From Nitrososphaerota archaeon (GTDB lineage Archaea > Thermoproteota > Nitrososphaeria > Nitrososphaerales > Gagatemarchaeaceae), in NCBI GenBank assembly GCA_029785825.1, contig JAFLYY010000001.1, positions 649,374-713,373 of the forward strand: 64,000 nucleotides of DNA, read 5' to 3'. Both the position numbers and the translations under genes were made by a program. The notes beneath the pieces were generated by a model that searched no databases, was not told the DNA's origin, and saw only the letters and a list, made by a program, of their open reading frames with translations. This document shows, in pieces, positions 1 to 64,000 of this stretch. How positions within the stretch are numbered: the first letter of the stretch is position 1; every line of letters begins with the position of its first letter.

Positions 1-2810
1 ACCTCAGGTCGGCGGAGCAAGAGCTGAACGGGAAGCTCGGGGACCTGGGTGCGAGGCTCGTGGAGCTCGAGAACCGCATCGGGCAGGTGGAGAATGACAA
101 GACGAAGTTCATAGTGGAGGTCATCCAAGGCGGCGGGGCGAGCCATGTGGAGCTCCAGTTCCAGCTCGCCGAGATGAGGAACGAGCTGGAGTCCCTGGAG
201 GGGGACTACAAGGCAGCACAGGCGAACGTCTCAGAGCTGGAAGGGGAGACAGTCCCCCAGCTCAAGCAGGTGGTGACGGAGAAACAGAGGGAGGCGAACG
301 CGGCCGCCTCCACCGTGAAGCAGCTGACGGGAGAGATAGATAAACTGGACGGCAGGCACGCAGAGCTGGCGCAGAGGCTCAAGGAGTTCTTCCAGGCCGG
401 GGAGGAACTGAGGCGGACCATCGAGAAGAAGGCCAAGCTCACATCAAAGGTGCAGGTGAAGCTCGCCGACCTCGGGCAGAAGCTCACCCAGGTGGACCTG
501 GCGATAAACGCGGCCAGCGCGAGCCTGGGGGTGGAGAAGAAGCGCCTGGACGAGCTCAAGCTCAGGGTAGACGGCTACTCGGAGGTGCTGGAGAAGCTCG
601 AAGGGAACACGAAGCAGCTCTTCGACCTGTACGACTCTTCCACCAAGGAGCTCAACACCCTGGACGAGAACCTCTCCGAGATGGAGAAGACCAGGGAGAG
701 GCTCGTAGGTTCGATCGCCGGGGCTTCCAAGATACTGGAAAAGGCGTCGGCTGAAATGTCCAAGGAGGAGGCGTTCAGACACATGTCCGAAAGCCTCGCG
801 GGGGAGCGGAGCGGGCAGCTGAAGCTCCAGGGCCTCTGCGAGCAGGGAGGGGTCCCTGGATACGTCGGCCGGCTGGGGCAGCTTGTGAAGTACCCCCAGC
901 AGTACTCGAAGGCTGTCAACGCGGTGATGGGGAGGTGGATGGGGGCGTTCGTGGTGCAGGACCTGAAGGGGATGACCCAGCTGATCAAGGCGGCGAAGTC
1001 GTTGAAGGCGAAGAGCTTCGCCGTGATACCGCTCAGCGAGGTCGAGTCGGTGAAGGCGGCCGAAGTGGAGAGGTCGGCCGGAGTGATCGGGACGCTCTCC
1101 GACGTCATAAAGTGCGAGGACGAGTTCCAGGGGCTGGTCAACTTCCTCGCCGGGGACTCGGTCCTGGTCGAGTCCGAGGCAGTCGGGTACATACTGGCTT
1201 CCGAAGGGGTCAGGGCCGTCACCGAAGCGGGCGAGGCCTTCGAGCCGGGAGGGAGGGCGTTCAGCTACGGGTACCAGGAGCTCATGGTCAACCTGATGGA
1301 AGGGCTGGAGAACATCGAGGGGATGAGCGAGGTCGAGGACGCCGTGGGTGCGCTGAAGGGGGCGATAGACAGGAGGAGGTCAGAGCTCAGCTCCCTCGAG
1401 TCGGAGTCCCGCTCGGTCACGAAGGAGCGGGTCAAGAAGATTGTCTCCACCACTAGCCTGAAGGCCGAGGCCACGACCATCACACGCATGGCGAAGCGGT
1501 ACAGGAGCGTCTTCAAGGCCATGAACGCCGAGTACCAGAAGCAGGCTGCCACGGTGGCCCGACTGGAAGAGAAGCTGAAGGTCAGCCAGGAAAAGAAGGG
1601 AGGGATGACGAAGGGGATCTCTTCGCTCCAGCAGGTGGTGGCCGACGTCCAGGCGCTGGGGCTAGACGCGCACCTCCTGGAGTTGGACGGGACCAAGCAG
1701 TCGGTGTCTGCCGAGATCGACACCATCAGGAACAGGATCCAGGACCTCAACCTCACCCTGACCAGGGAGAAGGCCAACCTGGAGAACGTCCTACTGAGGG
1801 CGCTAGAGGAGAACCAGCTCGACCTGGCCAACGCGACCGAAGACCTGCGGTCTAACAAGGAGTTCACGAAGGACGCCCCGAAGAGGATCAGGGAGCTGTC
1901 GGACGAGAAGAAGTCCCTCGAGGACCAGATTTCGAAGCTGATGGAGTCTTCCCGGAGGAGCCAGCCGGTGCTGGACGAGTTCGACGCCAGGTCGAGGCGC
2001 CTGAAGGAGGAGAGGGACGCGCTCTCGAGGTCCATAGCGGGGAACCAGAAGGAGCTTTTCGCACTGGCGGGGCAGTCTTCCGCGACCCAGGAAAGGGTGG
2101 AGGAGGCGCTGGGGAGCCTCAGGATGCTCGGGTACGCCGAGGAGCTCGAGTTCTTCGAGTCGAGCGAGTCGCTCCTCTCCGAGCTTCAGGAGGAGTACCA
2201 GCAGACCGTCGCCTCGGTCAACAGGGCCGCGGACAGGCAGTACACCGACATGTACCTGAGCTACAAGAACCTCTCCGTCAGGCACAACGAGCTCGAGAAC
2301 GAGAGGAACTCGATAATCGGGTTCATCGAAAGCGTCGAAGCGGAGAAGAGGAAGGTCTTCATGTCAGCCTTCGACAGGGTCGGGTCGGAGTTCAGCGGCA
2401 TCTTCGCGAAGCTTGCGGGAGGGAGCGCCCAGTTGGACCTCGAGAACCCCGAAGAGATCTTCACCGGTGGAGTGATAATGCGGGCGGACTTCGGGAACGG
2501 GCTCCGCGAGTCGTCCCAGCACAGCGGAGGCCAGAGGGCGGTGACAGGAGTATCGATGATCTTGGCCATGCAGGCGGTCCAGCAGCACCCCTTCTACCTC
2601 TTCGACGAGATCGACGCCCCGCTGGACGCGGTGAACTCCAACAGCCTCGCCCGCTTCCTGAGAGAGAAGTCGGCCGAGGCCCAGATCATCGCCATCACCC
2701 TCAGGGACGTCTTCGTCGCCGAGAGCGACATGACCTACGGGGTGTACTCCGCGGGTGGGACGTCCAGGGTGGTGCACTACAAGCCCGCCGAGGTGCCGAA
2801 GAGTGCCTAG
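1..2810 (+). CDS. smc: Chromosome segregation ATPase SMC, C-terminal ~930 aa (5' end outside window)
   Basis: The frame is open from the window edge (LRSAEQELNGK precedes the first Met at 60). It has long coiled-coil stretches and a hinge-like GYVGRLGQLV..MGRWMGAFVVQD. The ABC signature SGGQRAVTGVSMILA and Walker B FYLFDEIDAPLD lie near the C terminus. It is followed by scpA/scpB. Confidence 0.9.
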   Translation, partial: LRSAEQELNGKLGDLGARLVELENRIGQVENDKTKFIVEVIQGGGASHVELQFQLAEMRNELESLEGDYKAAQANVSELEGETVPQLKQVVTEKQREANAAASTVKQLTGEIDKLDGRHAELAQRLKEFFQAGEELRRTIEKKAKLTSKVQVKLADLGQKLTQVDLAINAASASLGVEKKRLDELKLRVDGYSEVLEKLEGNTKQLFDLYDSSTKELNTLDENLSEMEKTRERLVGSIAGASKILEKASAEMSKEEAFRHMSESLAGERSGQLKLQGLCEQGGVPGYVGRLGQLVKYPQQYSKAVNAVMGRWMGAFVVQDLKGMTQLIKAAKSLKAKSFAVIPLSEVESVKAAEVERSAGVIGTLSDVIKCEDEFQGLVNFLAGDSVLVESEAVGYILASEGVRAVTEAGEAFEPGGRAFSYGYQELMVNLMEGLENIEGMSEVEDAVGALKGAIDRRRSELSSLESESRSVTKERVKKIVSTTSLKAEATTITRMAKRYRSVFKAMNAEYQKQAATVARLEEKLKVSQEKKGGMTKGISSLQQVVADVQALGLDAHLLELDGTKQSVSAEIDTIRNRIQDLNLTLTREKANLENVLLRALEENQLDLANATEDLRSNKEFTKDAPKRIRELSDEKKSLEDQISKLMESSRRSQPVLDEFDARSRRLKEERDALSRSIAGNQKELFALAGQSSATQERVEEALGSLRMLGYAEELEFFESSESLLSELQEEYQQTVASVNRAADRQYTDMYLSYKNLSVRHNELENERNSIIGFIESVEAEKRKVFMSAFDRVGSEFSGIFAKLAGGSAQLDLENPEEIFTGGVIMRADFGNGLRESSQHSGGQRAVTGVSMILAMQAVQQHPFYLFDEIDAPLDAVNSNSLARFLREKSAEAQIIAITLRDVFVAESDMTYGVYSAGGTSRVVHYKPAEVPKSA

Positions 2811-3465
2811 CTCCCCCCTGCTTGGGAAGCCCCCGCTGAACGTCCTGATCGATCCATCCCTGGCCAAGCGCAAGAGCCCCTGGGAGATCAACCTGACCGA
2901 GCTTCTGGGGATGTTCCTGAAGGCGATTTCAGAGACGGAACTCATCGACATGAGGGCCGCCGGCACCGCGGCGCTCTCTTCGGCCACGATCTACAGGCTG
3001 AAGGTCGAGACGCTCTTCCTCTTCGAGAGGCTCAGGCTGCAGCAGAGGCCCCTGGACCCGTCCGAGCCGCCGCAGATCATCGTGATGCCCTTCCGCTACG
3101 AGATATACTCGACCAACATAGACGAGCTGTTCAACGAGCTCGGGCGGATCCTCCAGGACATCGTCATAGACGAGGCCAGGGGGGGCGAGAACCCGCTGTC
3201 CATCGCCGACCTCCCTCCTCCCAACTTCGACGATTACGTTGTGTCCCTCCAGGCACTGCTCTCAGAGTTCAGGAAGATACTCGTCGAGAGGCTGAGCGGG
3301 ACGGGGAAAGTGCTCCTCTCCGAGCTGTTCCGGGGCCTCTCCCCACTCGACGCCGCACGCGTCTTCCTACTCCTCCTCTTCGCGGCCAACGACGGTGACG
3401 TCGTCATCGAGCAGGGGGAGACGGACTCGGACGCGCTGGTGGTGTCGGTGGGCCAGCTTGAGTAG
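2755..3465 (+). CDS. scpA: Segregation and condensation protein A (kleisin)
   Basis: A 236-aa ORF lies directly after smc. It shows the kleisin-like SPWEINLTELLGMFLKAISE..MRAAGTAALSSATIYRLKVETLFL. ATG 2755 overlaps smc by 56 nt, so the true start may lie downstream. Confidence 0.72.
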   Translation: MGRPGWCTTSPPRCRRVPSSPLLGKPPLNVLIDPSLAKRKSPWEINLTELLGMFLKAISETELIDMRAAGTAALSSATIYRLKVETLFLFERLRLQQRPLDPSEPPQIIVMPFRYEIYSTNIDELFNELGRILQDIVIDEARGGENPLSIADLPPPNFDDYVVSLQALLSEFRKILVERLSGTGKVLLSELFRGLSPLDAARVFLLLLFAANDGDVVIEQGETDSDALVVSVGQLE

Positions 3466-4000
3466 CGACCCCCAGTCCGGGTCGACCCCGAAGGACGTCC
3501 TGGCGAAGGTTGAGGCGGCCCTCTACGCTGCAGGGCGTCCGCTCTCGGTCGGGGAGATCGCCCATGTGGCCGGGACCGTCTCGGAAAGGAAGGCCGCGGC
3601 CATCGCGAGGGAGATAGCCAGCGCGGTCAACGGCAGCCTCCAGGCACTCGAGGTCGTCGAGTACTCGGGGCCGAGGTTCGCGCTTCAACTGAAGGCGAAG
3701 TACACCCAGACCGCGAGGAAGTTCGCCACCCGGCCCCTCCTTTCGCGGGCGGCTCTGCGGACCCTGTCCTTCATCGCGTTCTTCCAGCCCATAGCCTCCT
3801 CGGAGCTCGTCCTCCGCCGCGGGTCCACCGTCTATCAGCACCTGAAGGAACTGGAGGAGGTCGGGTTCATTTCAGGCGAGAGGCAAGGGCGGAGCAAGGC
3901 GTTCAAGACCACCAGCAGATTCGCCGAGTACTTCGGGCTGAGCACCGACATCGCCGCCATGAAGAAGCAGCTGGAGAGCAGGACCCTCACCCTGAGGTAG
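3458..4000 (+). CDS. scpB: Segregation and condensation protein B
   Basis: Two winged-helix segments are present (DVLAKVEAALYAAGRPLSVGEIAHV; LSRAALRTLSFIAFFQPIASSEL..YQHLKELEEVGFI). TTG 3458 overlaps the scpA stop (TTGAGTAG). The alternative ATG 3395 would overlap scpA by 71 nt. Confidence 0.68.
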   Translation: MSSDPQSGSTPKDVLAKVEAALYAAGRPLSVGEIAHVAGTVSERKAAAIAREIASAVNGSLQALEVVEYSGPRFALQLKAKYTQTARKFATRPLLSRAALRTLSFIAFFQPIASSELVLRRGSTVYQHLKELEEVGFISGERQGRSKAFKTTSRFAEYFGLSTDIAAMKKQLESRTLTLR

Positions 4001-4053
4001 GGGCTGTTCTTCGCGCTAGTCTTATACCGACCGCGGACCTGCGCCTGTTCCCG

Positions 4054-4455
4054 ATGAAGCTCGCGGAGGTCGGCGCCGTCCTGGCGGTCGCAGCCATCGT
4101 CGTGCTGGCTTACTCGACCTTCGCGTACGCCACCGACGTCCGGACGACGACGGCGACATCCACGCTGACCGTCTATCCTACTACGGGGTCCCCCTACTCG
4201 GTCGAGCTCGTGGTGATACAGCCCGTGTACGTCAACGAGATCTGCCTCGTCGAGGCCACGAACTCCACCTACACCACCTACCTGGTCGGCGGGGGGACGG
4301 GCGGGGCGGTCAGCCAAACCACGACGGAGACCGTCAGGGCGCTCAGCACGGTCACCATGTACTACAACGTGACAATCGCGGAGTCCGGGTCCACCTGCAC
4401 CCTCGTCAACCCGCACTACGGGGCCACGTCCTCGTCCTGCCCTCCGTGCGCGTGA
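4054..4455 (+). CDS. Hypothetical Thr-rich secreted or membrane-anchored protein
   Basis: A 133-aa ORF with an N-terminal hydrophobic helix (GAVLAVAAIVVLAYSTFAYA), a Thr/Val-rich body and a C-terminal SSSCPPCA. No family was recognised. Confidence 0.5.
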   Translation: MKLAEVGAVLAVAAIVVLAYSTFAYATDVRTTTATSTLTVYPTTGSPYSVELVVIQPVYVNEICLVEATNSTYTTYLVGGGTGGAVSQTTTETVRALSTVTMYYNVTIAESGSTCTLVNPHYGATSSSCPPCA

Positions 4456-4517
4456 TAGGCCCCGAGCCTCGAAACGCTTAACACCCCGAGCGGTGGGGCG
4501 GCTGAAAGACTCGCGAA

Positions 4518-4904
4518 ATGACCCGTCCAATCGAGAACCTGGTGAAGCGGAAACCCACCGGAGGCAGGTCCAGGCCCCACCGGGGACGGAGGGCGTTCGA
4601 GAAGGACGGCTACGCCATAGAGCCCCTAGTGGGGAACGCCTCGTCCCGGACGATCCGGAGGAGGGGAGGGGTGTTCACGAGCGGGGTGGTCTTCGCGACC
4701 TACGCGAACGTCTCCGACGGCTCCGGGAAGGCGACGAAGTCGAAGATACTCAGCGTGAAGAGCAGCCCGGCCAACAGGGACTACGAACGGAGAGGCGTGA
4801 TCACGCTGGGAGCAGTCCTCGAGACCGAGGCCGGGGAAGCTGTCGTCACGTCGAGGCCCACCGCGGACGGAGTGGTGAACGCCGTCCTCGCGTCGAAGAA
4901 ATGA
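4518..4904 (+). CDS. rps8e: 30S ribosomal protein S8e
   Basis: VKRKPTGGRSRPHRGRRAFE ... ANRDYERRGVITLGAVLETEAGEAVVTSRPTADGVVNAVL fits the eS8 pattern (RK.TGG, VTSRP..DG). Confidence 0.9.
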   Translation: MTRPIENLVKRKPTGGRSRPHRGRRAFEKDGYAIEPLVGNASSRTIRRRGGVFTSGVVFATYANVSDGSGKATKSKILSVKSSPANRDYERRGVITLGAVLETEAGEAVVTSRPTADGVVNAVLASKK

Positions 4905-5209
4905 AGGACTACGACCGCTACGTATTCTGGGTAGACTACTTCGACTCTGAGCTGAAGAGGAGCGACGGCAGAAGGGTGCCGCTCAACTCGGCCACCAAGT
5001 CTCCGACCCTCCCTGAACTGGGGGAGGCCTGCCGGAGGCTCAACCTGCAGCCTCAGCCCCAGGCGGCGCGATACCCTTCGCGGCCGGCCCACGAGTCGGG
5101 GTATGTCTCGATTGCGAAGTCAGGGAAGAAGAAGGAGCTCCTCATCAAGGTCGCCAAAGAGCTCTCGACAGTCAGAGGGATCGCCCAGCGGAGCCAGCGC
5201 AAGAAGTGA
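4901..5209 (+). CDS. srp19: Signal recognition particle protein SRP19
   Basis: MKDYDRYVFWVDYFDSELKRSDGRRVP... fits SRP19. ATG 4901 overlaps the rps8e stop (ATGA). Confidence 0.85.
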   Translation: MKDYDRYVFWVDYFDSELKRSDGRRVPLNSATKSPTLPELGEACRRLNLQPQPQAARYPSRPAHESGYVSIAKSGKKKELLIKVAKELSTVRGIAQRSQRKK

Positions 5210-5930
5210 ACGCCGAGGGTGGCTGCGGGGCGGAGGCTCCGCCCTCCTCCAGTGAGTCGTAAGGGCAAAGGGCCGTGGGTCCTGTCGGATGGCCCCACAC
5301 TGTGGACTGCGTCCTGTGGAACGTAGGCAATGCGCGGAGCCCCGGGCTTTCTGGCGCACCTAGGGTCCTTTAGGCTGGATTCCAGATTTCGGGAAAACCC
5401 CCTCCTAAATAGTAAATTCCCCTTCGGCGGCCAGAGGCGTTGCCAGTGAACGGGCATCTCAGCGGGGGACAGATCTGTGATGCTCTGTAAGAACGCATCA
5501 GGACAACTCCCTCTCCGCGCGCTAGCGCTCATCCTGTCCCTTCTCATAGTTTCGAGCAGCGCATCATCGTTAGTTTCTGCCAGTACGCTCTTTTCAGGGT
5601 CGGCGTCCGCGGCTTTTACCGGATGATAAAGCGGCTTCGGCCCTAGAGGACCTCTGATAGCCCGTCCATCCAGCGACAAATCTGGCCCTGCATATTCGAG
5701 TTTCGAGCTCGTAGAGTTACGACAGCATCCGCCCTGGCGCGTTACGAGAAAATGTTCCGCAAGTTGCTCCCCCCGGGGGAACAGCCAGGGGGTTTTCGGA
5801 GGTGCAAAGTCAGGTGGCGCATAGGGCGCATCATCAGGGCTATGGAGGTGAGGGAAGCGCCAGCTTGGGTGCGAAACCATCACTCGGGAAAACAATCGAC
5901 CGGTGAACCACGAAGGTTTAAAGGTGAGAT
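5210..5930. other. ORF-poor, lower-G+C 0.7-kb stretch; candidate structured non-coding RNA locus, identity unresolved
   Basis: The plus strand is rich in stop codons in all three frames. The only long open frame is the minus-strand 5053..5895, which has Arg/Pro/Ser/Trp-rich non-protein-like composition and overlaps srp19. Hairpins are numerous (for example GGGGCGGA-GGC-UCCGCCCU at 5227-5245). Hand counts of two 60-nt lines gave 34/60 and 31/60 G+C. Confidence 0.3.
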
Positions 5931-6167
5931 TTGGGCCGGAAAATTCTCTTGTTTCAAGTGGGCACTATCCTCCTTCAGGCGAAGAGCGGCCGTCTGATTG
6001 TCCGCCTGACGAAAGAGGTGAAGCCCGGGGCGTTCGTCTACGATGACGGCAGGAGGAAGCTTGGAAAGGTGGTGGAGCTCATCGGCCCGGTCAGGGCCCC
6101 ATACGCGTCCGTCGCGGTTGTGAGCAGCAGAATCGGGAAGCCGGGGGATCCGGCGTTCGTGGAATGA
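5931..6167 (+). CDS. gar1: H/ACA ribonucleoprotein component Gar1
   Basis: The TTG start is preceded by AAGGTGAG. KSGRLIVRL..PGAFVYDDGRRKLGKVVELIGPVRAPYASV is the Gar1 barrel signature. Confidence 0.85.
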   Translation: MGRKILLFQVGTILLQAKSGRLIVRLTKEVKPGAFVYDDGRRKLGKVVELIGPVRAPYASVAVVSSRIGKPGDPAFVE

Positions 6168-6174
6168 TAAACCA

Positions 6175-7122
6175 GTGAGTCTCTGGAGCCAGGGGAGAGA
6201 CGACGGGTTCAGGACGTCCTGCCCGGTCTGCGGCAACAGGCTGATCGGGGACGCTGAGAAGGGGGAGCAGGTCTGCCCCACCTGCGGGTATGTGACCGTG
6301 GCTCCGGCTGACTCGGGCCCCGAGTGGAAGGCCATGGATCTGGAGGAGAAGAACCGCAGGGTGAGAGTAGGGTCCCCCACGACCCTGGCGCTTCACGACC
6401 TGGGGCTGTCCACGGAGATCAGCAGGACCATGCGGGACTCCCACGGCAAGTACCTCGACCCGGCCATGAGAGCGACCGTGGAGAAGATGCGGAAGTGGCA
6501 GAGCAGGACGAGGACGGTCAACAGCGAGGAGAGGGGGCTCTCCAACGTCCTTTCGAAGATAAGCGAGCTCTGCGAGGCGCTCAACCTCCCCGACAACGTC
6601 GCCGAGACCGCGGCCCAGATCTACAGGACGTCGGCCAAGATGAAGGTGGCGAAGAGCAAGTCGATACTGGGGATGACGGCCGCGACGGTCTACCTCGCCT
6701 GCAGGAAGTGCGGGGTCTCCAGGACCCTCAAGGAGGTGGCCAGGGCCGCAGGGATGGAGAAGGGGAACGTCGCCAGGTACTTCAGGCTGGTCCTCAAGGA
6801 GGTGGAGAAGGAGTACGTCCCTCCCCCGTCCGTCGAGAAGTACATCTCGAAGCTAGTCAACATGGCGAAGATAGACCCCAAGGTGGAGATCCTCGCCCTC
6901 AACCTCTCCCGCAAGACAAGCGACTCCAAGATCTCCAGCGGCAAGGCGCCCGCCGGACTCGCGGCGGCATACGTCTACCTCTCTTCGGTGATGGTAGGCG
7001 AGCACCTCCCGCAGAGGGAGGTCGCCGAGTTCGCCGAAGTCACAGAGGTCACCGTCAGGAACAGGTGCAGGGAGATCTTGGACAACTATGTCATAAGACA
7101 GGAGTTCATGCCGGCGAAATGA
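6175..7122 (+). CDS. tfb: Transcription initiation factor B (TFB/TFIIB)
   Basis: An N-terminal Zn ribbon (CPVCGN..CPTCGY) is followed by a linker and two cyclin-fold repeats (AAQIYRTSAK.., LAAAYVYLSS..). Confidence 0.93.
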   Translation: MSLWSQGRDDGFRTSCPVCGNRLIGDAEKGEQVCPTCGYVTVAPADSGPEWKAMDLEEKNRRVRVGSPTTLALHDLGLSTEISRTMRDSHGKYLDPAMRATVEKMRKWQSRTRTVNSEERGLSNVLSKISELCEALNLPDNVAETAAQIYRTSAKMKVAKSKSILGMTAATVYLACRKCGVSRTLKEVARAAGMEKGNVARYFRLVLKEVEKEYVPPPSVEKYISKLVNMAKIDPKVEILALNLSRKTSDSKISSGKAPAGLAAAYVYLSSVMVGEHLPQREVAEFAEVTEVTVRNRCREILDNYVIRQEFMPAK

Positions 7123-7613
7123 CGAAGACGAAGGCGAAGGCGAAGCCCCAGAAGGCGGCGAAGAGGCAGCCGAGGCAGAAGAAGGAATCTGAGCCCTCTC
7201 AGCCCGTCGAGCGGACGGAGGAAGAGCTGGTCGACCTGACCTCCCGGGTCTACAAGCTCGTCGTAGAGAGGGGGAGGGACGGGGTGTTGCAGAGCGAGAT
7301 CTGGAAGGAGCTCGGGCTGACCAGCAGGGACGGTTCGAGGCTCGCGATCAGGCTCGAGAGGAGGGGGCTGATAGGGAGGGTGAAGGTACTCGAAGACGGG
7401 AGGTGGACCTACAAGCTCACCCCACTCCGGTTCCCGACCGACATGACGTCCATAGAGAAGGCTCCGTGCATAGTCTGCCAGTACGAGCCGAAGTGCTCCA
7501 TCGAAGGAGAGGTGAGCCCCTACGTCTGCCCCTGGATAGGGCCCTGGGTGGTCCAGGAGGCTATGGTCGCCCGGAGCGGGCCTGGCGAGGCCGAAGCGGT
7601 CCCGGCAAGGTAA
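7119..7613 (+). CDS. Winged-helix protein with C-terminal 4-Cys cluster (TFE-beta/RPC34-like, putative)
   Basis: ATG 7119 overlaps the tfb stop (ATGA). It has a Lys-rich N-terminal tail and a wHTH (LQSEIWKELGLTSRDGSRLAIRLERRGLIGRV). The C terminus carries CIVCQYEPKC...YVCPW. Confidence 0.5.
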   Translation: MTKTKAKAKPQKAAKRQPRQKKESEPSQPVERTEEELVDLTSRVYKLVVERGRDGVLQSEIWKELGLTSRDGSRLAIRLERRGLIGRVKVLEDGRWTYKLTPLRFPTDMTSIEKAPCIVCQYEPKCSIEGEVSPYVCPWIGPWVVQEAMVARSGPGEAEAVPAR

Positions 7614-7623
7614 GGCGCGCGCG

Positions 7624-8034
7624 ATGCCAACGAACGACTCCCTCGAGCGATTGGTCCGCGCCGCCCGGAAGGCGAGGGAAAGCGCATACTCCCCCTACTC
7701 CGGGGTGAAGATAGGCGCCGCCGTGCTCTCCTCCGGCGGTTCAATCCACACCGGGGCGAACGTCGAGAACGTCTCTTACGGCCTGTCGTGCTGCGCCGAG
7801 AGGACCGCCCTGTTCAACGCCGTCTCCGGGGGGGACAGGAAGATAGTGGCCATCGCCGTCGTGGGCGGGTCAGAGGAGTTCACCCGACCGTGCGGGGCAT
7901 GCAGGCAGGTGATGGTCGAGTTCAACCCTGGGATGAAAGTGCTGATGCGCGGCATCGACGGCTTTTCCGAAGACGGGACGGCCGAGTCTCTCCTCCCGCA
8001 CCGCTTCCGCCCGGCTGGTCTCGCGAAGCGTTGA
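7624..8034 (+). CDS. cdd: Cytidine deaminase
   Basis: The zinc motifs CAERTALFNAV and PCGACRQVM are present in a 136-aa protein. Confidence 0.9.
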   Translation: MPTNDSLERLVRAARKARESAYSPYSGVKIGAAVLSSGGSIHTGANVENVSYGLSCCAERTALFNAVSGGDRKIVAIAVVGGSEEFTRPCGACRQVMVEFNPGMKVLMRGIDGFSEDGTAESLLPHRFRPAGLAKR

Positions 8035-8636
8035 GGCTCAACGAAGCCCGGCGGGACCTCTACAGGCGCCTGGCCAGGGAGCAGGGGTACAAGAGCAGGG
8101 CGGCTTTCAAGCTCATCGAGGCTAACGAGCGCTACGGCTTCGTCAGTGCGGGGTCGAAGGTGATCGACTTCGGTGCGGCCCCCGGCGGGTGGATGCAGGT
8201 CGCTTCGGAGCTGGTCGGGCCGGAAGGGTTTGTCGTCGGGGTGGACAGGGCGCCAATCCGGGTCAAGCTCCCCAACGTGGCCGCCTTGAAGATGGACGTG
8301 GAGGACCCGGGGGTCCCGGCCAAGGTCATCGACCTCCTCAAGGGGAAGGCGGACGTCGTCCTCTCCGACCTGGCTCCAACGGTGACGGGGGTCTGGGAGC
8401 TAGACCAGACGAGGCAGGTGGACCTCACCCTGAAGGTCCTCGACCTCTGCAGCGAAGTCCTCAAGGAGGGCGGTTCCGCCTTCTTCAAACTCTTCGAGGG
8501 CGAGAGGTCCCAGGAGGTCAGAGACAGGTTCAGGCTCGCCTTCTCTTCGGTCCGGGTCATCAAGCCCGCCGCCAGCAGGAACGCGAGCTCGGAGCTGTAC
8601 TACCACTGCCAGGGGCTGAAGCGAAAAGTCCCCTGA
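8031..8636 (+). CDS. rlmE: 23S rRNA 2'-O-ribose methyltransferase RlmE/FtsJ
   Basis: RSRAAFKLIEANERYGF and the SAM motif VIDFGAAPGGWMQVA are present. TTG 8031 overlaps the cdd stop (TTGA). Confidence 0.85.
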   Translation: MRLNEARRDLYRRLAREQGYKSRAAFKLIEANERYGFVSAGSKVIDFGAAPGGWMQVASELVGPEGFVVGVDRAPIRVKLPNVAALKMDVEDPGVPAKVIDLLKGKADVVLSDLAPTVTGVWELDQTRQVDLTLKVLDLCSEVLKEGGSAFFKLFEGERSQEVRDRFRLAFSSVRVIKPAASRNASSELYYHCQGLKRKVP

Positions 8637-8666
8637 CCCGGGGCCTGCTCAGCGCCGCCCTGGACC

Positions 8667-9818
8667 TCACGCTTTCCGGGGGCGGGCGCTCGCGCTCTTC
8701 ACCGCCTCCACGACGTCGCCGTACGATGCGTCTGTCTTGATCCCCTCCTGCTCGAAGGGGGTCCTCATCACCCGGTGGCCCCCTCCGGTCAGCCGTCTGA
8801 TGACCTCCAATTCGGGGACGGTCGGGACCTTCAGCCGCGAGCAGACCTCGGCGATGTCGAAGCTCCAGGGAGGAAACCGGTCGACCCCGACGAGCGACCC
8901 CAGCACCTCCGACCCCCGGTAGAGCCCCCTCGCTGTCGCTTCCTTGCGGGCGTCCTCGACCAGCCGCTCGTCGACCACCTTCCCTGACCACAGAGGGCCC
9001 GCGACCTTGAGCTTCCCTCCGCAGACTCTGCAGGCAGGGTCTCCGTTATGCGGCGCAAGCGCGTCCCCGCAGGCAGGGCACCAGGAGATCGTTCCGACCC
9101 CCTTCAGCGAAGCTTCGGCCTCGGACGCTCCGGCGCGGACCCGGACATAGACCCGGATGTAGTGGCGGGTGGAGTGAGCGGCCACCGGCTCTATGCCTGC
9201 GTCGATGGCAGCGCCCTGCCTGGCCATTGACGCGAGCAGGATCCTGACCCCTGTCTCGTGGTGGAAGCGGTTGTTGAGCGGAACCGAGCCGTAGCGCCTG
9301 ACGCAGGTCGCCCGATGGACGCCGCAGAGCACGGCTGTGTCGGTGGCGGTCACGGAAAGGATTCCGCCGTCGGCGGTGGCGGAGATCCCTCCCTGAAGAT
9401 ATCGGACAGGTGAGCCGAAGGGGTCGACGTCCACGAAGTCGAACTTCTGGCCTCTCCCGAACCTGGAGAAGAGGAACGAGCCGGTCTCAGAAACTGCAAA
9501 CCTGAGTTTGCTGCTCACGCCGTTGGCCGCCGCAGCCTTTTTCGCGGCAGCCAGGGCCCTCTCGTTGAAGTCGACCAGAGTCACTTCTGTCCCACCCTTG
9601 ACCTCGTTCGCAACCCGGACCCCTCTGGCCCCTACCCCGGACATGGAGTCGCAGAACGTCCCCCCGCCAGCTGCCGAGGTCAGGGCGACGGAGACGTCTC
9701 TGTTGAGGGAGGCGGCGGGGTTGAAGAAGACCGGCGAAGTAGGAGGCGGGTCCTGGGAGAGACTCGCGTCGGGGACCAGGAGGACCGTCCCGCCCTCCCT
9801 GTGCCTGACCAGCTTCAA
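8667..9818 (-). CDS. trm1: tRNA (guanine26-N2)-dimethyltransferase
   Basis: VFFNPAASLNRDVSV and FCDSMSGVGARGVR are present, with the Zn finger CPACG..CRVCGG as in Trm1. Confidence 0.85.
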   Translation of the reverse strand: MKLVRHREGGTVLLVPDASLSQDPPPTSPVFFNPAASLNRDVSVALTSAAGGGTFCDSMSGVGARGVRVANEVKGGTEVTLVDFNERALAAAKKAAAANGVSSKLRFAVSETGSFLFSRFGRGQKFDFVDVDPFGSPVRYLQGGISATADGGILSVTATDTAVLCGVHRATCVRRYGSVPLNNRFHHETGVRILLASMARQGAAIDAGIEPVAAHSTRHYIRVYVRVRAGASEAEASLKGVGTISWCPACGDALAPHNGDPACRVCGGKLKVAGPLWSGKVVDERLVEDARKEATARGLYRGSEVLGSLVGVDRFPPWSFDIAEVCSRLKVPTVPELEVIRRLTGGGHRVMRTPFEQEGIKTDASYGDVVEAVKSASARPRKA

Positions 9819-9904
9819 CGCCCCCGTCGCGCCGAAGACAGGTGTTAAACGATTCCGGCGGCGCCTGGTACCTTATTGTACCCGCCCGGGCGGAGGGAGA
9901 GCCC

Positions 9905-10456
9905 TTGTCCAAGCTGTGGCTGGTCTCCGGCCCCCCAGGTGTAGGCAAGTCGACGCTGGTGTCCAGGGTCGTCTTGAAGCTGAAGAGTGCTGGGGTGATA
10001 GTGGGTGGGTGCACGACGTCAGAGAAGAGGGAGGGCGGGGCGCGGGTAGGGTTCGAGGTGAAGGACCTCACCACCGGAAGGAAGGGGGAGCTGGCTTCGG
10101 TCTCCTCGAGGTTCGGCCCCAGGGTTGGGAGGTACAGGGTGAACCTGGTGGACCTGGCGGAGATAGGGGCCGCGGGGCTCGAAGCGGCGGCCGAAAGGTC
10201 GGAGCTGATAGTCGTCGACGAGGTAGGGCCCATGGAGCTCGTCAGCCCTGAGTTCAGGCGCGCGGTCGAGAAGTGCGAAGCTACCGGGAAGCCGATGCTG
10301 GCAGTGGTACATGAAAGGATGGAGGACGACATCCTCGGCGAACTCAAGGCCCATGCGGAGGAGGTGGTCGTCCTGAGCCCTGAAAACAGGGACGCCGCCG
10401 CGGACGACCTCGGGGCGAAGCTCCTGGCCGCGGTGGGTGGGCCGAAGACAGGTTGA
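9905..10456 (+). CDS. THEP1-family nucleoside triphosphatase
   Basis: It has the P-loop LVSGPPGVGKSTL and Walker B VVDEVGPMEL. TTG 9905 has GGAGGG 7 nt upstream. The longer ORF from GTG 9842 would begin inside a TATA-like GTTAAAC. Confidence 0.75.
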   Translation: MSKLWLVSGPPGVGKSTLVSRVVLKLKSAGVIVGGCTTSEKREGGARVGFEVKDLTTGRKGELASVSSRFGPRVGRYRVNLVDLAEIGAAGLEAAAERSELIVVDEVGPMELVSPEFRRAVEKCEATGKPMLAVVHERMEDDILGELKAHAEEVVVLSPENRDAAADDLGAKLLAAVGGPKTG

Positions 10457-10484
10457 GAGAGTCTCGCGCTGTCGGGGGCGTGGT

Positions 10485-10513
10485 AGTAAAATGCTCTACA
10501 GGCGTGATATCAC
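10485..10513 (+). promoter_or_regulatory. TATA-like box (AGTAAAAT) followed by a perfect 10-nt palindrome GTGATATCAC
   Basis: AGTAAAAT lies at 10485-10492 and GTGATATCAC at 10504-10513. They are 35-60 nt upstream of the GTG start at 10547. Confidence 0.3.
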
Positions 10514-10546
10514 ACGCTAGAGCGAAAAGTCAGGCTTGCGCAGGCA

Positions 10547-11533
10547 GTGGGACTATGGCTAGCCGAAGGGGACAAGTTAACCAAGCGAGAAATCACATTT
10601 ACTAACAATCAACCTTACCTTATCGCCCTCTTCCATAGGCCAGTTCATGAGAATCTCCATCCGAAGCACACGCCTCGCATTGCAGTATATCTTCCCAATC
10701 TGGACATCCCTTACGAAAAACCTGTTGGGTGGGCAAGATGTCGAGTGTATGTGGATAAAAGGGCAAACGTGCCGTACTACATCTACCGGGTGAGCGGAGT
10801 AAAGACTGTCAAGAGTTGGAGAGCGCTTGTATCTTCTGTCTCCAGCGACACGAGTGACTACGGACCAGTTCTGCAGGGTTTCTTCGCTGGAGAGGGAAAT
10901 GTTAGAGAGAGTGCCCATCACTCGCGACTAGTCAGAATTGCACAGGGAGAGCCTTATCCCCTGCTGGAAACAATTCTGCGCCACTTTGGAATCTCGTTCA
11001 AGTACGGAGGCCATAGGGAGTATTCGATTTCTGGCCGCGACAACTTCGAGAAAATCCTCGCATTAGGAGCAGCTCATCTTCATCGTTCGAAGCATAAGAA
11101 ACTTCTCAGAATGATGGAGAGATACCGGCAGCACCACTATCCGTATCATGCCCTACACGCGTTGGTACTGGCCAGACTCTCGACTCCCCGAACTGCTGAG
11201 GACCTTGCTATCGACCTGAAGCGCTCGACGTCGCGGCTTCGTCAGGTTCTGTGCGATTTGAGGTCCAAGGGAGATATCAAGATGTACCATGTCAACTCGA
11301 CATACTTCTGCGTAAGGGCAACCTCCGGGGTAGTGGCAATCTCGAAGCAGAAGGCTCGGATTCTTGCTTTGATGGAGGCTCTCCATCGTCCTTTCGAACT
11401 GTCCGCAGAGTTGAAGAGGAATCGAAAGGCGGTCACCCGCCGGTTGCGCGAACTTGAACACATCGGCTTGGTCTATCTGGAAAAGGCTAATTGGCACAAA
11501 AGTCCGACAACCAGCCGGGTGATTGTAAGATGA
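10547..11533 (+). CDS. LAGLIDADG-type homing endonuclease-like protein fused to two C-terminal winged-helix domains
   Basis: Two LAGLIDADG motifs are present (GLWLAEGD at the N terminus, LQGFFAGEGNV about 105 aa later). Two HTH-like segments follow (TAEDLAIDLKRSTSRLRQVLCDLRSKGDIKMYHV; ELSAELKRNRKAVTRRLRELEHIGLVYLE). Confidence 0.7.
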   Translation: MGLWLAEGDKLTKREITFTNNQPYLIALFHRPVHENLHPKHTPRIAVYLPNLDIPYEKPVGWARCRVYVDKRANVPYYIYRVSGVKTVKSWRALVSSVSSDTSDYGPVLQGFFAGEGNVRESAHHSRLVRIAQGEPYPLLETILRHFGISFKYGGHREYSISGRDNFEKILALGAAHLHRSKHKKLLRMMERYRQHHYPYHALHALVLARLSTPRTAEDLAIDLKRSTSRLRQVLCDLRSKGDIKMYHVNSTYFCVRATSGVVAISKQKARILALMEALHRPFELSAELKRNRKAVTRRLRELEHIGLVYLEKANWHKSPTTSRVIVR

Positions 11534-12235
11534 CGATAGTCGGTGGGCTCGACGAAGCTGGGAGAGAGCAATGGCCCTCCATGCTCCCCAACAGGTTGCC
11601 TACTGGGACCCCTCGTTGTTGCGGGAATCTCTATTGAAAGAAGCAAGGTCAGGAAACTGAAGGAGATTGGCGTAAAGGACTCCAAGCTACTCTCGGCGGC
11701 TAGGAGGGATGAACTCTACCCCCAGATAAGGGAACTCGCCGAACACGTCCACTGGGTTGGAATTCCGCCGAGGGAGATAGACGAAGTCGTGACGACCGGC
11801 CGGAGGCTTCGGAAGCTCAACTATCTGGAGGCGATTTACTTCGCCAGGGTCATCGCCCATCTGGGGGCGGAGAAGGTAACTGTGGACGCCTCTGACGCCG
11901 TCGCCGACCGCTTCGGAAGGGACATCTCCGCCAACTTGGCTGCGAAGGTGAAGATTGCCTCCCTGCACAAGGCCGATATGAACTTCCCAATCGTGTCGGC
12001 AGCCTCCATAGTGGCCAAGGTCGAGAGGGACAGACAGGTGGAGCTCCTAAAGCAGGTGCACGGGGACTTCGGGTCGGGGTACCCTTCAGACCCAGTTACC
12101 ACAGACTTCTTCACCAGGTGGCTGGCTCGCGGGGCCCCCCTTCCCCTCTACGTGAGGAAGAGCTGGAAGACCTGGGACCGCTATGCCAGACTCGCGGGCT
12201 TACCCGGCCGCACAGGCTCCCCTACAAGGTTTTAG
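11530..12235 (+). CDS. rnhB: Ribonuclease HII, interrupted by a 28-nt intervening sequence (11565-11592)
   Basis: ATG 11530 encodes MTIVGGLDEAGR. The rest (GPLVVAGISIE..VKDSKLL..HKADMNFPIVSAASIVAKV..GSGYPSDP) is in the +1 frame. The span is 706 nt (3n+1). Removing 11565-11592 gives MTIVGGLDEAGRGCLLGPLVVAG, 225 aa. Confidence 0.85.
11565..11592 (+). other. Candidate BHB (HBh'-type) intron in the rnhB mRNA
   Basis: UGGG (11559-62) pairs with CCCA (11587-90). The 3-nt bulges are AGA (11563-65) and ACA (11591-93). The inner helix is GAGCA (11566-70) with UGCUC (11582-86). Cleavage after the second bulge nucleotide gives exactly the junction needed for DEAGRGCLLGPLVV. Confidence 0.7.
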
Positions 12236-12262
12236 CCTGGGTGGGGCTTCACGCCTCTACTC

Positions 12263-12382
12263 TTGAAGGTCAGCATCGAAATCGTCGCCGTGACCCCCGA
12301 GTCGCTCTTCGACCCTCGCGTCCTGGACTTCCAGAACCTGAAGTCCCGTGGACTGGTGTTCATCCCGGGACCCGGAGGATAG
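12263..12382 (+). CDS. Possible small ORF (39 codons) ending in Gly-Gly
   Basis: TTG start, MKVSIEIVAVTPESLFDPRVLDFQNLKSRGLVFIPGPGG then TAG. 32 of 38 codons end in G/C, like genuine genes here. No SD was seen and the ORF is too short for a full beta-grasp fold. Confidence 0.25.
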   Translation: MKVSIEIVAVTPESLFDPRVLDFQNLKSRGLVFIPGPGG

Positions 12383-12522
12383 GTCGACGAGGAGAGCGTG
12401 AGGATAGGGGATGTCGTCCGCCAGACGCCTCCCAGGGGGTTCGAGTCCCGATGGCGCCCCGCTTCGGCGTGGCGGTCGGAGGCCGCGCGACGCCTGACCG
12501 TCGCCCCACCCGGATTCCGATG

Positions 12523-13182
12523 CTAGCCAGCCTGGATCGCGTATACCAGCGCGTGGTCCTTCTCGAATGGGCTGAGCTCTGTCACGCTCCTGACCTTGAA
12601 CCCGGCGCCTTCGAGCTTGGCCGTCTCGTCCGCGTACACCCGCTCCGGCTCCTTCAGGACGTCGATGCTCCTCGCCTTGACCACCAGGAGGAGAGTCCCG
12701 CTCCCCGCGAGGAGGGCCCTGCAGTTCGCGATGGCTATCTCTGTCTGGTCCGGCTGGGCTATGTCGCAGTACACCACGTCAACCTTCGAGATCGAGTACT
12801 TCGATGGGTCCCTGGCGTCGGCGACGAAGGGGACCACGTTCCTCCTTTCCCTGGCTACGCGTTCCACGAACTCCCTGGCTACCCTGGGAGAGAACTCCAC
12901 CCCTATCACCAGCCCGCTGGGGCCGACGAGGTCGGAGACGTGCGAAGGGGTCGTCCCCGTCGACGCCCCTAGGTAGAGTACCCTGGACCCTTCGCGGACG
13001 ATGTCGTCTGGGAGCCCCTTCAGCATGGCTGCGGCCAGCTTGCTCCTGAAAGGGTCCCAGGTCCGGAACTCGACCCCTCCTCTGACGACGAGGTCCTCGT
13101 TGTACACCCTCTTCCCCGGCGCCAGGTTCATCGTCAGAAGGGCGCTCCTTCCGTTCCTCTCCTCCCTGAGGAGGCGCGTCAT
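12523..13182 (-). CDS. flpA: Fibrillarin (C/D box rRNA/tRNA 2'-O-methyltransferase)
   Basis: VLYLGASTGTTPSHVSDLV, RNVVPFVADARDP and DVVYCDIAQPDQ are present. ATG 13182 overlaps the nop5 stop (ATGA on the minus strand). Confidence 0.92.
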   Translation of the reverse strand: MTRLLREERNGRSALLTMNLAPGKRVYNEDLVVRGGVEFRTWDPFRSKLAAAMLKGLPDDIVREGSRVLYLGASTGTTPSHVSDLVGPSGLVIGVEFSPRVAREFVERVARERRNVVPFVADARDPSKYSISKVDVVYCDIAQPDQTEIAIANCRALLAGSGTLLLVVKARSIDVLKEPERVYADETAKLEGAGFKVRSVTELSPFEKDHALVYAIQAG

Positions 13183-14093
13183 CTCCTTCTGAACTTCTCT
13201 CGCCTTTGAGGCCTTCCTTCCTTCCTCGGCCTCCCGCTGGGCTCCGGCTTCCGCCGGGGAGGCTCCTTGTACTTCTCCTTGATGCTCTCGAGCCTCTTGT
13301 CCAGCCCTGCCTTGATGGAAGCGTCCTCGGCCCCGCGGTAGTAGTCGACCCGCGCGGCGATGGCTATCTTGTTGGCCAGGGTCCTCGCTATCTTCCCCCG
13401 CTGCCACTTGGGGGCGGTGTGGACCGCCTGGTGCTGGAAGAGGATGCCGTGCTTCGGAGGCCTCGCCCCCGTCCTGAGGGACCTGAACAGGGCCTTCTCG
13501 GCCCCCAGGATCTGGATCGTGCTCGCCGGGAGGACCGCCAGCCTGTCCAACCCTCCGGCCTTGGCCATGAGCCTGGCGCCTATGGTGGCTCCCGCCACTT
13601 CCGCGACGTTCGGGGCGACCTTCTTCATCTGTGACCCGACGTACTCGTCGAGCCCGCCCCTGAGGTTGCTCAGCTGCACCGCCAGCGCGGCGAGCGCTTT
13701 CACCCTGCCGATGTCCCCGTCCGAGATGGTCCCGCCCTTGGACCTGTCCCTGGCCTCCAAAATCGCGTCGACCTTCTTGTCGGTGAACCCCCTGCCGGCT
13801 AGGGCCTCCTTCGAGAACCCCTCCCGTCCCCCTATCTCTGAAATCATCTTGCAGAGGGCGATGTTGTCCTGGACCATCTGGATCAGCTCGGGAAAGTGGA
13901 GCCCGTACCACTCGGAGGCACGGGTCGCCGTCACGTTGAGGTGCTTGTCAGTGTCGTCCAGGGCCTGTATCGCCTGGACCAGGTGCAGGTCGGGGCGGGA
14001 TGATGCTTCGCGTATCGCCGCTTCCGCTTCGGCTATGCTCTTCTGGCGGAGCGCCTCGAACTCAGGGGATCCGGGCGTCGGTTCGATGGACAA
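13179..14093 (-). CDS. nop5: C/D box sRNP protein Nop5 (Nop56/58), apparently without the N-terminal domain
   Basis: The Nop domain is present (AGATIGARLMAKAGGLDRLAVLPASTIQILGAEKALFR..PKHGILFQH) with a Lys/Arg-rich tail. It forms an operon with fibrillarin. Confidence 0.88.
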   Translation of the reverse strand: MSIEPTPGSPEFEALRQKSIAEAEAAIREASSRPDLHLVQAIQALDDTDKHLNVTATRASEWYGLHFPELIQMVQDNIALCKMISEIGGREGFSKEALAGRGFTDKKVDAILEARDRSKGGTISDGDIGRVKALAALAVQLSNLRGGLDEYVGSQMKKVAPNVAEVAGATIGARLMAKAGGLDRLAVLPASTIQILGAEKALFRSLRTGARPPKHGILFQHQAVHTAPKWQRGKIARTLANKIAIAARVDYYRGAEDASIKAGLDKRLESIKEKYKEPPRRKPEPSGRPRKEGRPQRREKFRRR

Positions 14094-14129
14094 CTTGAGG
14101 GCGCTCGACCCTCACGTGATTAAAGGGTT

Positions 14130-14474
14130 TCACAGAAACGACTCGATGGCTTCCTTGAGGACGGACCTGTGGCACTCCGACGGGTCCTTCTCGGTGCAGA
14201 GGAGGGTGATGGTCCCTTTCTTTGACTCCCGGGCAAGCCCTTCGACGATGGCCTCTTTCCCCTTCAGGGACCTCATGTACTCACGCCTGAACTCAGGCCA
14301 GTCGACCTTTCCGGCCTTCCTGCGTCTGACGAGGTCCATCGGGGTCCCGAGCTCCTTGATCCAGACATCGACCTTGTCCTTGGAGATTCCCCTGGGCCAC
14401 AACGACATGACCAGCACCCTGCGTCCGTCGGAGGCCTCGGGCGGCGAGTAGACCGACTTCCCTATCTTGATCAA
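14130..14474 (-). CDS. DUF488 (YeaO-like) family protein
   Basis: RVLVMSLWPRGISKDKVDVWIKELGTP..FRREYMRSL..ITLLCTEKDPSECHRSVL resembles DUF488. Confidence 0.65.
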   Translation of the reverse strand: MIKIGKSVYSPPEASDGRRVLVMSLWPRGISKDKVDVWIKELGTPMDLVRRRKAGKVDWPEFRREYMRSLKGKEAIVEGLARESKKGTITLLCTEKDPSECHRSVLKEAIESFL

Positions 14475-14667
14475 TAAGACGACCGCCCTCCTGGCGAAGA
14501 CAGCTGCGGAACCTCCTCCCTCGACTGTCCCCGGACCGGCCGGGGCGTTTTATCGGTTGTCCCAGTGGTCTCAGGGCGCCCCTGACCCGGAGCGCGTCTG
14601 ACTGAAAGCCGGGAGGAGCACGTCCCCGGCGAGAAGGCGGGGGCCGCCGGGGCCCGGACCGTCCTCA

Positions 14668-14680
14668 GAAAGATTAAATG
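14668..14680 (+). promoter_or_regulatory. BRE/TATA-like element GAAAGATTAAATG upstream of the eS30 gene
   Basis: The AT-rich box lies about 40-50 nt upstream of ATG 14720. A strong SD, AGGAGGT, sits at 14703-14709. Confidence 0.4.
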
Positions 14681-14719
14681 CGGAAGACGGTCGCCTGTAC
14701 TCAGGAGGTTAGAGCAAGA

Positions 14720-14918
14720 ATGCCGACCCACGGAAGTCAGCAGACCAGCCTCAAACTGGCTGCCTTCAGTCACGAAGGCTGGCAAGGTTAGATCCCAGAC
14801 TCCGAAACTCGAGGGGAAACCAAAGGAAAGCAAGATCCCCAAAGTCAGGAACAAGCGGACCTACGAGAAGCGCTTCACCCTGAAGCGCAAGCCCGGCCAG
14901 AACTGGATCAGACAGTGA
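14720..14918 (+). CDS. rps30e: 30S ribosomal protein S30e, interrupted by a 31-nt intervening sequence (14739-14769)
   Basis: SD plus ATG encode MPTHGS, and this frame then hits TAG at 14789-14791. The conserved core [35 protein letters not shown] is in the +1 frame, ending at TGA 14916-14918. The span is 199 nt (3n+1). Removing 14739-14769 gives [19 protein letters not shown]..., 55 aa. Confidence 0.85.
14739..14769 (+). other. Candidate BHB (HBh'-type) intron in the rps30e mRNA
   Basis: GAAG (14733-36) pairs with CUUC (14764-67). The 3-nt bulges are UCA (14737-39) and AGU (14768-70). The inner helix is GCAG (14740-43) with CUGC (14760-63), plus CCA (14745-47) with UGG (14757-59). Cleavage after the second bulge nucleotide recreates a CUC Leu codon. 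Confidence 0.7.
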
Positions 14919-16510
14919 CAGCGCAGGCTCTGGACAGGCTCCAGGAAGCCGCCTCGTACATAGCGGAGCTAGTCGCCAGGGGGACGGTCCGCACGAGGAG
15001 CGACCTGGAGAAGCTGAAGAAGAGGGCCGCGGCGGACTTCCAACTCGACAGGTACCCTTCGAATGCGGAGATCCTTGCCCACCTTCCGCCGGGGGACAGG
15101 GACCGGAGCGCGGGGCTCCTGCGCGTCCACCCGAGGCGCAGCGCCTCAGGCATCGTCGTCGTCACCGCCTTCTCGGCTCCCTTCTCCTGCCCCCACGGGA
15201 CCTGCGTCTTCTGCCCCGGAGGGCCGCGGCAGGGGACCCCCCAGTCGTACCTGCCGCAGAGCCCGGGGATGCAGTCGGCGCTCGAGGTCCGGTTCGACCC
15301 GCGCCTGCAGGTCGAGAAGTCACTCGCCAAGTACGTCGCCAACGGCCATGCCGTGGGGAAAGTGGAGGCCATCATAGAGGGGGGGACGTTCATCGCGCTC
15401 GATCCGGGATACCAGACCGCGTTCGTGAAGGGGATCTACGACGGCCTCAACGGCGCGGTGTCCGGGACGCTCTCAGAGTCCCAGACCGCCAACGAGACGG
15501 CGGCCAGCAGGTGCGTGGGGCTGACCCTCGAGTCGAAGCCAGACTGGTGCAGACCGAGGGACGTGGACCTGATGCTCGGGCACGGGATCACGAGGGTCGA
15601 GATAGGGGTCCAGAGCCTGAGGCCTGAGGTGTTACTGCGCAGCAACCGCGGGCACACGGTCGAGGATGCGGCGAAGGCGTTCCAGGTCGCCCGGGACGCA
15701 GGGCTGAAGATCACGGCCCACATGATGCCCGGCCTCCCCGGAGCCACCCCTGACGGAGACCTCGAGGACCTCCGCAGGCTCTTCGATGACGAGGCCTTCC
15801 GCCCCGACATGTCAAAGCTCTACCCGACGCTTGTGGTCCCTGGGACGGCGCTGGCGAAGCAGTTCAGCGCGGGACTCTACAAACCGTATCCCTTTGAGAC
15901 GGTGGTCGAACTCCTCAGCGACATGAAGGGCTTCGTCCCCCCCTGGCACAGGATCATGCGGATACAGAGAGAGATACCAGCCGCCGAAATAGAGGGCGGG
16001 GTGAAGGACGGGAACCTCAGGCAGCTCGTCCTGCAGAGGGCCAGGGAGAAGGGGATAACATGCCGGTGCATCAGGTGCAGAGAAGTCCTTCTGAGGGACC
16101 CGGAGGCGCTCGGCAGGGACGACTCCCTGACCTACAGGGAGGCTCGCTACACCGCCTCGGGCGGGGAGGAGGTCTTCGGGTCGTTCGAGTTCGAAAGGTC
16201 CGGGACCATCGCAGGCTTCGTCCGGATGAGGGCCCCTTCTCCCCTGGCCCATAGAACGGAGATGAGGGGGGGCGCGGTGGTTAGGGAGCTCAGGGTATAC
16301 GGGGTGGTGGTGGGAATAGGGAAGAAGGAGGACGCCGCGTGGCAGCACAGGGGGATCGGCGCGTCCCTTTTGGAGCGCATGGAGGAAGCGGCGTCGTCAG
16401 AGTTCGGCGCCAGGAAGGTCCTCGTGATAAGCGCCGTGGGGACCAGAGGGTACTACCGGAGGCTCGGGTACGAAAGGGACGGCCCGTACATGGCGAAGGG
16501 CCTTCGCTAA
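14915..16510 (+). CDS. elp3: Elp3-type radical SAM / acetyltransferase (tRNA wobble uridine modification)
   Basis: The radical-SAM cluster motif [12 protein letters not shown] is present with a C-terminal GNAT region ([14 protein letters not shown]). GTG 14915 overlaps the rps30e stop (GTGA). Confidence 0.88.
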
Positions 16511-16545
16511 ACGATTTAAGACCGGAGAAGCGCGGGACTGTTCGC

Positions 16546-17856
16546 ATGGGGGACCTTTCGGGCTACAAGGGGGGCGCCCTCCGCTTCCTGCAATCCGCCA
16601 AGGCCTCGATCGGTGACGTGCTCGAAGTCCAGACGAAATGGGGGGCGGTGACAGGCACCCTCGTCCCCAGGTATCTCTACGGCGACGGAGACCACGTCGT
16701 CCTCAAGCTGAAGTCAGGGTACAACGTCGGCCTCAGCCTCGACGGCCTCGGGAGGGCCGCCGTGAAGTCGAAGGGAGAGAAGCCCTCCTTCTCCCCGCCC
16801 CCGCCCCCGAAGTCTCCGGAGGGGCTCCCAAGGGTGGCGCTCCTCGGCACCGGAGGGACGATCGCCAGCAGGATCGACTACCGGACAGGGGCGGTGAAGC
16901 CTGCCGTGTCAGAGTCGGAGCTGCGCGCCCTCGTCCCGGAGCTCTCAGGCGCGGCGAGGGTCGAGGCCGAGGTGATGTTCGATATACTCAGCGAGAACGT
17001 GGCCCCGAGCCACTGGGCCAAGATGGCGAAGAGGGTGGCCAGGGCCGTGGATGAAGGGGTCGACGGGGTCGTAATCACCCACGGCACGGACACCCTGGGC
17101 TACACGGCGGCGGCGCTCAGCTTCGCCCTGGTGGGGATCCCTGTACCTGTAGTGCTCGTCGGCGCCCAGCGCTCGCCTGACAGGCCGTCGTCCGACGCCC
17201 CTCTGAACCTGGTCGCGGCGGTCTCGGTGGCAGGCACAGCGAAGTTCTCCGGCGTGTACGTCGCCATGCACCTCGGGGAGAGTGACGACAAGATCGCGTT
17301 CCACAGGGGGACCCGGGTCCGGAAGAACCACACCAGCAGGAGAGACGCCTTCGTCTCCGTGGGGGTCCCGCTTGCGGCCGTCTGGGGAAAGGGTGGGCTC
17401 GAGTACGTATCCGAAGGCCTGCCTCCGCGGGGAGGCTCCTTTAGGCCGAGGCCGGCTTTCGCCCCCGGCGCCGCGCTGCTGAAGTTCTACCCCTCGATGC
17501 CGCCGGAGGCCGTTAGGTCGGCCCGGCGGCTGGGCGCCCGGATCATAGTGGTGGAAGGGACGGGGCTGGGGCACGTGAGCGGGGAGGTCACGAAAGAGCT
17601 GGCACTCTTCGTGAAGTCCGGAGGGGTCGCCTGCATGACCTCGCAGTGCATCGGAGGCAGGGTCGACCTCAACGTCTACGAGACGGGGAGAGACCTCCTG
17701 CAGGCGGGGGTAGTCCCACTCCGCGACATGCTCCCCGAGACCGCCCTCGCCAAGGCGACGTGGGTCCTCGGGACCGGGGCAAAGGGGGAAAGGGCGAAGG
17801 AGATGATGCTGCACGACGTCGCCGGGGAGACCACGGCGCGGACCTTCCCTGGATAG
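16546..17856 (+). CDS. gatD: Glutamyl-tRNA(Gln) amidotransferase subunit D
   Basis: An asparaginase-like core is present (LLGTGGTIAS, ITHGTDTLGYTAAALSF). It lies upstream of gatE. Confidence 0.9.
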   Translation: MGDLSGYKGGALRFLQSAKASIGDVLEVQTKWGAVTGTLVPRYLYGDGDHVVLKLKSGYNVGLSLDGLGRAAVKSKGEKPSFSPPPPPKSPEGLPRVALLGTGGTIASRIDYRTGAVKPAVSESELRALVPELSGAARVEAEVMFDILSENVAPSHWAKMAKRVARAVDEGVDGVVITHGTDTLGYTAAALSFALVGIPVPVVLVGAQRSPDRPSSDAPLNLVAAVSVAGTAKFSGVYVAMHLGESDDKIAFHRGTRVRKNHTSRRDAFVSVGVPLAAVWGKGGLEYVSEGLPPRGGSFRPRPAFAPGAALLKFYPSMPPEAVRSARRLGARIIVVEGTGLGHVSGEVTKELALFVKSGGVACMTSQCIGGRVDLNVYETGRDLLQAGVVPLRDMLPETALAKATWVLGTGAKGERAKEMMLHDVAGETTARTFPG

Positions 17857-17865
17857 GGGCTCAGG

Positions 17866-19755
17866 TTGACTGAAGAGCTTCTCGTAGGCCTGGAGATACA
17901 CCAGCAGCTGGCCATCCCCACGAAGCTCTTCTGCGCCTGCCCTCCGGTGAAGTCCGAGGAGTTCCCGGGGAAGTTCGAGCGGAGGCTCCGTCCGGCACAG
18001 AGCGAGACGGGCCGCCTCGACCCCGCCGCCCTCTTCGAGTATTCCAAGGGGAAGTCCGACCTTTACTTCTGGAACCCCGAGTCGTCATGCCTCGTGGAGG
18101 CCGACGAGGAGCCCCCGCACCCCCTCAGCGCGGAGGGGCTGGATGCCGCCCTCCTGGTGGCCGCCACCCTGAATTCCAACTTCATAGACGAGGTGCACGT
18201 CATGCGGAAGATAGTGATTGACGGCTCGAACACCGGGGGGTTCCAGAGGACGGCGGTGGTGGGTCTGGGAGGCTCGTTCGACGTGGACGGGGAGAGGGTG
18301 GGGGTGCAGTCCGTCACCCTCGAGGAAGACGCCGCGAGGAACCTCGGAGAGGACGGCGGCTCCAGGCGCTTCGCCCTGGACAGGCTCGGCGTGGCCCTGG
18401 TCGAGATAGCGCTGGAGCCGGTCAGAGGGGACCCTGGGCGCGTCGGCGCCGTCGCGCTCCACCTGGGCCGCATGCTGAGGTCGACAGGGAAGGCGGCGAG
18501 AGGACTCGGGACCATCCGTCAGGACATGAACGTCTCCCTGGGAGGAGGGAGGGTCGTGGAGGTGAAGGGGGTCCAGAAGCTCAACCTGATCCCGAAGGTG
18601 GTGGGGTACGAGCGGAGGAGGCAGTCGATGCTGAGAGCGGTCGCGGCGGAGCTGAGGGCGAAGGGGGTGCGGAGGGTGCAGTGCAGGTCGATGGACGTGA
18701 CGGCGGCGATGGCGAGGACGGCGTCTCCGGTCATCAGGGAGCTGGTCGCCCAGGGAGGGGTCGTGCATTGCATCTCAGCCCGAGGGCTCGCGGGGCTCCT
18801 GGGGTGGGAGCCGGAGCCGGGGGTGAGGCTCGGGAAAGAGCTCGCCGAAGTGGCCAGGGCGGGTTCGCTGGGAGGTGTCATACACTCCGACGAGTTCGAG
18901 AAGCAGGGGGTGACGGGCCCTGAGGCAGACGAGCTCAGGAACGTCATGGGGTGCGGCGCCGAGGACGGCCTCGTGCTCGTCGCCGGCCGTTCCGACAGCG
19001 TGGAGAGGGTCGTCCCCGTCCTGGTTTCCAGGCTGAAGGCGGCGACAGAGGGGGTCCCGGAAGAGACGAGGGCGCCGACCGACGCCGGCGAGACGAGGTA
19101 CATGCGCCCGCGCCCAGGCTCACAGAGGATGTACCCTGAGACGGACATCCCGGACATCCCCATCCCGGGGCGCCTGAGGGCGCAGATGGCGAAGGCGGTC
19201 CCGGAAGATTGGAGATCGACGGTGAAGGCGCTCCAGAGCAGATACTCCCTGAGCTCGGACATGGCCCTGAAGGTCTACGACTCGGGCCTCGTGGCCGAGT
19301 TCGTGCGGGCGTGCGGAAAGCTCCGGCTCGAGCCATCGTTCGTAGCTTCGACCCTGGTCGACCTCCCGGCGAGACTGACGAGGGAAGGGGTCCCCGAATC
19401 GTCGTTCTCGCTTCCTGCGCTCATGGCTGCCCTCGAGGCGGTCGACGGCGGAAAGGCCGCGAAGGAGGCGGTCCCGGAGATCCTGCAGGGCGCCGGGGAA
19501 AAAGGGGTGTCAGTGGGTGAGCTGCTGGCGTCAACGGGGCGCGAAGTGCTCGACGAGGCCCGCGTGACGGGGGTGGTCGAGGCGGTCGTGTCACGGGAAT
19601 CTGCGCTGATAGCGGAACGCGGGGATGCCGCGTTCTCCCCGCTCATGGGGGAGGTGATGAAAGAGCTCCGAGGGAAGGCTGACGGCTCGCTGGTCGCCAA
19701 GGTCCTGCGTCAGAAGGTTTCAGAGGCGGCCAAGAAGGCGGACAGGTCCCGATAG
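17866..19755 (+). CDS. gatE: Glutamyl-tRNA(Gln) amidotransferase subunit E
   Basis: GLEIHQQL at the N terminus and a GatB/E-type core in a 629-aa protein. It follows gatD. Confidence 0.9.
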   Translation: MTEELLVGLEIHQQLAIPTKLFCACPPVKSEEFPGKFERRLRPAQSETGRLDPAALFEYSKGKSDLYFWNPESSCLVEADEEPPHPLSAEGLDAALLVAATLNSNFIDEVHVMRKIVIDGSNTGGFQRTAVVGLGGSFDVDGERVGVQSVTLEEDAARNLGEDGGSRRFALDRLGVALVEIALEPVRGDPGRVGAVALHLGRMLRSTGKAARGLGTIRQDMNVSLGGGRVVEVKGVQKLNLIPKVVGYERRRQSMLRAVAAELRAKGVRRVQCRSMDVTAAMARTASPVIRELVAQGGVVHCISARGLAGLLGWEPEPGVRLGKELAEVARAGSLGGVIHSDEFEKQGVTGPEADELRNVMGCGAEDGLVLVAGRSDSVERVVPVLVSRLKAATEGVPEETRAPTDAGETRYMRPRPGSQRMYPETDIPDIPIPGRLRAQMAKAVPEDWRSTVKALQSRYSLSSDMALKVYDSGLVAEFVRACGKLRLEPSFVASTLVDLPARLTREGVPESSFSLPALMAALEAVDGGKAAKEAVPEILQGAGEKGVSVGELLASTGREVLDEARVTGVVEAVVSRESALIAERGDAAFSPLMGEVMKELRGKADGSLVAKVLRQKVSEAAKKADRSR

Positions 19756-19865
19756 GACGCCGCGTCCCCCTTCTGCTAGGGGCCCCGGCCCGGTCTGCCT
19801 CCCCTCGCCAGACGAGTGCGTCAGTTCCCGCCCGAAACGTGCTTCCCCGACCTCGCAGCCTGAAC

Positions 19866-20243
19866 CTACGCCGCTGGCTTCCGCCCTTTCTCTTCGAGCG
19901 CCCTTATCCTGGAGTCAACGAACTCGGCCTGCCCGGACAGGACCTTCCTGTACGCCTTCAGCAGCCTGGCCTGGTCTCCGGCGGTCGCGCCGTCGATGGT
20001 CTTCATGGACTTCATGAACGCCTTGTTGGCGGCGTCAACGGAGGCCCCGAGGGACTTCTGCACTACCGGCGCCGCCCTGTGGAGGGCCCTTTCCGTGGAC
20101 TCCTGGGCCTTCTCTATGATCTCCCTCACCGACTTCAAGGTCTGCTTCGTCCTCGGTGACCCTCGGTCCTCGCTCACCGACACACCTTCCCTGCTGTACC
20201 GCGACTCATGCACGCATCTGTTTTCCAGCGATATATGATTCAA
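19866..20243 (-). CDS. Hypothetical alpha-helical protein
   Basis: A 125-aa ORF that looks predominantly helical (REIIEKAQESTERALHRAAPVVQKSL..ARLLKAYRKVLSGQAEFVDSRIRALEE). The start is uncertain and no family was recognised. Confidence 0.4.
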   Translation of the reverse strand: MNHISLENRCVHESRYSREGVSVSEDRGSPRTKQTLKSVREIIEKAQESTERALHRAAPVVQKSLGASVDAANKAFMKSMKTIDGATAGDQARLLKAYRKVLSGQAEFVDSRIRALEEKGRKPAA

Positions 20244-20362
20244 CGCGTTAGAAACGTCTCGGCGCCCTCCGACGGCTCAGGGCGAGGCGCAGGCGGACGG
20301 CCCGTTGATAGCAGTCTTTATAGAAGCGCAGGAGCGCCTCTTACAACCTGGGGGCGTCCTGA

Positions 20363-20776
20363 ATGTTAGCCATCCATACGCATCTGCTGTTCGGGACCAC
20401 GGTCGGGTTCTTCGCCGTCATCGCCGTGGCGTCTGCGCTGGACCGCTTCGGCACCGCCATGTTCCGGAGGGGGGTCGCGATGCCGTTCTTCCTGGGGCGG
20501 CACCGCCTGCACCACAGGAGGGTCCTGTTCGTGGGGCTCCCTCTGGCTTATGTCGCTGTCGCTTCTCTGGTGCTCCTCGGCTTCGTGCAGATCGTATGGA
20601 GCCTGCTCTGGACCGGGCTCGCCGGAACGGTCCTCGTGTCCGTCGACTGCCTCATGGTCGACCTGACCATAGACTACGCCTGGAAGGGGAGGGGGTGGCG
20701 GTTCCTCAGGCACGAGTTCCTCTACTTCGCCGTCCCGGCGTACGCCTTCGCCGCGTTCCTCCGCTTCGCCATCTGA
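20363..20776 (+). CDS. Hypothetical membrane protein (about 4 TM)
   Basis: A 137-aa ORF with several hydrophobic helices. A TATA-like CTTTATAGA lies about 40 nt upstream. Confidence 0.5.
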   Translation: MLAIHTHLLFGTTVGFFAVIAVASALDRFGTAMFRRGVAMPFFLGRHRLHHRRVLFVGLPLAYVAVASLVLLGFVQIVWSLLWTGLAGTVLVSVDCLMVDLTIDYAWKGRGWRFLRHEFLYFAVPAYAFAAFLRFAI

Positions 20777-20816
20777 CTGTGAAAGGTGCTCCCCTGGAAT
20801 CGTAGAGGGGGCAGCC

Positions 20817-21336
20817 TTACACCCTCGGCAAGGACAGGTCCTGAGCGGTGGGACCGAGAACCAGCCCGTAGAAACTCACGTCCCACCACCTCCCGAACTT
20901 GAACCCCGCCTCCTTGAAGTCCCCCGCGTGCTCGAACCCCAGCCCTGTGTGGAGCCGGACGCTCGCCGGGTTGGGGGGCACGATACCGGCGATCACTGCG
21001 TGATAGCCAAGGCGACCGGCCCTGGCCAGGACCTCCCGCATCGCTGCCGTCCCCGCCCTGGCCCCCCTGCGCTCCCTGCGGACGTAGAAGGAGCTCTCGG
21101 CGGTGAGGGAGTAGGCAGGCCTGTCCCTGAAGGGGGAGAGAGGCGTATCCTGCCACCGAGCCTCTCGCTTCGACCACCACGATGGGGTGCCTCGCGGTGT
21201 GTCCCTCGAACCAGGCAGTCCGCTGTTCGAGGGTCTGAGGATGGATGCCGAAGGTCGCATGAGGGTTGACGACCGCCTCGTCGTAGATCTCCAGCAGCGC
21301 AGGGATGTCAACAGCTCTGGCATCCCTCACCTTCAC
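20817..21336 (-). pseudogene. GNAT N-acetyltransferase (phosphinothricin acetyltransferase-like) with a frameshift at a homopolymer
   Basis: The N-terminal half (MKVRDARAVDIPALLEIYDEAVVNPHATF..GSVAGYASL) and the C-terminal half (SPFRDRPAYSLTAESSFYVRRERRGARAG..GFKFGRWWDVSFYGLVL) lie in different frames. They join at a C5 run (G5 on the plus strand, 21132-21136). The span is 520 nt (3n+1). Confidence 0.75.
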
Positions 21337-21594
21337 CGCGGCTTCCGCGCTCGTTCTACCTGTAAAGCATCGGCACAGAGCTCAGTACGGCCGGACGTTG
21401 GCTCCCATAGGTCGAAGTAGAGGGAGCTCTCCGGATTCCCCAGGAGGCACGGGAGAGCCAGGGAAGCCCCCCGGGGGGAAGGTCCGGCGACGACGAGCAC
21501 AGAGAAGGCAAAGGCATGGACGGGGAGGTGCAGAAGCCCGGAGCGGCGCTCGCTGGCCATCGGCTCAGGCTGAAGAAGGGGTGCGCCGCCGGAA

Positions 21595-23118
21595 TCATCG
21601 CCTTCGGCCCCCGAAGAACCGGGAGAGCTCCATCGACTTCAGGGTGACCGCCCCGAATCCAAGCAGGGACAGGGAGAGGAAGTACTGCCCCACGAGGGAC
21701 ATCGGGACGGCGAGGAGGAGCGAGGCGACGGAGAGGGCCCCCTCCGCGAAGAGAACCCCGCTCCCCTCACCGGGCTGGGAGTCGGCCCTGGCCGCCTCCT
21801 TCCCTCCGGTCTTGGGGGTCCGGAAGAACGTCCCCTTGTCGCTGACCAGCCCCTTCAGGAACGCGATGGCCGAGATGGTGAACATCCCCGAAACGGTGTA
21901 AGAGAGGACCGGGAGGAGCCACAGGTTCCGGGGGGTGAGCATCTTCCGGATCCTCAGCGCGTTGGCCCCTGCGGCGTAGAAGACCACCGCGGGGACGGTC
22001 ACAGCCACGACGTAGGCTGGGTTCGAGAAGAGGGAGCTCTGCGGGGAGACGAGCCTGAGGAAGACGGCCGAGGCCGTGAGGAGCGAGACCACTATCCAGC
22101 TGAGGCTTGCGAATGGGGAGAGGAGGGTGAGCAGGAGCCCCAGCTTCCTGAGCGGGTCCAGCTTCTTCGAGAAGAGGACCGTCCCCAGGTCGAGGCGCAG
22201 GCACTGGGACCACCCCTGGGCCACCCTGGCCGCCTGCCTCTTCCAGACCCTGAGGGACGAAGGGTCCTCGCTCAGGAGCTGGTCCCCGCTGAGGTACCCT
22301 CCTTTCAGCCCCGAGGCGAAGAGCCTGCAGGAGAGCTCCGCGTCTTCTGTGAGCATCCCCTCCTTCCAGAGCCCCACCTGACGGAGGGCGTCGGTCCTCG
22401 CGAGGACGAAACCTCCCTGCAGAGAATAGGGGAGCCCGAGCGGGGTGGACCCCATCTTCTGCAGCCCGTCGACCGTGTCCTGGAAGAGGGCGTAGGACCT
22501 CGTCACCAGGTTCGTCTCCCTGTTGTAGTGCCCCACCCTGAAGGACACGAAAGACAGGTCCCCCTTCGCCAGGGTCCTGACCCCGTCGGCGACGCTGCCC
22601 GAGGAGACCCTAGAGTCTGCGTCGAGGAGGAGCGTGTACTCCCCGGACACGCTCGCCATCGCGGCGTTCATCGCGCCTGCCTTGAACCCCTCCCTCCCCT
22701 TCCTCCTCGAGACCACGAAGCCGACCCCCTTGGCGCGCATCTCTGCTGCCGCCCCGTCGACCACCCCCGAAGTCTCGTCGTCAGAGTCGTCGGCGACCAC
22801 TATCTGCAGCCTGTCCCGGGGGTAGTCGAGGGCGTCGAGGGCGGCCAGCGTCTCCCCCACGACGTCCCGCTCGTCGTAGACGGCGAGGAGGACGCTGAGC
22901 CGGGGGAGAGGAGTCAGGGGCACGGCCGTCGGCGGCGCCTTGTACGCGGCGCTCCCGGCGAAGAGGACGACGGTGTAAGCCGAGTAAGCGAACACAGGGA
23001 CGCTGAACACGAGCACCGCGACCTCGACGACGAGGTCGAGCAAAGGCAAGTCGCGCCCGGCTGAGCCCGAGGCTATTTCTGGCTTGGCGGCCCTCCCGGC
23101 GTGGCAAGAGCCCTTCAA
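21595..23118 (-). CDS. Membrane-integrated family 2 glycosyltransferase (processive, cellulose-synthase-like)
   Basis: N- and C-terminal TM blocks flank the motifs DDSDDET, LLLDADS and QGGFVLAR and the QxxRW-type QAARVAQGW. Confidence 0.8.
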   Translation of the reverse strand: MKGSCHAGRAAKPEIASGSAGRDLPLLDLVVEVAVLVFSVPVFAYSAYTVVLFAGSAAYKAPPTAVPLTPLPRLSVLLAVYDERDVVGETLAALDALDYPRDRLQIVVADDSDDETSGVVDGAAAEMRAKGVGFVVSRRKGREGFKAGAMNAAMASVSGEYTLLLDADSRVSSGSVADGVRTLAKGDLSFVSFRVGHYNRETNLVTRSYALFQDTVDGLQKMGSTPLGLPYSLQGGFVLARTDALRQVGLWKEGMLTEDAELSCRLFASGLKGGYLSGDQLLSEDPSSLRVWKRQAARVAQGWSQCLRLDLGTVLFSKKLDPLRKLGLLLTLLSPFASLSWIVVSLLTASAVFLRLVSPQSSLFSNPAYVVAVTVPAVVFYAAGANALRIRKMLTPRNLWLLPVLSYTVSGMFTISAIAFLKGLVSDKGTFFRTPKTGGKEAARADSQPGEGSGVLFAEGALSVASLLLAVPMSLVGQYFLSLSLLGFGAVTLKSMELSRFFGGRRR

Positions 23119-23152
23119 CGCTTAAAGAGCCAAGGCCAGAGTCGGGGAAATC

Positions 23153-23677
23153 ATGGATGAGAGCGCCAGGCGGATGTACCTCGTCGTCGCACTGGTGTCT
23201 CTGGCGATCATGGCGATCGTTGCCGTCTACGGCATAGTCGAGTCCCTGTACTTCACCGGGCAGCCGGTGGGGGAGACCTGGGTCAACGTCTACTTCCCGT
23301 TCACCCCCTACTTCGCCCAGCCCGTCACCTACTTCGCCGTCGCCTGCGTGGCCCTCTTCTACAGCGGGCTCAGGATAGGCGAAGAGAGGATCTCCAAGTG
23401 GCCCCACTGGCTGCTGATGACGATACAGCTCTTCGGGTTCATCGTGGCGTTCTCCGCGGCCTACGAGGTGATGTACAACTTCATGCTCTGGGGGTCGGCG
23501 TACACCTCCGCGTGTTCCACCAACCTCGCCAACCACATCCCCTGCAACCCCAACAACCTCTTCTCCACCTATCCGACTCCGTGGAACCTGGTCTTCGCCA
23601 CCAGGTCGTTCTTCGCGCTCTTCGTGATAAGCGGGTACACGGTGTACTATCTGCGGAAGTTCTCCGACACCATCTAG
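23153..23677 (+). CDS. Hypothetical membrane protein
   Basis: A 174-aa ORF with 4-5 hydrophobic helices. No family was recognised. Confidence 0.5.
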   Translation: MDESARRMYLVVALVSLAIMAIVAVYGIVESLYFTGQPVGETWVNVYFPFTPYFAQPVTYFAVACVALFYSGLRIGEERISKWPHWLLMTIQLFGFIVAFSAAYEVMYNFMLWGSAYTSACSTNLANHIPCNPNNLFSTYPTPWNLVFATRSFFALFVISGYTVYYLRKFSDTI

Positions 23678-24036
23678 CCGACGGTAGGGCGCGCCACGCC
23701 GGCGTAGAACAGGAAGACGTGCGCCACCGCGAAGACCGCGAACCCGGCCACCGGGACGGCGGCCACGGACGAGAAGGCCCCCCCGAGGAGGGGATACCAA
23801 GCGTAGACTTCGTACGCAGAGAAGACGAGCCCCATGGCAGCGGTCGAGACGGCCCAGGCGAACGTCAGCCTGGCGTCAGGCCGGAGCTTCAGCAGGGCGC
23901 CGCCGGCGAAGCAAGCGACCACCGGCCAGGCGGCGAGTACCGAGGCGCCGATGACGGCGACCACCAGCCACACCACGCCCATGGCGATGAAGAAGTAAGG
24001 CGCGTACCCCCTGATCAGGGCGCCGAGGTCGGGCAT
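23674..24036 (-). CDS. Hypothetical membrane protein
   Basis: A 120-aa ORF with about 4 hydrophobic helices, convergent with the previous gene. Confidence 0.45.
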   Translation of the reverse strand: MPDLGALIRGYAPYFFIAMGVVWLVVAVIGASVLAAWPVVACFAGGALLKLRPDARLTFAWAVSTAAMGLVFSAYEVYAWYPLLGGAFSSVAAVPVAGFAVFAVAHVFLFYAGVARPTVG

Positions 24037-24077
24037 CTGAAAAGGCGGGCGTAAGTCTCGATATAAACCATGGCTTC

Positions 24078-27000
24078 ATGTCGGGCGAGGTAGCCTTATC
24101 TGCCGAAAAGCCCGCGGTCGGACAGTTCTCCATGACCGCCCAGTCCCTGGCCACCTCCGCAAGCCTGGCAGCCAAGCTAGCGGGGCTGATGAGGCCGGCC
24201 GGCGAGATCGGGGAGTCTCTGCTCGCCTCCGCCACCTATGACGGCGACACCAGGAAGGCAGTCCTCAAGTTCTATGACCCGAAGGCGGGGAGGTTCTGGC
24301 TCTGGGAGGACAATACGGGACACAGGCCGTACTGCTTCACAAGGCTCCCGATGGAGGAGCTCGGGGCGATCAGGGCACGGAAGGACGTGGTGGCGATAAC
24401 CGAGGAGGACAGGCTCGACCTGGTCAACGACACCACGGCCAGGCTGAGGAAGATTGTCACCACCGACCCCCTGGCGATAGGAGGGGGGAACGACAGCATA
24501 CGGGACCAGATCAGGGCCTGGGAGGCGGACATCAAGTACTACGAAAACTACGCCTACGACCTGGGCCTCAGGATGGGGACCTACTACAGGGCCTCCCAGG
24601 GGAAGGTGGTCGCCGTGAGGCACGAGGTCACCGAGAGGGTCGCCCGGTCGCTCGAAGAGATCCTGAAGAAGAACCCTCCTGAGTTCACCCCCTACCTGAA
24701 GGAGTGGGCGGAGCTCCTCGGGGAGCCGCTTGTCGAGTTCAAGAGGGTGGCCCTCGACATAGAAGTGGACAACGAGCCCGGGAGGCTCCCGGACGTCGAG
24801 AACCCGAACAGGGAGGTCATCGCCGTTTCGTTCTACAGCGAGAGCGAGAAGCAGGTCTACCTGTTGAAGGGAGAGAGGAGCGCGGAGGGGCTGGACGGGG
24901 GACCCTTCGGGTTCCAGCTCTTCGAAAGGGAAGAGGACCTGCTCAGAGCGGTGCTCTCGAAGATCATGGACTACCCCGTCGTGGTCACGTTCAACGGCGA
25001 CGACTTCGACCTCAGGTATCTGCGGCACAGGGCGGAGAAGCTCGGCGTCGGTGAGGACGAGGACCCCATCCAGCTCGAGCGGGTCGCCGCCTCGCTCAAG
25101 CACGGGATTCACGTGGACCTCTATCAGTTCTTCCGCAACAGGTCGATCCAGGTCTACGCTTTCGGCAACAGGTACACCGACCACACCCTCGGGGGGATCT
25201 CGGAGTCGTTAATCGGGAAGTCGAAGCTGGAGTTCGAGGGAGAGGTGGGCGCGCTCCCCCTGCTCAAGCTGGGGGAGTACTGCCTGAACGACTCGCAGCT
25301 CACGTTCGAGCTGACGTCCACGAGCGACTCCCTGGTGATGAAGCTCCTCCTCATGATCTCCAGGATCGGGAAGATGCCGATGAACGACGTCTCGAGGCTG
25401 GGCATCTCGAACTGGATACGGAGCATGCTCTTCTTCGAGCACCGAAGGATAGGCGCGCTGATCCCGAGGCAGGACGAGCTGTCCGAGAAGGGGGGAGCGT
25501 CCTCAAAGTCGGTCATAAAGGGGAAGAAGTACAAGGGGGGGCTGGTCATCGACCCGAAGCCCGGGGTCTACTTCGACGTGTCCGTCCTCGACTTCGCCAG
25601 CCTCTACCCCTCGTTGATGAAGGTGCACAACCTCTCCTACGAGACGGTCAACTGCCCCCACCCCGAGTGCAGGGCCAACAAGATACCGGACACTGATTCT
25701 TGGGAGTGCATCAGGAAGAAGGGGATCACCAGCCTCGTCATAGGGTCTCTCCGGGACCTGAGGGTCGGGCACTACAAGCAGCTCGCGAAGGACTCGACCC
25801 TTTCTAAGCAGGACAGGGAGCTCTACGGGGTGGTCTCGCAGAGCCTCAAGGTGTACCTTAACGGAGCCTACGGGAGCTTCGGGTTCGAGTCATTCGCGTT
25901 CTACTGCCTCCCGGTCGCGGAAGCGACCGCCGCCCTCGGCCGCGACGCCATCACCCGGACCATATCGAAGTGCAAGGAGCTGGGGGTCGACGTCCTTTAC
26001 TCGGACACCGACTCGCTCTTCCTGCACAGCCCTTCGAAAGAGCAGGTGCTGACGATATCCCACTGGGCCGACAAGGACCTCGGGGTCGAGCTGGACCTGG
26101 ACAAGGTCTACAGGTATGTGGCCTTCAGCAGTAGGAAGAAGAACTACTTCGGCGTCCTTCCCGACGGGACGGTGGACATAAAGGGACTGACGGGGAAAAA
26201 ATCCGTCGATGGGGCGACGCCGATGCTGGCCAGGTTCGATGAGCGTGTGCAGCTTGTCACCGTCAGAGACGTCTTCAAGGCATTCAGGGGAGGCAGTGCT
26301 GTCGAAGTCCTGACCGTCGCAGACGGGCTCAACACTGCATGGGCAGGAATCTCCGACGCGACGCGGCACGACGTAGCCGACGTCTACAGGATGGAGACGA
26401 GCAAAGGAAGGGACCTGGTGCTTTCGGGAGACCATAGCGTGTACATAATGGACGCTTTCGGCCACCTCCATTGCAGGGCTACCAGGTCCCTCAAGAGGGG
26501 GGATGTCGTCGTCGGGGTTCAATATGTGCCTCCCCGGAACCCTTCAACGACGCTTCCCGTCCTGCGCTATCTTGTTACGCCCGTCAGAGTGAAGGAAGGG
26601 AGGGCATATTCCGGGAAAGCGCACGCTACATCGTCCACCCCAATCCCCATCGTGCTTCCCATGTGCGAGGAGCTAGCCACATTGCTCGGAATCTATGTGG
26701 CCGAAGGAAACACGAGCAGCGCCCCCGGGTCACGAAACAACTCCATCACCCAGAGCCGGCGCGCCAATCCGGAAGTCTGTTCTGCCATTGAAGCCTCTTG
26801 GAGGGCGCTTTTCCAGGTGCCCGCCAAGGTCTACCGGAGGGATGGAGGCGCCAACTCCTACTACCTGCCGAAGCTGCACGCGGAGCTCCTTGACCGGCTC
26901 TGCGGCGGCTCGAGCTCAACGAAGCACGTCCCGAGCGTTGTCCATGACGCCGACGGGGAATTTGTAGCCGCCTTTCTAAGGGGAGTCTTCTCCGGAGACG

Positions 27001-28055
27001 GCTATGGAGATGGGAAGAGGGTCAATATTGCATCTAAGAGCAGGACTCTTCTCGTTGGGCTGGGCTACCTCCTGGCCAGGTTTGACATTGATACCCGAAT
27101 CAGGGTCATGCGTGTGAAGGGATCGGCTTACCACCAACTCAGTATACTCGGGCCTTCCAGCAGGGGAAGATTCTATGCTCATATCGGTTTCATGCAACCT
27201 CGCTTCAACCGCGGAGTGAAGTTCGGGCCCAGAAACAAAGAGCTGCTTCCTCTGAAGACGGACGGCTTGCTCTCCTTGAAAGGCGAGATCATGCGGCGAA
27301 AGGGACTCGCCAAGATGAGGGGGATCAGTATGCACGACTCTAGGTATTACAACCTGTCCATCCTAGACCGCTACAATTCGGTTCTGCGATCGTTGATGCA
27401 GGTAGCGGACACAGGTGAGAAGGCTCGGCTCGCCAAAATAGCGACGATGCTGAACGTGAAGGACGTCAGTTTCGACGAGATCGTCTCTGTCAAGAAGATT
27501 CCCGGTCGCAAGGCGATGTTCGACTTCTCGATCCCCACGTTCGAGCGGTTCGTAGCTGGCAACCTCCCTACGCTGTTGCACAACAGCCAGACCCCGGAGT
27601 ACCTGAAGCGCGTCTTCTACAAAACCCTGGACATCCTGAGCGGGGTCAAGACCCCCGAGGACTTCGAGCGGGCCCGGACGGACACGAAGGGGCTCCTCAC
27701 GACGATGCTGAACGAGCTCAAGGGGAAGAAGGTCCCCGTCATCGACCTCGCGTTCACTGTCATGATGGGGAAGCCCGCCGACAAGTACAGCGGGACCACC
27801 CCGCAGCACGTCAGGGCCGCGCTGCAGCTCCAGGAGAGGGGGAAGGAGGTCAAGGCGGGGGAGATGATCGCATACGTCAAGACGAAGACCCCCCCTTACG
27901 TCAAGCCCGCCGAGCTCGCTCGGTCCGACGAGATAGACCCCGACAAGTACATCGAGTACGCGCACTCCATGTTCGACCAGCTCCTCGACGCCCTGGACTT
28001 CTCCTTCGACGAGATCATGGGCGCCACGACGCTGGACCTGTTCTGGGGGAGTTAG
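24078..28055 (+). CDS. polB: Family B DNA polymerase containing one intein
   Basis: Exo I DIEVDNE, Exo II VVTFNGDDFDLRYL, motif A VLDFASLYPSL, motif B KVYLNGAYGSFG and motif C LYSDTDSLF are present. The precursor is 1325 aa, or 864 aa without the intein. The start could be a downstream Met. Confidence 0.93.
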   Translation: MSGEVALSAEKPAVGQFSMTAQSLATSASLAAKLAGLMRPAGEIGESLLASATYDGDTRKAVLKFYDPKAGRFWLWEDNTGHRPYCFTRLPMEELGAIRARKDVVAITEEDRLDLVNDTTARLRKIVTTDPLAIGGGNDSIRDQIRAWEADIKYYENYAYDLGLRMGTYYRASQGKVVAVRHEVTERVARSLEEILKKNPPEFTPYLKEWAELLGEPLVEFKRVALDIEVDNEPGRLPDVENPNREVIAVSFYSESEKQVYLLKGERSAEGLDGGPFGFQLFEREEDLLRAVLSKIMDYPVVVTFNGDDFDLRYLRHRAEKLGVGEDEDPIQLERVAASLKHGIHVDLYQFFRNRSIQVYAFGNRYTDHTLGGISESLIGKSKLEFEGEVGALPLLKLGEYCLNDSQLTFELTSTSDSLVMKLLLMISRIGKMPMNDVSRLGISNWIRSMLFFEHRRIGALIPRQDELSEKGGASSKSVIKGKKYKGGLVIDPKPGVYFDVSVLDFASLYPSLMKVHNLSYETVNCPHPECRANKIPDTDSWECIRKKGITSLVIGSLRDLRVGHYKQLAKDSTLSKQDRELYGVVSQSLKVYLNGAYGSFGFESFAFYCLPVAEATAALGRDAITRTISKCKELGVDVLYSDTDSLFLHSPSKEQVLTISHWADKDLGVELDLDKVYRYVAFSSRKKNYFGVLPDGTVDIKGLTGKKSVDGATPMLARFDERVQLVTVRDVFKAFRGGSAVEVLTVADGLNTAWAGISDATRHDVADVYRMETSKGRDLVLSGDHSVYIMDAFGHLHCRATRSLKRGDVVVGVQYVPPRNPSTTLPVLRYLVTPVRVKEGRAYSGKAHATSSTPIPIVLPMCEELATLLGIYVAEGNTSSAPGSRNNSITQSRRANPEVCSAIEASWRALFQVPAKVYRRDGGANSYYLPKLHAELLDRLCGGSSSTKHVPSVVHDADGEFVAAFLRGVFSGDGYGDGKRVNIASKSRTLLVGLGYLLARFDIDTRIRVMRVKGSAYHQLSILGPSSRGRFYAHIGFMQPRFNRGVKFGPRNKELLPLKTDGLLSLKGEIMRRKGLAKMRGISMHDSRYYNLSILDRYNSVLRSLMQVADTGEKARLAKIATMLNVKDVSFDEIVSVKKIPGRKAMFDFSIPTFERFVAGNLPTLLHNSQTPEYLKRVFYKTLDILSGVKTPEDFERARTDTKGLLTTMLNELKGKKVPVIDLAFTVMMGKPADKYSGTTPQHVRAALQLQERGKEVKAGEMIAYVKTKTPPYVKPAELARSDEIDPDKYIEYAHSMFDQLLDALDFSFDEIMGATTLDLFWGS
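26202..27584 (+). mobile_element. Intein (461 aa) with LAGLIDADG homing endonuclease domain inside PolB
   Basis: It starts SVDGATPML (Ser1). Block B is LSGDHSVY. The LAGLIDADG motifs are LLGIYVAEGN and AFLRGVFSGDGY. Blocks F/G are MFDFSIPTFERFVAGN..TLLHN, followed by the +1 Ser. The exteins join as KGLTGKK-SQTPEYLKRV. Confidence 0.85.
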
Positions 28056-28161
28056 CGCCGCGGGGGACGACGGAAGGGAGCCTCGGTCGCGAGCACGCCG
28101 TCCGGTGGCCGCCTTGGCGGGCTCGCACGTTTGAATAGCACCGGCGAAAGGGGCCGGAGAG

Positions 28162-29004
28162 ATGCCCAGAAGGAAGCTGACGATAGGGCTCGTGCAGATG
28201 TCCATGGCGGAAGACAGGGGCTCCAACGTGCAGAAGGCGCTCGCCTACGTCGCCGAGGCGGCGAAGAAGGGGGCCGACGTGGTCTGCCTCCCCGAACTCT
28301 TCTCCATGCGCTACTTCCCTTCTTCCAGGCGGTCGGGGGCAGAACCCGAGCCCATCCCCGGGAAGACGAGCAGGGCGCTGGGGGAGTGCGCCAGGAAGAA
28401 CCAGGTGGTCCTGGTCGGCGGTTCCATCTTCGAGGCCGCAGGCAACTCGAGCTTCAACACCTGCCTCGTCTTCGACCCGACGGGGAAGGTCTCGTCGAAG
28501 TACAGGAAGGTGCACATCCCGCAGGACGAGCACTACTACGAGCAAGACTACTTCGAGCCCGGAAAGAAGTACGCCGTCGCCAAGACCGCGGCCGGGAACC
28601 TCGGGACCCTCATCTGCTTCGACCAGTGGTACCCGGAGCCTGCGAGGGTCGAGAGGCTTATGGGGGCGGAGGTGATCTTCTACCCCACCGCCATAGGGTG
28701 GGTGAAGGGGATAGAGCCGGTCGAGGGGGACTGGAAGGATGCGTGGGAGTCGGTCCAGGTGGGGCACGCCGTGGCAAACAGCGTGGTCGTCTGCGCGGTC
28801 AACAGGGTGGGAAGGGAGGGGGACTCGAACTTCTGGGGCGGCTCCTTCGTCGCCGACCAGTTCGGGAAGGTCCTGCTTAGGGCCGACGACGACGAGGGGG
28901 TGCACACGGTCGACTGCGACTTGGGGCTCGGGAGGGTCGTCGAGGAAGGATGGGGGTTCATGAGAAACAGGAAGCCGTCTTCCTACAGGGCGATAGCGAA
29001 GTAG
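28162..29004 (+). CDS. aguB: Carbon-nitrogen hydrolase, probable N-carbamoylputrescine amidase
   Basis: Nitrilase-superfamily Glu/Lys/Cys contexts are present (CLPELF, YRKVHIP, LICFDQWYPE). It is adjacent to agmatine deiminase. Confidence 0.7.
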   Translation: MPRRKLTIGLVQMSMAEDRGSNVQKALAYVAEAAKKGADVVCLPELFSMRYFPSSRRSGAEPEPIPGKTSRALGECARKNQVVLVGGSIFEAAGNSSFNTCLVFDPTGKVSSKYRKVHIPQDEHYYEQDYFEPGKKYAVAKTAAGNLGTLICFDQWYPEPARVERLMGAEVIFYPTAIGWVKGIEPVEGDWKDAWESVQVGHAVANSVVVCAVNRVGREGDSNFWGGSFVADQFGKVLLRADDDEGVHTVDCDLGLGRVVEEGWGFMRNRKPSSYRAIAK

Positions 29005-29007
29005 GGC

Positions 29008-30063
29008 ATGGAACCGACCCCCGCATCGCTCGGCTTCAGGATGCCCGCCGAGTGGGAGAGGCACGACGCGACCTGGGTCTCTTGGCCCAAGGACCCGAAC
29101 ACCTTCCCGGCGCCTCTTCTCCCGAAGGTCGAGGAGGCCTACGTCAGGATGGTGGAGGCCCTCGGCGCGGCGGAAGAGGTCAGGGTCCTGGTCGACGACA
29201 GGAAGACGGAAGCCCGGGTGGCGGCGATGCTGAAGCACGGAGAGGACGTATCGTTCCACAGGATCAGGACGGTCGACGTCTGGACCAGGGACTACCTGCC
29301 GACATACGTCAGAAGCGAGGGGGTGGCGCTCGTGAAGTGGGACTTCAACGCATGGGGGAGGAAGTACGACGACCTCCTCCCTGACGACGGAGCCGGGACG
29401 AGGGTCGCAGAGTCCACCGGGCTGAAGGTCTTCAGGCCGAGGGTGGTCTTGGAAGGAGGGTCCATAGACTCGGACGGGGAAGGGACGGTGCTCACCACCG
29501 AGCAGTGCCTCCTCAACCCCAACAGGAACCCCACCCTGACGCGACGAGACGTCGAGGAGGTCCTCCGGGGCTACCTCGGGGCGAAGAGGGTGGTCTGGCT
29601 GAGGAGGGGGATAGAAGGGGACGACACGGACGGCCACGTAGACGACATCGCGAGGTTCGTGGGACCGAGGACGGTGGCAGCGGCCGTCGAAGCGAAGGAG
29701 TCCGACCCGAACCACGCCGCCCTTTCGGAGAACCTCTCGGCGCTGAGGGAGGCCAGGGGCGCAGGCGGAAGGGGGTTCGAGGTCGTCGAGATCCCCATGC
29801 CCCCGATGGTGGAGTCGGGGGACGGGAGGCTCCCCGCGAGCCACCTCAACTTCTACGTCGGGAACCGCTCCGTGGTCGTCCCCACCTTCGGAGGGAGGAG
29901 CGACAGGGCCGCCCTGAAGGCGCTGGAGGGCGCGTTCCCTACGAGGGAGGTGGTCGGGATTGACTGCAGGGCGCTAGTCTACGGGCTGGGGACCCTTCAC
30001 TGCGTCACGCAGCAGGCGCCGTCCGCCAAGCTCAGCCCCTCACCTGTGCGACGCGGCCTCTGA
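29008..30063 (+). CDS. aguA: Agmatine deiminase
   Basis: PAEWERHDATWVSWP, DTDGHVDDIARF and the C-terminal GTLHCVTQQ (catalytic Cys context) are present. Confidence 0.82.
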   Translation: MEPTPASLGFRMPAEWERHDATWVSWPKDPNTFPAPLLPKVEEAYVRMVEALGAAEEVRVLVDDRKTEARVAAMLKHGEDVSFHRIRTVDVWTRDYLPTYVRSEGVALVKWDFNAWGRKYDDLLPDDGAGTRVAESTGLKVFRPRVVLEGGSIDSDGEGTVLTTEQCLLNPNRNPTLTRRDVEEVLRGYLGAKRVVWLRRGIEGDDTDGHVDDIARFVGPRTVAAAVEAKESDPNHAALSENLSALREARGAGGRGFEVVEIPMPPMVESGDGRLPASHLNFYVGNRSVVVPTFGGRSDRAALKALEGAFPTREVVGIDCRALVYGLGTLHCVTQQAPSAKLSPSPVRRGL

Positions 30064-31734
30064 CTTCACGGTGGAGACGAAGTCTTCGACCTTCACCCCG
30101 AAGGTCTGCGCCCCGGCCCGGGTCCGTACCGCGACCGTCTTCGAGTCCTCCTCTTTCTTGCCGACCACCAGCATGTACGGGATCTTCTGGAGCTGGGCGT
30201 CCCTGATCTTGGCTCCCATGGTCCCGCTCGAGAAGTCCCCCTCGACCCTGACCCCTCCGGCGGCGAGCGCGCCGAGCACGCCCCGGGCGTACTCCAGGTG
30301 CTCGTCCGAGAGAGGGATGACCCTCGCCTGGACGGGGGAGAGCCAGACGGGGAGCGCGCCCTTGTAGTGCTCAAGCATTATCCCCATGAAGCGCTCGAGG
30401 GACCCCAGGATCGCCCTGTGGATGACCACCGGCGTGTGCTCCTTGCCGTCGGACGCCGTGTAGGCGAGCTTGAACCGCTTCGGCATCTGCAGATCGAACT
30501 GGAATGTCCCGCACTGCCACTCCCTTCCGAGGGAGTCTTTGACGTCCACGTCTATCTTGGGTGAGTAGAAGTTCCCCTCCTTCTCCTTGACTTCGTACTT
30601 CCATCCGCGAGACTCCACGGCACGGGTCAAGGCGCTCGTCGCCCGCTCCCACTCCTCGTCGCTCCCCATGGAGTCGTCGGGCCTCGTCGATATCTTCACC
30701 TTGTACGCGAGCCCGAAGACGCCGTAGACCCTCTCCATGAGGTCGAGGAGCTTTGCCACCTCCCCTTCGGCCTGCTCCTCCGTGCAGATGATGTGTGCGT
30801 CGTCCTGCGATAGGGACTTCACCCTGAAGAGCCCGCTCGCTACGCCGCTCAGCTCGTTCCTGTAGAGGGGGTCGAAGGCCGCGTACCTGACCGGGAGCTC
30901 GCGAAAACTCCATTTCCTCGTCTTGTAAATCAGGAAGTGGGAGGGGCAGTTCATCGGCTTCATCCCCATCTCCTCGTTCCCCAGCGAGGTGAGGAACATG
31001 TTGTCCTTGTAGTGGGCGCTGTGCCCGCTGACCTGCCAGAGCGCGGTGTTCGCGAGCGCCGGGGTGCTCACCTCCTGGTACCCGTCCTTCGCATACTCCT
31101 GCCTGAGGAACCCGACCAGGGCGTCCCTGAGCGCCAGCCCCTTCTGATGGAGGTACACCATCCCGGGGGAGACCTCCTGGAAGCTGAAAAGGTCGAGGCG
31201 TTCTCCGATGACCCTGTGGTCCGACTCCGGGAGGTTCGCGTACTCGCTCCTCTTCAGCCTGGCCATCGCCTCCGCGTCGGTCAGCTCCCTCCTCGCCTTC
31301 AGCTTCGGGGCCTGCGCTGGCCCGCCGTGGCTGTAGCTCCTGGACATCTCAGCCAGCGGGTGGCCTTTGACCTTGACCTGCAGCGCCTTCGTCCAACCGA
31401 AGGGCGCCCTGCTGACCTCCAGTCCCGACTCCTTCGCCGCCTTCTCCATCCCCAGGAGGAGGGAAAGCGCCTCGTCAGGCGGGGCGAGGTCCTGGCTGAG
31501 GTGCGCGAACGGGTACAGCATCAGTCGCTTCGTCCCCAGCTTCGACAGGAACTCCTTCGCTTCGGCCACCGCCTTCCCGGTGAGCGCGGCGTCGTCCCCC
31601 GACTCGAACGCCGTGAACAGCACCACGAGGTCCTCCTCTCTTACGGTCCGGGGGTCGACGTCCTCGGCTCCCTTGATCTCCCTCTTTACCGGGGTGTATT
31701 CTATGAAGTCGACGTGCATCTGCAGGATCTTCAA
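30040..31734 (-). CDS. thrS: Threonyl-tRNA synthetase with N-terminal archaeal editing domain
   Basis: The editing-domain start MKILQMHVDFIEY.. is followed by a class II catalytic core (HRVIGERLDLFSF.., FRVKSLSQDDAHIIC) and a C-terminal anticodon-binding domain. Confidence 0.9.
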   Translation of the reverse strand: MKILQMHVDFIEYTPVKREIKGAEDVDPRTVREEDLVVLFTAFESGDDAALTGKAVAEAKEFLSKLGTKRLMLYPFAHLSQDLAPPDEALSLLLGMEKAAKESGLEVSRAPFGWTKALQVKVKGHPLAEMSRSYSHGGPAQAPKLKARRELTDAEAMARLKRSEYANLPESDHRVIGERLDLFSFQEVSPGMVYLHQKGLALRDALVGFLRQEYAKDGYQEVSTPALANTALWQVSGHSAHYKDNMFLTSLGNEEMGMKPMNCPSHFLIYKTRKWSFRELPVRYAAFDPLYRNELSGVASGLFRVKSLSQDDAHIICTEEQAEGEVAKLLDLMERVYGVFGLAYKVKISTRPDDSMGSDEEWERATSALTRAVESRGWKYEVKEKEGNFYSPKIDVDVKDSLGREWQCGTFQFDLQMPKRFKLAYTASDGKEHTPVVIHRAILGSLERFMGIMLEHYKGALPVWLSPVQARVIPLSDEHLEYARGVLGALAAGGVRVEGDFSSGTMGAKIRDAQLQKIPYMLVVGKKEEDSKTVAVRTRAGAQTFGVKVEDFVSTVKSEAASHR

Positions 31735-31741
31735 GGCGCCG

Positions 31742-31945
31742 CTACCATCTCGAACGCTCGAGGGACCTGGACTTCCTGGTCGCCTTCTTCCAGGCCTTGT
31801 AATGTTCCCTGCAGAGATAGACCCGGTGGCCTTCCCCTCCGGCGGTCAGACCGCTCCCGGCCATGTCTTCCTTGCTCAAGGACCTCTCGGCCTGGTTCTT
31901 GCACCCGGAGACCCTGCAGGCGACTCCCTTGTCGACCCTTCCCAA
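31742..31945 (-). CDS. Small Cys/His-containing basic protein (hypothetical, possible zinc binding)
   Basis: A 67-aa ORF with a TTG start, CRVSGC...YLCREH and an Arg/Lys-rich tail. It lies immediately upstream of thrS. Confidence 0.45.
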   Translation of the reverse strand: MGRVDKGVACRVSGCKNQAERSLSKEDMAGSGLTAGGEGHRVYLCREHYKAWKKATRKSRSLERSRW

Positions 31946-31965
31946 CGGATATCAACCCCGGCTCC

Positions 31966-31983
31966 TTTTAGTTAATATAAAAA
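31966..31983. promoter_or_regulatory. AT-rich divergent promoter region TTTTAGTTAATATAAAAA
   Basis: This is the only AT-rich block between the divergent starts 31945 (-) and 32003 (+). It lies about 20-35 nt from each start, consistent with TATA boxes for short-leader or leaderless mRNAs. Confidence 0.45.
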
Positions 31984-32002
31984 CCGGGCCCACCCCTGCG
32001 AC

Positions 32003-32623
32003 ATGCTTGACAGGATGAGGGGGCGCCTGGGGTCATTGCTCTCCTCCGTGGGGGGGTGGTTCTCGCGGCTCGAGGGGTCCCCCACCGCCTGGACCGGGGT
32101 CGGGCTCGTCCTGTCGCTGCTGGCCGCCTACTCCTATGGCAGCGGCGGGTACAGGGGGGAGGCGCTGGCCGGGGTCCTGGTGCTCGTGTCCGGATGGTTC
32201 GACATCGTCGACGGCGCCGTCGCCCGGGTCACCGGGAGGACGTCCACGCGCGGGGCGTTCCTCGACTCGACCCTCGACAGGGTGGCTGAAGTTGCGCTCT
32301 TCGCAGGGATACTGGTCGGCGGCTACGCGGACCCGGTCTGGGTCCTCCTGGCTCTTTCGTTCAGCCTGCTGGTGAGCTACACCCGGGCGAAGGGGGACGC
32401 CCTGGGGGTGAAGCTGGCGGGGGTCGGGATAGGAGAGAGGAGCGAGAGGCTCCTGATACTCTCGGTCACGTCCCTCCTGGGGGTGGTGCAGTGGGGGGTC
32501 CTGATTGTGCTGGCCGTCGCGCTCTTCACCTTCCTGGAGAGGAGCTTCACAGCCGCCAGGGCCCTCGGCGGGGAGCAGGAACCGAAGGATATTTCTACGC
32601 AACATGCGGCCGCCCCCCCTTAG
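32003..32623 (+). CDS. CDP-alcohol phosphatidyltransferase (archaetidylinositol-phosphate/serine synthase-like)
   Basis: The signature DIVDGAVARVTGRTSTRGAFLDSTLDRVAE (DG..AR...G...D...D) is present with multiple TM helices. Confidence 0.8.
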   Translation: MLDRMRGRLGSLLSSVGGWFSRLEGSPTAWTGVGLVLSLLAAYSYGSGGYRGEALAGVLVLVSGWFDIVDGAVARVTGRTSTRGAFLDSTLDRVAEVALFAGILVGGYADPVWVLLALSFSLLVSYTRAKGDALGVKLAGVGIGERSERLLILSVTSLLGVVQWGVLIVLAVALFTFLERSFTAARALGGEQEPKDISTQHAAAPP

Positions 32624-32626
32624 GAT

Positions 32627-33364
32627 TTGGTCGACAAGCCGGGGAGGCGGAAGAGGCGGGAGGTCCCGTGGGCGAAGATAGTCGCGGTGGCTCTTGTCGT
32701 CCTCATCGCGGGGGCGGTCGCGTGGGAGGTCTACTGGAACTACATCTACGAGGTCCCGCCCGCATACGCCGAGATAGGGACGAGCCAGGGGGACATCTAC
32801 GTCCAGCTCTTCACCAACTGCGCCCCGAAGACCGTGGCGAACTTCGAGAACCTCTCGAGCACAGGGTTCTACGACAACCTCGTGTTCCACAGGATCGTAC
32901 CGGGGTTCGTGATACAGACAGGCGACCCCAACACCAGGGGCGCTGTCAACAGCACCCGCTCGACCTGGGGGCAGGGCGGGTCGCCCCAGACCGTCCCTCT
33001 GGAGGTGTCCAGGTGCCCCACCCTCACCAACGCGGCGGGGTACGTCGCCATGGCCAGGGAAGGGAACACGACCTATGGGTTCAACACCGGGTCCTCGCAG
33101 TTCTACATCGTCCTGGACAACCAGACCCAGCCCACGCTCTCCCAGCTGGACGGGTACTACACCATCTTCGGGAAGGTCGTCTCCGGGATGAACGCGGTCT
33201 GCGCGTTGGCCAACAAGAACACCGACCCCACCTACGGGTCCACGGTCCCCTCGACTTCCTACCTCGTGTCTCAGCCCATCTACCCGCAGCGCGCGATGAT
33301 GTACAACGTGACCATCATACCTGCGTCAGAGGCGCCGGCCTCTGTGCCGATACAGCAGTGCTGA
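32627..33364 (+). CDS. Cyclophilin-type peptidyl-prolyl isomerase with N-terminal membrane anchor
   Basis: GDIYVQLFTNCAPKTVANFENL..FYDNLVFHRIVPGFVIQTGDP is present. The start is TTG and a TM helix (IVAVALVVLIAGAVAW) follows. Confidence 0.85.
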   Translation: MVDKPGRRKRREVPWAKIVAVALVVLIAGAVAWEVYWNYIYEVPPAYAEIGTSQGDIYVQLFTNCAPKTVANFENLSSTGFYDNLVFHRIVPGFVIQTGDPNTRGAVNSTRSTWGQGGSPQTVPLEVSRCPTLTNAAGYVAMAREGNTTYGFNTGSSQFYIVLDNQTQPTLSQLDGYYTIFGKVVSGMNAVCALANKNTDPTYGSTVPSTSYLVSQPIYPQRAMMYNVTIIPASEAPASVPIQQC

Positions 33365-33446
33365 ATGCGGACGGCGCCGCAGCGGGAGAAGCCGTGCGCA
33401 TTGGGCGGGAGCAGCCTTCGCGCCTGACGGACGACCTGGAACGGCC

Positions 33447-33722
33447 CTACCAGGAGCGCCGTTCGCTCTTGGCCCTGACCTTCACGATGCCGTAGTGCAC
33501 AGCGCAGGAGACGCAGTAGTAAGCGACCTGCGTGGGGCTCGCGATGTATGCGCCGGCGGCCCTGAGCTCTCGGGCGAGTGTCGGCTCGACCAGGCTCGTC
33601 CTCTTAGTGACCTTCTTCGCCTTGTCTCGAGGGACGGCGGCTCCGCAGTTGCTGCAGTAGATGAGGTCGCTGTGCCCCTTTCCTCCCTTGGCACGTCCGC
33701 GGCTCTTTCTCTTCTTCGACAA
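33447..33722 (-). CDS. rps26e: 30S ribosomal protein S26e
   Basis: KKRKSRGRAKGGKGHSDLIYCSNCGAAVPRDKAKK...YYCVSCAVH matches the eS26 pattern. The start is TTG. Confidence 0.88.
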   Translation of the reverse strand: MSKKRKSRGRAKGGKGHSDLIYCSNCGAAVPRDKAKKVTKRTSLVEPTLARELRAAGAYIASPTQVAYYCVSCAVHYGIVKVRAKSERRSW

Positions 33723-33843
33723 AGGGAACTTTGCGTCCTCGCCCCGAGTCTCCCTTTAAACATATACCGCGACGCGCAGGCGAGACGGACGGCTGACTGG
33801 GGCGTCGGGGCCGAGAAAACAATCCGTCGCCATCAGGCGAGCC

Positions 33844-33850
33844 TTTAAAT
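33844..33850 (+). promoter_or_regulatory. TATA-like TTTAAAT upstream of the permease gene
   Basis: It lies about 20 nt upstream of ATG 33868, which suggests a leaderless transcript. Confidence 0.35.
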
Positions 33851-33867
33851 CAGGTCGAAAGCGGAGC

Positions 33868-35559
33868 ATGACGCACTTCTTGTCCAAACCCTCGGTCTGG
33901 ATTCGGGAAGCAACGGGCGTTGTGAAGAACGTTAACCCACTTACCATGTTTTGGGCCAACATGGGGGAGATCGGCTTCGGCGGAGGGTTCCTGTTCCTCA
34001 ACATCATATTTGCGTCGTTCATCAGCTCGATCCCCGGAGGGTCGAACCCAGAGGACGTCATCCCCGCGGTGGGGGTGTTCACCATCGCCGTCCTCTTCGA
34101 GGCATACATCTTCTATCACATCACCCACAGCGTGGGGAGGACCGGCGGGGACTACGTCTGGCTGAGCAGGATAGTGAACCCCTCGTTCGCCGGGTTCCTG
34201 ATGCTCGGGTTCGTCTTCACCGGGATTCCTTTCATCGGCGTGGACCTGTTCTTCCTCTTCTCTACGATGGCTCCCTCCTTCGCCACCCTCGGACAGGTGA
34301 CGAACAACGCGGGGCTCTCGACGGCCGCGACGGCGCTGAACTTCTACGGCGGGGCCTTCAACGCCCCTGAGGCCATCGCGATAGGGCTGGCCATAATCGC
34401 GATCATCACGGTCATCGACATCTTCAGGCCCTCCCTCGGGTTCAAGGTCCTGGCAGGCTTCGTCGCCCTGGGGACCCTGGCGGCGCTGGCGATGGCCGCC
34501 CTCTTCCTGATGGCGGGCCCGTCGGGGGTCCAGTCGTCGCTGAACTCCTACCTCGGGACCTACGGGCTCTACTACTTCAACGGGACGGGTTATAGCGCCG
34601 CTACGAGCGTCAACCAGCTTGCGACGCTCCCGGCTCTCGGGGGAGGGGTGCCTTCGTTCTCCTGGATGGGGGCCTTCCTGCTGCTCCCGTTCGTCGCGAT
34701 TTACATGCCTTGGATCAACAACGTGGCTGCCTTCGGCGGGGAGCTGAAGAGCATCAAGAAGAGCGCGATGTACGCGACCTTCGCCGTAGTCCTCGCCAGC
34801 GGTGTCCTCCTGCTCCTCTTCAACCAGCTCTACATCTCGTACGTCGGCGGCCCCGCGGTGACCTTCGGGCTGGCGCAGACGTCGTCGACCATGCTGAGCG
34901 TCGCGACTATGATATCCGGGAACAACGCCGCCCTCGGCTGGTTCATGAACCTCGGGTTCTCCCTCTGGTTCCTTGCGGCCATCGCCCAGACCATCCTCGT
35001 GATATCCAGGTACCTCCTCAGTATGGGGTTCGACAGGTTCATCCCCACGTGGTTCGCGAACGTCAGCAACAGGTTCCACTCTCCGGTCAACGGGCTCGTC
35101 TTCCCCGCCGTGATCGCCGGCGTCGTGACCATCTTCGTGATGTACTATTCGTTCATCTCCGCCTTCACCACGACGGGGCTGGGGACTATGTACTTCGCCT
35201 GCATCGGCCTCACCGCGATCTACTACGCCTACAACAGAAGGGCGCAGCTGAAAGGGACGGCCACCGCGCTCATCATCTCAGGGGTCGTAGTCCTGGCGTT
35301 CTTCGCCGTCCTTACGGCGGAGTTCTTCGTCTACCCGTACTTCGGGGTAAGCATAGGCAACCTCGGGGCGGCGATATCGGCAGGGATGAATTACTACAAC
35401 CCGGCCGGAGTCCAGCAGATATACGGAGGCCTCCCGTGGCTCATCATAATCTTCGGGTTCTGGATCGTAGGGGCGTTCTGGTACACGATAAGGAAGCGGT
35501 ACCTGAAGAGCAAAGGGATAGACCTCTCGGTCACCTACAAGGAGATCCCGCCGGAATAA
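33868..35559 (+). CDS. APC-superfamily-like amino acid/polyamine permease
   Basis: A 563-aa ORF with 12 or more hydrophobic helices. The family assignment is tentative. Confidence 0.6.
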   Translation: MTHFLSKPSVWIREATGVVKNVNPLTMFWANMGEIGFGGGFLFLNIIFASFISSIPGGSNPEDVIPAVGVFTIAVLFEAYIFYHITHSVGRTGGDYVWLSRIVNPSFAGFLMLGFVFTGIPFIGVDLFFLFSTMAPSFATLGQVTNNAGLSTAATALNFYGGAFNAPEAIAIGLAIIAIITVIDIFRPSLGFKVLAGFVALGTLAALAMAALFLMAGPSGVQSSLNSYLGTYGLYYFNGTGYSAATSVNQLATLPALGGGVPSFSWMGAFLLLPFVAIYMPWINNVAAFGGELKSIKKSAMYATFAVVLASGVLLLLFNQLYISYVGGPAVTFGLAQTSSTMLSVATMISGNNAALGWFMNLGFSLWFLAAIAQTILVISRYLLSMGFDRFIPTWFANVSNRFHSPVNGLVFPAVIAGVVTIFVMYYSFISAFTTTGLGTMYFACIGLTAIYYAYNRRAQLKGTATALIISGVVVLAFFAVLTAEFFVYPYFGVSIGNLGAAISAGMNYYNPAGVQQIYGGLPWLIIIFGFWIVGAFWYTIRKRYLKSKGIDLSVTYKEIPPE

Positions 35560-35754
35560 GCCGGGCGGGGAACAGCGAAGACGTAGTCAGCAAGAAAGCG
35601 CGGGCGCAAGCTTGCAGGCTCCTTCCGCCGGTCTCCTCGACTTCGGCTCGGTGCGGGGCGTCCCGCCTCGCGGCTCAGGGACTTCACGTCAAGGCCGGGT
35701 CCTTCTGGCTCTGTGGTTCATCTCGCATTTAAGCCGGCCCGGCGGAGGCGGGGC

Positions 35755-36810
35755 ATGGCCGTCGTAGCGCGCACCCCCACGGACGGGGGCCGCCGGGGGA
35801 GGGCGCTGCCATACGCCGCCGCCCTCTTCACCACGGTCCTGTGGTCTTCCTCCTACGTCCTGATAAAAGAGGGGGTATCAGAGATACCGCCGCTTTACTT
35901 CGCGACGCTGAGATACGGCCTCGCGTTCATCATACTCCTCACCGCCGACCTGGCGCTCTCCCGTCGAGGCAGACGCCACCCTCCGGTCGGGAGGCGGAAA
36001 GGCATCCTGCTGGTGGTAGCGGGGGTCGGGGGATACACCGTCGCCCAGGGCCTCCAGTACGTGGGGCTCTACTACCTCCCCGCGGTCACGACTAGCTTCC
36101 TCCTGAACTTCAACCCCTTCTTCGTCCTCCTCCTCGGGGTGGGCCTCCTGGGGGAGAGAGTCACGCCGGCACAGCTGATGGGGTTCGGCCTCGCGGTCCT
36201 GGGGGCATTCGCGTTCTTCAGCGAGAAGGTCGCCTGGGGGGGCCAGGTCTTCGGCGTCGCGGTGGTGGTCGCTTCGGGGGTCGGATGGGCCGTCTACATG
36301 GTCGCGGTCAGGTCGTTCTACGGCCCGCACGGGCTGAGCCCCCTCAGGCTGACCACCGTGACGATGGGGGTAGGGGTGGCCGGGATGGTCGTCCTGACGG
36401 CGGCGTCCGGCCAGTACGCGCCTTTGACCCTCGATGGAGCGCTCACGGTGGTCTGGCTCGCTTCGGTCAACACCGCCCTCGCATTCGTCCTCTGGAACTG
36501 GTCTCTGAAGGCGATACCGCCCTACGAGCTGACCATCCTTCAGGACCTGATGCTGATCGAGATCGCGCTGTTCGCCCTCTTATTCCTGGGGGAGCCCATC
36601 ACTCCGGTCATGGCGGGGGGGATGGGGATGGTCCTCGCCGGGGTGTTGGTGGTACAGCTGAAGGGGAGGCCCGCCAAGGCGGTCCCTGCCATCGCAGACC
36701 AGGGGACGGACGCGCCCAAGTCACAGGTATCCGTCGAGGGCCTTCAGCGAGTCTTCGGCAGACGACACGGGGAGCAGCCCTCCGGCTGCGAGCCTGTGCC
36801 CTCCCCCTGA
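35755..36810 (+). CDS. EamA/DMT-family transporter
   Basis: About 10 TM helices in two EamA-like repeats (LFTTVLWSSSYVLIKEG..). ATG 35755 lies about 25 nt downstream of the TATA-like ATTTAAG. The 3' tail overlaps the convergent DHH gene by 90 nt. Confidence 0.7.
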   Translation: MAVVARTPTDGGRRGRALPYAAALFTTVLWSSSYVLIKEGVSEIPPLYFATLRYGLAFIILLTADLALSRRGRRHPPVGRRKGILLVVAGVGGYTVAQGLQYVGLYYLPAVTTSFLLNFNPFFVLLLGVGLLGERVTPAQLMGFGLAVLGAFAFFSEKVAWGGQVFGVAVVVASGVGWAVYMVAVRSFYGPHGLSPLRLTTVTMGVGVAGMVVLTAASGQYAPLTLDGALTVVWLASVNTALAFVLWNWSLKAIPPYELTILQDLMLIEIALFALLFLGEPITPVMAGGMGMVLAGVLVVQLKGRPAKAVPAIADQGTDAPKSQVSVEGLQRVFGRRHGEQPSGCEPVPSP

Positions 36811-37722
36811 CCCGCCGTACCTGGCGGCCACCTCCGATATCGCCTTCCCCAGATGCGCCTTGCAGCTGGAGGTCCCCCTCAGCTCGACGAGGTAACGCCC
36901 GCCTGCCGGCGCGAGCGAGACGCCCACGGGGGCGCCCATGGCCCCAGGGATGAGCTCGGCCACGTTCCCGCTGGTCCCTTCGGGGACGACGACGTATGCC
37001 AGCCCCCTCAGCTTCCGCCCCCGTTCACCGATGAGCCTGACGAGCTCCCTTGACGTCCTCAGCTGGCGAAGGGCGGACGCCTCCACTCCTTTGATCTCGT
37101 GGGGCTCGGCCATCCTCGAGAGCCCTCTGACGACCGTCCGGAGGAAAGGGCGCGCTCCCCTGTTCGCGAGGACCGCGTTGGAGAGGAGGGAAGCCTCCGC
37201 GAGGACGTGCAGCCTGTCCGTCCCCTCTATCAGCCGCCGGGCCATGGGCGAGTCGTCCATCCCGTCTGTAACGGCGCCCAGCAGGGGCACCTGCCAGGCT
37301 ACGGCAGGGAGGTCGCCCTTGAACCTCGCGTAGGCGAGCATGCTCGCGCACTCGCTTTCGTCGTGCACCAGCTCCACCCCCAGCCCCTCGATGCGGCGCT
37401 TCGCCCTCCGCCCGAGGAAATGATGGTCCACGTAGGTGACGGCCGCCCTTGAGGCGATCCTCCCGAGCGCTTCGACGAACGGCCCTTCATCGGAGCCGTC
37501 CACCCCCATGTCACAGAGCACGAGCCTGTCGATCCCCTTCGGGACCCTCCCCAGGTCAGGCACCAGTGTGTCGTAGTCCGTGAGAAGGAAGTCACCCCCC
37601 GTGGCCGCCACCGCCAGGGCTGCCGAGCTCAGCCCGTCCACGTCCCGGGAGTGCGACATGCAGAAGGTCTTGGCGGACCTGCGCCCCCGGCCCCGGAGCC
37701 GTGACCCGGTGGGGCGGCTCAC
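36721..37722 (-). CDS. DHH/DHHA1 family phosphoesterase
   Basis: SHSRDVDGLSSAAL, LCDMGVD and the DHHA1 motif GGGHRLAAGG are present. The GTG start overlaps the permease stop (GTGA). Confidence 0.75.
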   Translation of the reverse strand: MSRPTGSRLRGRGRRSAKTFCMSHSRDVDGLSSAALAVAATGGDFLLTDYDTLVPDLGRVPKGIDRLVLCDMGVDGSDEGPFVEALGRIASRAAVTYVDHHFLGRRAKRRIEGLGVELVHDESECASMLAYARFKGDLPAVAWQVPLLGAVTDGMDDSPMARRLIEGTDRLHVLAEASLLSNAVLANRGARPFLRTVVRGLSRMAEPHEIKGVEASALRQLRTSRELVRLIGERGRKLRGLAYVVVPEGTSGNVAELIPGAMGAPVGVSLAPAGGRYLVELRGTSSCKAHLGKAISEVAARYGGSGGGHRLAAGGLLPVSSAEDSLKALDGYL

Positions 37723-39482
37723 CCTTTCACGCCTCCGGAGTAGAGCCCCTTCAGGAGGTAACCCTGGGCGACGATGGACAGGATGATCACAGGTATCGCG
37801 AGGATGATACCCGAGGAGGCCAGTTGGGTCCAGACGTTGTTGCTGATGGTGCCGCCCGTGCTGTCAGGGTCGAACAGTATCGCGAACGTCGTGACGGTGT
37901 TCGACCCCACAGGGGGGAAGGTGAAGGAGAACGGGGTCTGCGAGAGGACGAGCGGGAACAGGAGCAGGTGCCATGAGAAGATGAACGCCACCATCCCCGC
38001 GGCTATGAGCCCGGGCCTGGCCAGCGGCATCACGATGGAGAGGAAGGAGCGTATCCGCGAGTATCCGTCGACCAGGGCGGCCTCCTCGTACTGCTTCGGG
38101 AGCGAGCTGTAGAAGTTCGTCATGGTCCAGACGACGAACGGGACGGTGAACAGTGGCTCGGTGAGTATCAGCGCCGTCCACGTGTTGAGCAGGCGGAGCC
38201 CCACCATCATGGAGAAGATCCCGTATACGAAGACTATGGACGGGAGGGAGAAGGTGTAGATCATGATGCCCAGAAGCGCACGCTTGCCCTCCCTCGCTAT
38301 GATGTAGGCGGCGGGCGCGGCCAGGAGTATGGTCACCGCCGTGACGGCGCAGGACACGAAGAACGTCGTGATTATCTCGGGAGACGCCTGGGCCACCGTC
38401 TGCAGGAACACGTCAGTGATTATCTTGGTGGGATAGATGATCGGGGGGAGGAGGTAGTCGAGCGACTGGGGCCTGAACGCGATCAGCCCCATCCAGTAGA
38501 TGGGGAAGAGAATGAACACGGATACGAGGCCGCAGACGAGGTACAGGATGTACCTGAAGGGGGCGTTGAAGACCCGTCGGGATCCTGGGAGGCGTACCTT
38601 CGGCGCCCGGATCTTGGGGAGCCAGGTCCTCCCTCTCCCGTTCTTGGAGGCTCCGATCGTGGTCCTGACCAGCAGGAGCCCCGGGATGCTGGCCAGGAGC
38701 GCGACGAATATGGCCGCGGCCAGCCCCTGAGGCGCGAGGTTGGCATAGAACATCTCGGCGTAGGCATACACCACCATGGTCGCCATGGTGATGGGGGGGA
38801 CCCCGCCCGCGCCGCTGAGGATGTAGGGGAGGTCGAAGTTCCCGAAGCCGAGTATCATGATCATGAGGAAGGCGGTGACGATCGCCCCTTTCGCCAGGGG
38901 GAGGGCCACGGAGGAGTAGTAGTCCCACATCTCCATGCCGTCAACCGACGCCGCCTCCTTCACCTGCTTGGGGACGGAGGACAGGCCCGCGAGGATGATG
39001 AGGAAGGCGAGGGGGATGGAGGCCCATACCCCCACCGTGGTCAGCGAATAGAGCTGCAGGGCGGGGCCGAGCCAGTTGATGGCGGGGAGGCCGAGCGACG
39101 TCAGGATCGGGTCAAGGGGGCCGTACCCGGGGTTGAACAGGGTCGCCCAGATCAGGGCGCTCGCTGTGAAGGGTATCATGTAGGGGAGGTACGCTATCAG
39201 GGAGATGGCGCGCTTCGCCCTCCGCCTGCTGTCTACGAGGATCGCAAAGGCGGTGCCGACAAGGACAGAGGCAACGGCGGTTCCGACCGCGAAGAAGACG
39301 GTGTTGTAGACGATCCGCCCGAAGTCGGTCTGGGCGAAGAGCGACACGTACGACGACAGGTCGGACGAAGGGGCGGAGAGGACGACCGATATAATCAGGG
39401 GGACTAGCGCGAAGAAGAACAGATAGGCGACGGCGGGGATGTAGAAGATCCTCTTCGACAGAGCCTCGCCGACGCCGGACAG
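37719..39482 (-). CDS. Fused two-domain ABC transporter permease (MalF-like + MalG-like); start codon unresolved
   Basis: Two EAA loops are present (EAASVDGMEMWDYYSSVALPLAKG; EAALVDGYSRIRSFLSIVMPLARPG). The first canonical start is GTG 39347. The in-frame codons 39348-39482 encode a typical first TM (RIFYIPAVAYLFFFALVPLIISVVLS). Confidence 0.8.
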   Translation of the reverse strand: MSGVGEALSKRIFYIPAVAYLFFFALVPLIISVVLSAPSSDLSSYVSLFAQTDFGRIVYNTVFFAVGTAVASVLVGTAFAILVDSRRRAKRAISLIAYLPYMIPFTASALIWATLFNPGYGPLDPILTSLGLPAINWLGPALQLYSLTTVGVWASIPLAFLIILAGLSSVPKQVKEAASVDGMEMWDYYSSVALPLAKGAIVTAFLMIMILGFGNFDLPYILSGAGGVPPITMATMVVYAYAEMFYANLAPQGLAAAIFVALLASIPGLLLVRTTIGASKNGRGRTWLPKIRAPKVRLPGSRRVFNAPFRYILYLVCGLVSVFILFPIYWMGLIAFRPQSLDYLLPPIIYPTKIITDVFLQTVAQASPEIITTFFVSCAVTAVTILLAAPAAYIIAREGKRALLGIMIYTFSLPSIVFVYGIFSMMVGLRLLNTWTALILTEPLFTVPFVVWTMTNFYSSLPKQYEEAALVDGYSRIRSFLSIVMPLARPGLIAAGMVAFIFSWHLLLFPLVLSQTPFSFTFPPVGSNTVTTFAILFDPDSTGGTISNNVWTQLASSGIILAIPVIILSIVAQGYLLKGLYSGGVKG

Positions 39483-39483
39483 G

Positions 39484-40542
39484 TCAGGCCCCTTCCTTGC
39501 TCAGGACGTGGACTCCCCCCGGGTTAACCGAGAACTTCACCCTCTGCCCCGTGCCCATCCCCCCGACGTCGTGGGCGATCGCCCTGATCTCCACCCCCCC
39601 TATGCTCAGATACACGATTGTCTCGCGCCCTGCGTACTCGAAGGCGGTGGCCTCTGCCTCGTTGGGCCCCGAGCCGAGGACCAGGCTCTCCGGCCTGACC
39701 CCGACCTTGAAGGTCCCGTCTGCGAGGTTCCCGAGGGGGAGGGAGACAGGGGTCGAAGACCCGCCCGAGACCTTGACGTACATGACGTTCAGCGGCGGGC
39801 TCCCGATGAAGGTGGCCGTGAACTCGTCGGCGGGGGAGGCATAGATCTCCCTCGGGGTACCTACCTGGCGGATCTTCCCGTTCCCCATTATGGCGACCCT
39901 GTCAGAGATGGAGAGGGCCTCGGACTGGTCGTGCGTCACGTAGATGGTGGTCATGCCGAACTCCCTCTGCACATCTTTCAGGAACTTCCGGGCCGAGAAC
40001 CTCAGCTGGGCGTCGAGGTTGGAGAAGGGCTCGTCGAGGAGGAACACGTCCGGGTGCTTGATGAGGGCTCTGGCGAGCGCGACCCGCTGCTGCTGCCCCC
40101 CTGAGATCTGGCCGGGCCTCCTGTCCAGGGTCTCGCCTATGCCGAGGCGCCCGGCTATCTCCCTGGCGTCTTTGAGCGCGTCCTCCTTCTTCATCCCCCT
40201 CACCGTCAGAGGAGAGGTGATGTTCTCCATCACGGTCTTGTTAGGATAGAGGGCGTAGTCCTGGAACACCATGCCTATGTTCCTCTTCGCCGGACCCAGG
40301 GCGTCTACGGGTCTCGACCCGATGAAGAGGTGCCCCGAGTCCTGGACCTCGAGCCCCGCGATTATCCTCAGCAGAGTCGTCTTCCCCGACCCCGACGGCC
40401 CCACGAGGGAGAAGAGCTCCCCCGGGGAGATCTCGAGGTCCACATCTTCGAATACTGTGAGCTTTCCGAACCTCTTCGTTATGCCTTGTAACCTTACCCC
40501 GGCCGCCCGGGCTTCAGGTCCCGAAAAAGTGTGGGCAGGCAC
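39484..40542 (-). CDS. ABC transporter ATP-binding protein (MalK/UgpC-like)
   Basis: Walker A GPSGSGKTT, signature LSGGQQQRVALARAL and Walker B VFLLDEPFSNLD are present with a MalK-type C-terminal domain. Confidence 0.9.
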   Translation of the reverse strand: MPAHTFSGPEARAAGVRLQGITKRFGKLTVFEDVDLEISPGELFSLVGPSGSGKTTLLRIIAGLEVQDSGHLFIGSRPVDALGPAKRNIGMVFQDYALYPNKTVMENITSPLTVRGMKKEDALKDAREIAGRLGIGETLDRRPGQISGGQQQRVALARALIKHPDVFLLDEPFSNLDAQLRFSARKFLKDVQREFGMTTIYVTHDQSEALSISDRVAIMGNGKIRQVGTPREIYASPADEFTATFIGSPPLNVMYVKVSGGSSTPVSLPLGNLADGTFKVGVRPESLVLGSGPNEAEATAFEYAGRETIVYLSIGGVEIRAIAHDVGGMGTGQRVKFSVNPGGVHVLSKEGA

Positions 40543-40548
40543 CGGCCT

Positions 40549-41988
40549 TCAGCTTACGGCTTTGAGCCAAGCGGCTGCTGCCGTATCCAGTGCCTGTTGC
40601 GCAGATGAGGTGCTGTTGGATGTCCCTGTAAGGAAACCGTAGACAGGCTGGTTGAACGCGGGTATCAGCGTGGAAGAGGTGATGACGAGGTTCGGCGGAT
40701 TCGCCCAGCCGACCGCGCCGGTGTCGAACACCTGTTGTATCACGTTCCTTGCCTGCTGCGGGATCGAAGTGTTGGAGGTGAGGATAGCAGTCGCGGCCCT
40801 GGAGATCGGGAACTCTCCTGCCACTGTGTAGATCTTGGCGTTGACCGTGGGGGAGACGAGATACTGGATGAACGCTGCCGCCAGCGCCTGGTTGTTCGAG
40901 TACTTGTTGATGGCATAGAAGTCTGTACCAGTCTCGGCGTAGCCGCCCGGAAGCGAGCTGACCGCGATGGAAGACGAGATGTTCTTCGAGCTCAGCAGAG
41001 TGGATGCGTCAGCTGTGAACATCAGTGAGCCCCACGACTCGCCCGCCTGCAGCGGAGCGAATACCGTGCCGTAGCCCACCGTGGTCCCAGCCGGCTGGGG
41101 GTCGTACTGCATCAGATTGTACATCGTCTGCAGTGCCTGTACCCCGGCGGTCCCGTTGAAAGATGGGGATGGTACGCCGCTGGACCCTGCGAAGCCGTTG
41201 AACATGATGTTGTAGTTCAGCAGACCGCCCTGTGGGTTGGATCCGCTGATCGAGGAGTCGTGCGCGTAGTAGTAGCCGAAGATTGCCGGATAGGTGTCTA
41301 TGATGTCATGGCCTTCCGAGCCGTCGGTTATGAGCCCGTACTTCACAGTGTGTGTCTGAGTCACGAGGAAGTGGTTCACGTCGAGGATCGCCTGCCAGCT
41401 CGACCACGGTGGACTCATGGGGAACCCATACTGGCTCTCGAACTGTGCGTTCAGAGCGGCGTTGCTCAGCAGGGTCTGGTTGTAGAAGATGGTGAAGGTC
41501 GAAGTGTCGTACGGCACTCCGATGAGCTCCTTCGTCCCGTTGACCAGATAGTAGCCTCCGAAGTTGAGCTGCGGAGCTGGGATGTCCGAGGTGTTCAGGT
41601 TCACCAGCCCGTTCAGGTTCGACACGTAGCTGGCGAAGCCCAGCGCGCTGGTCGAAGTGAAGGTGATGATGTCGTAGGTGGACGACTGTGCCTTCAGCGA
41701 GGTGAGCTCGGTGGTGGTGTAGCTGCTGAATCCCTGCGCCGTCACGTGGATGGTGACCCCGGGGTGGGCCGCCATGAACGTGTTGGCTGCGTCCTGCAGC
41801 CAGGCGTTCGACGGGTCCGTGAACGTGATGACGTTGAGGGTCCCGGACAGCTGCGCAGAGGTCGTTGTCTTGGCCGGAGGAGAGTAGTACGCGATGTAAT
41901 AGTAGGCTCCCCCTGCGATTACCAGGAGGACCACAACTATTGCCACGCCTGCACCTGTGCTTATTGCATTTCGGGATTGAACGTCCAT
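40549..41988 (-). CDS. ABC transporter extracellular solute-binding protein (sugar-type), membrane-anchored
   Basis: A 479-aa protein with an N-terminal TM anchor, a Ser/Thr-rich linker and cluster-like solute-binding composition. It is the first gene of the operon. Confidence 0.7.
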   Translation of the reverse strand: MDVQSRNAISTGAGVAIVVVLLVIAGGAYYYIAYYSPPAKTTTSAQLSGTLNVITFTDPSNAWLQDAANTFMAAHPGVTIHVTAQGFSSYTTTELTSLKAQSSTYDIITFTSTSALGFASYVSNLNGLVNLNTSDIPAPQLNFGGYYLVNGTKELIGVPYDTSTFTIFYNQTLLSNAALNAQFESQYGFPMSPPWSSWQAILDVNHFLVTQTHTVKYGLITDGSEGHDIIDTYPAIFGYYYAHDSSISGSNPQGGLLNYNIMFNGFAGSSGVPSPSFNGTAGVQALQTMYNLMQYDPQPAGTTVGYGTVFAPLQAGESWGSLMFTADASTLLSSKNISSSIAVSSLPGGYAETGTDFYAINKYSNNQALAAAFIQYLVSPTVNAKIYTVAGEFPISRAATAILTSNTSIPQQARNVIQQVFDTGAVGWANPPNLVITSSTLIPAFNQPVYGFLTGTSNSTSSAQQALDTAAAAWLKAVS

Positions 41989-42102
41989 AATATTCTCGGC
42001 AGCCGGTCCGGTCGTTAGTTATTTAAACGGGACAAAGCAGTTCCCCGCATCGGACGCGACGAGGCAAAGTGTTCTTAACGACCGTACCTCCGGCGACGGC
42101 GA

Positions 42103-43008
42103 TTGAAGGTCCTGGTCGCGGGGTTCCTCACCATCGACTCGATACAGCTCCCCACCCGGACCGTCGCCTCGGTAGGGGGCCCCCCCGCCTACGCCGGGCT
42201 CATCGCCTCCCGTCTCGGGCACGAAGTCACGCCGCTGACCAAGGTGGGGTCCGACTTCCCCGACGAACAGGCCGTCTGGCTGGCCAGGAACGGGGTGTCG
42301 CTCAGGGCGTCGGACCGGAGCGGCACGAAGCCCACCACCAGGTTCAGGATAACTGACACCGGCGGGGACAGGGCTCTCTACCTGGCGAGCAGGTGCGAAG
42401 ACCTCGCCCCTTCGCAGATACCGCCCGAGACGAGGTTCCGCGCCTCCCTCGTGTCCCCTCTCGCCGGGGAGGTCTCCCCGTCCCTCCTCTCGGAGATATC
42501 GGCCCGATCCGACTTCACCTTCCTCGACCCCCAGGGGTTCATCCGGAGGTTCGGGGCAGGGGGGAAGGTCTCCTTCGCCCCCCCGAGCGACGGCGCCGCC
42601 CTGACGAAGGTGGACGCGGTCAAGATGGACAGGACCGAGGCCGAGATGCTGACCGGGAGGTCGGAGCCGACGGCGGCGCTCGAGAAGGTCTTCTCCATGG
42701 GGATACGGAAGGGGATCGTCACCCAGGGAGGGGGCTCCTGCTACGTCCTTGACGGCGGGAGGATATACAAGGTCTCGGTCCCGCAGACGCCGGTCCTCGA
42801 CAGCACCGGCGCGGGGGACATACTGAGCGGCGCGACCGTCTCCTGGTACCTGAAGACCAGGGACTTCCTCAGGAGCGCCTGCTTCGGCGTCGCGGCGTCG
42901 TCGCTTTCTCTCCAGATGATCGCGCTGGCGAAGGTAGACCTCCCCATGAGCGTGGACGACACAGCCCAGCGGCTCTTCTCCAACGCCGACCCGGTGGCGG
43001 CGGTCTGA
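42103..43008 (+). CDS. PfkB-family carbohydrate/nucleoside kinase
   Basis: The layout is ribokinase-like. VGGPPAYAG is present with the C-terminal DSTGAGDILSGA motif. The start is TTG. Confidence 0.75.
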   Translation: MKVLVAGFLTIDSIQLPTRTVASVGGPPAYAGLIASRLGHEVTPLTKVGSDFPDEQAVWLARNGVSLRASDRSGTKPTTRFRITDTGGDRALYLASRCEDLAPSQIPPETRFRASLVSPLAGEVSPSLLSEISARSDFTFLDPQGFIRRFGAGGKVSFAPPSDGAALTKVDAVKMDRTEAEMLTGRSEPTAALEKVFSMGIRKGIVTQGGGSCYVLDGGRIYKVSVPQTPVLDSTGAGDILSGATVSWYLKTRDFLRSACFGVAASSLSLQMIALAKVDLPMSVDDTAQRLFSNADPVAAV

Positions 43009-43014
43009 GAGCGC

Positions 43015-43965
43015 TCACCCCTGCGTGAGCGTGTGCGACACCACCCTGTCCTTCTCTATCTCGCAGAGGAACCCGTTCAGGTTCCCGAACCCGTAGTCGC
43101 TCCCCGGGTTGGCGCAGAGGGTCCGGCCGAGCTTGACCATCCCCCTCGACTCGTGGATATGGCCGTGCACCCCGAGGAGCGGCTGGTGCTCCTCTATCTT
43201 CTTGCGGACCGCCGAGCTCCCGGCGGAGATCATGACGGACTGCCCTCCGGCGGTGACGGGCTTGAGCTCCGCGTCCAGCTTCGGGGCCCTGTCGAGGAGG
43301 GTGTCGATGGGAGGGACGTGGACGTTGTATATGGCCGCCGAGGGGTCCTTGACCTCCTTCGCCATCTGCTCGATCATCCCCTCCAGGTCCGGCTCGTCGA
43401 CCTCCCGGGGGCTGTCCCAGGGGGTGTGGTTCGTGTACCCAAGGGTGATCATCTCGTGCCCTCCGCCGATGTCGACCACCTTCCGCTCCGGGTTGACGAC
43501 GTAGGAGGAGGAGTCGAGGATCTCGTCGATCTCGAAGTAGTCGTCGTTCCCCGGGGATATGTAGCACGTTATCCCGGTCCCCTTCAGCCGCTCCTCGGCC
43601 AGGCGCATCCACCCCTGTATGCTCTCCCTCATGAGCGACTTGAAGAGGGGGACCTGCAGGTCAGGGTCGGCCGAGATCTCCTCGGCTTCCTTGACGTTCG
43701 TCAGGAACGGATAGCACCCGGCGTCCCTTATCGCCTTCATGGTCGCGTCGAGCTCCTCCTTGGAGCGGATGACCTGCTCCTTCCCGAAGGTGCAGGCTCT
43801 GGTGCCGTCCGCCTGGGCGACGATAGGGACGATCATCTTCCCGGTGATGTCTCCGCCCAGTATGAGGACGTTGGCGCCATAGAACTTCCCGGCGTTGACG
43901 AACTTGCGGAAGCACCTGTCCGACCCGTGAACGTCTGTCACGAAGAAGAGCTTGGTCTTCGGCAT
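43015..43965 (-). CDS. Calcineurin-like metallophosphoesterase
   Basis: The motifs DVHGS, GGDITGK, GNDD and GVHGHIHE are present. Confidence 0.75.
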   Translation of the reverse strand: MPKTKLFFVTDVHGSDRCFRKFVNAGKFYGANVLILGGDITGKMIVPIVAQADGTRACTFGKEQVIRSKEELDATMKAIRDAGCYPFLTNVKEAEEISADPDLQVPLFKSLMRESIQGWMRLAEERLKGTGITCYISPGNDDYFEIDEILDSSSYVVNPERKVVDIGGGHEMITLGYTNHTPWDSPREVDEPDLEGMIEQMAKEVKDPSAAIYNVHVPPIDTLLDRAPKLDAELKPVTAGGQSVMISAGSSAVRKKIEEHQPLLGVHGHIHESRGMVKLGRTLCANPGSDYGFGNLNGFLCEIEKDRVVSHTLTQG

Positions 43966-44784
43966 CTATCTTTCACCACGGGGGGGCTGTCCAGAGGGCT
44001 CCTGCCCGCTGTCCTTGGATATCCTCGAGTCGACCACCTGGACGTCTGCTTCGGGGACTTCGTACCACCTCACCTTGTCTCCCACACCCGCCCTCAGCTT
44101 CCACTTCATGCTCTTGGGGGCGCCCTCTATCAGGGCCATGAGCTTTTCCGTCCTTTCTTTCAGGAGGCCGATGCGGGCGCCGTCGAGCCCAGACTTCTCC
44201 GCGCTCCCCGCCACCGCGGCCAGGTTGGCCGTGAACGTCTTGTAGATCCCCCAGTCTTCGGCGCAGAGTCCGGCCAGGTACTTCCCGTTCACCGCCCCCG
44301 AGTCTGTCTCCCCCACGTCGTAGTCGGCGAGCATGCAGACCATGTCTTTGAGGTCCTTCTCGTTTATCTCGTGTATCTGCAGCTTCGTGGCGAGCATGTC
44401 GGCGAGCGGGAGGGTCATCTTGTCGACCTCGAGCCTGTTTCTTAGGTCCAGCTTGTGCGACATTTCAAAGACGTCCAGGAAGACGTCGGCGCGCCTATGG
44501 TTGACGAGGTCGTTGAATATCAGCCTCCTCCGCCCCTGCCACGCGTTGAACATCTCCCGGGGGACGTACCCCATCTCCTTGAACAGGGCGCCGATCTCCT
44601 TCGACTGCTTCGAGCGGGCCATGAAGTCGAGGTCGCGGTAGTCCCTCTTCAGCCTGGCGTCGGCGGCCGACGGGCAGCGGAGTAGGAAGGAGACTCCACC
44701 AAGGAGCCTGAGCACTACCCTCCGCTCCTCGGCGGCTCCGAGAATTCGCCTGGCTTCCCCCGAGGGGTCCGCGATGGCGGCCAC
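43966..44784 (-). CDS. Pol-beta-superfamily nucleotidyltransferase-like protein (hypothetical)
   Basis: LLGGVSFLL...RDYRDLDFMA fits the hG[GS]..[DE]h[DE]h minimal NTase signature. Its TAG stop abuts the ATG of the phosphoesterase gene. Confidence 0.5.
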   Translation of the reverse strand: MAAIADPSGEARRILGAAEERRVVLRLLGGVSFLLRCPSAADARLKRDYRDLDFMARSKQSKEIGALFKEMGYVPREMFNAWQGRRRLIFNDLVNHRRADVFLDVFEMSHKLDLRNRLEVDKMTLPLADMLATKLQIHEINEKDLKDMVCMLADYDVGETDSGAVNGKYLAGLCAEDWGIYKTFTANLAAVAGSAEKSGLDGARIGLLKERTEKLMALIEGAPKSMKWKLRAGVGDKVRWYEVPEADVQVVDSRISKDSGQEPSGQPPRGER

Positions 44785-44829
44785 TAGGCCGTCGGGGACA
44801 GGGCGGGTTGATAATCCTTCCGAGGGGAG

Positions 44830-46272
44830 TCAGTAAGACTTCCCGTAGAGGGCTACCGAGGGGGCGTCCCTTCCGCAGGCGACGCACGCCCCGCTCCCCC
44901 GCTTCTGGTCGAGGGGAACGTTCAGGACCTTCCCCCCTGCCGACTCCTTCATCTTGGCTTCGCACGCCCCGTCTCCGCACCAGCGGACCCTGACGATCCC
45001 CCCCTCGGCGGCCAGGACCTCCTTGAGCTGCGCCAGGGAGGAAGCGTCGTGGGTCCCCGCCTCCAGCGCCTCCCTGGCCCTCTTCAGGAGGTTCGCCTGT
45101 ATGTCGTCCAGCTCCCTCCCCACCTCGGCCGCCAGGGACCCGAGCTTGACCGTCCTCTTCCCCCTGGTGTCCCTCCTGACTAGGACGGCCTGCCCCTCCT
45201 TCATGTCCCTCGGGCCGAACTCGACCCTGAGGGGGACCCCCTTCAGCTCCCACTCGTTGAACTTCCGCCCAGGGGTAAGGTTGTCCCTGGCGTCGAGCTT
45301 CGCCCTGAACCCGGCCAGGGACTCCAGGAGCTTCCTGGCCCCGTCCAGGACCGCCCCTTTGCTTTCGTCGTTCACTATGGGGACGACGACCACCTGGACG
45401 GCCGAGAGCCTCGGCGGGACGACGGCCCCCCTGTCGTCGCTGTGGACCGCGAGCATCACCCCTATCTCGCGGGTCGAGATCGCCCAGGTGTTCTGGTAGA
45501 CCCACTGCTTGTTCCCCTCCTTGTCGATGAAGACTATGCCGAACGCCTTCGAGAAGTTCTGGCCGTCAGAGTGCCAGTCTGGCCCCTGTATCGCTTTCCC
45601 GTCGGGGAGCAGGTGCTCGATGCTGTAGGTGGCTTCGGCACCGGCGAACGTCTCCCCCCGCGTCTTCCTCCCCAGGTACCCTGGGAGGGCGAGCCACTCT
45701 TCGGTGACATTCTTGTAGATCCCGAGTATCTGGTCCCTTTCGGCGTCGGCTTCCTCCTTGGTGGCGAAGAGGGAGTGCCCCTCGTTCCAGAGGAACTCCC
45801 TAGAGCGCAGGATGAAGGCGGGGTTCTTGAACTCCCAGCGGATGACGTTGTTCCACTGGTTGAGCCTCAAGGGGAGGTCCCTCCATGACCGTATCCAGCG
45901 CGACACCACCTCGTACATGAGCGACTCCGACGTCGGCCGGATCGCGAGCTTCTCTTCGATCTTGGAGCTCCCGGTCTCAGTCACCCAGGCCACCTCAGGC
46001 GCGAACCCCTCCACATGCTCCGACTCCTTCTTCAGGAGCCGCTCGGGGATGAGCAGGGGGAAGTAGGTGTTGAGGACCCCCGACTCCTTGAACAGCCTGT
46101 CGGTCTCCCTCTGGATGTTCTCCCAGATGGCGTAGCCTGGAGGGCGGTACACGACGCACCCGGAGACGGGGCTGTAGTCGGCTATCTCCGATTTCAGGAT
46201 TATCTGGGTGTACCACTCGTCGAAGTCTTCCGCCTTCTTGGCCGTGAGCCCTTCCTGGTTCCCTCCCGACAT
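44830..46272 (-). CDS. proS: Prolyl-tRNA synthetase (archaeal/eukaryotic type)
   Basis: FDEWYTQIILKSEIADYSPVSGCVVYRPPGYAIWE.., AIRPTSE and FLWNEGH are present. The C-terminal Zn-type region CVACG ends in GKSY. ATG 46272 gives 480 aa. Confidence 0.9.
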   Translation of the reverse strand: MSGGNQEGLTAKKAEDFDEWYTQIILKSEIADYSPVSGCVVYRPPGYAIWENIQRETDRLFKESGVLNTYFPLLIPERLLKKESEHVEGFAPEVAWVTETGSSKIEEKLAIRPTSESLMYEVVSRWIRSWRDLPLRLNQWNNVIRWEFKNPAFILRSREFLWNEGHSLFATKEEADAERDQILGIYKNVTEEWLALPGYLGRKTRGETFAGAEATYSIEHLLPDGKAIQGPDWHSDGQNFSKAFGIVFIDKEGNKQWVYQNTWAISTREIGVMLAVHSDDRGAVVPPRLSAVQVVVVPIVNDESKGAVLDGARKLLESLAGFRAKLDARDNLTPGRKFNEWELKGVPLRVEFGPRDMKEGQAVLVRRDTRGKRTVKLGSLAAEVGRELDDIQANLLKRAREALEAGTHDASSLAQLKEVLAAEGGIVRVRWCGDGACEAKMKESAGGKVLNVPLDQKRGSGACVACGRDAPSVALYGKSY

Positions 46273-46327
46273 CAGGAGCGCCCTTCTCCCGGCTGCTCTT
46301 AATGAAGGTGTTTGCCCGCCGGGGCGC

Positions 46328-46927
46328 TTACGCGGCGGAGGCGAGGATCGCCACCCCGAGGGCGAGCAGGACCGCTGCGGACACGACGCGGAGCCTCCTG
46401 GGGGTGAGGACGCGGCCCATCCTGTTCCCCAGCGCCGTCTCGAAGGCGGTCGCCGCGATGAGCCCGGTGCAGACGGAGGCGAAGACGAAGAGCGGGTCGG
46501 AGTACTTGGACACCAGGACGACCGTGAGGACCTCTGTGGCATCCCCCGCGATGTCGAGGAACGCCAGGGACGCCACCAGGGTGAGGTAGGCCCTGAGGGC
46601 GGTCCCGGATCTTTCGACGCGCGACTCCTCCTCCTCGACCGTCCGGTAACCGACGAGCCCCCGGACCTGCCACCCGCCGTACCCGAGCATGACCACCCCT
46701 CCGGCCAACCTCACCCAGGCCACCGGGACCACGGTCAGGAGGAGGGACCCCGCACCCACGAAGAGGGCCGTGGTGAGGACGAAAGCGGTCGCCCCGGCCA
46801 GGAAGGCGACCCTGGCCTTGATCTTCGCAGACACGGCGAGGAGGAGGAACGCGTCCTTGTCGGTGAGCTCGGCGACGAAGAGGGCCGCGGCTATCCCGAA
46901 GAACGCATAGAGCGTGATGCTGTCCAT
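46328..46927 (-). CDS. UPF0016/GDT1-family cation transporter
   Basis: Two halves each carry an acidic motif (ELTDKD; IAGDATE). About 6 TM helices. Confidence 0.65.
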   Translation of the reverse strand: MDSITLYAFFGIAAALFVAELTDKDAFLLLAVSAKIKARVAFLAGATAFVLTTALFVGAGSLLLTVVPVAWVRLAGGVVMLGYGGWQVRGLVGYRTVEEEESRVERSGTALRAYLTLVASLAFLDIAGDATEVLTVVLVSKYSDPLFVFASVCTGLIAATAFETALGNRMGRVLTPRRLRVVSAAVLLALGVAILASAA

Positions 46928-46955
46928 GGGGCGCCCGTGAACCCGTACAGGGCCG

Positions 46956-47588
46956 CTATTCTTCCTCTTCGGCGACTTGCTCTTTCGCGGCGGCCTGGTC
47001 GCGGGTCGGCATGAGTATGGCGGCCAGCCCCGCCACCATGAGGATGAAGGCCAGCCCGAGGCCGAGCGCCGTCTGCCGCTTGCCCACCTCGTAGAGCGAA
47101 GCGGGGACCAGGAACAGGGCGATTATCGCGAGGACGTTGCGGTCCGACAGGGCAGACCACCTGAACTGGGACGTCAGGAGGAGGCTGAGCACGACCATGA
47201 CGACCGGGAAGACCAGGTCGTACCTCCCCACGATGAGGTCCGAGGCCGTCCCGCCCAGACCAAGGCCGTTGGCGTAGAGCCCCGCGGCTAGGGCGAAGAA
47301 AAGGGAGGTGCCGGCTATGGCGAGGAGCGTGCTGGCCAGCGACGCGAGCTTCTCCCGCCGCGCCGGCAGAGGGGTCCCTCTCATCTCGACAGCCAGACCG
47401 ACCATGACGCACAGGGTGCCGACCACGAAGACGTAGGGGCTCCTCGTGATCTGCAGGAAAACAGCGTTCGGGAGGAGCGCGGACAGCCCTCCCCTGGCCC
47501 AGAGGAACAGGCCGTAGAGCCCGCTCACGAGGAACGGGGCCATGTAGAGGAGGGTGGAAATGTCCTCGAAGCGTCCCTTGGTGCTCAT
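46956..47588 (-). CDS. Hypothetical membrane protein
   Basis: A 210-aa ORF with about 6 hydrophobic helices and an acidic C-terminal tail. Confidence 0.5.
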   Translation of the reverse strand: MSTKGRFEDISTLLYMAPFLVSGLYGLFLWARGGLSALLPNAVFLQITRSPYVFVVGTLCVMVGLAVEMRGTPLPARREKLASLASTLLAIAGTSLFFALAAGLYANGLGLGGTASDLIVGRYDLVFPVVMVVLSLLLTSQFRWSALSDRNVLAIIALFLVPASLYEVGKRQTALGLGLAFILMVAGLAAILMPTRDQAAAKEQVAEEEE

Positions 47589-47625
47589 CGGATTTCACGT
47601 GCGAGCCGGGCCGGGGTTAAAACCG

Positions 47626-48396
47626 TTACGACTTCGTCGTCCTGCCGAACGTCAGGTACGCCGTGTGCCCCACCATGATGTTGGAGGGGCGCGTCATCCC
47701 CACCCTCGCCTCCAGGTGCCGGAGGAGGATCTCGACGGTCTCGATGGCCACGAACCCCTCTTCCTTCATCTTCGCCACCAGCCTCTCGGCCTGGTTGGTG
47801 GTCGGGGTCACCGCGGCCATGGGAGCCGACGGCTTCAGCCCCGCCTTCATGCTGGGGATGACATCCCAGGGGTCCCCTACGTCCAGGATCCCGGCGTCGA
47901 ACCCGCTCTCGTCGAACCCGAGGCGCGAGTCGGCGGACCTGAAGGCGACGCTGTCAGAGAGGCCGAGCCTCTCTATGTTCTTCTTCGCGACGGCCTGGAA
48001 CTCGGGGTTGATGTCGTAGGTCCAGACCATCCCCCCCGGGCGGACGAGGTAGGCCATCAGGGCGGTCGTCGCCCCGCTCCCCGTCCCGGTCTCGACCACC
48101 TTCGACCCTGCGTGGACCCCGAGCTTCACGGCCATCAGCCCGAGGTCTTTCGGATAGATCACCTGCGTCTTCCTGGCGAACTTCATCGTCATGTCCTCTA
48201 TGGTCGGCCGAAGTATGCAGAGCTCGTCCCCCATGGTGGTGGAAGCGACGACGCCGAACTCCTTCCCGACCAGGGCGGAGACGTCCAGGATCCCCAGGTG
48301 GGTGTGCAGCTTCGGGGTGTCCTTCGGCCTTACCAGCCACCTCCGCCTCCTGTCCCTGTAGACGAGGACGTAGGAGTCTTCCTGGATGACGCTCAC
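47626..48396 (-). CDS. trmI: tRNA (adenine-N1)-methyltransferase TrmI/Gcd14
   Basis: The N-terminal beta domain (VLVYRDRRRRWLVR) is followed by the SAM motif VVETGTGSGATTALMA. Confidence 0.82.
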   Translation of the reverse strand: MSVIQEDSYVLVYRDRRRRWLVRPKDTPKLHTHLGILDVSALVGKEFGVVASTTMGDELCILRPTIEDMTMKFARKTQVIYPKDLGLMAVKLGVHAGSKVVETGTGSGATTALMAYLVRPGGMVWTYDINPEFQAVAKKNIERLGLSDSVAFRSADSRLGFDESGFDAGILDVGDPWDVIPSMKAGLKPSAPMAAVTPTTNQAERLVAKMKEEGFVAIETVEILLRHLEARVGMTRPSNIMVGHTAYLTFGRTTKS

Positions 48397-48418
48397 AGGC
48401 CGGCCCCGGAGGAGAGTT

Positions 48419-49294
48419 CTATATCCTTGCGGTCGTGCCGTCGAGGGTTCTCCAGGACGCGCGGCCCCCCTTGACGGAGACCTTCCCCGGGCGCATGTGC
48501 CCTGGCATCACGACGGCGTCCTCGGCGGAGGCCAGCCTGTAGAAGCGCGCCCTGCTCGACTCCATCTCCCTCGGCTCGTTCCAGGAGGCGACCAGCTCGG
48601 GATGCTCAACCTCCTCCTCTAGATGGATGAGGTCTCCGACGCAGTAGCAGCTCATCCCCTTCGACTTCACCGCGACCACCTGGTGCCCCGGGCTCTCCCC
48701 CGGGAACGGCTCGACGCTCACCCCCCCGCCGAGGTCTTTGGCGCCGTCGAGGAGCGAGAGCCTCCCCGCTTGCTGGACCGCCACGAGGGTGTCGACGACG
48801 TCAGGGTCCCGGACCTCTCTGGCTTCGGCGATGGAGCTCATCCGCCAGTCCTTCTCCGGGATTATGCAGTCAGCCTTCGGGAAGGTAGGAACGGCGTTCC
48901 CCCCCGCGCCCCGGGTCGCTCCAGCGAAGTGGTCGAAGTGGAGGTGGGTGACTACGACGTGGGTGACTTCCGTCGGGGCGACCCCGACCGACTCCATCTG
49001 GGCGGTCAGCGCGGGCGGGGGCGCGTACCCCGCCGGAGGCGTGAAGTGCCCAGGGGCAACGAGCCGGGAGTAGTCGCTGGGGTCCACCACGACCTTGACC
49101 CCTCCTGATTCTATCAAGAACGACTGGGCGGGGAACCCCGCCTTCTTCCCTATCTTCTCTTCCGGGAAGTAGCGCGAGAGGTCCACGCTTTTGTCGTAGA
49201 CTTCGTCCAGCCCGAGCAGTATGTCTCCCACGTTGAAGACCGTGACCCTGGCCTCCCCCACCTTCAGCGCTAGAGGGCCCATCGACCTAGGCAC
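48419..49294 (-). CDS. MBL-fold metallo-hydrolase
   Basis: The HxHxDH motif VVVTHLHFDHFAG is present. Confidence 0.75.
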   Translation of the reverse strand: MPRSMGPLALKVGEARVTVFNVGDILLGLDEVYDKSVDLSRYFPEEKIGKKAGFPAQSFLIESGGVKVVVDPSDYSRLVAPGHFTPPAGYAPPPALTAQMESVGVAPTEVTHVVVTHLHFDHFAGATRGAGGNAVPTFPKADCIIPEKDWRMSSIAEAREVRDPDVVDTLVAVQQAGRLSLLDGAKDLGGGVSVEPFPGESPGHQVVAVKSKGMSCYCVGDLIHLEEEVEHPELVASWNEPREMESSRARFYRLASAEDAVVMPGHMRPGKVSVKGGRASWRTLDGTTARI

Positions 49295-49844
49295 GCCACC
49301 AGTCGTACCTCAGGAAGTCGATCGTCTTCCTGTCCTTGTCTGAGATGGCGATGATGAACTGCTTCCTCACCGTGGTGGCCAGCCTCCCCGACCTCACCAT
49401 CGAGGTCGCAGTCATCTTCGAGTCGGGGGAGACCACCTGGACGATGTAAGGGGCGTGGTCTATCCCCGGCCCGTGTTCGTAGACCGCGAAGTCCGACCCG
49501 AACTTTATCCCCGGGGTCACCACGAAACCGGCTTCCCTGAGCTTCCTGTAGACCTGGAACTTCTCGGCGAAGTCGTTGTAGGATGCCTCGCACAGCTGGT
49601 GGAGCTTCTTGGGGGCGATCTCCTTCCCCGAGGCGTCTTCCACCCCTATCACCTTCTTGGTGGTCAGGTAGTACCCTTCCATCAGGTCTAGGATGAGGGG
49701 GGCGTCGAACAGGAAGTCCTTCGGCTTCGGGATGCCAAGGGGCTTGCCGTAGTACCCTTCTTTGAACAGCCTGCGGGACTCCTCGATGTCCCAGACCACT
49801 ATCCTGTTCTCGAAGAGCCTGCCCCTGGCCCGCGCCCCGGGCAC
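49287..49844 (-). CDS. endA: tRNA-splicing (BHB) endonuclease
   Basis: A 185-aa protein with GYYGKPLG. The catalytic Tyr/His/Lys contexts are FAVYEHGPGIDHAPYIVQV and RKQFIIA. Confidence 0.88.
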   Translation of the reverse strand: MPGARARGRLFENRIVVWDIEESRRLFKEGYYGKPLGIPKPKDFLFDAPLILDLMEGYYLTTKKVIGVEDASGKEIAPKKLHQLCEASYNDFAEKFQVYRKLREAGFVVTPGIKFGSDFAVYEHGPGIDHAPYIVQVVSPDSKMTATSMVRSGRLATTVRKQFIIAISDKDRKTIDFLRYDWWRA

Positions 49845-49847
49845 CGG

Positions 49848-50501
49848 CTACATCCCCATCGCGAGTATGGTGCTGGCGTTGGCCGCGACCAGCATCACGT
49901 CAGCGCAGTTCTCTATGGACTCGAGGACGTCCTTGACCGTTATCAGCTCCTTGACGTTGGTGGCGGTCCGCATCACCATGGCGACCGCTTCACGATAGTC
50001 GGTGTCCATCGAGCTTTCTATCTGCTGGACCTGGGCCGCCATCTGTATCGCCTGGTCCGGGTTGATCGACAGCGCCCGGATGCCGTCGTTCAGCTTCGAT
50101 ATGCCGTCGATGAGGAGCCCGAGGAGCTGGAGCACCGAGTCCCTGTACTTCTTGTTCTTGGCCGACCCCTTCTGCAGCTGCGACATCTTGAAGGCGACGC
50201 CGTTTATGTGCCCGAAGATGTCCTCCACTGCGAAAGCCCCCCTCATGATGTCCTCGCGGTTGACCAGGAGGGTCCCGACCTGGGAGAGCTCCCGGATCAG
50301 CGCCGTCCTGAGGGTCATGACGTCCTCCTCGGCCCTCTTGACCTTCTCCAGGGCCGCAGACACCTCGTTCTTCTCCCCCTTCGCCAGGCCGTTGAACTCT
50401 TCGAGGAGGACTCGTGTAGCGTCCAAGACCCGCCTCATCTCATCCTGGAGGACTACGACGACGCGCCTCCTTGCCTGGATCTCCCCTTCTTGTCCTGACA
50501 C
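49848..50501 (-). CDS. DUF47 (PhoU-like) family protein
   Basis: It has a helical-bundle composition, with two repeats ending in ...LESIENCADVMLVAANASTILAMG. Confidence 0.6.
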   Translation of the reverse strand: MSGQEGEIQARRRVVVVLQDEMRRVLDATRVLLEEFNGLAKGEKNEVSAALEKVKRAEEDVMTLRTALIRELSQVGTLLVNREDIMRGAFAVEDIFGHINGVAFKMSQLQKGSAKNKKYRDSVLQLLGLLIDGISKLNDGIRALSINPDQAIQMAAQVQQIESSMDTDYREAVAMVMRTATNVKELITVKDVLESIENCADVMLVAANASTILAMGM

Positions 50502-50666
50502 TTGATGCGCTCGCTCCGACCCTCCAAGAGCATTGAATTTAAGACTGAAGCGCCGCCGTCGGCGGGCTCGCCTGGCAGGGTGCCGGTGGGCCCTGGCGCC
50601 GACCGCTCTCCTTGCCTGACACTGGCGGACCTGTGGAAGCCGCCTTGCCCGGCAGGCGTGCGGTCC

Positions 50667-51575
50667 TTACTTCTTGTCGCTTTCCTTGGCGTAGTCCCTC
50701 AGCGGGGCAATCAGGTTGGTGAACTCCATGGGGAAGATGTACTTCGTCGACGGCGAGGCGCCGAGGGCCTTCAGCGTGTCGAGGTACTGGAGGACCATGG
50801 TCTTGGAGTCTATCCCCTTCGCCGCCCCGAAGATCTGGTTCAAAGCGCCTGCGTACCCCTCCGCCCTCAGTACCTGGGCCTGCTTGTCCCCTTCCGCCCT
50901 GAGGATGTTAGACTTCTTGTCCCCTTCGGCCACAAGGATGGACGCCTCCCTCTTCCCGTCCGCCTCGGTGACGGTCGCCCGCCTGGTCCTTTCAGCGGAC
51001 ATCTGGCGGACCATCGCCTGCTGCACGTCGGCCGGGGGTGTGATCTCCCTGATCTCGACGTTGGTCACCTTGATCCCCCACCTCTCCGTGACCTCGTCCA
51101 GCTTGGTCCTGAGGATCTGGTTGATCTCTTCCCTCTTCGCGAGCAGCTCGTCCAGCGGTATGTCCCCCACCACAGCCCTCAGCGTGGTGGTGGCTATCCC
51201 TATCGAGGCGCCCTCGAAGTTCTGCACCTGGACAATGCTCTGGGTGGCTTCGGTCACCTTGTTGTAGATCAGGAAGTCGATGTCTACCGGCGCGTTGTCC
51301 TTCGTGATGCACGTCTGGTGCGGGACCTCCAGGAACCTCTCCCTGAGGTCCACCCTGCTGGTCCTGTTGATGAACGGAAGGACGAAGACGACCCCGGGGC
51401 CCCTGGCCCCGACGAGCCTCCCCAGTCTGAACACCACAAGCCGCTCGTACTCCCGCAGTATCTTGATCGTGGACGCGATGATGGCGATGGCGGCTATGAC
51501 CACGACCAAGTAAACGACGTAGTCGATGATGTCAGCGGTCGCGATGGCGAGAGGGACGGCCCCTGTTAGAATCAA
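50667..51575 (-). CDS. SPFH/Band 7 stomatin-like protein
   Basis: An N-terminal TM is followed by REYERLVVFRLGRLVGARGPGVVFVLPFI and an SPFH core. It is paired with nfeD. Confidence 0.88.
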   Translation of the reverse strand: MILTGAVPLAIATADIIDYVVYLVVVIAAIAIIASTIKILREYERLVVFRLGRLVGARGPGVVFVLPFINRTSRVDLRERFLEVPHQTCITKDNAPVDIDFLIYNKVTEATQSIVQVQNFEGASIGIATTTLRAVVGDIPLDELLAKREEINQILRTKLDEVTERWGIKVTNVEIREITPPADVQQAMVRQMSAERTRRATVTEADGKREASILVAEGDKKSNILRAEGDKQAQVLRAEGYAGALNQIFGAAKGIDSKTMVLQYLDTLKALGASPSTKYIFPMEFTNLIAPLRDYAKESDKK

Positions 51576-52939
51576 GTTGACAACTTCTCTACGGTCAACG
51601 TGTTCCCGCTGACCCCTTTAACCGTTACCAGGTCCCCCTTCTTGAGCTCCTGGGAGGAGGTGACGCTCCACTCCTCGGACGCGACGGAGGCGACCCCTCT
51701 CCCGCCTCCCCTGAGGTCCGACTCCATGGTCCCCTGGCGCCCCACCAGGGCGGAGGGGTCGTTCACCTTCGGCCTCCGGCGGAGGGCGTCCCTTATCGAC
51801 CTGAGGTAGAGGCCGGCGACCACGACGGCAGCGCTGAGGCCGACTATCAGCCCCCAGGCGATGTCGGGGATCCCCGAGAAGGTGGCGGCCGGAAGCGGCC
51901 CCGAGGCGGGGGAGCTGGCTGCGGCCGGGGGGAACTGGTAGATCAGGAAGAACCCGAGGATGAACACGACGACCCCGATCAGGGCGCTGATCCCGTGCTG
52001 GGTCTTGACCTCCAGGAAGATGAACGCGGACCCCACCACCATCAGGAGTATCGCCAGAGGGGACGCGCCGAAGACCCCCAGCCCGAAGAGGGCGAGCGCG
52101 ACCATCACGACCCCCACCGCGGAGAGTATGACGGTGGGGTGATAGATGTCGGCGAAGACCGCGAAGACCCCCAGCAGGAAGAGTAGGCTGGAGACGTTCG
52201 GGTTGCTGAGCACCGAGATGAGCGTGGACCTGATCCCCGGGGTGTTGACCGGGGTCGAAGCAGGGACCCCGAGGTAGGCGAGCGCGCCCTGGACCGTCGT
52301 CGAGTCTATCACTCCGTTGACGACGTGCTCCTTCAGCGCCAGCTGGTCAGGGTACGACACCCCCTTGGTCACCATCAGAGAGGTCGCCGTCTGGTTCCGC
52401 CCGTGGTCGGCGGTGAGGGTGGACATGTAGGAGGAGAAGGCATTGATGTCCTTGGTCATGGTGGAGTTCTCCTCCCCGGTCGGGATCCCCGAGACTATGG
52501 GGGTGGCCGAGCCTATCGTCGTCCCGGGCTCCATGAATATCTGGTTGGACGACTCGGCGATATAAGACCCCGCAGAGAAGGCGTAGGCCCCCTGCGGGGC
52601 GACCACCGTCGTGAAGTTCCCGCCCCACTGCTGGTACCCCTGGATGGCCGTGATCATCGTCTGCATGCTCGCCCCGTCCCCCCCGTCTGTGACGAGGACC
52701 AGGACGAAGTTGCAGGCGCCCACGGACTCCGCGTTGGATATGCTCGAGGTGAGGAAGTCGGCGGCGCCCGGGTCGATCCCGGCGTTGAGGGACGCCACGT
52801 AGTAGGTCCCCGCCTGGCACGTCCCAGTGGGGGCCTGGCCGTGGGCCGGGACCGCCTGCAGCGCGAGCGCCAAGACCAGGGCCGCGGCCAGCGCGAACGT
52901 CAGAAGCCTCAAAGCGCCCCCGCGGCCCTCTCCTCTCAC
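51572..52939 (-). CDS. nfeD: NfeD-family membrane-bound serine protease
   Basis: A ClpP-like N-terminal domain, a multi-TM block and a C-terminal OB domain (DLVTVKGVSGNTLTVEK) are present. It overlaps the stomatin start by 4 nt. Confidence 0.8.
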   Translation of the reverse strand: MRGEGRGGALRLLTFALAAALVLALALQAVPAHGQAPTGTCQAGTYYVASLNAGIDPGAADFLTSSISNAESVGACNFVLVLVTDGGDGASMQTMITAIQGYQQWGGNFTTVVAPQGAYAFSAGSYIAESSNQIFMEPGTTIGSATPIVSGIPTGEENSTMTKDINAFSSYMSTLTADHGRNQTATSLMVTKGVSYPDQLALKEHVVNGVIDSTTVQGALAYLGVPASTPVNTPGIRSTLISVLSNPNVSSLLFLLGVFAVFADIYHPTVILSAVGVVMVALALFGLGVFGASPLAILLMVVGSAFIFLEVKTQHGISALIGVVVFILGFFLIYQFPPAAASSPASGPLPAATFSGIPDIAWGLIVGLSAAVVVAGLYLRSIRDALRRRPKVNDPSALVGRQGTMESDLRGGGRGVASVASEEWSVTSSQELKKGDLVTVKGVSGNTLTVEKLST

Positions 52940-52982
52940 ATAAACGTAGTCCGTCGCGGCTCCGGCGTGGCGGACCGCAACA

Positions 52983-53705
52983 GTGGCCCCCTGGGACGGG
53001 GGCCGGGAGGATTATCGGATAATAAGCCGCGCTGGAGAGCCCACGTCCGTGGGTGCGACTCGGGCGCGAAGGGTCACAGTCGTGGACCACCCGATGATCA
53101 AGGAGCAGGTCACGCTCGCGAGAGACAGGCGCACCAGCCAGGTCGCATTCAGGAAGGCGATCTACCGGCTCGGGCGTCTGATGGCTTACGAGTTCCTCAG
53201 GACGATGGAGACCCAGGACGAAGAGGTCGAGACCCCCCTCGGCGTGTCGAGGGGAGGGAGGGTCAAGGGGAACGACAAGATAGTCATCATACTTGTGCTG
53301 AGGGCGGCGATCCCTTTCGTAGAAGGGATGTACAAGAACTTCCCCATGGCCAGGACCGGGGTGATAAGCGCCTGGAGGGGGGACCCGCCTGACTTCCCCA
53401 TCGAAGTGAGCTACGCCAAGATACCCCAGATCAGGAAGGACGACGTGGTGGTGATCGCGGACCCGATGCTCGCGACCGGACATACGCTCCTCGAAGTGGC
53501 GAGGAGGGTGGCGAAGCAGGGGAGCCCGAGGAGGCTGGCGTTCTTCTCTATCATCTCCACCATGCAGGGGATCCGCTATGTCGCCAAGGGGTTCCCCCGG
53601 GCCGAGTTCTACACCTGTGCCATAGATCCGGGGCTGGACGAGCGCGGGTACATCGTCCCGGGGCTGGGGGACGCCGGGGACAGGGCGTTCGGTCCCCCCC
53701 GCTGA
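52983..53705 (+). CDS. upp: Uracil phosphoribosyltransferase
   Basis: The PRPP loop VVVIADPMLATGHT and the C-terminal YIVPGLGDAGDRAFG are present. The true start is probably downstream (for example GTG 53082, giving MDHPMIKEQ). Confidence 0.85.
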   Translation: MAPWDGGREDYRIISRAGEPTSVGATRARRVTVVDHPMIKEQVTLARDRRTSQVAFRKAIYRLGRLMAYEFLRTMETQDEEVETPLGVSRGGRVKGNDKIVIILVLRAAIPFVEGMYKNFPMARTGVISAWRGDPPDFPIEVSYAKIPQIRKDDVVVIADPMLATGHTLLEVARRVAKQGSPRRLAFFSIISTMQGIRYVAKGFPRAEFYTCAIDPGLDERGYIVPGLGDAGDRAFGPPR

Positions 53706-53706
53706 G

Positions 53707-54057
53707 ATGACCCCCCTCGACGTCCTGAGGCTTGCGGACGTCCTGCTTCTGGCGCTCCCGATGGTCGCCGTCTCCGTCCTCCTCGTGCTGAAGACCCGCC
53801 AGATCAGGGAGCTGCAGAAGCGGTACAACATCCAGATGGCGATATTCAGGAACCTGATGGTGGTGGGATACCTGTTCCTTGCCGCCGGGTTCTTCTTCCT
53901 CGCGGAGGACGCGGCGGAGTGGTTGGGGCTGGACTACTACCAAGGGGTGGCCAGGATGGGGTTCCACGCGCTCTCCCTGGTCATAGTCGTCGCGGTGACC
54001 TTGAGCCTCTACCAGTACCACAGGCTCATGGCGGCGCCCCCTACCCCTGGCAGCTAA
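53707..54057 (+). CDS. Hypothetical membrane protein (3 TM)
   Basis: A 116-aa ORF with three hydrophobic helices. It starts 2 nt after upp. Confidence 0.5.
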   Translation: MTPLDVLRLADVLLLALPMVAVSVLLVLKTRQIRELQKRYNIQMAIFRNLMVVGYLFLAAGFFFLAEDAAEWLGLDYYQGVARMGFHALSLVIVVAVTLSLYQYHRLMAAPPTPGS

Positions 54058-54635
54058 GGAAGCTGCTTCCTCCGGAAGTACCCGACCCCCCGGAACAGGG
54101 TGGTCGGCCTCCCGATCTTCCCTCGCAGCTGCTCGGTGTCGACCATCCCTCCGGCCTTCAAGACGGTCAGGTGGTGCCTTACCGTGATGGGCTTCATCCC
54201 GATCTCCTTGGCTATCTGGTCGACGCTCATCGACTTCGTAGAGACAAGCTCTGCTATCCTGACCCTGGCGATGGCGGAGAGGGCCTTGTGGGCGTCGACG
54301 TTCCCCCAGGAGGAGGACATCAGGTCGAAGAGCTCGTCCAACTCGACCGTCCCCACTATGTTTCTGCCGTCGCTGACGTAGACCGTCCTGACCTTGGAAG
54401 TCCGGGCCACGTCTGCGACCTCCTTGAGTGATGCGCCCTCCATGACGACCGGGGCAGGACTGGACATCACTTCCGAGATCTTGGCGACGCCTGGCTGCTT
54501 TCCGGCCGCCAGGGCTCTCGCGAGGTCTATCATCCGCACCACCCCTATCGGACTCCCTCTGTCCCACACGAGGGCGTCAGTCCCATGCTCGGCTATCACA
54601 CGGACCGCGGCCTCCATCGGCTCGTCAGGGGCCAC
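54054..54635 (-). CDS. CBS-domain protein fused to an ArsR-type winged HTH
   Basis: CBS-like repeats are present (GVVRMIDLARAL; VGTVELDELFDLM). The C-terminal HTH is MSVDQIAKEIGMKPITVRHHLTVLKAGGMV. Confidence 0.65.
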   Translation of the reverse strand: MAPDEPMEAAVRVIAEHGTDALVWDRGSPIGVVRMIDLARALAAGKQPGVAKISEVMSSPAPVVMEGASLKEVADVARTSKVRTVYVSDGRNIVGTVELDELFDLMSSSWGNVDAHKALSAIARVRIAELVSTKSMSVDQIAKEIGMKPITVRHHLTVLKAGGMVDTEQLRGKIGRPTTLFRGVGYFRRKQLP

Positions 54636-54773
54636 TGTCTCGACGCTTGGGAGCGTTGCTGCTCAGCCCGGGGCTGCCAGATGCGCCGATGATATAAGCC
54701 AGACCGCCCCCCGTGGGGCTGGGCTGAGGCGACCAAGCGAGAGTCGCGGCCGTCTCGGCGGAGGGGCCGGCGG

Positions 54774-56531
54774 TCACCCGCTGACCCGCTTGACCTGCCC
54801 CTGATACATCTCCACTATCTCTTCTACGGTGGTCGCGTCCTCGGGGGCCTTGTCGTCCCTGTTCTTCCCTGTGTACTTGGGGAACCTGAGCGAGATCCCG
54901 GCCCCCTGCCTGACCCTTCCCATGGCCGCGGTGTGGACTGGAGAGAGCGTGAGCTCCGCCGCGATCACTTCGATCACAAGGTGGGGCCTGAACCAGACGT
55001 CCGGGACCATGTTCGACTCCACCCCGGGGGGCTTGACGCGGCTTTCGTAAGGTTCCAGGAGCCGAGGGAGCTTCTCCAGGTCCTGGTCGGAGAACCCGGT
55101 CCCCACCTTGGCGACGCTCGTGAAGACCCCCCGCTTCGAGTCGTAGGCGCCGAGCAGATACGTGCCGAAGGTCCCGGCCCTCCTCCCCCTCCCGTGGAAC
55201 CCGCCTATCACCACCAGGTCTATGGTGTCAGTGAGCTCGCTCCTGTATTCGCGCTTGAGCTTGATCCAGGCGAACTCCCTGGCGCCGGCCCTATAGGGGG
55301 AGTCCGGGTCCTTCACCACCAGGCCTTCGCACCCGTCAGTTATCGCGTCCTCCATGAACTTCTCCATCTCCCTTGGGCTGGAGGTGGATATCCGCGGGAC
55401 GGGCCGGGTCCGCGCGGTCTGCTCCACCACCTGCTCGAGCTTCTTCCTCCTGGCTGCGTAGGGCTTCCCTGTCAGGTCTGACGCCCCGGCCAGGAGGATG
55501 TCGAAGAAGTTCAGCGCCACAGGGTAGTCGGAAATCGCCTGCTCTACGCCGTACTTCCTCCTCCTGTGCATCAGCTCCTGGAAGGGGAGGTACTCGCCGG
55601 TGTCCTGGTTTATGGCGACCACCTCGGCTTCGAGGATGGCCCTCCGTGCTTTCACGTGCTCCCTGACGAGGTCGGCCGCGTCAGGATAGTGGGATGTGAC
55701 GACCTCGAGCCGCCTGGAAAAGAGCGCGACCTTGTTCCCATCCCGGTGGATCTGGAGCCGCTCCCCGTCGAGCTTGTACTCCGCTGCCACGGTCTTCCCC
55801 CCCATCTTCTCGACTATGGCCTCGGCTGACGAGAGCCTCTCGGCCAGCATCGGCCTTATGGGGACGCCGACCTCCGCTGACACCCCCTCGAGCCCCTTGA
55901 GCCCCTTCGCTGCGGCGCTGGCCACGATGAAACCCAGGTCAGGGTGGACGTTGTACGCGTGCTCGATGGGGCCCCGTGCCTCCTTCCCTCCCAGGAACGC
56001 CAGTGCGGACGCGTCGAGGACCGTGTAGTCGGCGACGCCGAGCCTGAGCTCCCCCGTGACCGTCCGCATGATGAACTTCGCCTCGAGGGGCGAAGCGTCG
56101 TTGAGCAGGGAGGCCAGCTCCCTCAGCTTCGCGTCCATAGACCCGGAGCCGCTCTGGCGGGCTATCCGCAGGAGCGTGTCGTAGACCCTCCGCAGGGTCA
56201 GCCCCTCGCTGAACAGCGTCCCCTGGTTCTTGCTCGTCAGGAGCTCCTCGGCCGCGGTCCCGATGTCGCCGTGCTTGACGTAGACGGCATAGACCCTGTC
56301 CTGGGAGAGGCCGGCGGCGTTGGCGAGCGCCCGGAGAGCGAGCTTCTCGGCCACCCCTAGCTCGACCCCCTCGTAGTCAGGGCGGAGCTTCCCTTGTGTC
56401 ATGTAAGCCAGGGAGGCGAGCTCGTCTTTCGGTGTAGACTTCAGCAGGTCGGCGAGGACCCTCGTGATCTCGTTCCTCCCGGATATGGCCTCCAGCTCGT
56501 CGTACTTCGAGGCGACCTCGGAGTAGTCCAA
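54774..56531 (-). CDS. lig: ATP-dependent DNA ligase
   Basis: The adenylation motif I EYKLDGERLQIH is present with an N-terminal DNA-binding domain and an OB domain in a 585-aa protein. Confidence 0.92.
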   Translation of the reverse strand: MDYSEVASKYDELEAISGRNEITRVLADLLKSTPKDELASLAYMTQGKLRPDYEGVELGVAEKLALRALANAAGLSQDRVYAVYVKHGDIGTAAEELLTSKNQGTLFSEGLTLRRVYDTLLRIARQSGSGSMDAKLRELASLLNDASPLEAKFIMRTVTGELRLGVADYTVLDASALAFLGGKEARGPIEHAYNVHPDLGFIVASAAAKGLKGLEGVSAEVGVPIRPMLAERLSSAEAIVEKMGGKTVAAEYKLDGERLQIHRDGNKVALFSRRLEVVTSHYPDAADLVREHVKARRAILEAEVVAINQDTGEYLPFQELMHRRRKYGVEQAISDYPVALNFFDILLAGASDLTGKPYAARRKKLEQVVEQTARTRPVPRISTSSPREMEKFMEDAITDGCEGLVVKDPDSPYRAGAREFAWIKLKREYRSELTDTIDLVVIGGFHGRGRRAGTFGTYLLGAYDSKRGVFTSVAKVGTGFSDQDLEKLPRLLEPYESRVKPPGVESNMVPDVWFRPHLVIEVIAAELTLSPVHTAAMGRVRQGAGISLRFPKYTGKNRDDKAPEDATTVEEIVEMYQGQVKRVSG

Positions 56532-56661
56532 TCGCGCTGGATGCGCCCCCCGTGCCTATCTCCCTATCGGTGCGGCCCCGGCGGACGCACGGAGGGTCCT
56601 GCATTTCCCCGCCGCCCGGAAAGCCTTAATTGCGATTGAAAGGGGTCTTCCTCAGATAAAC

Positions 56662-57000
56662 ATGGGCGGAGTGAAGAATAAGTCCCTGGCATCGATGGAG
56701 AAGTCGCAGGACTCCAGCGAGACGGCGCAGGGAGACGCCACTCAGACGAAGGGGAAGAAGACGAAGGAGAAGTCGGGGCCCCAGCAGAGGAAGCAGCTTT
56801 CGTTCCTCCCCGCGAAGCTGAGCGACGCGGACCTCCTGAAGACGTTGACCCCTCTGAAAGCGATCACGATATACTCCGCGTCGAGGGCCCTGGGAGTGAA
56901 CGCCTCCGTGGCTTCCGGGGTGATAAAGGGGCTCGAGGCCAAGGGTTCCCTGAAGCGGAGAGGCGGTTTCAGCGGACACGGCGTCTGGTCTACGAAGTAG
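56662..57000 (+). CDS. rps25e: 30S ribosomal protein S25e
   Basis: A Lys-rich N terminus is followed by the wHTH-like ITIYSASRALGVNASVASGVIKGLEAKGSL, as in eS25. Confidence 0.7.
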   Translation: MGGVKNKSLASMEKSQDSSETAQGDATQTKGKKTKEKSGPQQRKQLSFLPAKLSDADLLKTLTPLKAITIYSASRALGVNASVASGVIKGLEAKGSLKRRGGFSGHGVWSTK

Positions 57001-57409
57001 TTTCTTCTTTATTTGCGGCGAGGGACACTTTCACCACGTCTCCCGACCTGACCGCGTCGAGCCTTTCCAGCCCTGATTCCATCTTCCCAAGCGGGTTCAG
57101 GGGCCGGTCGCTCCTGGCGTCCCCTAGGAAGACGCAGACGAGCCCTCCGGACGGGAGGAAGGCGACGTCCCCCCTGGTGAACTGGCTCCGGGGCTTTTCT
57201 ACCCCGACCTGGATCTGGGAAAACAGGCAGACCATCGGCGGCTGGACGGATGCCCTGCTAGCGAGAGGGAGGGTGCGGAGGAAGGCGTTCACGGTGAGAG
57301 GGGCGAGGTGGCGGTAGAGGGACATGGTCCCTTCGTCCTTCGCTCCGACGGAGACGATGCACTCGACCTTCGACACCGAGCCCGCGGCCGCGGGGGTTTC
57401 CGTAGTCAT
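56990..57409 (-). CDS. Cyclophilin-like-fold protein (uncharacterised family)
   Basis: A 139-aa ORF from ATG 57409. LAPLTVNAFLRTLPL...RGDVAFLPSGGLVCVFLGD resembles the cyclophilin-like DUF fold. This call is tentative. Confidence 0.4.
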   Translation of the reverse strand: MTTETPAAAGSVSKVECIVSVGAKDEGTMSLYRHLAPLTVNAFLRTLPLASRASVQPPMVCLFSQIQVGVEKPRSQFTRGDVAFLPSGGLVCVFLGDARSDRPLNPLGKMESGLERLDAVRSGDVVKVSLAANKEETTS

Positions 57410-57539
57410 CTGGGGAGCCCCGGCCGGCGGTCTTAATCTGCTTTGAGCTGGTGCGGAGGACCGACCGCAGACTACCCAGAACCGCCACAGGAAAGACTTA
57501 TGTTCCGACCCAGTCGGGCGAGACCAACTCCTGGTCCCC

Positions 57540-57827
57540 TTGTCCCCAACTAAGACCGTCAGGAAGTCGAGACAGCCGTCGCTTACAGGTTTTGAGGTCA
57601 AGATAGGCCCCCCGAAGCTCACCCGTTTCGAAAGGGCGCGGATAGTCGGCGCGAGGTCGCTTCAGCTCGCCATGGGCGCCCCGGCTTTCGTACCACTGGA
57701 AGGGGCGTACAAGGGGCCGATAGCGACCGCGATGCTCGAGCTGGAAGCTGACGCGCTCCCCATCTCCATCCGAAGGTCGCTCCCCAACGGCCTTACCCAG
57801 GACATCCCCATCAAGGCGCTCGCCTAG
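57540..57827 (+). CDS. rpoK: DNA-directed RNA polymerase subunit K (Rpo6)
   Basis: The LTRFERARIVGARSLQLAMGAP signature is present. The start is TTG. Confidence 0.85.
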   Translation: MSPTKTVRKSRQPSLTGFEVKIGPPKLTRFERARIVGARSLQLAMGAPAFVPLEGAYKGPIATAMLELEADALPISIRRSLPNGLTQDIPIKALA

Positions 57828-57838
57828 CCGGGGACGAC

Positions 57839-58756
57839 GTGGTGCCCCGCAGAGCCGTCTTCGCGACAGAGCAGCTCCCTCCCGTTGCCAGAGAGATTCT
57901 CAAGGAATACGACCTTTTCGAGGTCGAAGCCGACGGCGCGTCGCTCGCGAAGTGCGAGGCGCTGATCTGCTGGCCCCACAGGGTGAAGCCGGAGCTCATC
58001 AGGAAGATGACCGCCCTGAAGATGATCCAGGCGATGTCGGCAGGGGTCGACAGCTTCGACTTCGCGTCCCTCCCGCCCGGGGTGACCGTCTACTCCAACG
58101 CCGGCGCGTTCGCGGAGTCTGTGGGCGAGCACGCCTGGGGGGTCCTCCTGGGGGTCGCGAAGGGGGTGCACCTCCGCAACCAGAGGTCCGCGCCCCGGAA
58201 GCTGCGGGGGAAGACCCTCCTGGTGGTGGGCGCCGGAGCCATCGGGTCCGAGGTAGCCAGGCTGTCAAAGTCCCTGGGGATGAAGACGGTCGGGATCTCC
58301 AGGTCTTTCCGGGACCCTGGCGCTTTCGACGAGAGGGCGCCGCTCTCCTCGCTGGCGGATAAGCTGGGGGAGGCGGACGCGGTGGTGATGGCCCTACCGC
58401 TCACCAGAGAGACGCGGGGGCTCGTGACCTACGACCTCCTTTCGAGGACGAAGGACGGCGTCATCCTCGTCAACGTCGGGCGGGGGGAGAGCATCCAGGA
58501 GGAAGGGACGCTCCGCTGGCTGAAAGAGAGGCCGGAAAGCAGGTTCGCGACCGATGTCTTCTGGGACAGAGAAGGGAGGGAGTCGTTCGACACGCCCGCT
58601 TGGGACCTTCCCAACTTCGCAGGGACCCTGCACGTCTCGGGGGTCCCCCTCGGAGACGACCTGACGGGGGTGAGGGTGGCGGCCGCCAAGAACGTGAAGA
58701 GCTTCTTCGAGACAGGAAACGCAGCCAACCGGACAGACCCGGCGGAATACCTCTGA
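57839..58756 (+). CDS. D-isomer-specific 2-hydroxyacid dehydrogenase family protein
   Basis: The NAD-binding motif GKTLLVVGAGAIGSEVARL and the catalytic-domain NVGRGESI are present. Confidence 0.8.
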   Translation: MVPRRAVFATEQLPPVAREILKEYDLFEVEADGASLAKCEALICWPHRVKPELIRKMTALKMIQAMSAGVDSFDFASLPPGVTVYSNAGAFAESVGEHAWGVLLGVAKGVHLRNQRSAPRKLRGKTLLVVGAGAIGSEVARLSKSLGMKTVGISRSFRDPGAFDERAPLSSLADKLGEADAVVMALPLTRETRGLVTYDLLSRTKDGVILVNVGRGESIQEEGTLRWLKERPESRFATDVFWDREGRESFDTPAWDLPNFAGTLHVSGVPLGDDLTGVRVAAAKNVKSFFETGNAANRTDPAEYL

Positions 58757-58880
58757 CCGCGGCCGCACCCCCTTCCGAAGGCCCGCACGGGGCCCTGGGC
58801 CGTTCGGGGCGGGTCCCATGAGACGCCTAGGCAGTGGTTAAATACGCGGTGCCGGGCCCGTGCCGAACAAGGTCAGCCAT

Positions 58881-59246
58881 ATGCCAAAAAAGAAATCCGA
58901 CACGAACGCGTCAGAGGGACACAAGGCCACTGAACAGGCCGCAACACCAGCACATCAGAGCACGCCAACCCAGAGGACCGCACCGTTGAACCACATCTTC
59001 GTGGGTCAGAAGCCTGTGATGAACTACGCCATGAGCGCACTCATCCAGCTCGCCCAGGCAGGAGAGGTGACGGTGAAGGCCAGAGGGATGGCGATCAGCA
59101 GAGCAGTCGATGTGGCAGAAATCGTCACCAAGAGGCTGGGGAACGGCCAGTTCAAAGTCAAGGACATCGGCATAAGCACCGAGGTCGTTGGCGAAGGCGC
59201 CGAAACACGGAACATCTCCTCGATCGAGATAGTCGTCGGCAAGTAA
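58881..59246 (+). CDS. albA: Chromatin/RNA-binding protein Alba with N-terminal low-complexity extension
   Basis: The Alba core is NHIFVGQKPVMNYAMSALIQL..VTVKARGMAISRAVDVAEIV..ISSIEIVV. ATG 58881 lies about 40 nt downstream of TTAAATA (58838-58844). Confidence 0.85.
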   Translation: MPKKKSDTNASEGHKATEQAATPAHQSTPTQRTAPLNHIFVGQKPVMNYAMSALIQLAQAGEVTVKARGMAISRAVDVAEIVTKRLGNGQFKVKDIGISTEVVGEGAETRNISSIEIVVGK

Positions 59247-59285
59247 CAAGAGCAACCCATCCAATCCTGGTTTGGTAAGGAGAGG

Positions 59286-59558
59286 TCAGCGGAAGCTCTG
59301 GCCGGCTGCTGGAGCGCTCGCAAGCAGGGCGAGCTTGTCTGACCTCCCCAGTTTCTTTATCTCCGCCTCCCGCTCCAGCGCCCTTCCCCGGCTCTCTGCG
59401 GGCTCGGAAAAGGCGAGCCTGACCGGTCTCCGACCGCGGGTGTACTTCGCCCCTCGCCCCGAATTGTGCTCTTCGACCCTCCTCGCCAGGTCGGTGGTGA
59501 CCCCAGTGTACAGAGTCCCGTCGGCGCACCTGACGATGTACACGTAGTATGGAGCCAC
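59286..59558 (-). CDS. GIY-YIG domain protein (UPF0213/YhbQ-like)
   Basis: YYVYIVRCADGTLYTGVTTDLARRVEEHNSG is present. GTG 59558 gives 90 aa. Confidence 0.75.
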   Translation of the reverse strand: MAPYYVYIVRCADGTLYTGVTTDLARRVEEHNSGRGAKYTRGRRPVRLAFSEPAESRGRALEREAEIKKLGRSDKLALLASAPAAGQSFR

Positions 59559-59718
59559 GCACCCCCTGCGAAGACTCCGACTAAAGGACAGTCTCGACGC
59601 CGGCTCCCGGTCGCGCCGGTGCGCTAGCCGATTATTTTTTGCGCACGGGTCGCAATATTTTCCGAGCGCCGGGGATAAAGTTATAAGAGAAAATTCTCGG
59701 CGGTCGAGCAACAAAAAG

Positions 59719-61038
59719 TTGGTCGACACTCGCACGCAGCCCGTCTCGCGGTCGGGCGTTGCGGCGCCGAGGTTTGCTGACGGGGATCTCTACAGCCTAG
59801 CAGAGAAGCACGGCACCCCGTACTTCCTGATAGACGAGGCGACCCTGAGGAGGAAGGTCTCCGAGATGGAACAAGGCTTCAGCGAATACAAGGGGGTGTT
59901 CAGGGTCGCGTACTCGGTGAAGGCGAACTTCAACCCCTCGGTGATAAGGACGTTCGCGAGCGAGGGGATACTCTTCGACCTCACCGCCCCCAGCGAAGTC
60001 GTCTTCGTGCAGAAGGCAGGAGGCTCGGCCGAGAACGTGATGTACACCAGCATCACCGAGACAGAGGAGGAGTACGAGCAGGTGCTGAAGATGGGGGTGC
60101 GGAAGATCGTGGTGGCGAGCCACACCGGGTACCTCAACCTGGCGGAGGCGGCCGCCAAGCTGAACGTGACGGTCAGCGCGATGATCAGAGTGAACCCCGA
60201 GGTCCACGTGCACGCCGAGCTCCGCGGGTCCATGGGCCACGGGAAGTTCGGGCTCCAGTTCAACGGAGGGAGCCAGGACAGCGCCCTGGTCGTCCTGAAG
60301 AAGATCCTCGCGACGCCACTGCTGAACTTCGAAGGGTTCCACTTCCACCTAGGGAGCCAGATCGAGGACCCGTCCTGCTACGCGGAGGCGATAGAGAAGC
60401 TCGAGGCGTTCATACTGGGCGCCAGGAGGCAGCTCGGAGAGTTCAGGGTCAACACCCTCGACATCGGAGGGGGTCTCCCGGTCCCCTACGGGAAGAAGGT
60501 GCCGTCCCCCAAGGACCTCGGAGGCAAGATAACCGGACAGCTCAACAGCCTTGTGGAAAGCATCGGGGACAGGTTCACGCTTGTCGCGGAGAGCGGGAGG
60601 TTCCTCACGGCAGAGTCGACGGTGCTTGTGACGCGGGTGGTCAACATGAAGAGCTTCGGAGAGACGAAGTACATCTATGTCGACGCAGGTTACAACGTCC
60701 TCCTCGACTCTGCGCTGCTCAGGCACGAGTACCCGGTGGACGTCGTCCCCGGAGGGAAGCCGTCCCCGCAGAAGGTCGCCCTGGTCGGGAGGCTCTGCGA
60801 CCCGCTCGACGTCTTCCCGATCTCCAGCCGGTCGAAGCTCGGAGGGGCGGAGCTCGGGAAGCTGGTCGTCTTCCGCGAAGTCGGAGCGTACTCTCTGGTC
60901 ATGAACATGCCGTTCCACAGCCAGCCGAGGCCCCCGGTCCTGATGCGAGGGAGCCAGGGGAGCTACTCGGTGGCCCGGAAGGGGCAGGACGTAGAGCGGC
61001 TCTTCGCCGACGAAGGCGGAGACTGCCTCCCGAACTGA
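59719..61038 (+). CDS. Fold-III PLP-dependent decarboxylase (Orn/DAP/Arg decarboxylase family)
   Basis: TPYFLIDE is present, the PLP Lys context is VAYSVKAN, and GGGLPVPY is followed by a C-terminal beta-barrel. The substrate was not determined. Confidence 0.8.
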   Translation: MVDTRTQPVSRSGVAAPRFADGDLYSLAEKHGTPYFLIDEATLRRKVSEMEQGFSEYKGVFRVAYSVKANFNPSVIRTFASEGILFDLTAPSEVVFVQKAGGSAENVMYTSITETEEEYEQVLKMGVRKIVVASHTGYLNLAEAAAKLNVTVSAMIRVNPEVHVHAELRGSMGHGKFGLQFNGGSQDSALVVLKKILATPLLNFEGFHFHLGSQIEDPSCYAEAIEKLEAFILGARRQLGEFRVNTLDIGGGLPVPYGKKVPSPKDLGGKITGQLNSLVESIGDRFTLVAESGRFLTAESTVLVTRVVNMKSFGETKYIYVDAGYNVLLDSALLRHEYPVDVVPGGKPSPQKVALVGRLCDPLDVFPISSRSKLGGAELGKLVVFREVGAYSLVMNMPFHSQPRPPVLMRGSQGSYSVARKGQDVERLFADEGGDCLPN

Positions 61039-61130
61039 GTCTTCAGCCACCGGACCGGGGCGGCCCGGGAGAGGCTCTCTTTCGGCCTTGGGCGAACTGA
61101 AATATCCGCCGCCCGGGGGCTGCGGTAGAA

Positions 61131-61697
61131 GTGACACTGGAAGTCATAGTCGGGCCGATGTTTTCAGGCAAGACGTCCGAGTTGATCAGGCTGGTAGAGC
61201 GCGAGGTCTACGCCAAGAAGAAGGGGGCGATATTCAAGGTCGACTTCGACAGGCGGTACAGCGAGAAGGAGGTCGTCACCCACAACGGGCTCAGGTACGA
61301 CGCCTATTCGATATCTTCTTCGGACGAAGGGGTGAAGAAGATCGAAGAGGCAGCAGAGTCCAACGGCCTCGACGCCATAGGGGTCGACGAAGTGAACTTC
61401 TTCCCGGAAGCGATCGTGAAGGTCCTCGACGGCCTCGCCGACCGGAGGAGGGTGATCGCGTGCGGACTGAACCTGGATTTCCGGGCCGAGCCGTTCCGGA
61501 CCACGATGGAGCTGGCAGCCAGGGCCGACCGGGTGAGGTACCTCAGCGCAGTCTGCGTGGTCTGCGGGCAGGAGGCCACCAGGACGCAGAGGCTCGTGGG
61601 CGGCAAGCCTGCCCCCAAGGGCTCCCCGGTGATCGCCGTCGGCGGGAAGGAGATGTACGAGCCCAGATGCAGGAAGTGCTACGCCCCCCCGACGTGA
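61131..61697 (+). CDS. tdk: Thymidine kinase
   Basis: The P-loop GPMFSGKTSE and the zinc ligands CVVCG..CRKC are present. The start is GTG. Confidence 0.9.
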   Translation: MTLEVIVGPMFSGKTSELIRLVEREVYAKKKGAIFKVDFDRRYSEKEVVTHNGLRYDAYSISSSDEGVKKIEEAAESNGLDAIGVDEVNFFPEAIVKVLDGLADRRRVIACGLNLDFRAEPFRTTMELAARADRVRYLSAVCVVCGQEATRTQRLVGGKPAPKGSPVIAVGGKEMYEPRCRKCYAPPT

Positions 61698-61751
61698 CCG
61701 CCGTTAGAACTCTTGATAACACCCGCAGGCGGGTCCATGAGGGCGTAGCTT

Positions 61752-62522
61752 TTGGCGCACCAGCCCAAGGACGAAGAGGGGAGGCCGTATCACGTCAGGT
61801 TGTCGAAGGCAGATGTCGGAAGGGTGGCCCTCCTCCCGGGGGACCCGGGGCGGGTCCCGCTCATCGCAGAGCGCCTCGACGGCGCCAGGGAGCTTAACTC
61901 CAACAGGGAGTACGTCGCCTACGGCGGGGCGACGGGAGGGGAGAAGGTGGTGGTCATGAGCACAGGCATCGGCGGGCCTTCGACCGCCATCGCCGTCGAA
62001 GAGCTGGCGCGACTGGGGGTCGAGGTGATGATACGGGTCGGCACCTGCGGTGCCATCCAGCCTGCCCTGAAGCTGGGGTCGCTGGTCGTCGCGGATTCGG
62101 CCGTCAGGATGGACGGCACCAGCCGCCAGTACATCATGGACGGGTACCCTGCGGCGGCAACTCCGGGGGTGGTCATGGCGCTGGCGGAAGCTGCCGCGTC
62201 CCTTCACAAGAAGGCGGCAGTGGGGGTCTCGGCCTCGACCGACTCGTTCTACGTGGGCCAGGGGAGAGAGGGGTTCGGCGGATACCTCCCCTCCGACAAA
62301 GCGCGCGTAGTGGAAGACCTCCGGGCGGCGAAGGTCCTCTGCTTCGAGATGGAAGCGGCCACGCTGTTCACCCTGGGGAGGCTGTTCGGACTCAAGACAG
62401 GGGCCGTCTTCGCGGTGATAGCCAACCGCGCGACGGACGAGCTCGGCCACGACGTCGGGGTGGACGACGCGATAGAAGTGGCGCTCGCCGGGGTAAGGGG
62501 CCTGAAGAAACACTCCGTCTAA
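61752..62522 (+). CDS. Uridine/purine nucleoside phosphorylase (PNP/UDP family 1)
   Basis: LLPGDPGRV, MSTGIGGPS, VRVGTCGA and EMEAATLF are present. Confidence 0.82.
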   Translation: MAHQPKDEEGRPYHVRLSKADVGRVALLPGDPGRVPLIAERLDGARELNSNREYVAYGGATGGEKVVVMSTGIGGPSTAIAVEELARLGVEVMIRVGTCGAIQPALKLGSLVVADSAVRMDGTSRQYIMDGYPAAATPGVVMALAEAAASLHKKAAVGVSASTDSFYVGQGREGFGGYLPSDKARVVEDLRAAKVLCFEMEAATLFTLGRLFGLKTGAVFAVIANRATDELGHDVGVDDAIEVALAGVRGLKKHSV

Positions 62523-63739
62523 GGGGCCAGGACAACCCCGAGCACGTCCCGGCCCATCATGTGTCCGAGGGAGCCGCGCTTGGCGTCGGCCTCCGTGAAC
62601 CTCCTCCCGTCCCCCTTCTCGGAGGTCACGAGCAGCGGGAAGGGGTCGTCGGAGTGCATCTTGATCGTGCAGGGAGTGCTGTGGTCGCAGGAGACCCCCA
62701 GGCGAAGGCCCTCCAGCTTCCCGGCCACGGAGAAGAAGTCCCTGTCGATCTCCTCGATGCTCCTCTTCTTCCCCCGGGCGTCGCCGTCGTGCCCGAACTC
62801 ATCGGGCCCCTTGATGTGAACGTAGACCAGCCCCCCCTCGCGCGCAGCCGACGCGAACAGCGACGCTTTCTCCCGCAGGTCGCGCCTGTCCTTTATCGGG
62901 ACCATGGTCATCCCGAGGAGCTTCGCGATCCCGACCTCTGCCGGCATCTCCACCAGCGCGGTCCCCTTGCGCCCGTACTTCTCCTCGAAGGACTGGAGCA
63001 CGGGGATGTGGTCGCCTGCGTCGCGGAGGAGGACGCAGTTGGCCGGGAGCTTGCCAGCCTCCGCCCTCTCGGCGTTGACCTCGCTCTTCTGAAGCGCCCT
63101 GGCAGCCTTGGCAGCGAACTCGTTGACCAACTCGGCGGCCCTCGCCGCGCCCGCGTCCCTGGTCTCAGGGACGCTCTTCGCCACCCGGTCCGTCCCCTTG
63201 GTCTCCTTGGCCGCCCCGAACCCGCCGACCCTCGAGTACGCCGGGTCCGTGTTCGAGATCATTGCCGAGAGAGGGCGGCCGGCCCTGATCACGAGCACGC
63301 CGCGGTAGGACACGGTCGCCCTGAAATCGAACTCGGCGCCGGCGAGCGACACCCGGCTGATGTCCTTGGCGAGGCGCTCCGCTTCGTCCTGGGTCAGGTC
63401 CCGCCCCGCCCTCCTGTCGACTATCACGTCCCCCCTCGCGGACGCCAGGTTCGCCCGCAGAGCCAGGTACCCGTCCTTCATCTCCATCCCCGAGCCCACC
63501 GCCTCCACCACTCCCCTCCCGGGGTAACCCGCGCCGAAGGAGTATCCGAGCATGCTGAAGACCGCTATGTCAGACTCCGGGGCTATCCCCTTCCCGACCG
63601 AAGTGACCGTCCCCAGCCTAGACCTCGAGGCTATCCTGTCGAGGTTTGGGGTGTACGCACCCTGCAGCGGGGTGACGAAGTTGAGCCCCGGGACGGGCCT
63701 GTCGCCGCACCCGTCGAGGAGGACATATCCGGCCTTCAA
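62519..63739 (-). CDS. apgM: Cofactor-independent phosphoglycerate mutase, archaeal type
   Basis: TTG 63739 gives MKAGYVLLDGCGDRP... HIKGPDEFGHDGD is present. The protein is 406 aa. Confidence 0.8.
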   Translation of the reverse strand: MKAGYVLLDGCGDRPVPGLNFVTPLQGAYTPNLDRIASRSRLGTVTSVGKGIAPESDIAVFSMLGYSFGAGYPGRGVVEAVGSGMEMKDGYLALRANLASARGDVIVDRRAGRDLTQDEAERLAKDISRVSLAGAEFDFRATVSYRGVLVIRAGRPLSAMISNTDPAYSRVGGFGAAKETKGTDRVAKSVPETRDAGAARAAELVNEFAAKAARALQKSEVNAERAEAGKLPANCVLLRDAGDHIPVLQSFEEKYGRKGTALVEMPAEVGIAKLLGMTMVPIKDRRDLREKASLFASAAREGGLVYVHIKGPDEFGHDGDARGKKRSIEEIDRDFFSVAGKLEGLRLGVSCDHSTPCTIKMHSDDPFPLLVTSEKGDGRRFTEADAKRGSLGHMMGRDVLGVVLAP

Positions 63740-63893
63740 GCTCCCGGGACAGGGGCGCCGCGGGTCCCCATTTGTCCCTTTCCCAGATCCCGGCAGAGCG
63801 TCTCGGCGCCTGGCCGCGGCGCGGAGAGATCCGGTTTCCGGCCCGTCCGCCTCCAAAGGCTAATATCGTGTCAGGGGCGCCGCAGGCGCGCCT

Positions 63894-64000
63894 ATGGTAG
63901 AGATCAGGAAGGACTACTTCACGGAAAAGCTCTCGATAATCCTCCCCGACAGGGGGCTGAAGCCGGGCCAGGTCATCCCGCAGCGGGCAGAGAAGTGCAA
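63894..64000 (+). CDS. Partial ORF, possibly GalT/HIT-family nucleotidyltransferase (3' end outside window)
   Basis: MVEIRKDYFTEKLSIILPDRGLKPGQ resembles the N terminus of GalT-like enzymes. Only 35 codons are visible. Confidence 0.35.
   Translation, partial: MVEIRKDYFTEKLSIILPDRGLKPGQVIPQRAEKC

Follow-up and report, generated by a model that had tools for sequence, protein, structure and literature searches.

Introns in archaeal pre-mRNAs have been described from cbf5 of Crenarchaeota such as Aeropyrum and Sulfolobus (Watanabe 2002; Yoshinari 2006; Yokobori 2009; PMC2738675), and the literature on archaeal pre-mRNA splicing up to 2025 cites cbf5 of this group only (including PMC5829648 and PMC2738675). 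No cbf5 intron occurs in Cenarchaeum or Nitrosopumilus (PMC2738675). The crenarchaeal cbf5 introns are short, relaxed BHB introns of a protein-coding gene in organisms with a hetero-oligomeric EndA, are gained and lost in a patchy manner among relatives, and are readily taken for frameshifts (PMC2738675). Cleavage of HBh' and hBH introns is restricted to (alpha-beta)2 and epsilon2 enzymes that carry the Crenarchaea-specific loop (L1/CSL) with its lysine (PMC5829648). The TACK phyla, including Thaumarchaeota, have an (alpha-beta)2 EndA with the L1 loop and a separate beta subunit (PMC5829648).

These properties of the cbf5 introns appear to be shared by two interruptions found in a 64,000-nucleotide stretch of the genome of a soil-type Nitrososphaerota (Thaumarchaeota) archaeon, which was analyzed as a whole and is referred to as the window (GC 64%). 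However, the hosts here are the genes for ribosomal protein eS30 and RNase HII (rnhB), and the phylum is Nitrososphaerota. Both insertions fall within codons 7-13, in the best-conserved motif of each host; eS30 has two alternative sites, and splicing is predicted from sequence. The sequence-only reading had proposed the introns without giving coordinates, and both were located by scanning the window. Rfam and ARAGORN detected neither a tRNA nor any known RNA family there. The features concerned are as follows.

10508..11533, plus strand: double-motif LAGLIDADG-fold ORF, assigned by fold model, Foldseek, and invariant motifs
11530..11564, plus strand: exon 1 of rnhB (RNase HII), 11 codons and 2 nt, MTIVGGLDEAG(R), assigned by homology of the N-terminus
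11565..11592, plus strand: predicted rnhB BHB (HBh') intron, 28 nt, assigned by motif and covariation
11593..12235, plus strand: rnhB exon 2, giving a predicted spliced product of 225 aa (Pfam RNase_HII)
14720..14738, plus strand: exon 1 of eS30 (ribosomal protein S30e), ATG followed by 5 codons and 1 nt, MPTHGS
14739..14769, plus strand: predicted eS30 BHB (HBh') intron, 31 nt, assigned by motif and covariation
14770..14918, plus strand: eS30 exon 2, giving a predicted spliced product of 55 aa (Pfam Ribosomal_S30)
49287..49844, minus strand: endA, predicted catalytic alpha subunit of an (alpha-beta)2-type tRNA-splicing endonuclease, assigned by Pfam, NCBIfam, and PDB alignments

Both introns are built on a 4-bp helix (H) that has a 3-nt bulge at either end, one on each strand. 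The predicted splice sites are two nucleotides into each bulge, and in both introns the outer helix is reduced to 1 bp, hence their assignment to the HBh' class. The rnhB intron (11565-11592, AGAGCAATGGCCCTCCATGCTCCCCAAC) lies downstream of the ATG at 11530 and interrupts codon 12 within the DEAGRG motif. Its H helix is a perfect 4-bp pairing of tggg (11559-11562) with CCCA (11587-11590), and its inner helix (h') pairs GAGCA with TGCTC (5 bp) and continues beyond a bulged A into TGG/CCA. The bulges read ag-A and AC-a, with hyphens at the splice sites, and the junction can be slid rightward by 1-2 nt with the mRNA unchanged. Unspliced, the rnhB frame runs into a stop after 34 codons. The spliced N-terminus reads MTIVGGLDEAGR joined to GCLLGPLVVAG, and the 225-aa product spans positions 2-198 of 199 of Pfam RNase_HII (E 2.4e-40).

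The eS30 intron (14739-14769, AGCAGACCAGCCTCAAACTGGCTGCCTTCAG) interrupts codon 7 within the HGSLTKAGK motif, downstream of the ATG at 14720. It pairs gaag (14733-14736) with CTTC (14764-14767) as a perfect 4-bp H helix, and its h' helix consists of GCAG/CTGC (4 bp), an A bulge, and CCAG/CTGG, with bulges tc-A and AG-t. The spliced N-terminus opens with MPTHGS before exon 2, and the 55-aa product spans positions 2-56 of 58 of Pfam Ribosomal_S30 (E 1e-12). The sequence-only reading had described two introns of 28 and 31 nt that both start with AG, with a perfect 4-bp central helix, an inner helix of 4-5 bp and an almost absent outer one, placed within the first 7-12 codons in the most conserved host motif. 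All of this holds for the two introns located here, with inner helices of 5 and 4 bp and insertion in codons 12 and 7. The leading AG is not a signal, since it is not conserved among the rnhB relatives, in which the intron begins with AG, TG, or AA.

In both genes, excision at the BHB sites restores the conserved reading frame, and the junction set by BHB geometry is the one demanded by protein homology. If G-U pairs are admitted, chance alone makes the relaxed motif common in a window of 64% GC, so that its occurrence is no proof by itself. When pairing is limited to Watson-Crick, with H of 4 bp and h' of at least 4 bp, it is found at 2 of 127,840 positions for an intron length of 28 nt and at 5 of 127,840 for 31 nt, the two real sites counted in. 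Therefore, its position exactly at the frame-restoring junction is far beyond chance. When the window sequences are folded thermodynamically on their own, the BHB does not stand out (z = -0.4 and -1.5), nor does the minimum-free-energy structure recover it. The minimum-free-energy hairpin of eS30, which joins the 3' end of the intron to exon 2, was rejected as the true structure because it is not conserved and fails the compensatory-change test.

Comparison with relatives provides a further line of evidence. Eight loci of the fibrillarin set, and 9 others besides, have the rnhB intron at the identical site; its length ranges over 22-36 nt and its sequence varies from phylum to phylum, yet the BHB persists. 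In the 9-sequence set, 100% of cells are paired, 5 of the 10 pairs show compensatory changes, and the first H pair is UA, CG, AU, or UG, following the wobble base of the Ala codon. Uninterrupted rnhB with the same N-terminus is found in 61 related loci. The eS30 intron recurs at the identical site in 24 related loci. Among 20 eS30 sequences, 94.6% of cells are paired and four pairs carry double changes; an H pair is GC in 15 sequences, AU in 5, and broken in 0, and h' pairs switch between AU and GC and between GC and CG. This covariation score is reached by 0 of 500 shuffles, and slid controls are 26-48% paired. Contiguous, uninterrupted eS30 is present in 9 loci (including L005, L034, L040, and L041). 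Relatives also possess a second, alternative eS30 intron site, and their type-2 eS30 introns form the full hBHBh' (H 4, h' 4-5, and h 3 bp). Given the rare motif, its same-site recurrence with compensatory changes, and the uninterrupted sister genes, we conclude that eS30 and rnhB are new hosts of genuine BHB introns, both of the relaxed HBh' class that the sequence-only reading had named and that comparative covariation supports.

The rnhB intron has an additional partner. The LAGLIDADG-fold ORF ends at a stop that overlaps the rnhB ATG (ATGA); at its 5' end no canonical start is found in the window, the ATG at 10491 being in another frame. Its structure model (pLDDT 94.5) carries two C-terminal winged helices and matches I-DmoI (TMt about 0.65, probability 1.00), bI3 maturase, I-Tsp061I, PI-SceI, and WhiA in Foldseek. 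A sequence search of the PDB gave no match for the ORF, and fold comparison alone succeeded. Pfam LAGLIDADG_3 falls below cutoff for the window copy but matches many homologues, and the two motifs, G15-L-W-L-A-E20-G21 (GLWLAEG) and G124-x-F-A-G-E129-G130, are invariant in 35 sequences. All 15 inspected copies of the ORF lie directly upstream of an intron-bearing rnhB, a pairing found in five archaeal phyla (Nitrososphaerota, Woese-, Aenigmat-, Nanohalo-, and Micrarchaeota), and the ORF is present in 0 of the 61 intron-less loci (Fisher p = 2e-7). In some intron-bearing loci it is degraded (a remnant in L030) or lost (L035 and L036). The window and the related locus L001 are about 92% identical on both flanks of 10448-12491, a block that is absent from L001 or only 68% identical and in which GC drops to 0.50-0.55. 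We infer that this block of approximately 10448-12491, containing the LAGLIDADG-fold ORF and the intron-bearing rnhB, replaced the resident rnhB.

That every checked copy of the ORF precedes an intron-bearing rnhB suggests a homing cassette. The putative free-standing endonuclease would cut the conserved sequence coding for DEAGRG in rnhB alleles that lack the intron, carriers would be protected by the ORF-less BHB intron that splits the target, and repair would transfer the endonuclease gene along with the intron and a large part of rnhB by co-conversion. Whether the mini-intron and the upstream gene form such a two-part selfish cassette, spread between TACK and DPANN archaea, is a matter on which our judgment is evenly divided. 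The ORF could otherwise be a domesticated WhiA-like DNA-binding regulator that is co-transcribed with rnhB and linked to the intron only by history, as might be expected from the rank of WhiA among the top structural matches, the two winged helices, the label 'transcriptional regulator' borne by relatives in the sources, and the window copy's score under the LAGLIDADG_3 cutoff. Such a regulator is harder to reconcile with motif glutamates (E20 and E129) that stay invariant across 35 sequences of 31-61% identity, with a patchy distribution across phyla, with the degraded or lost copies at intron-bearing loci, and with a block of foreign composition that was replaced as a unit. We regard the regulator as possible but unlikely; it competes with the selfish cassette only.

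For excision of both introns, the candidate enzyme is EndA. Its ORF (49287..49844, minus strand) has a GTG start and encodes 185 aa with the Pfam domains tRNA_int_endo_N (residues 7-81, E 5e-15) and tRNA_int_endo (residues 92-173, E 9e-30); together with a TIGR00324 endA score of 91 bits (cutoff 59.6), these confirm the earlier identification as a 185-aa EndA. The matches in the PDB, 3P1Z_B (1.6e-42), 2ZYZ_B, and 2CV8_A, have alignments starting at residues 5-14, and EndA aligns gaplessly through the Crenarchaea-specific loop with the alpha subunits of A. pernix (APE), P. aerophilum, and S. tokodaii. The loop reads GKPLGIPKPKDFLFDAP, with Lys40 equivalent to APE Lys44, and the stretch GYYGKPLGIPKPKDFLFDAPL shows no gaps against APE, K40 facing K44. 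The context of the Tyr/His/Lys triad is present (FAVYE, GIDHAP, and VRKQF, versus FAVYR, GIDHAP, and VRKKF in APE), and the catalytic His of GIDHAP is the position mutated to Ala in 3AJV. These three crenarchaeal subunits share with the protein a size of about 180-186 aa, the N- and C-terminal domains, the loop, the conserved Lys, and the GIDHAP His, whereas the protein here is a thaumarchaeal orthologue known from its sequence. EndA orthologues across Nitrososphaerota are all about 185 aa.

The gapless alignment through the loop and its lysine thus predicts that EndA is the catalytic alpha subunit of an (alpha-beta)2, broad-specificity enzyme and not an alpha4 subunit, which settles in favor of the former a choice left open by the sequence-only reading. 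Its forecast of a broad-specificity endonuclease agrees in type with the Lys40 alignment and with published specificity (PMC5829648), and EndA is supported as the kind of enzyme reported to cut relaxed BHB motifs. The weight that had been placed on finding endA in the same window is misplaced, however, as the gene is 35 kb away and every archaeon has one. A strict EndA, either homotetrameric or without a working loop, would leave the introns to be removed by something else. Such an enzyme might be suspected since 185 aa also suits an alpha4 subunit, since a phmmer search with EndA found no beta subunit among the ORFs of the window and of 89 related loci and a large protein search returned alpha orthologues only, and since the (alpha-beta)2 architecture is by itself insufficient for broad specificity in M. 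kandleri (PMC5829648). Nevertheless, the best matches are crenarchaeal alpha subunits, Thaumarchaeota are grouped with the (alpha-beta)2, L1-loop enzymes (PMC5829648), and alignment of the loop-less enzymes 1A79 and 5X89 (M. jannaschii and M. kandleri) to EndA begins only at residue 50. A strict EndA is accordingly judged very improbable.

With a broad-specificity EndA, expression of the two genes would proceed as follows. The eS30 and rnhB pre-mRNAs would fold into the BHB, in which nucleotides at the close of exon 1 would pair with those at the intron's 3' end to give the 4-bp central helix, with a closed 5' bulge and an inner hairpin. EndA, together with a putative beta subunit, would cut two nucleotides into each 3-nt bulge, and an RtcB-type ligase would join the exons, so that the resulting mRNAs would encode eS30 and RNase HII at full length. 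Circularization is the probable fate of the released intron. As a whole, the explanation that combines two HBh' introns, an (alpha-beta)2 EndA, EndA-dependent splicing, and replacement of the rnhB block is held with high confidence.

It is also conceivable that ribosomes pass the 28-31 nt by translational bypassing or another form of recoding, in loose likeness to T4 gene 60, since the gaps are short, close to the 5' end, and hairpin-bearing. Against bypassing stands a covarying helix between exon-1 nucleotides and the 3' terminus of the insert, whose geometry is exactly that of a BHB with a 3-nt bulge at each junction. No take-off codon is matched by a landing codon, and inserts that range over 22-36 nt and differ in sequence among phyla maintain the BHB. 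Bypassing is thus scarcely credible in place of RNA splicing. Lesions (pseudogenes) or assembly artefacts, of which a plain 1-nt frameshift in a GNAT gene of the window and many 1-nt frameshifts in long-read MAG loci are reminders, can be dismissed almost entirely, since 26-32-nt inserts stand at identical sites in dozens of independent assemblies, their structure is kept by compensatory changes, the exon-2 frames are intact, eS30 is a ribosomal protein, and conservation already contradicts the idea.

The sequence-only reading had extrapolated from two introns to a genome in which interrupted coding sequences may be common, an expectation that finds no local support. Beyond rnhB and eS30, the window holds no convincing intron candidate, its only other broken gene is the frameshifted GNAT, and fourteen neighboring gene families lack internal introns in 80 related loci. 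Scans by motif alone gave hundreds of chance hits even with frame and start-codon filters and are uninformative in DNA of 64% GC. Several individual sites were rejected. The genes for a GIY-YIG protein (59286-59555, MAPYYVYIV), the phosphoglycerate mutase ApgM (62519-63859, MKAGYVLLDG), and THEP1 begin with GTG, TTG, and TTG, respectively. An intron at 13017-13044 in the fibrillarin gene would remove the conserved RSKLAAA motif, the Gar1 candidate at 5927-5957 has no helix, the ABC permease at 39500 has no canonical start but also no BHB, and the 5' end of the LAGLIDADG-fold ORF has a frame offset. The density of two introns in 70 genes is partly explained by the rnhB intron having ridden on a putative, horizontally acquired cassette.

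If these assignments are correct, EndA-dependent mRNA splicing would gain two further hosts, including a ribosomal-protein gene, whose introns occur in dozens of genomes of Nitrososphaerota with the backing of covariation, and archaeal mRNA introns would reach one more major phylum as well as DPANN lineages. A search of a limited body of literature, which does not prove novelty, found no earlier report of BHB introns in thaumarchaeal mRNAs and nothing linking LAGLIDADG proteins with RNase HII. For annotation, gene callers truncate intron-bearing genes or start them after the intron (as for rnhB in L087-L089), and the LAGLIDADG-fold ORF of the window is itself called as 254 aa. The strict linkage between the rnhB intron and the LAGLIDADG-fold gene suggests a testable route for insertion and spread of such introns. 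A true cassette would provide a mechanism for the invasion of conserved positions in protein-coding genes of archaea by BHB introns.

Two known systems resemble this proposed arrangement. Some BHB introns of archaea themselves encode LAGLIDADG homing endonucleases, for instance I-DmoI in a 23S rRNA intron of Desulfurococcus and I-Tsp061I, both matched by the ORF model, and likewise pair a BHB intron with a LAGLIDADG gene. In contrast to these, the ORF here is not contained in the intron but directly precedes the host gene, and it has two extra winged-helix domains, while the intron is a mini-intron of 22-36 nt that contains no ORF and interrupts a protein-coding host. In phages, ORF-less group I introns are mobilized in trans by adjacent free-standing endonucleases, such as T4 mobE with the nrdB intron and the cyanophage psbA case (PMC2790892). 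This collaborative homing has its likeness here in a free-standing, in our case predicted, endonuclease gene that adjoins an endonuclease-less intron splitting highly conserved coding sequence, in the co-inheritance of both parts, and in a flanking tract that resembles co-conversion. It differs in that the rnhB intron would be a BHB intron spliced by proteins and not a ribozyme, the hosts are archaea of five phyla and not phages, and the cleavage specificity is putative.

In a scan of the window for AG-initiated segments of 28 and 31 nt, two were located whose removal yields recognisable proteins, RNase HII (rnhB) and ribosomal protein S30e (eS30):

11565-11592, rnhB intron, 28 nt (ATG at 11530)
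14739-14769, eS30 intron, 31 nt (ATG at 14720)

The spliced rnhB N-terminus reads MTIVGGLDEAGR followed by GCLLGPLVVAG, and the product spans Pfam RNase_HII positions 2-198/199. Spliced eS30 begins MPTHGS before the junction and spans Pfam Ribosomal_S30 positions 2-56/58. Without splicing, the rnhB frame runs for 34 codons before a stop and the eS30 frame for 23. The two sites match the short coding-sequence introns (28 and 31 nt) proposed by the sequence-only reading. As in tRNA, the central helix (H) of the bulge-helix-bulge (BHB) pairs exon positions -6 to -3 with intron positions n-6 to n-3, and the bulges comprise exon -2, -1 and intron 1, and intron n-1, n and exon +1. In this register, the central helices are perfect over 4 bp (tggg/CCCA in rnhB, gaag/CTTC in eS30), the inner helix (h') has 5 bp in rnhB and 4 bp in eS30, and the outer helix (h) is a single base pair in both. 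Both introns start with AG and interrupt codon 12 (rnhB) or codon 7 (eS30), and all of these shared traits, the nearly absent outer helix included, had been described correctly beforehand.

The relaxed motif by itself is no evidence of an intron because it is common in this window of 64% GC when G-U pairs are allowed: 40 AG-initiated segments of 28 or 31 nt combine H=4 with h' of at least 3, and broader relaxed-motif scans return hundreds of matches. With Watson-Crick pairs only, H=4 and h' of at least 4, 2 of 127,840 positions (n=28) and 5 of 127,840 (n=31) remain, both introns counted in, and the two junction positions are set independently by protein homology. Single-sequence folding (z-scores -0.4 and -1.5) gave no support for a BHB, and the minimum-energy fold of the eS30 intron is another hairpin.

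Evidence for the structure comes from relatives. A fibrillarin query retrieved 80 syntenic loci from Nitrososphaerota/Thaumarchaeota MAGs, the nearest being L001 (94% fibrillarin identity). The eS30 intron occupies exactly the same site in 24 loci (31-32 nt), and eS30 is uninterrupted in nine (L005, L034, L040, L041, L052-L054, L057, L059). In a gap-free alignment of 20 first-site introns, the proposed structure is paired in 94.6% of cells, dropping to 26-48% when partners are slid by 1-3 columns, and its covariation score was reached by 0 of 500 shuffles. In the central helix, pair 2 is never broken (15 sequences have G-C and 5 have A-U): where exon 1 switches synonymously between GGA and GGG, the intron changes between T and C to match. 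Two h' pairs alternate A-U/G-C and G-C/C-G. The alternative minimum-energy hairpin was rejected, being broken in 15-19 of the 20 sequences and lacking covariation. At a second eS30 site, past ...LTKAGK, a different mini-intron of 19-20 nt is found in 11 loci (L002, L003, L025-L027, L031, L037, L049, L050, L055, L058), with both introns present in L049 (identified by eye). The 10 second-site introns parsed form complete hBHBh' structures (H 4, h' 4-5, h 3).

For rnhB, 61 loci carry an uninterrupted gene encoding GxDEAGRG(C/S), and eight (L006, L014, L030, L035, L036, L045, L048, L056) have an insert of 26-30 nt in the same place. With the paired segments aligned in a fixed register, 90 of 90 cells pair and 5 of 10 pairs are changed on both sides. 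The first central-helix pair, which follows the wobble base of the Ala codon, is U-A (4), C-G (3), A-U (1) or U-G (1), and inner helix variants include GAGCA/TGCTC, GAGCG/CGCTC, AAGCGAT/ATCGCTT and AGACCGCGG/CCGCGGTCT. Selection on a BHB substrate would be expected to produce such pairing in eS30 and rnhB, and these patterns rule out both assembly error and pseudogene decay as the source of the inserts. The covariation in both alignments backs the relaxed HBh' form assigned earlier. Apparent non-canonical starts at the right Shine-Dalgarno distance were also seen in several loci, with ATA instead of ATG in intron-bearing rnhB (L006, L014, L030, L036, L045, L048, L056) and, in eS30, ACG (L002, L034, L040, L041, L050, L052, L055) or GTT (L005).

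The enzyme expected to act on these substrates is encoded within the window:

49287-49844, minus strand, endA, 185 aa, GTG start

Its identification as EndA was borne out by both Pfam domains, tRNA_int_endo_N (residues 7-81) and the catalytic tRNA_int_endo (residues 92-173), and by a score exceeding the curated TIGR00324 endA cutoff. The top PDB sequence matches are catalytic alpha subunits of heterotetrameric enzymes:

3P1Z_B, Aeropyrum pernix (E 1.6e-42)
2ZYZ_B, Pyrobaculum aerophilum
2CV8_A, Sulfolobus tokodaii

The alignment with the A. pernix subunit is gapless over residues 5-184, loop region included, with segment GYYGKPLGIPKPKDFLFDAPL matched to the 21-residue A. pernix loop segment and Lys40 opposite its Lys44. 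For homotetrameric M. jannaschii 1A79 and for 5X89, the M. kandleri fusion enzyme that lacks the loop, the alignments begin at residue 50, past the loop region. The catalytic His is kept in GIDHAP, a residue substituted in 3AJV. HBh'/hBH introns are cut only by (alpha-beta)2 and epsilon2 enzymes, which need an inserted specific loop with a conserved lysine to do so; the M. kandleri enzyme, without the loop, is constrained, and TACK archaea, Thaumarchaeota included, conserve the (alpha-beta)2 type that carries the L1 loop (PMC5829648). Given this loop rule and the aligned loop and lysine, the window EndA is predicted to be the alpha subunit of a broad-specificity splicing endonuclease, which favours the alpha2beta2 option raised by the sequence-only reading over its alpha4 option. 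It is unremarkable within its well-described family; orthologues in a large protein search were alpha only (184-187 aa, 78-100% identical, all Nitrososphaerota), and no beta paralogue was found in the window or any related locus fetched. Structure, covariation and enzyme type together argue, with high confidence, that EndA would cut both pre-mRNAs at the BHB and that RtcB-type ligation would then join the exons.

That endA lies within these 64 kb is not meaningful in itself. The earlier observation is confirmed and its interpretation partly supported: it holds for the type of EndA and for the introns being relaxed BHB motifs, whereas co-location is irrelevant. The flanking genes encode a PhoU_div/DUF47 protein and a metallo-beta-lactamase-fold hydrolase, neither tied to RNA splicing, and in the 64-kb window ARAGORN found no tRNA gene and Rfam gave no match at gathering score.

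When coding potential was compared with start codons across the ~70 genes of the window and each anomaly inspected, no further intron candidate emerged, so for the predicted abundance of introns across the genome the window offers nothing more than the two known sites. A GNAT/phosphinothricin-acetyltransferase-like gene (20722-21381) is broken at 21125-21140 (minus strand) by an extra C within a C5 run, without any insert, splitting GYASL and PFRDRPAY over two frames, a plain frameshift or sequencing error. An ABC permease at 39500 lacks a canonical start (none of ATG, GTG and TTG occurs among the first 51 codons, 39400-39500, minus strand), but also lacks a BHB, and several apparent N-terminal defects are accounted for by GTG or TTG starts. 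The ScpA frame (2734-2810) has no canonical start past the SMC stop, its first GTG lying 55 nt inside SMC; an overlap of the two genes or an unusual ScpA start codon could account for this. Between SRP19 and Gar1, 5209-5928 (~720 nt) lacks a convincing ORF and matches nothing in Rfam even at E<=1, and may be an undescribed or very divergent RNA. Across 14 neighbouring gene families in the 80 loci, tblastn revealed only 1-nt frameshifts, all in long-read MAGs, a weak negative because very short first exons would escape it. Many such frameshifts, in Elp3, FtsJ, Trm1, TFB and Nop5 of L023, L040, L048 and L049, are assembly indels mistakable for interrupted genes.

The rnhB intron is linked to a neighbouring gene:

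10508-11533, LAGLIDADG-fold ORF, low GC, between THEP1 (ends 10456) and rnhB

This ORF ends in a stop codon that overlaps the rnhB ATG. Two LAGLIDADG-like motifs and two winged-helix regions are recognisable in it (Pfam hits fall below cutoff for the window copy), and 35 homologues (31-61% identity) keep GLWLAEG and G.FAGEG invariant, both glutamates included. Among the fibrillarin-found loci, homologues occur only in L006, L014, L045, L048 and L056, with a remnant in L030, all with the rnhB intron; L035 and L036 have the intron without the ORF, and none of the 61 loci with intron-less rnhB has the ORF (Fisher p = 2e-7). Searching with the ORF itself found nine additional copies (L081-L089), in MAGs of Thaumarchaeota (1), Woesearchaeota (3), Aenigmatarchaeota (1), Nanohaloarchaea (1), Micrarchaeota (1) and unclassified archaea (2). 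All nine lie directly upstream of an RNase HII gene with a BHB insert of 22-36 nt between DEAG(R) and G, with matching central helices such as AGGC/GCCT, CGGC/GCCG and CTGG/CCAG. Every copy inspected (window, L006, L014, L030, L045, L048, L056, L081-L089; five archaeal phyla) is thus directly upstream of an intron-bearing rnhB. In L088 (Nanohaloarchaea; 2470-2561), endA lies two genes downstream of the ORF-rnhB pair, probably by coincidence. The window copy may be decaying and 5′-degraded: it lacks a canonical start, with no BHB to suggest an intron-split 5′ end, the only nearby ATG (at 10491, in the stretch 10491-10520) is out of frame and meets TAG after 9 codons, the starts in relatives are normal, and the source gene call is a 254-aa fragment.

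Window and L001 DNA are ~92% identical over 9916-10447 and 12492-16500, whereas 10448-12491 is absent from L001 or just 68% identical and has a GC of 0.50-0.55 against 0.65 in the flanks. Because of this identity break and GC drop, the ORF and rnhB appear to have been exchanged as a block, the replaced rnhB type being that seen in L001. The AlphaFold model of the ORF (mean pLDDT 94.5) matches bI3 maturase, I-DmoI (TM ~0.65 on target), I-Tsp061I and PI-SceI. WhiA, a LAGLIDADG-derived regulator, is another match, and the C-terminus of the model resembles SelB winged helices. A WhiA-like regulator rather than a homing endonuclease is a live alternative. A homing cassette is the simplest reading of the ORF-intron linkage, with about an even chance of being right. 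In such a cassette, a putative free-standing homing endonuclease would travel with an ORF-less intron that splits its likely target, by analogy with phage group I introns, whose homing can be collaborative or in trans (PMC2790892).

Papers on archaeal pre-mRNA splicing up to 2025 cite cbf5 of Crenarchaeota as the sole case, and the cbf5 intron is listed as absent in Cenarchaeum and Nitrosopumilus (PMC2738675). A literature search found neither BHB introns in thaumarchaeal protein-coding genes nor a LAGLIDADG-RNase HII association, an absence that is no proof of novelty. The eS30 and rnhB introns would work like the cbf5 pre-mRNA introns; what is new is the host genes and phyla involved, the location within conserved motifs at the extreme 5′ end, the two alternative eS30 sites and the tie to a free-standing LAGLIDADG-fold gene.
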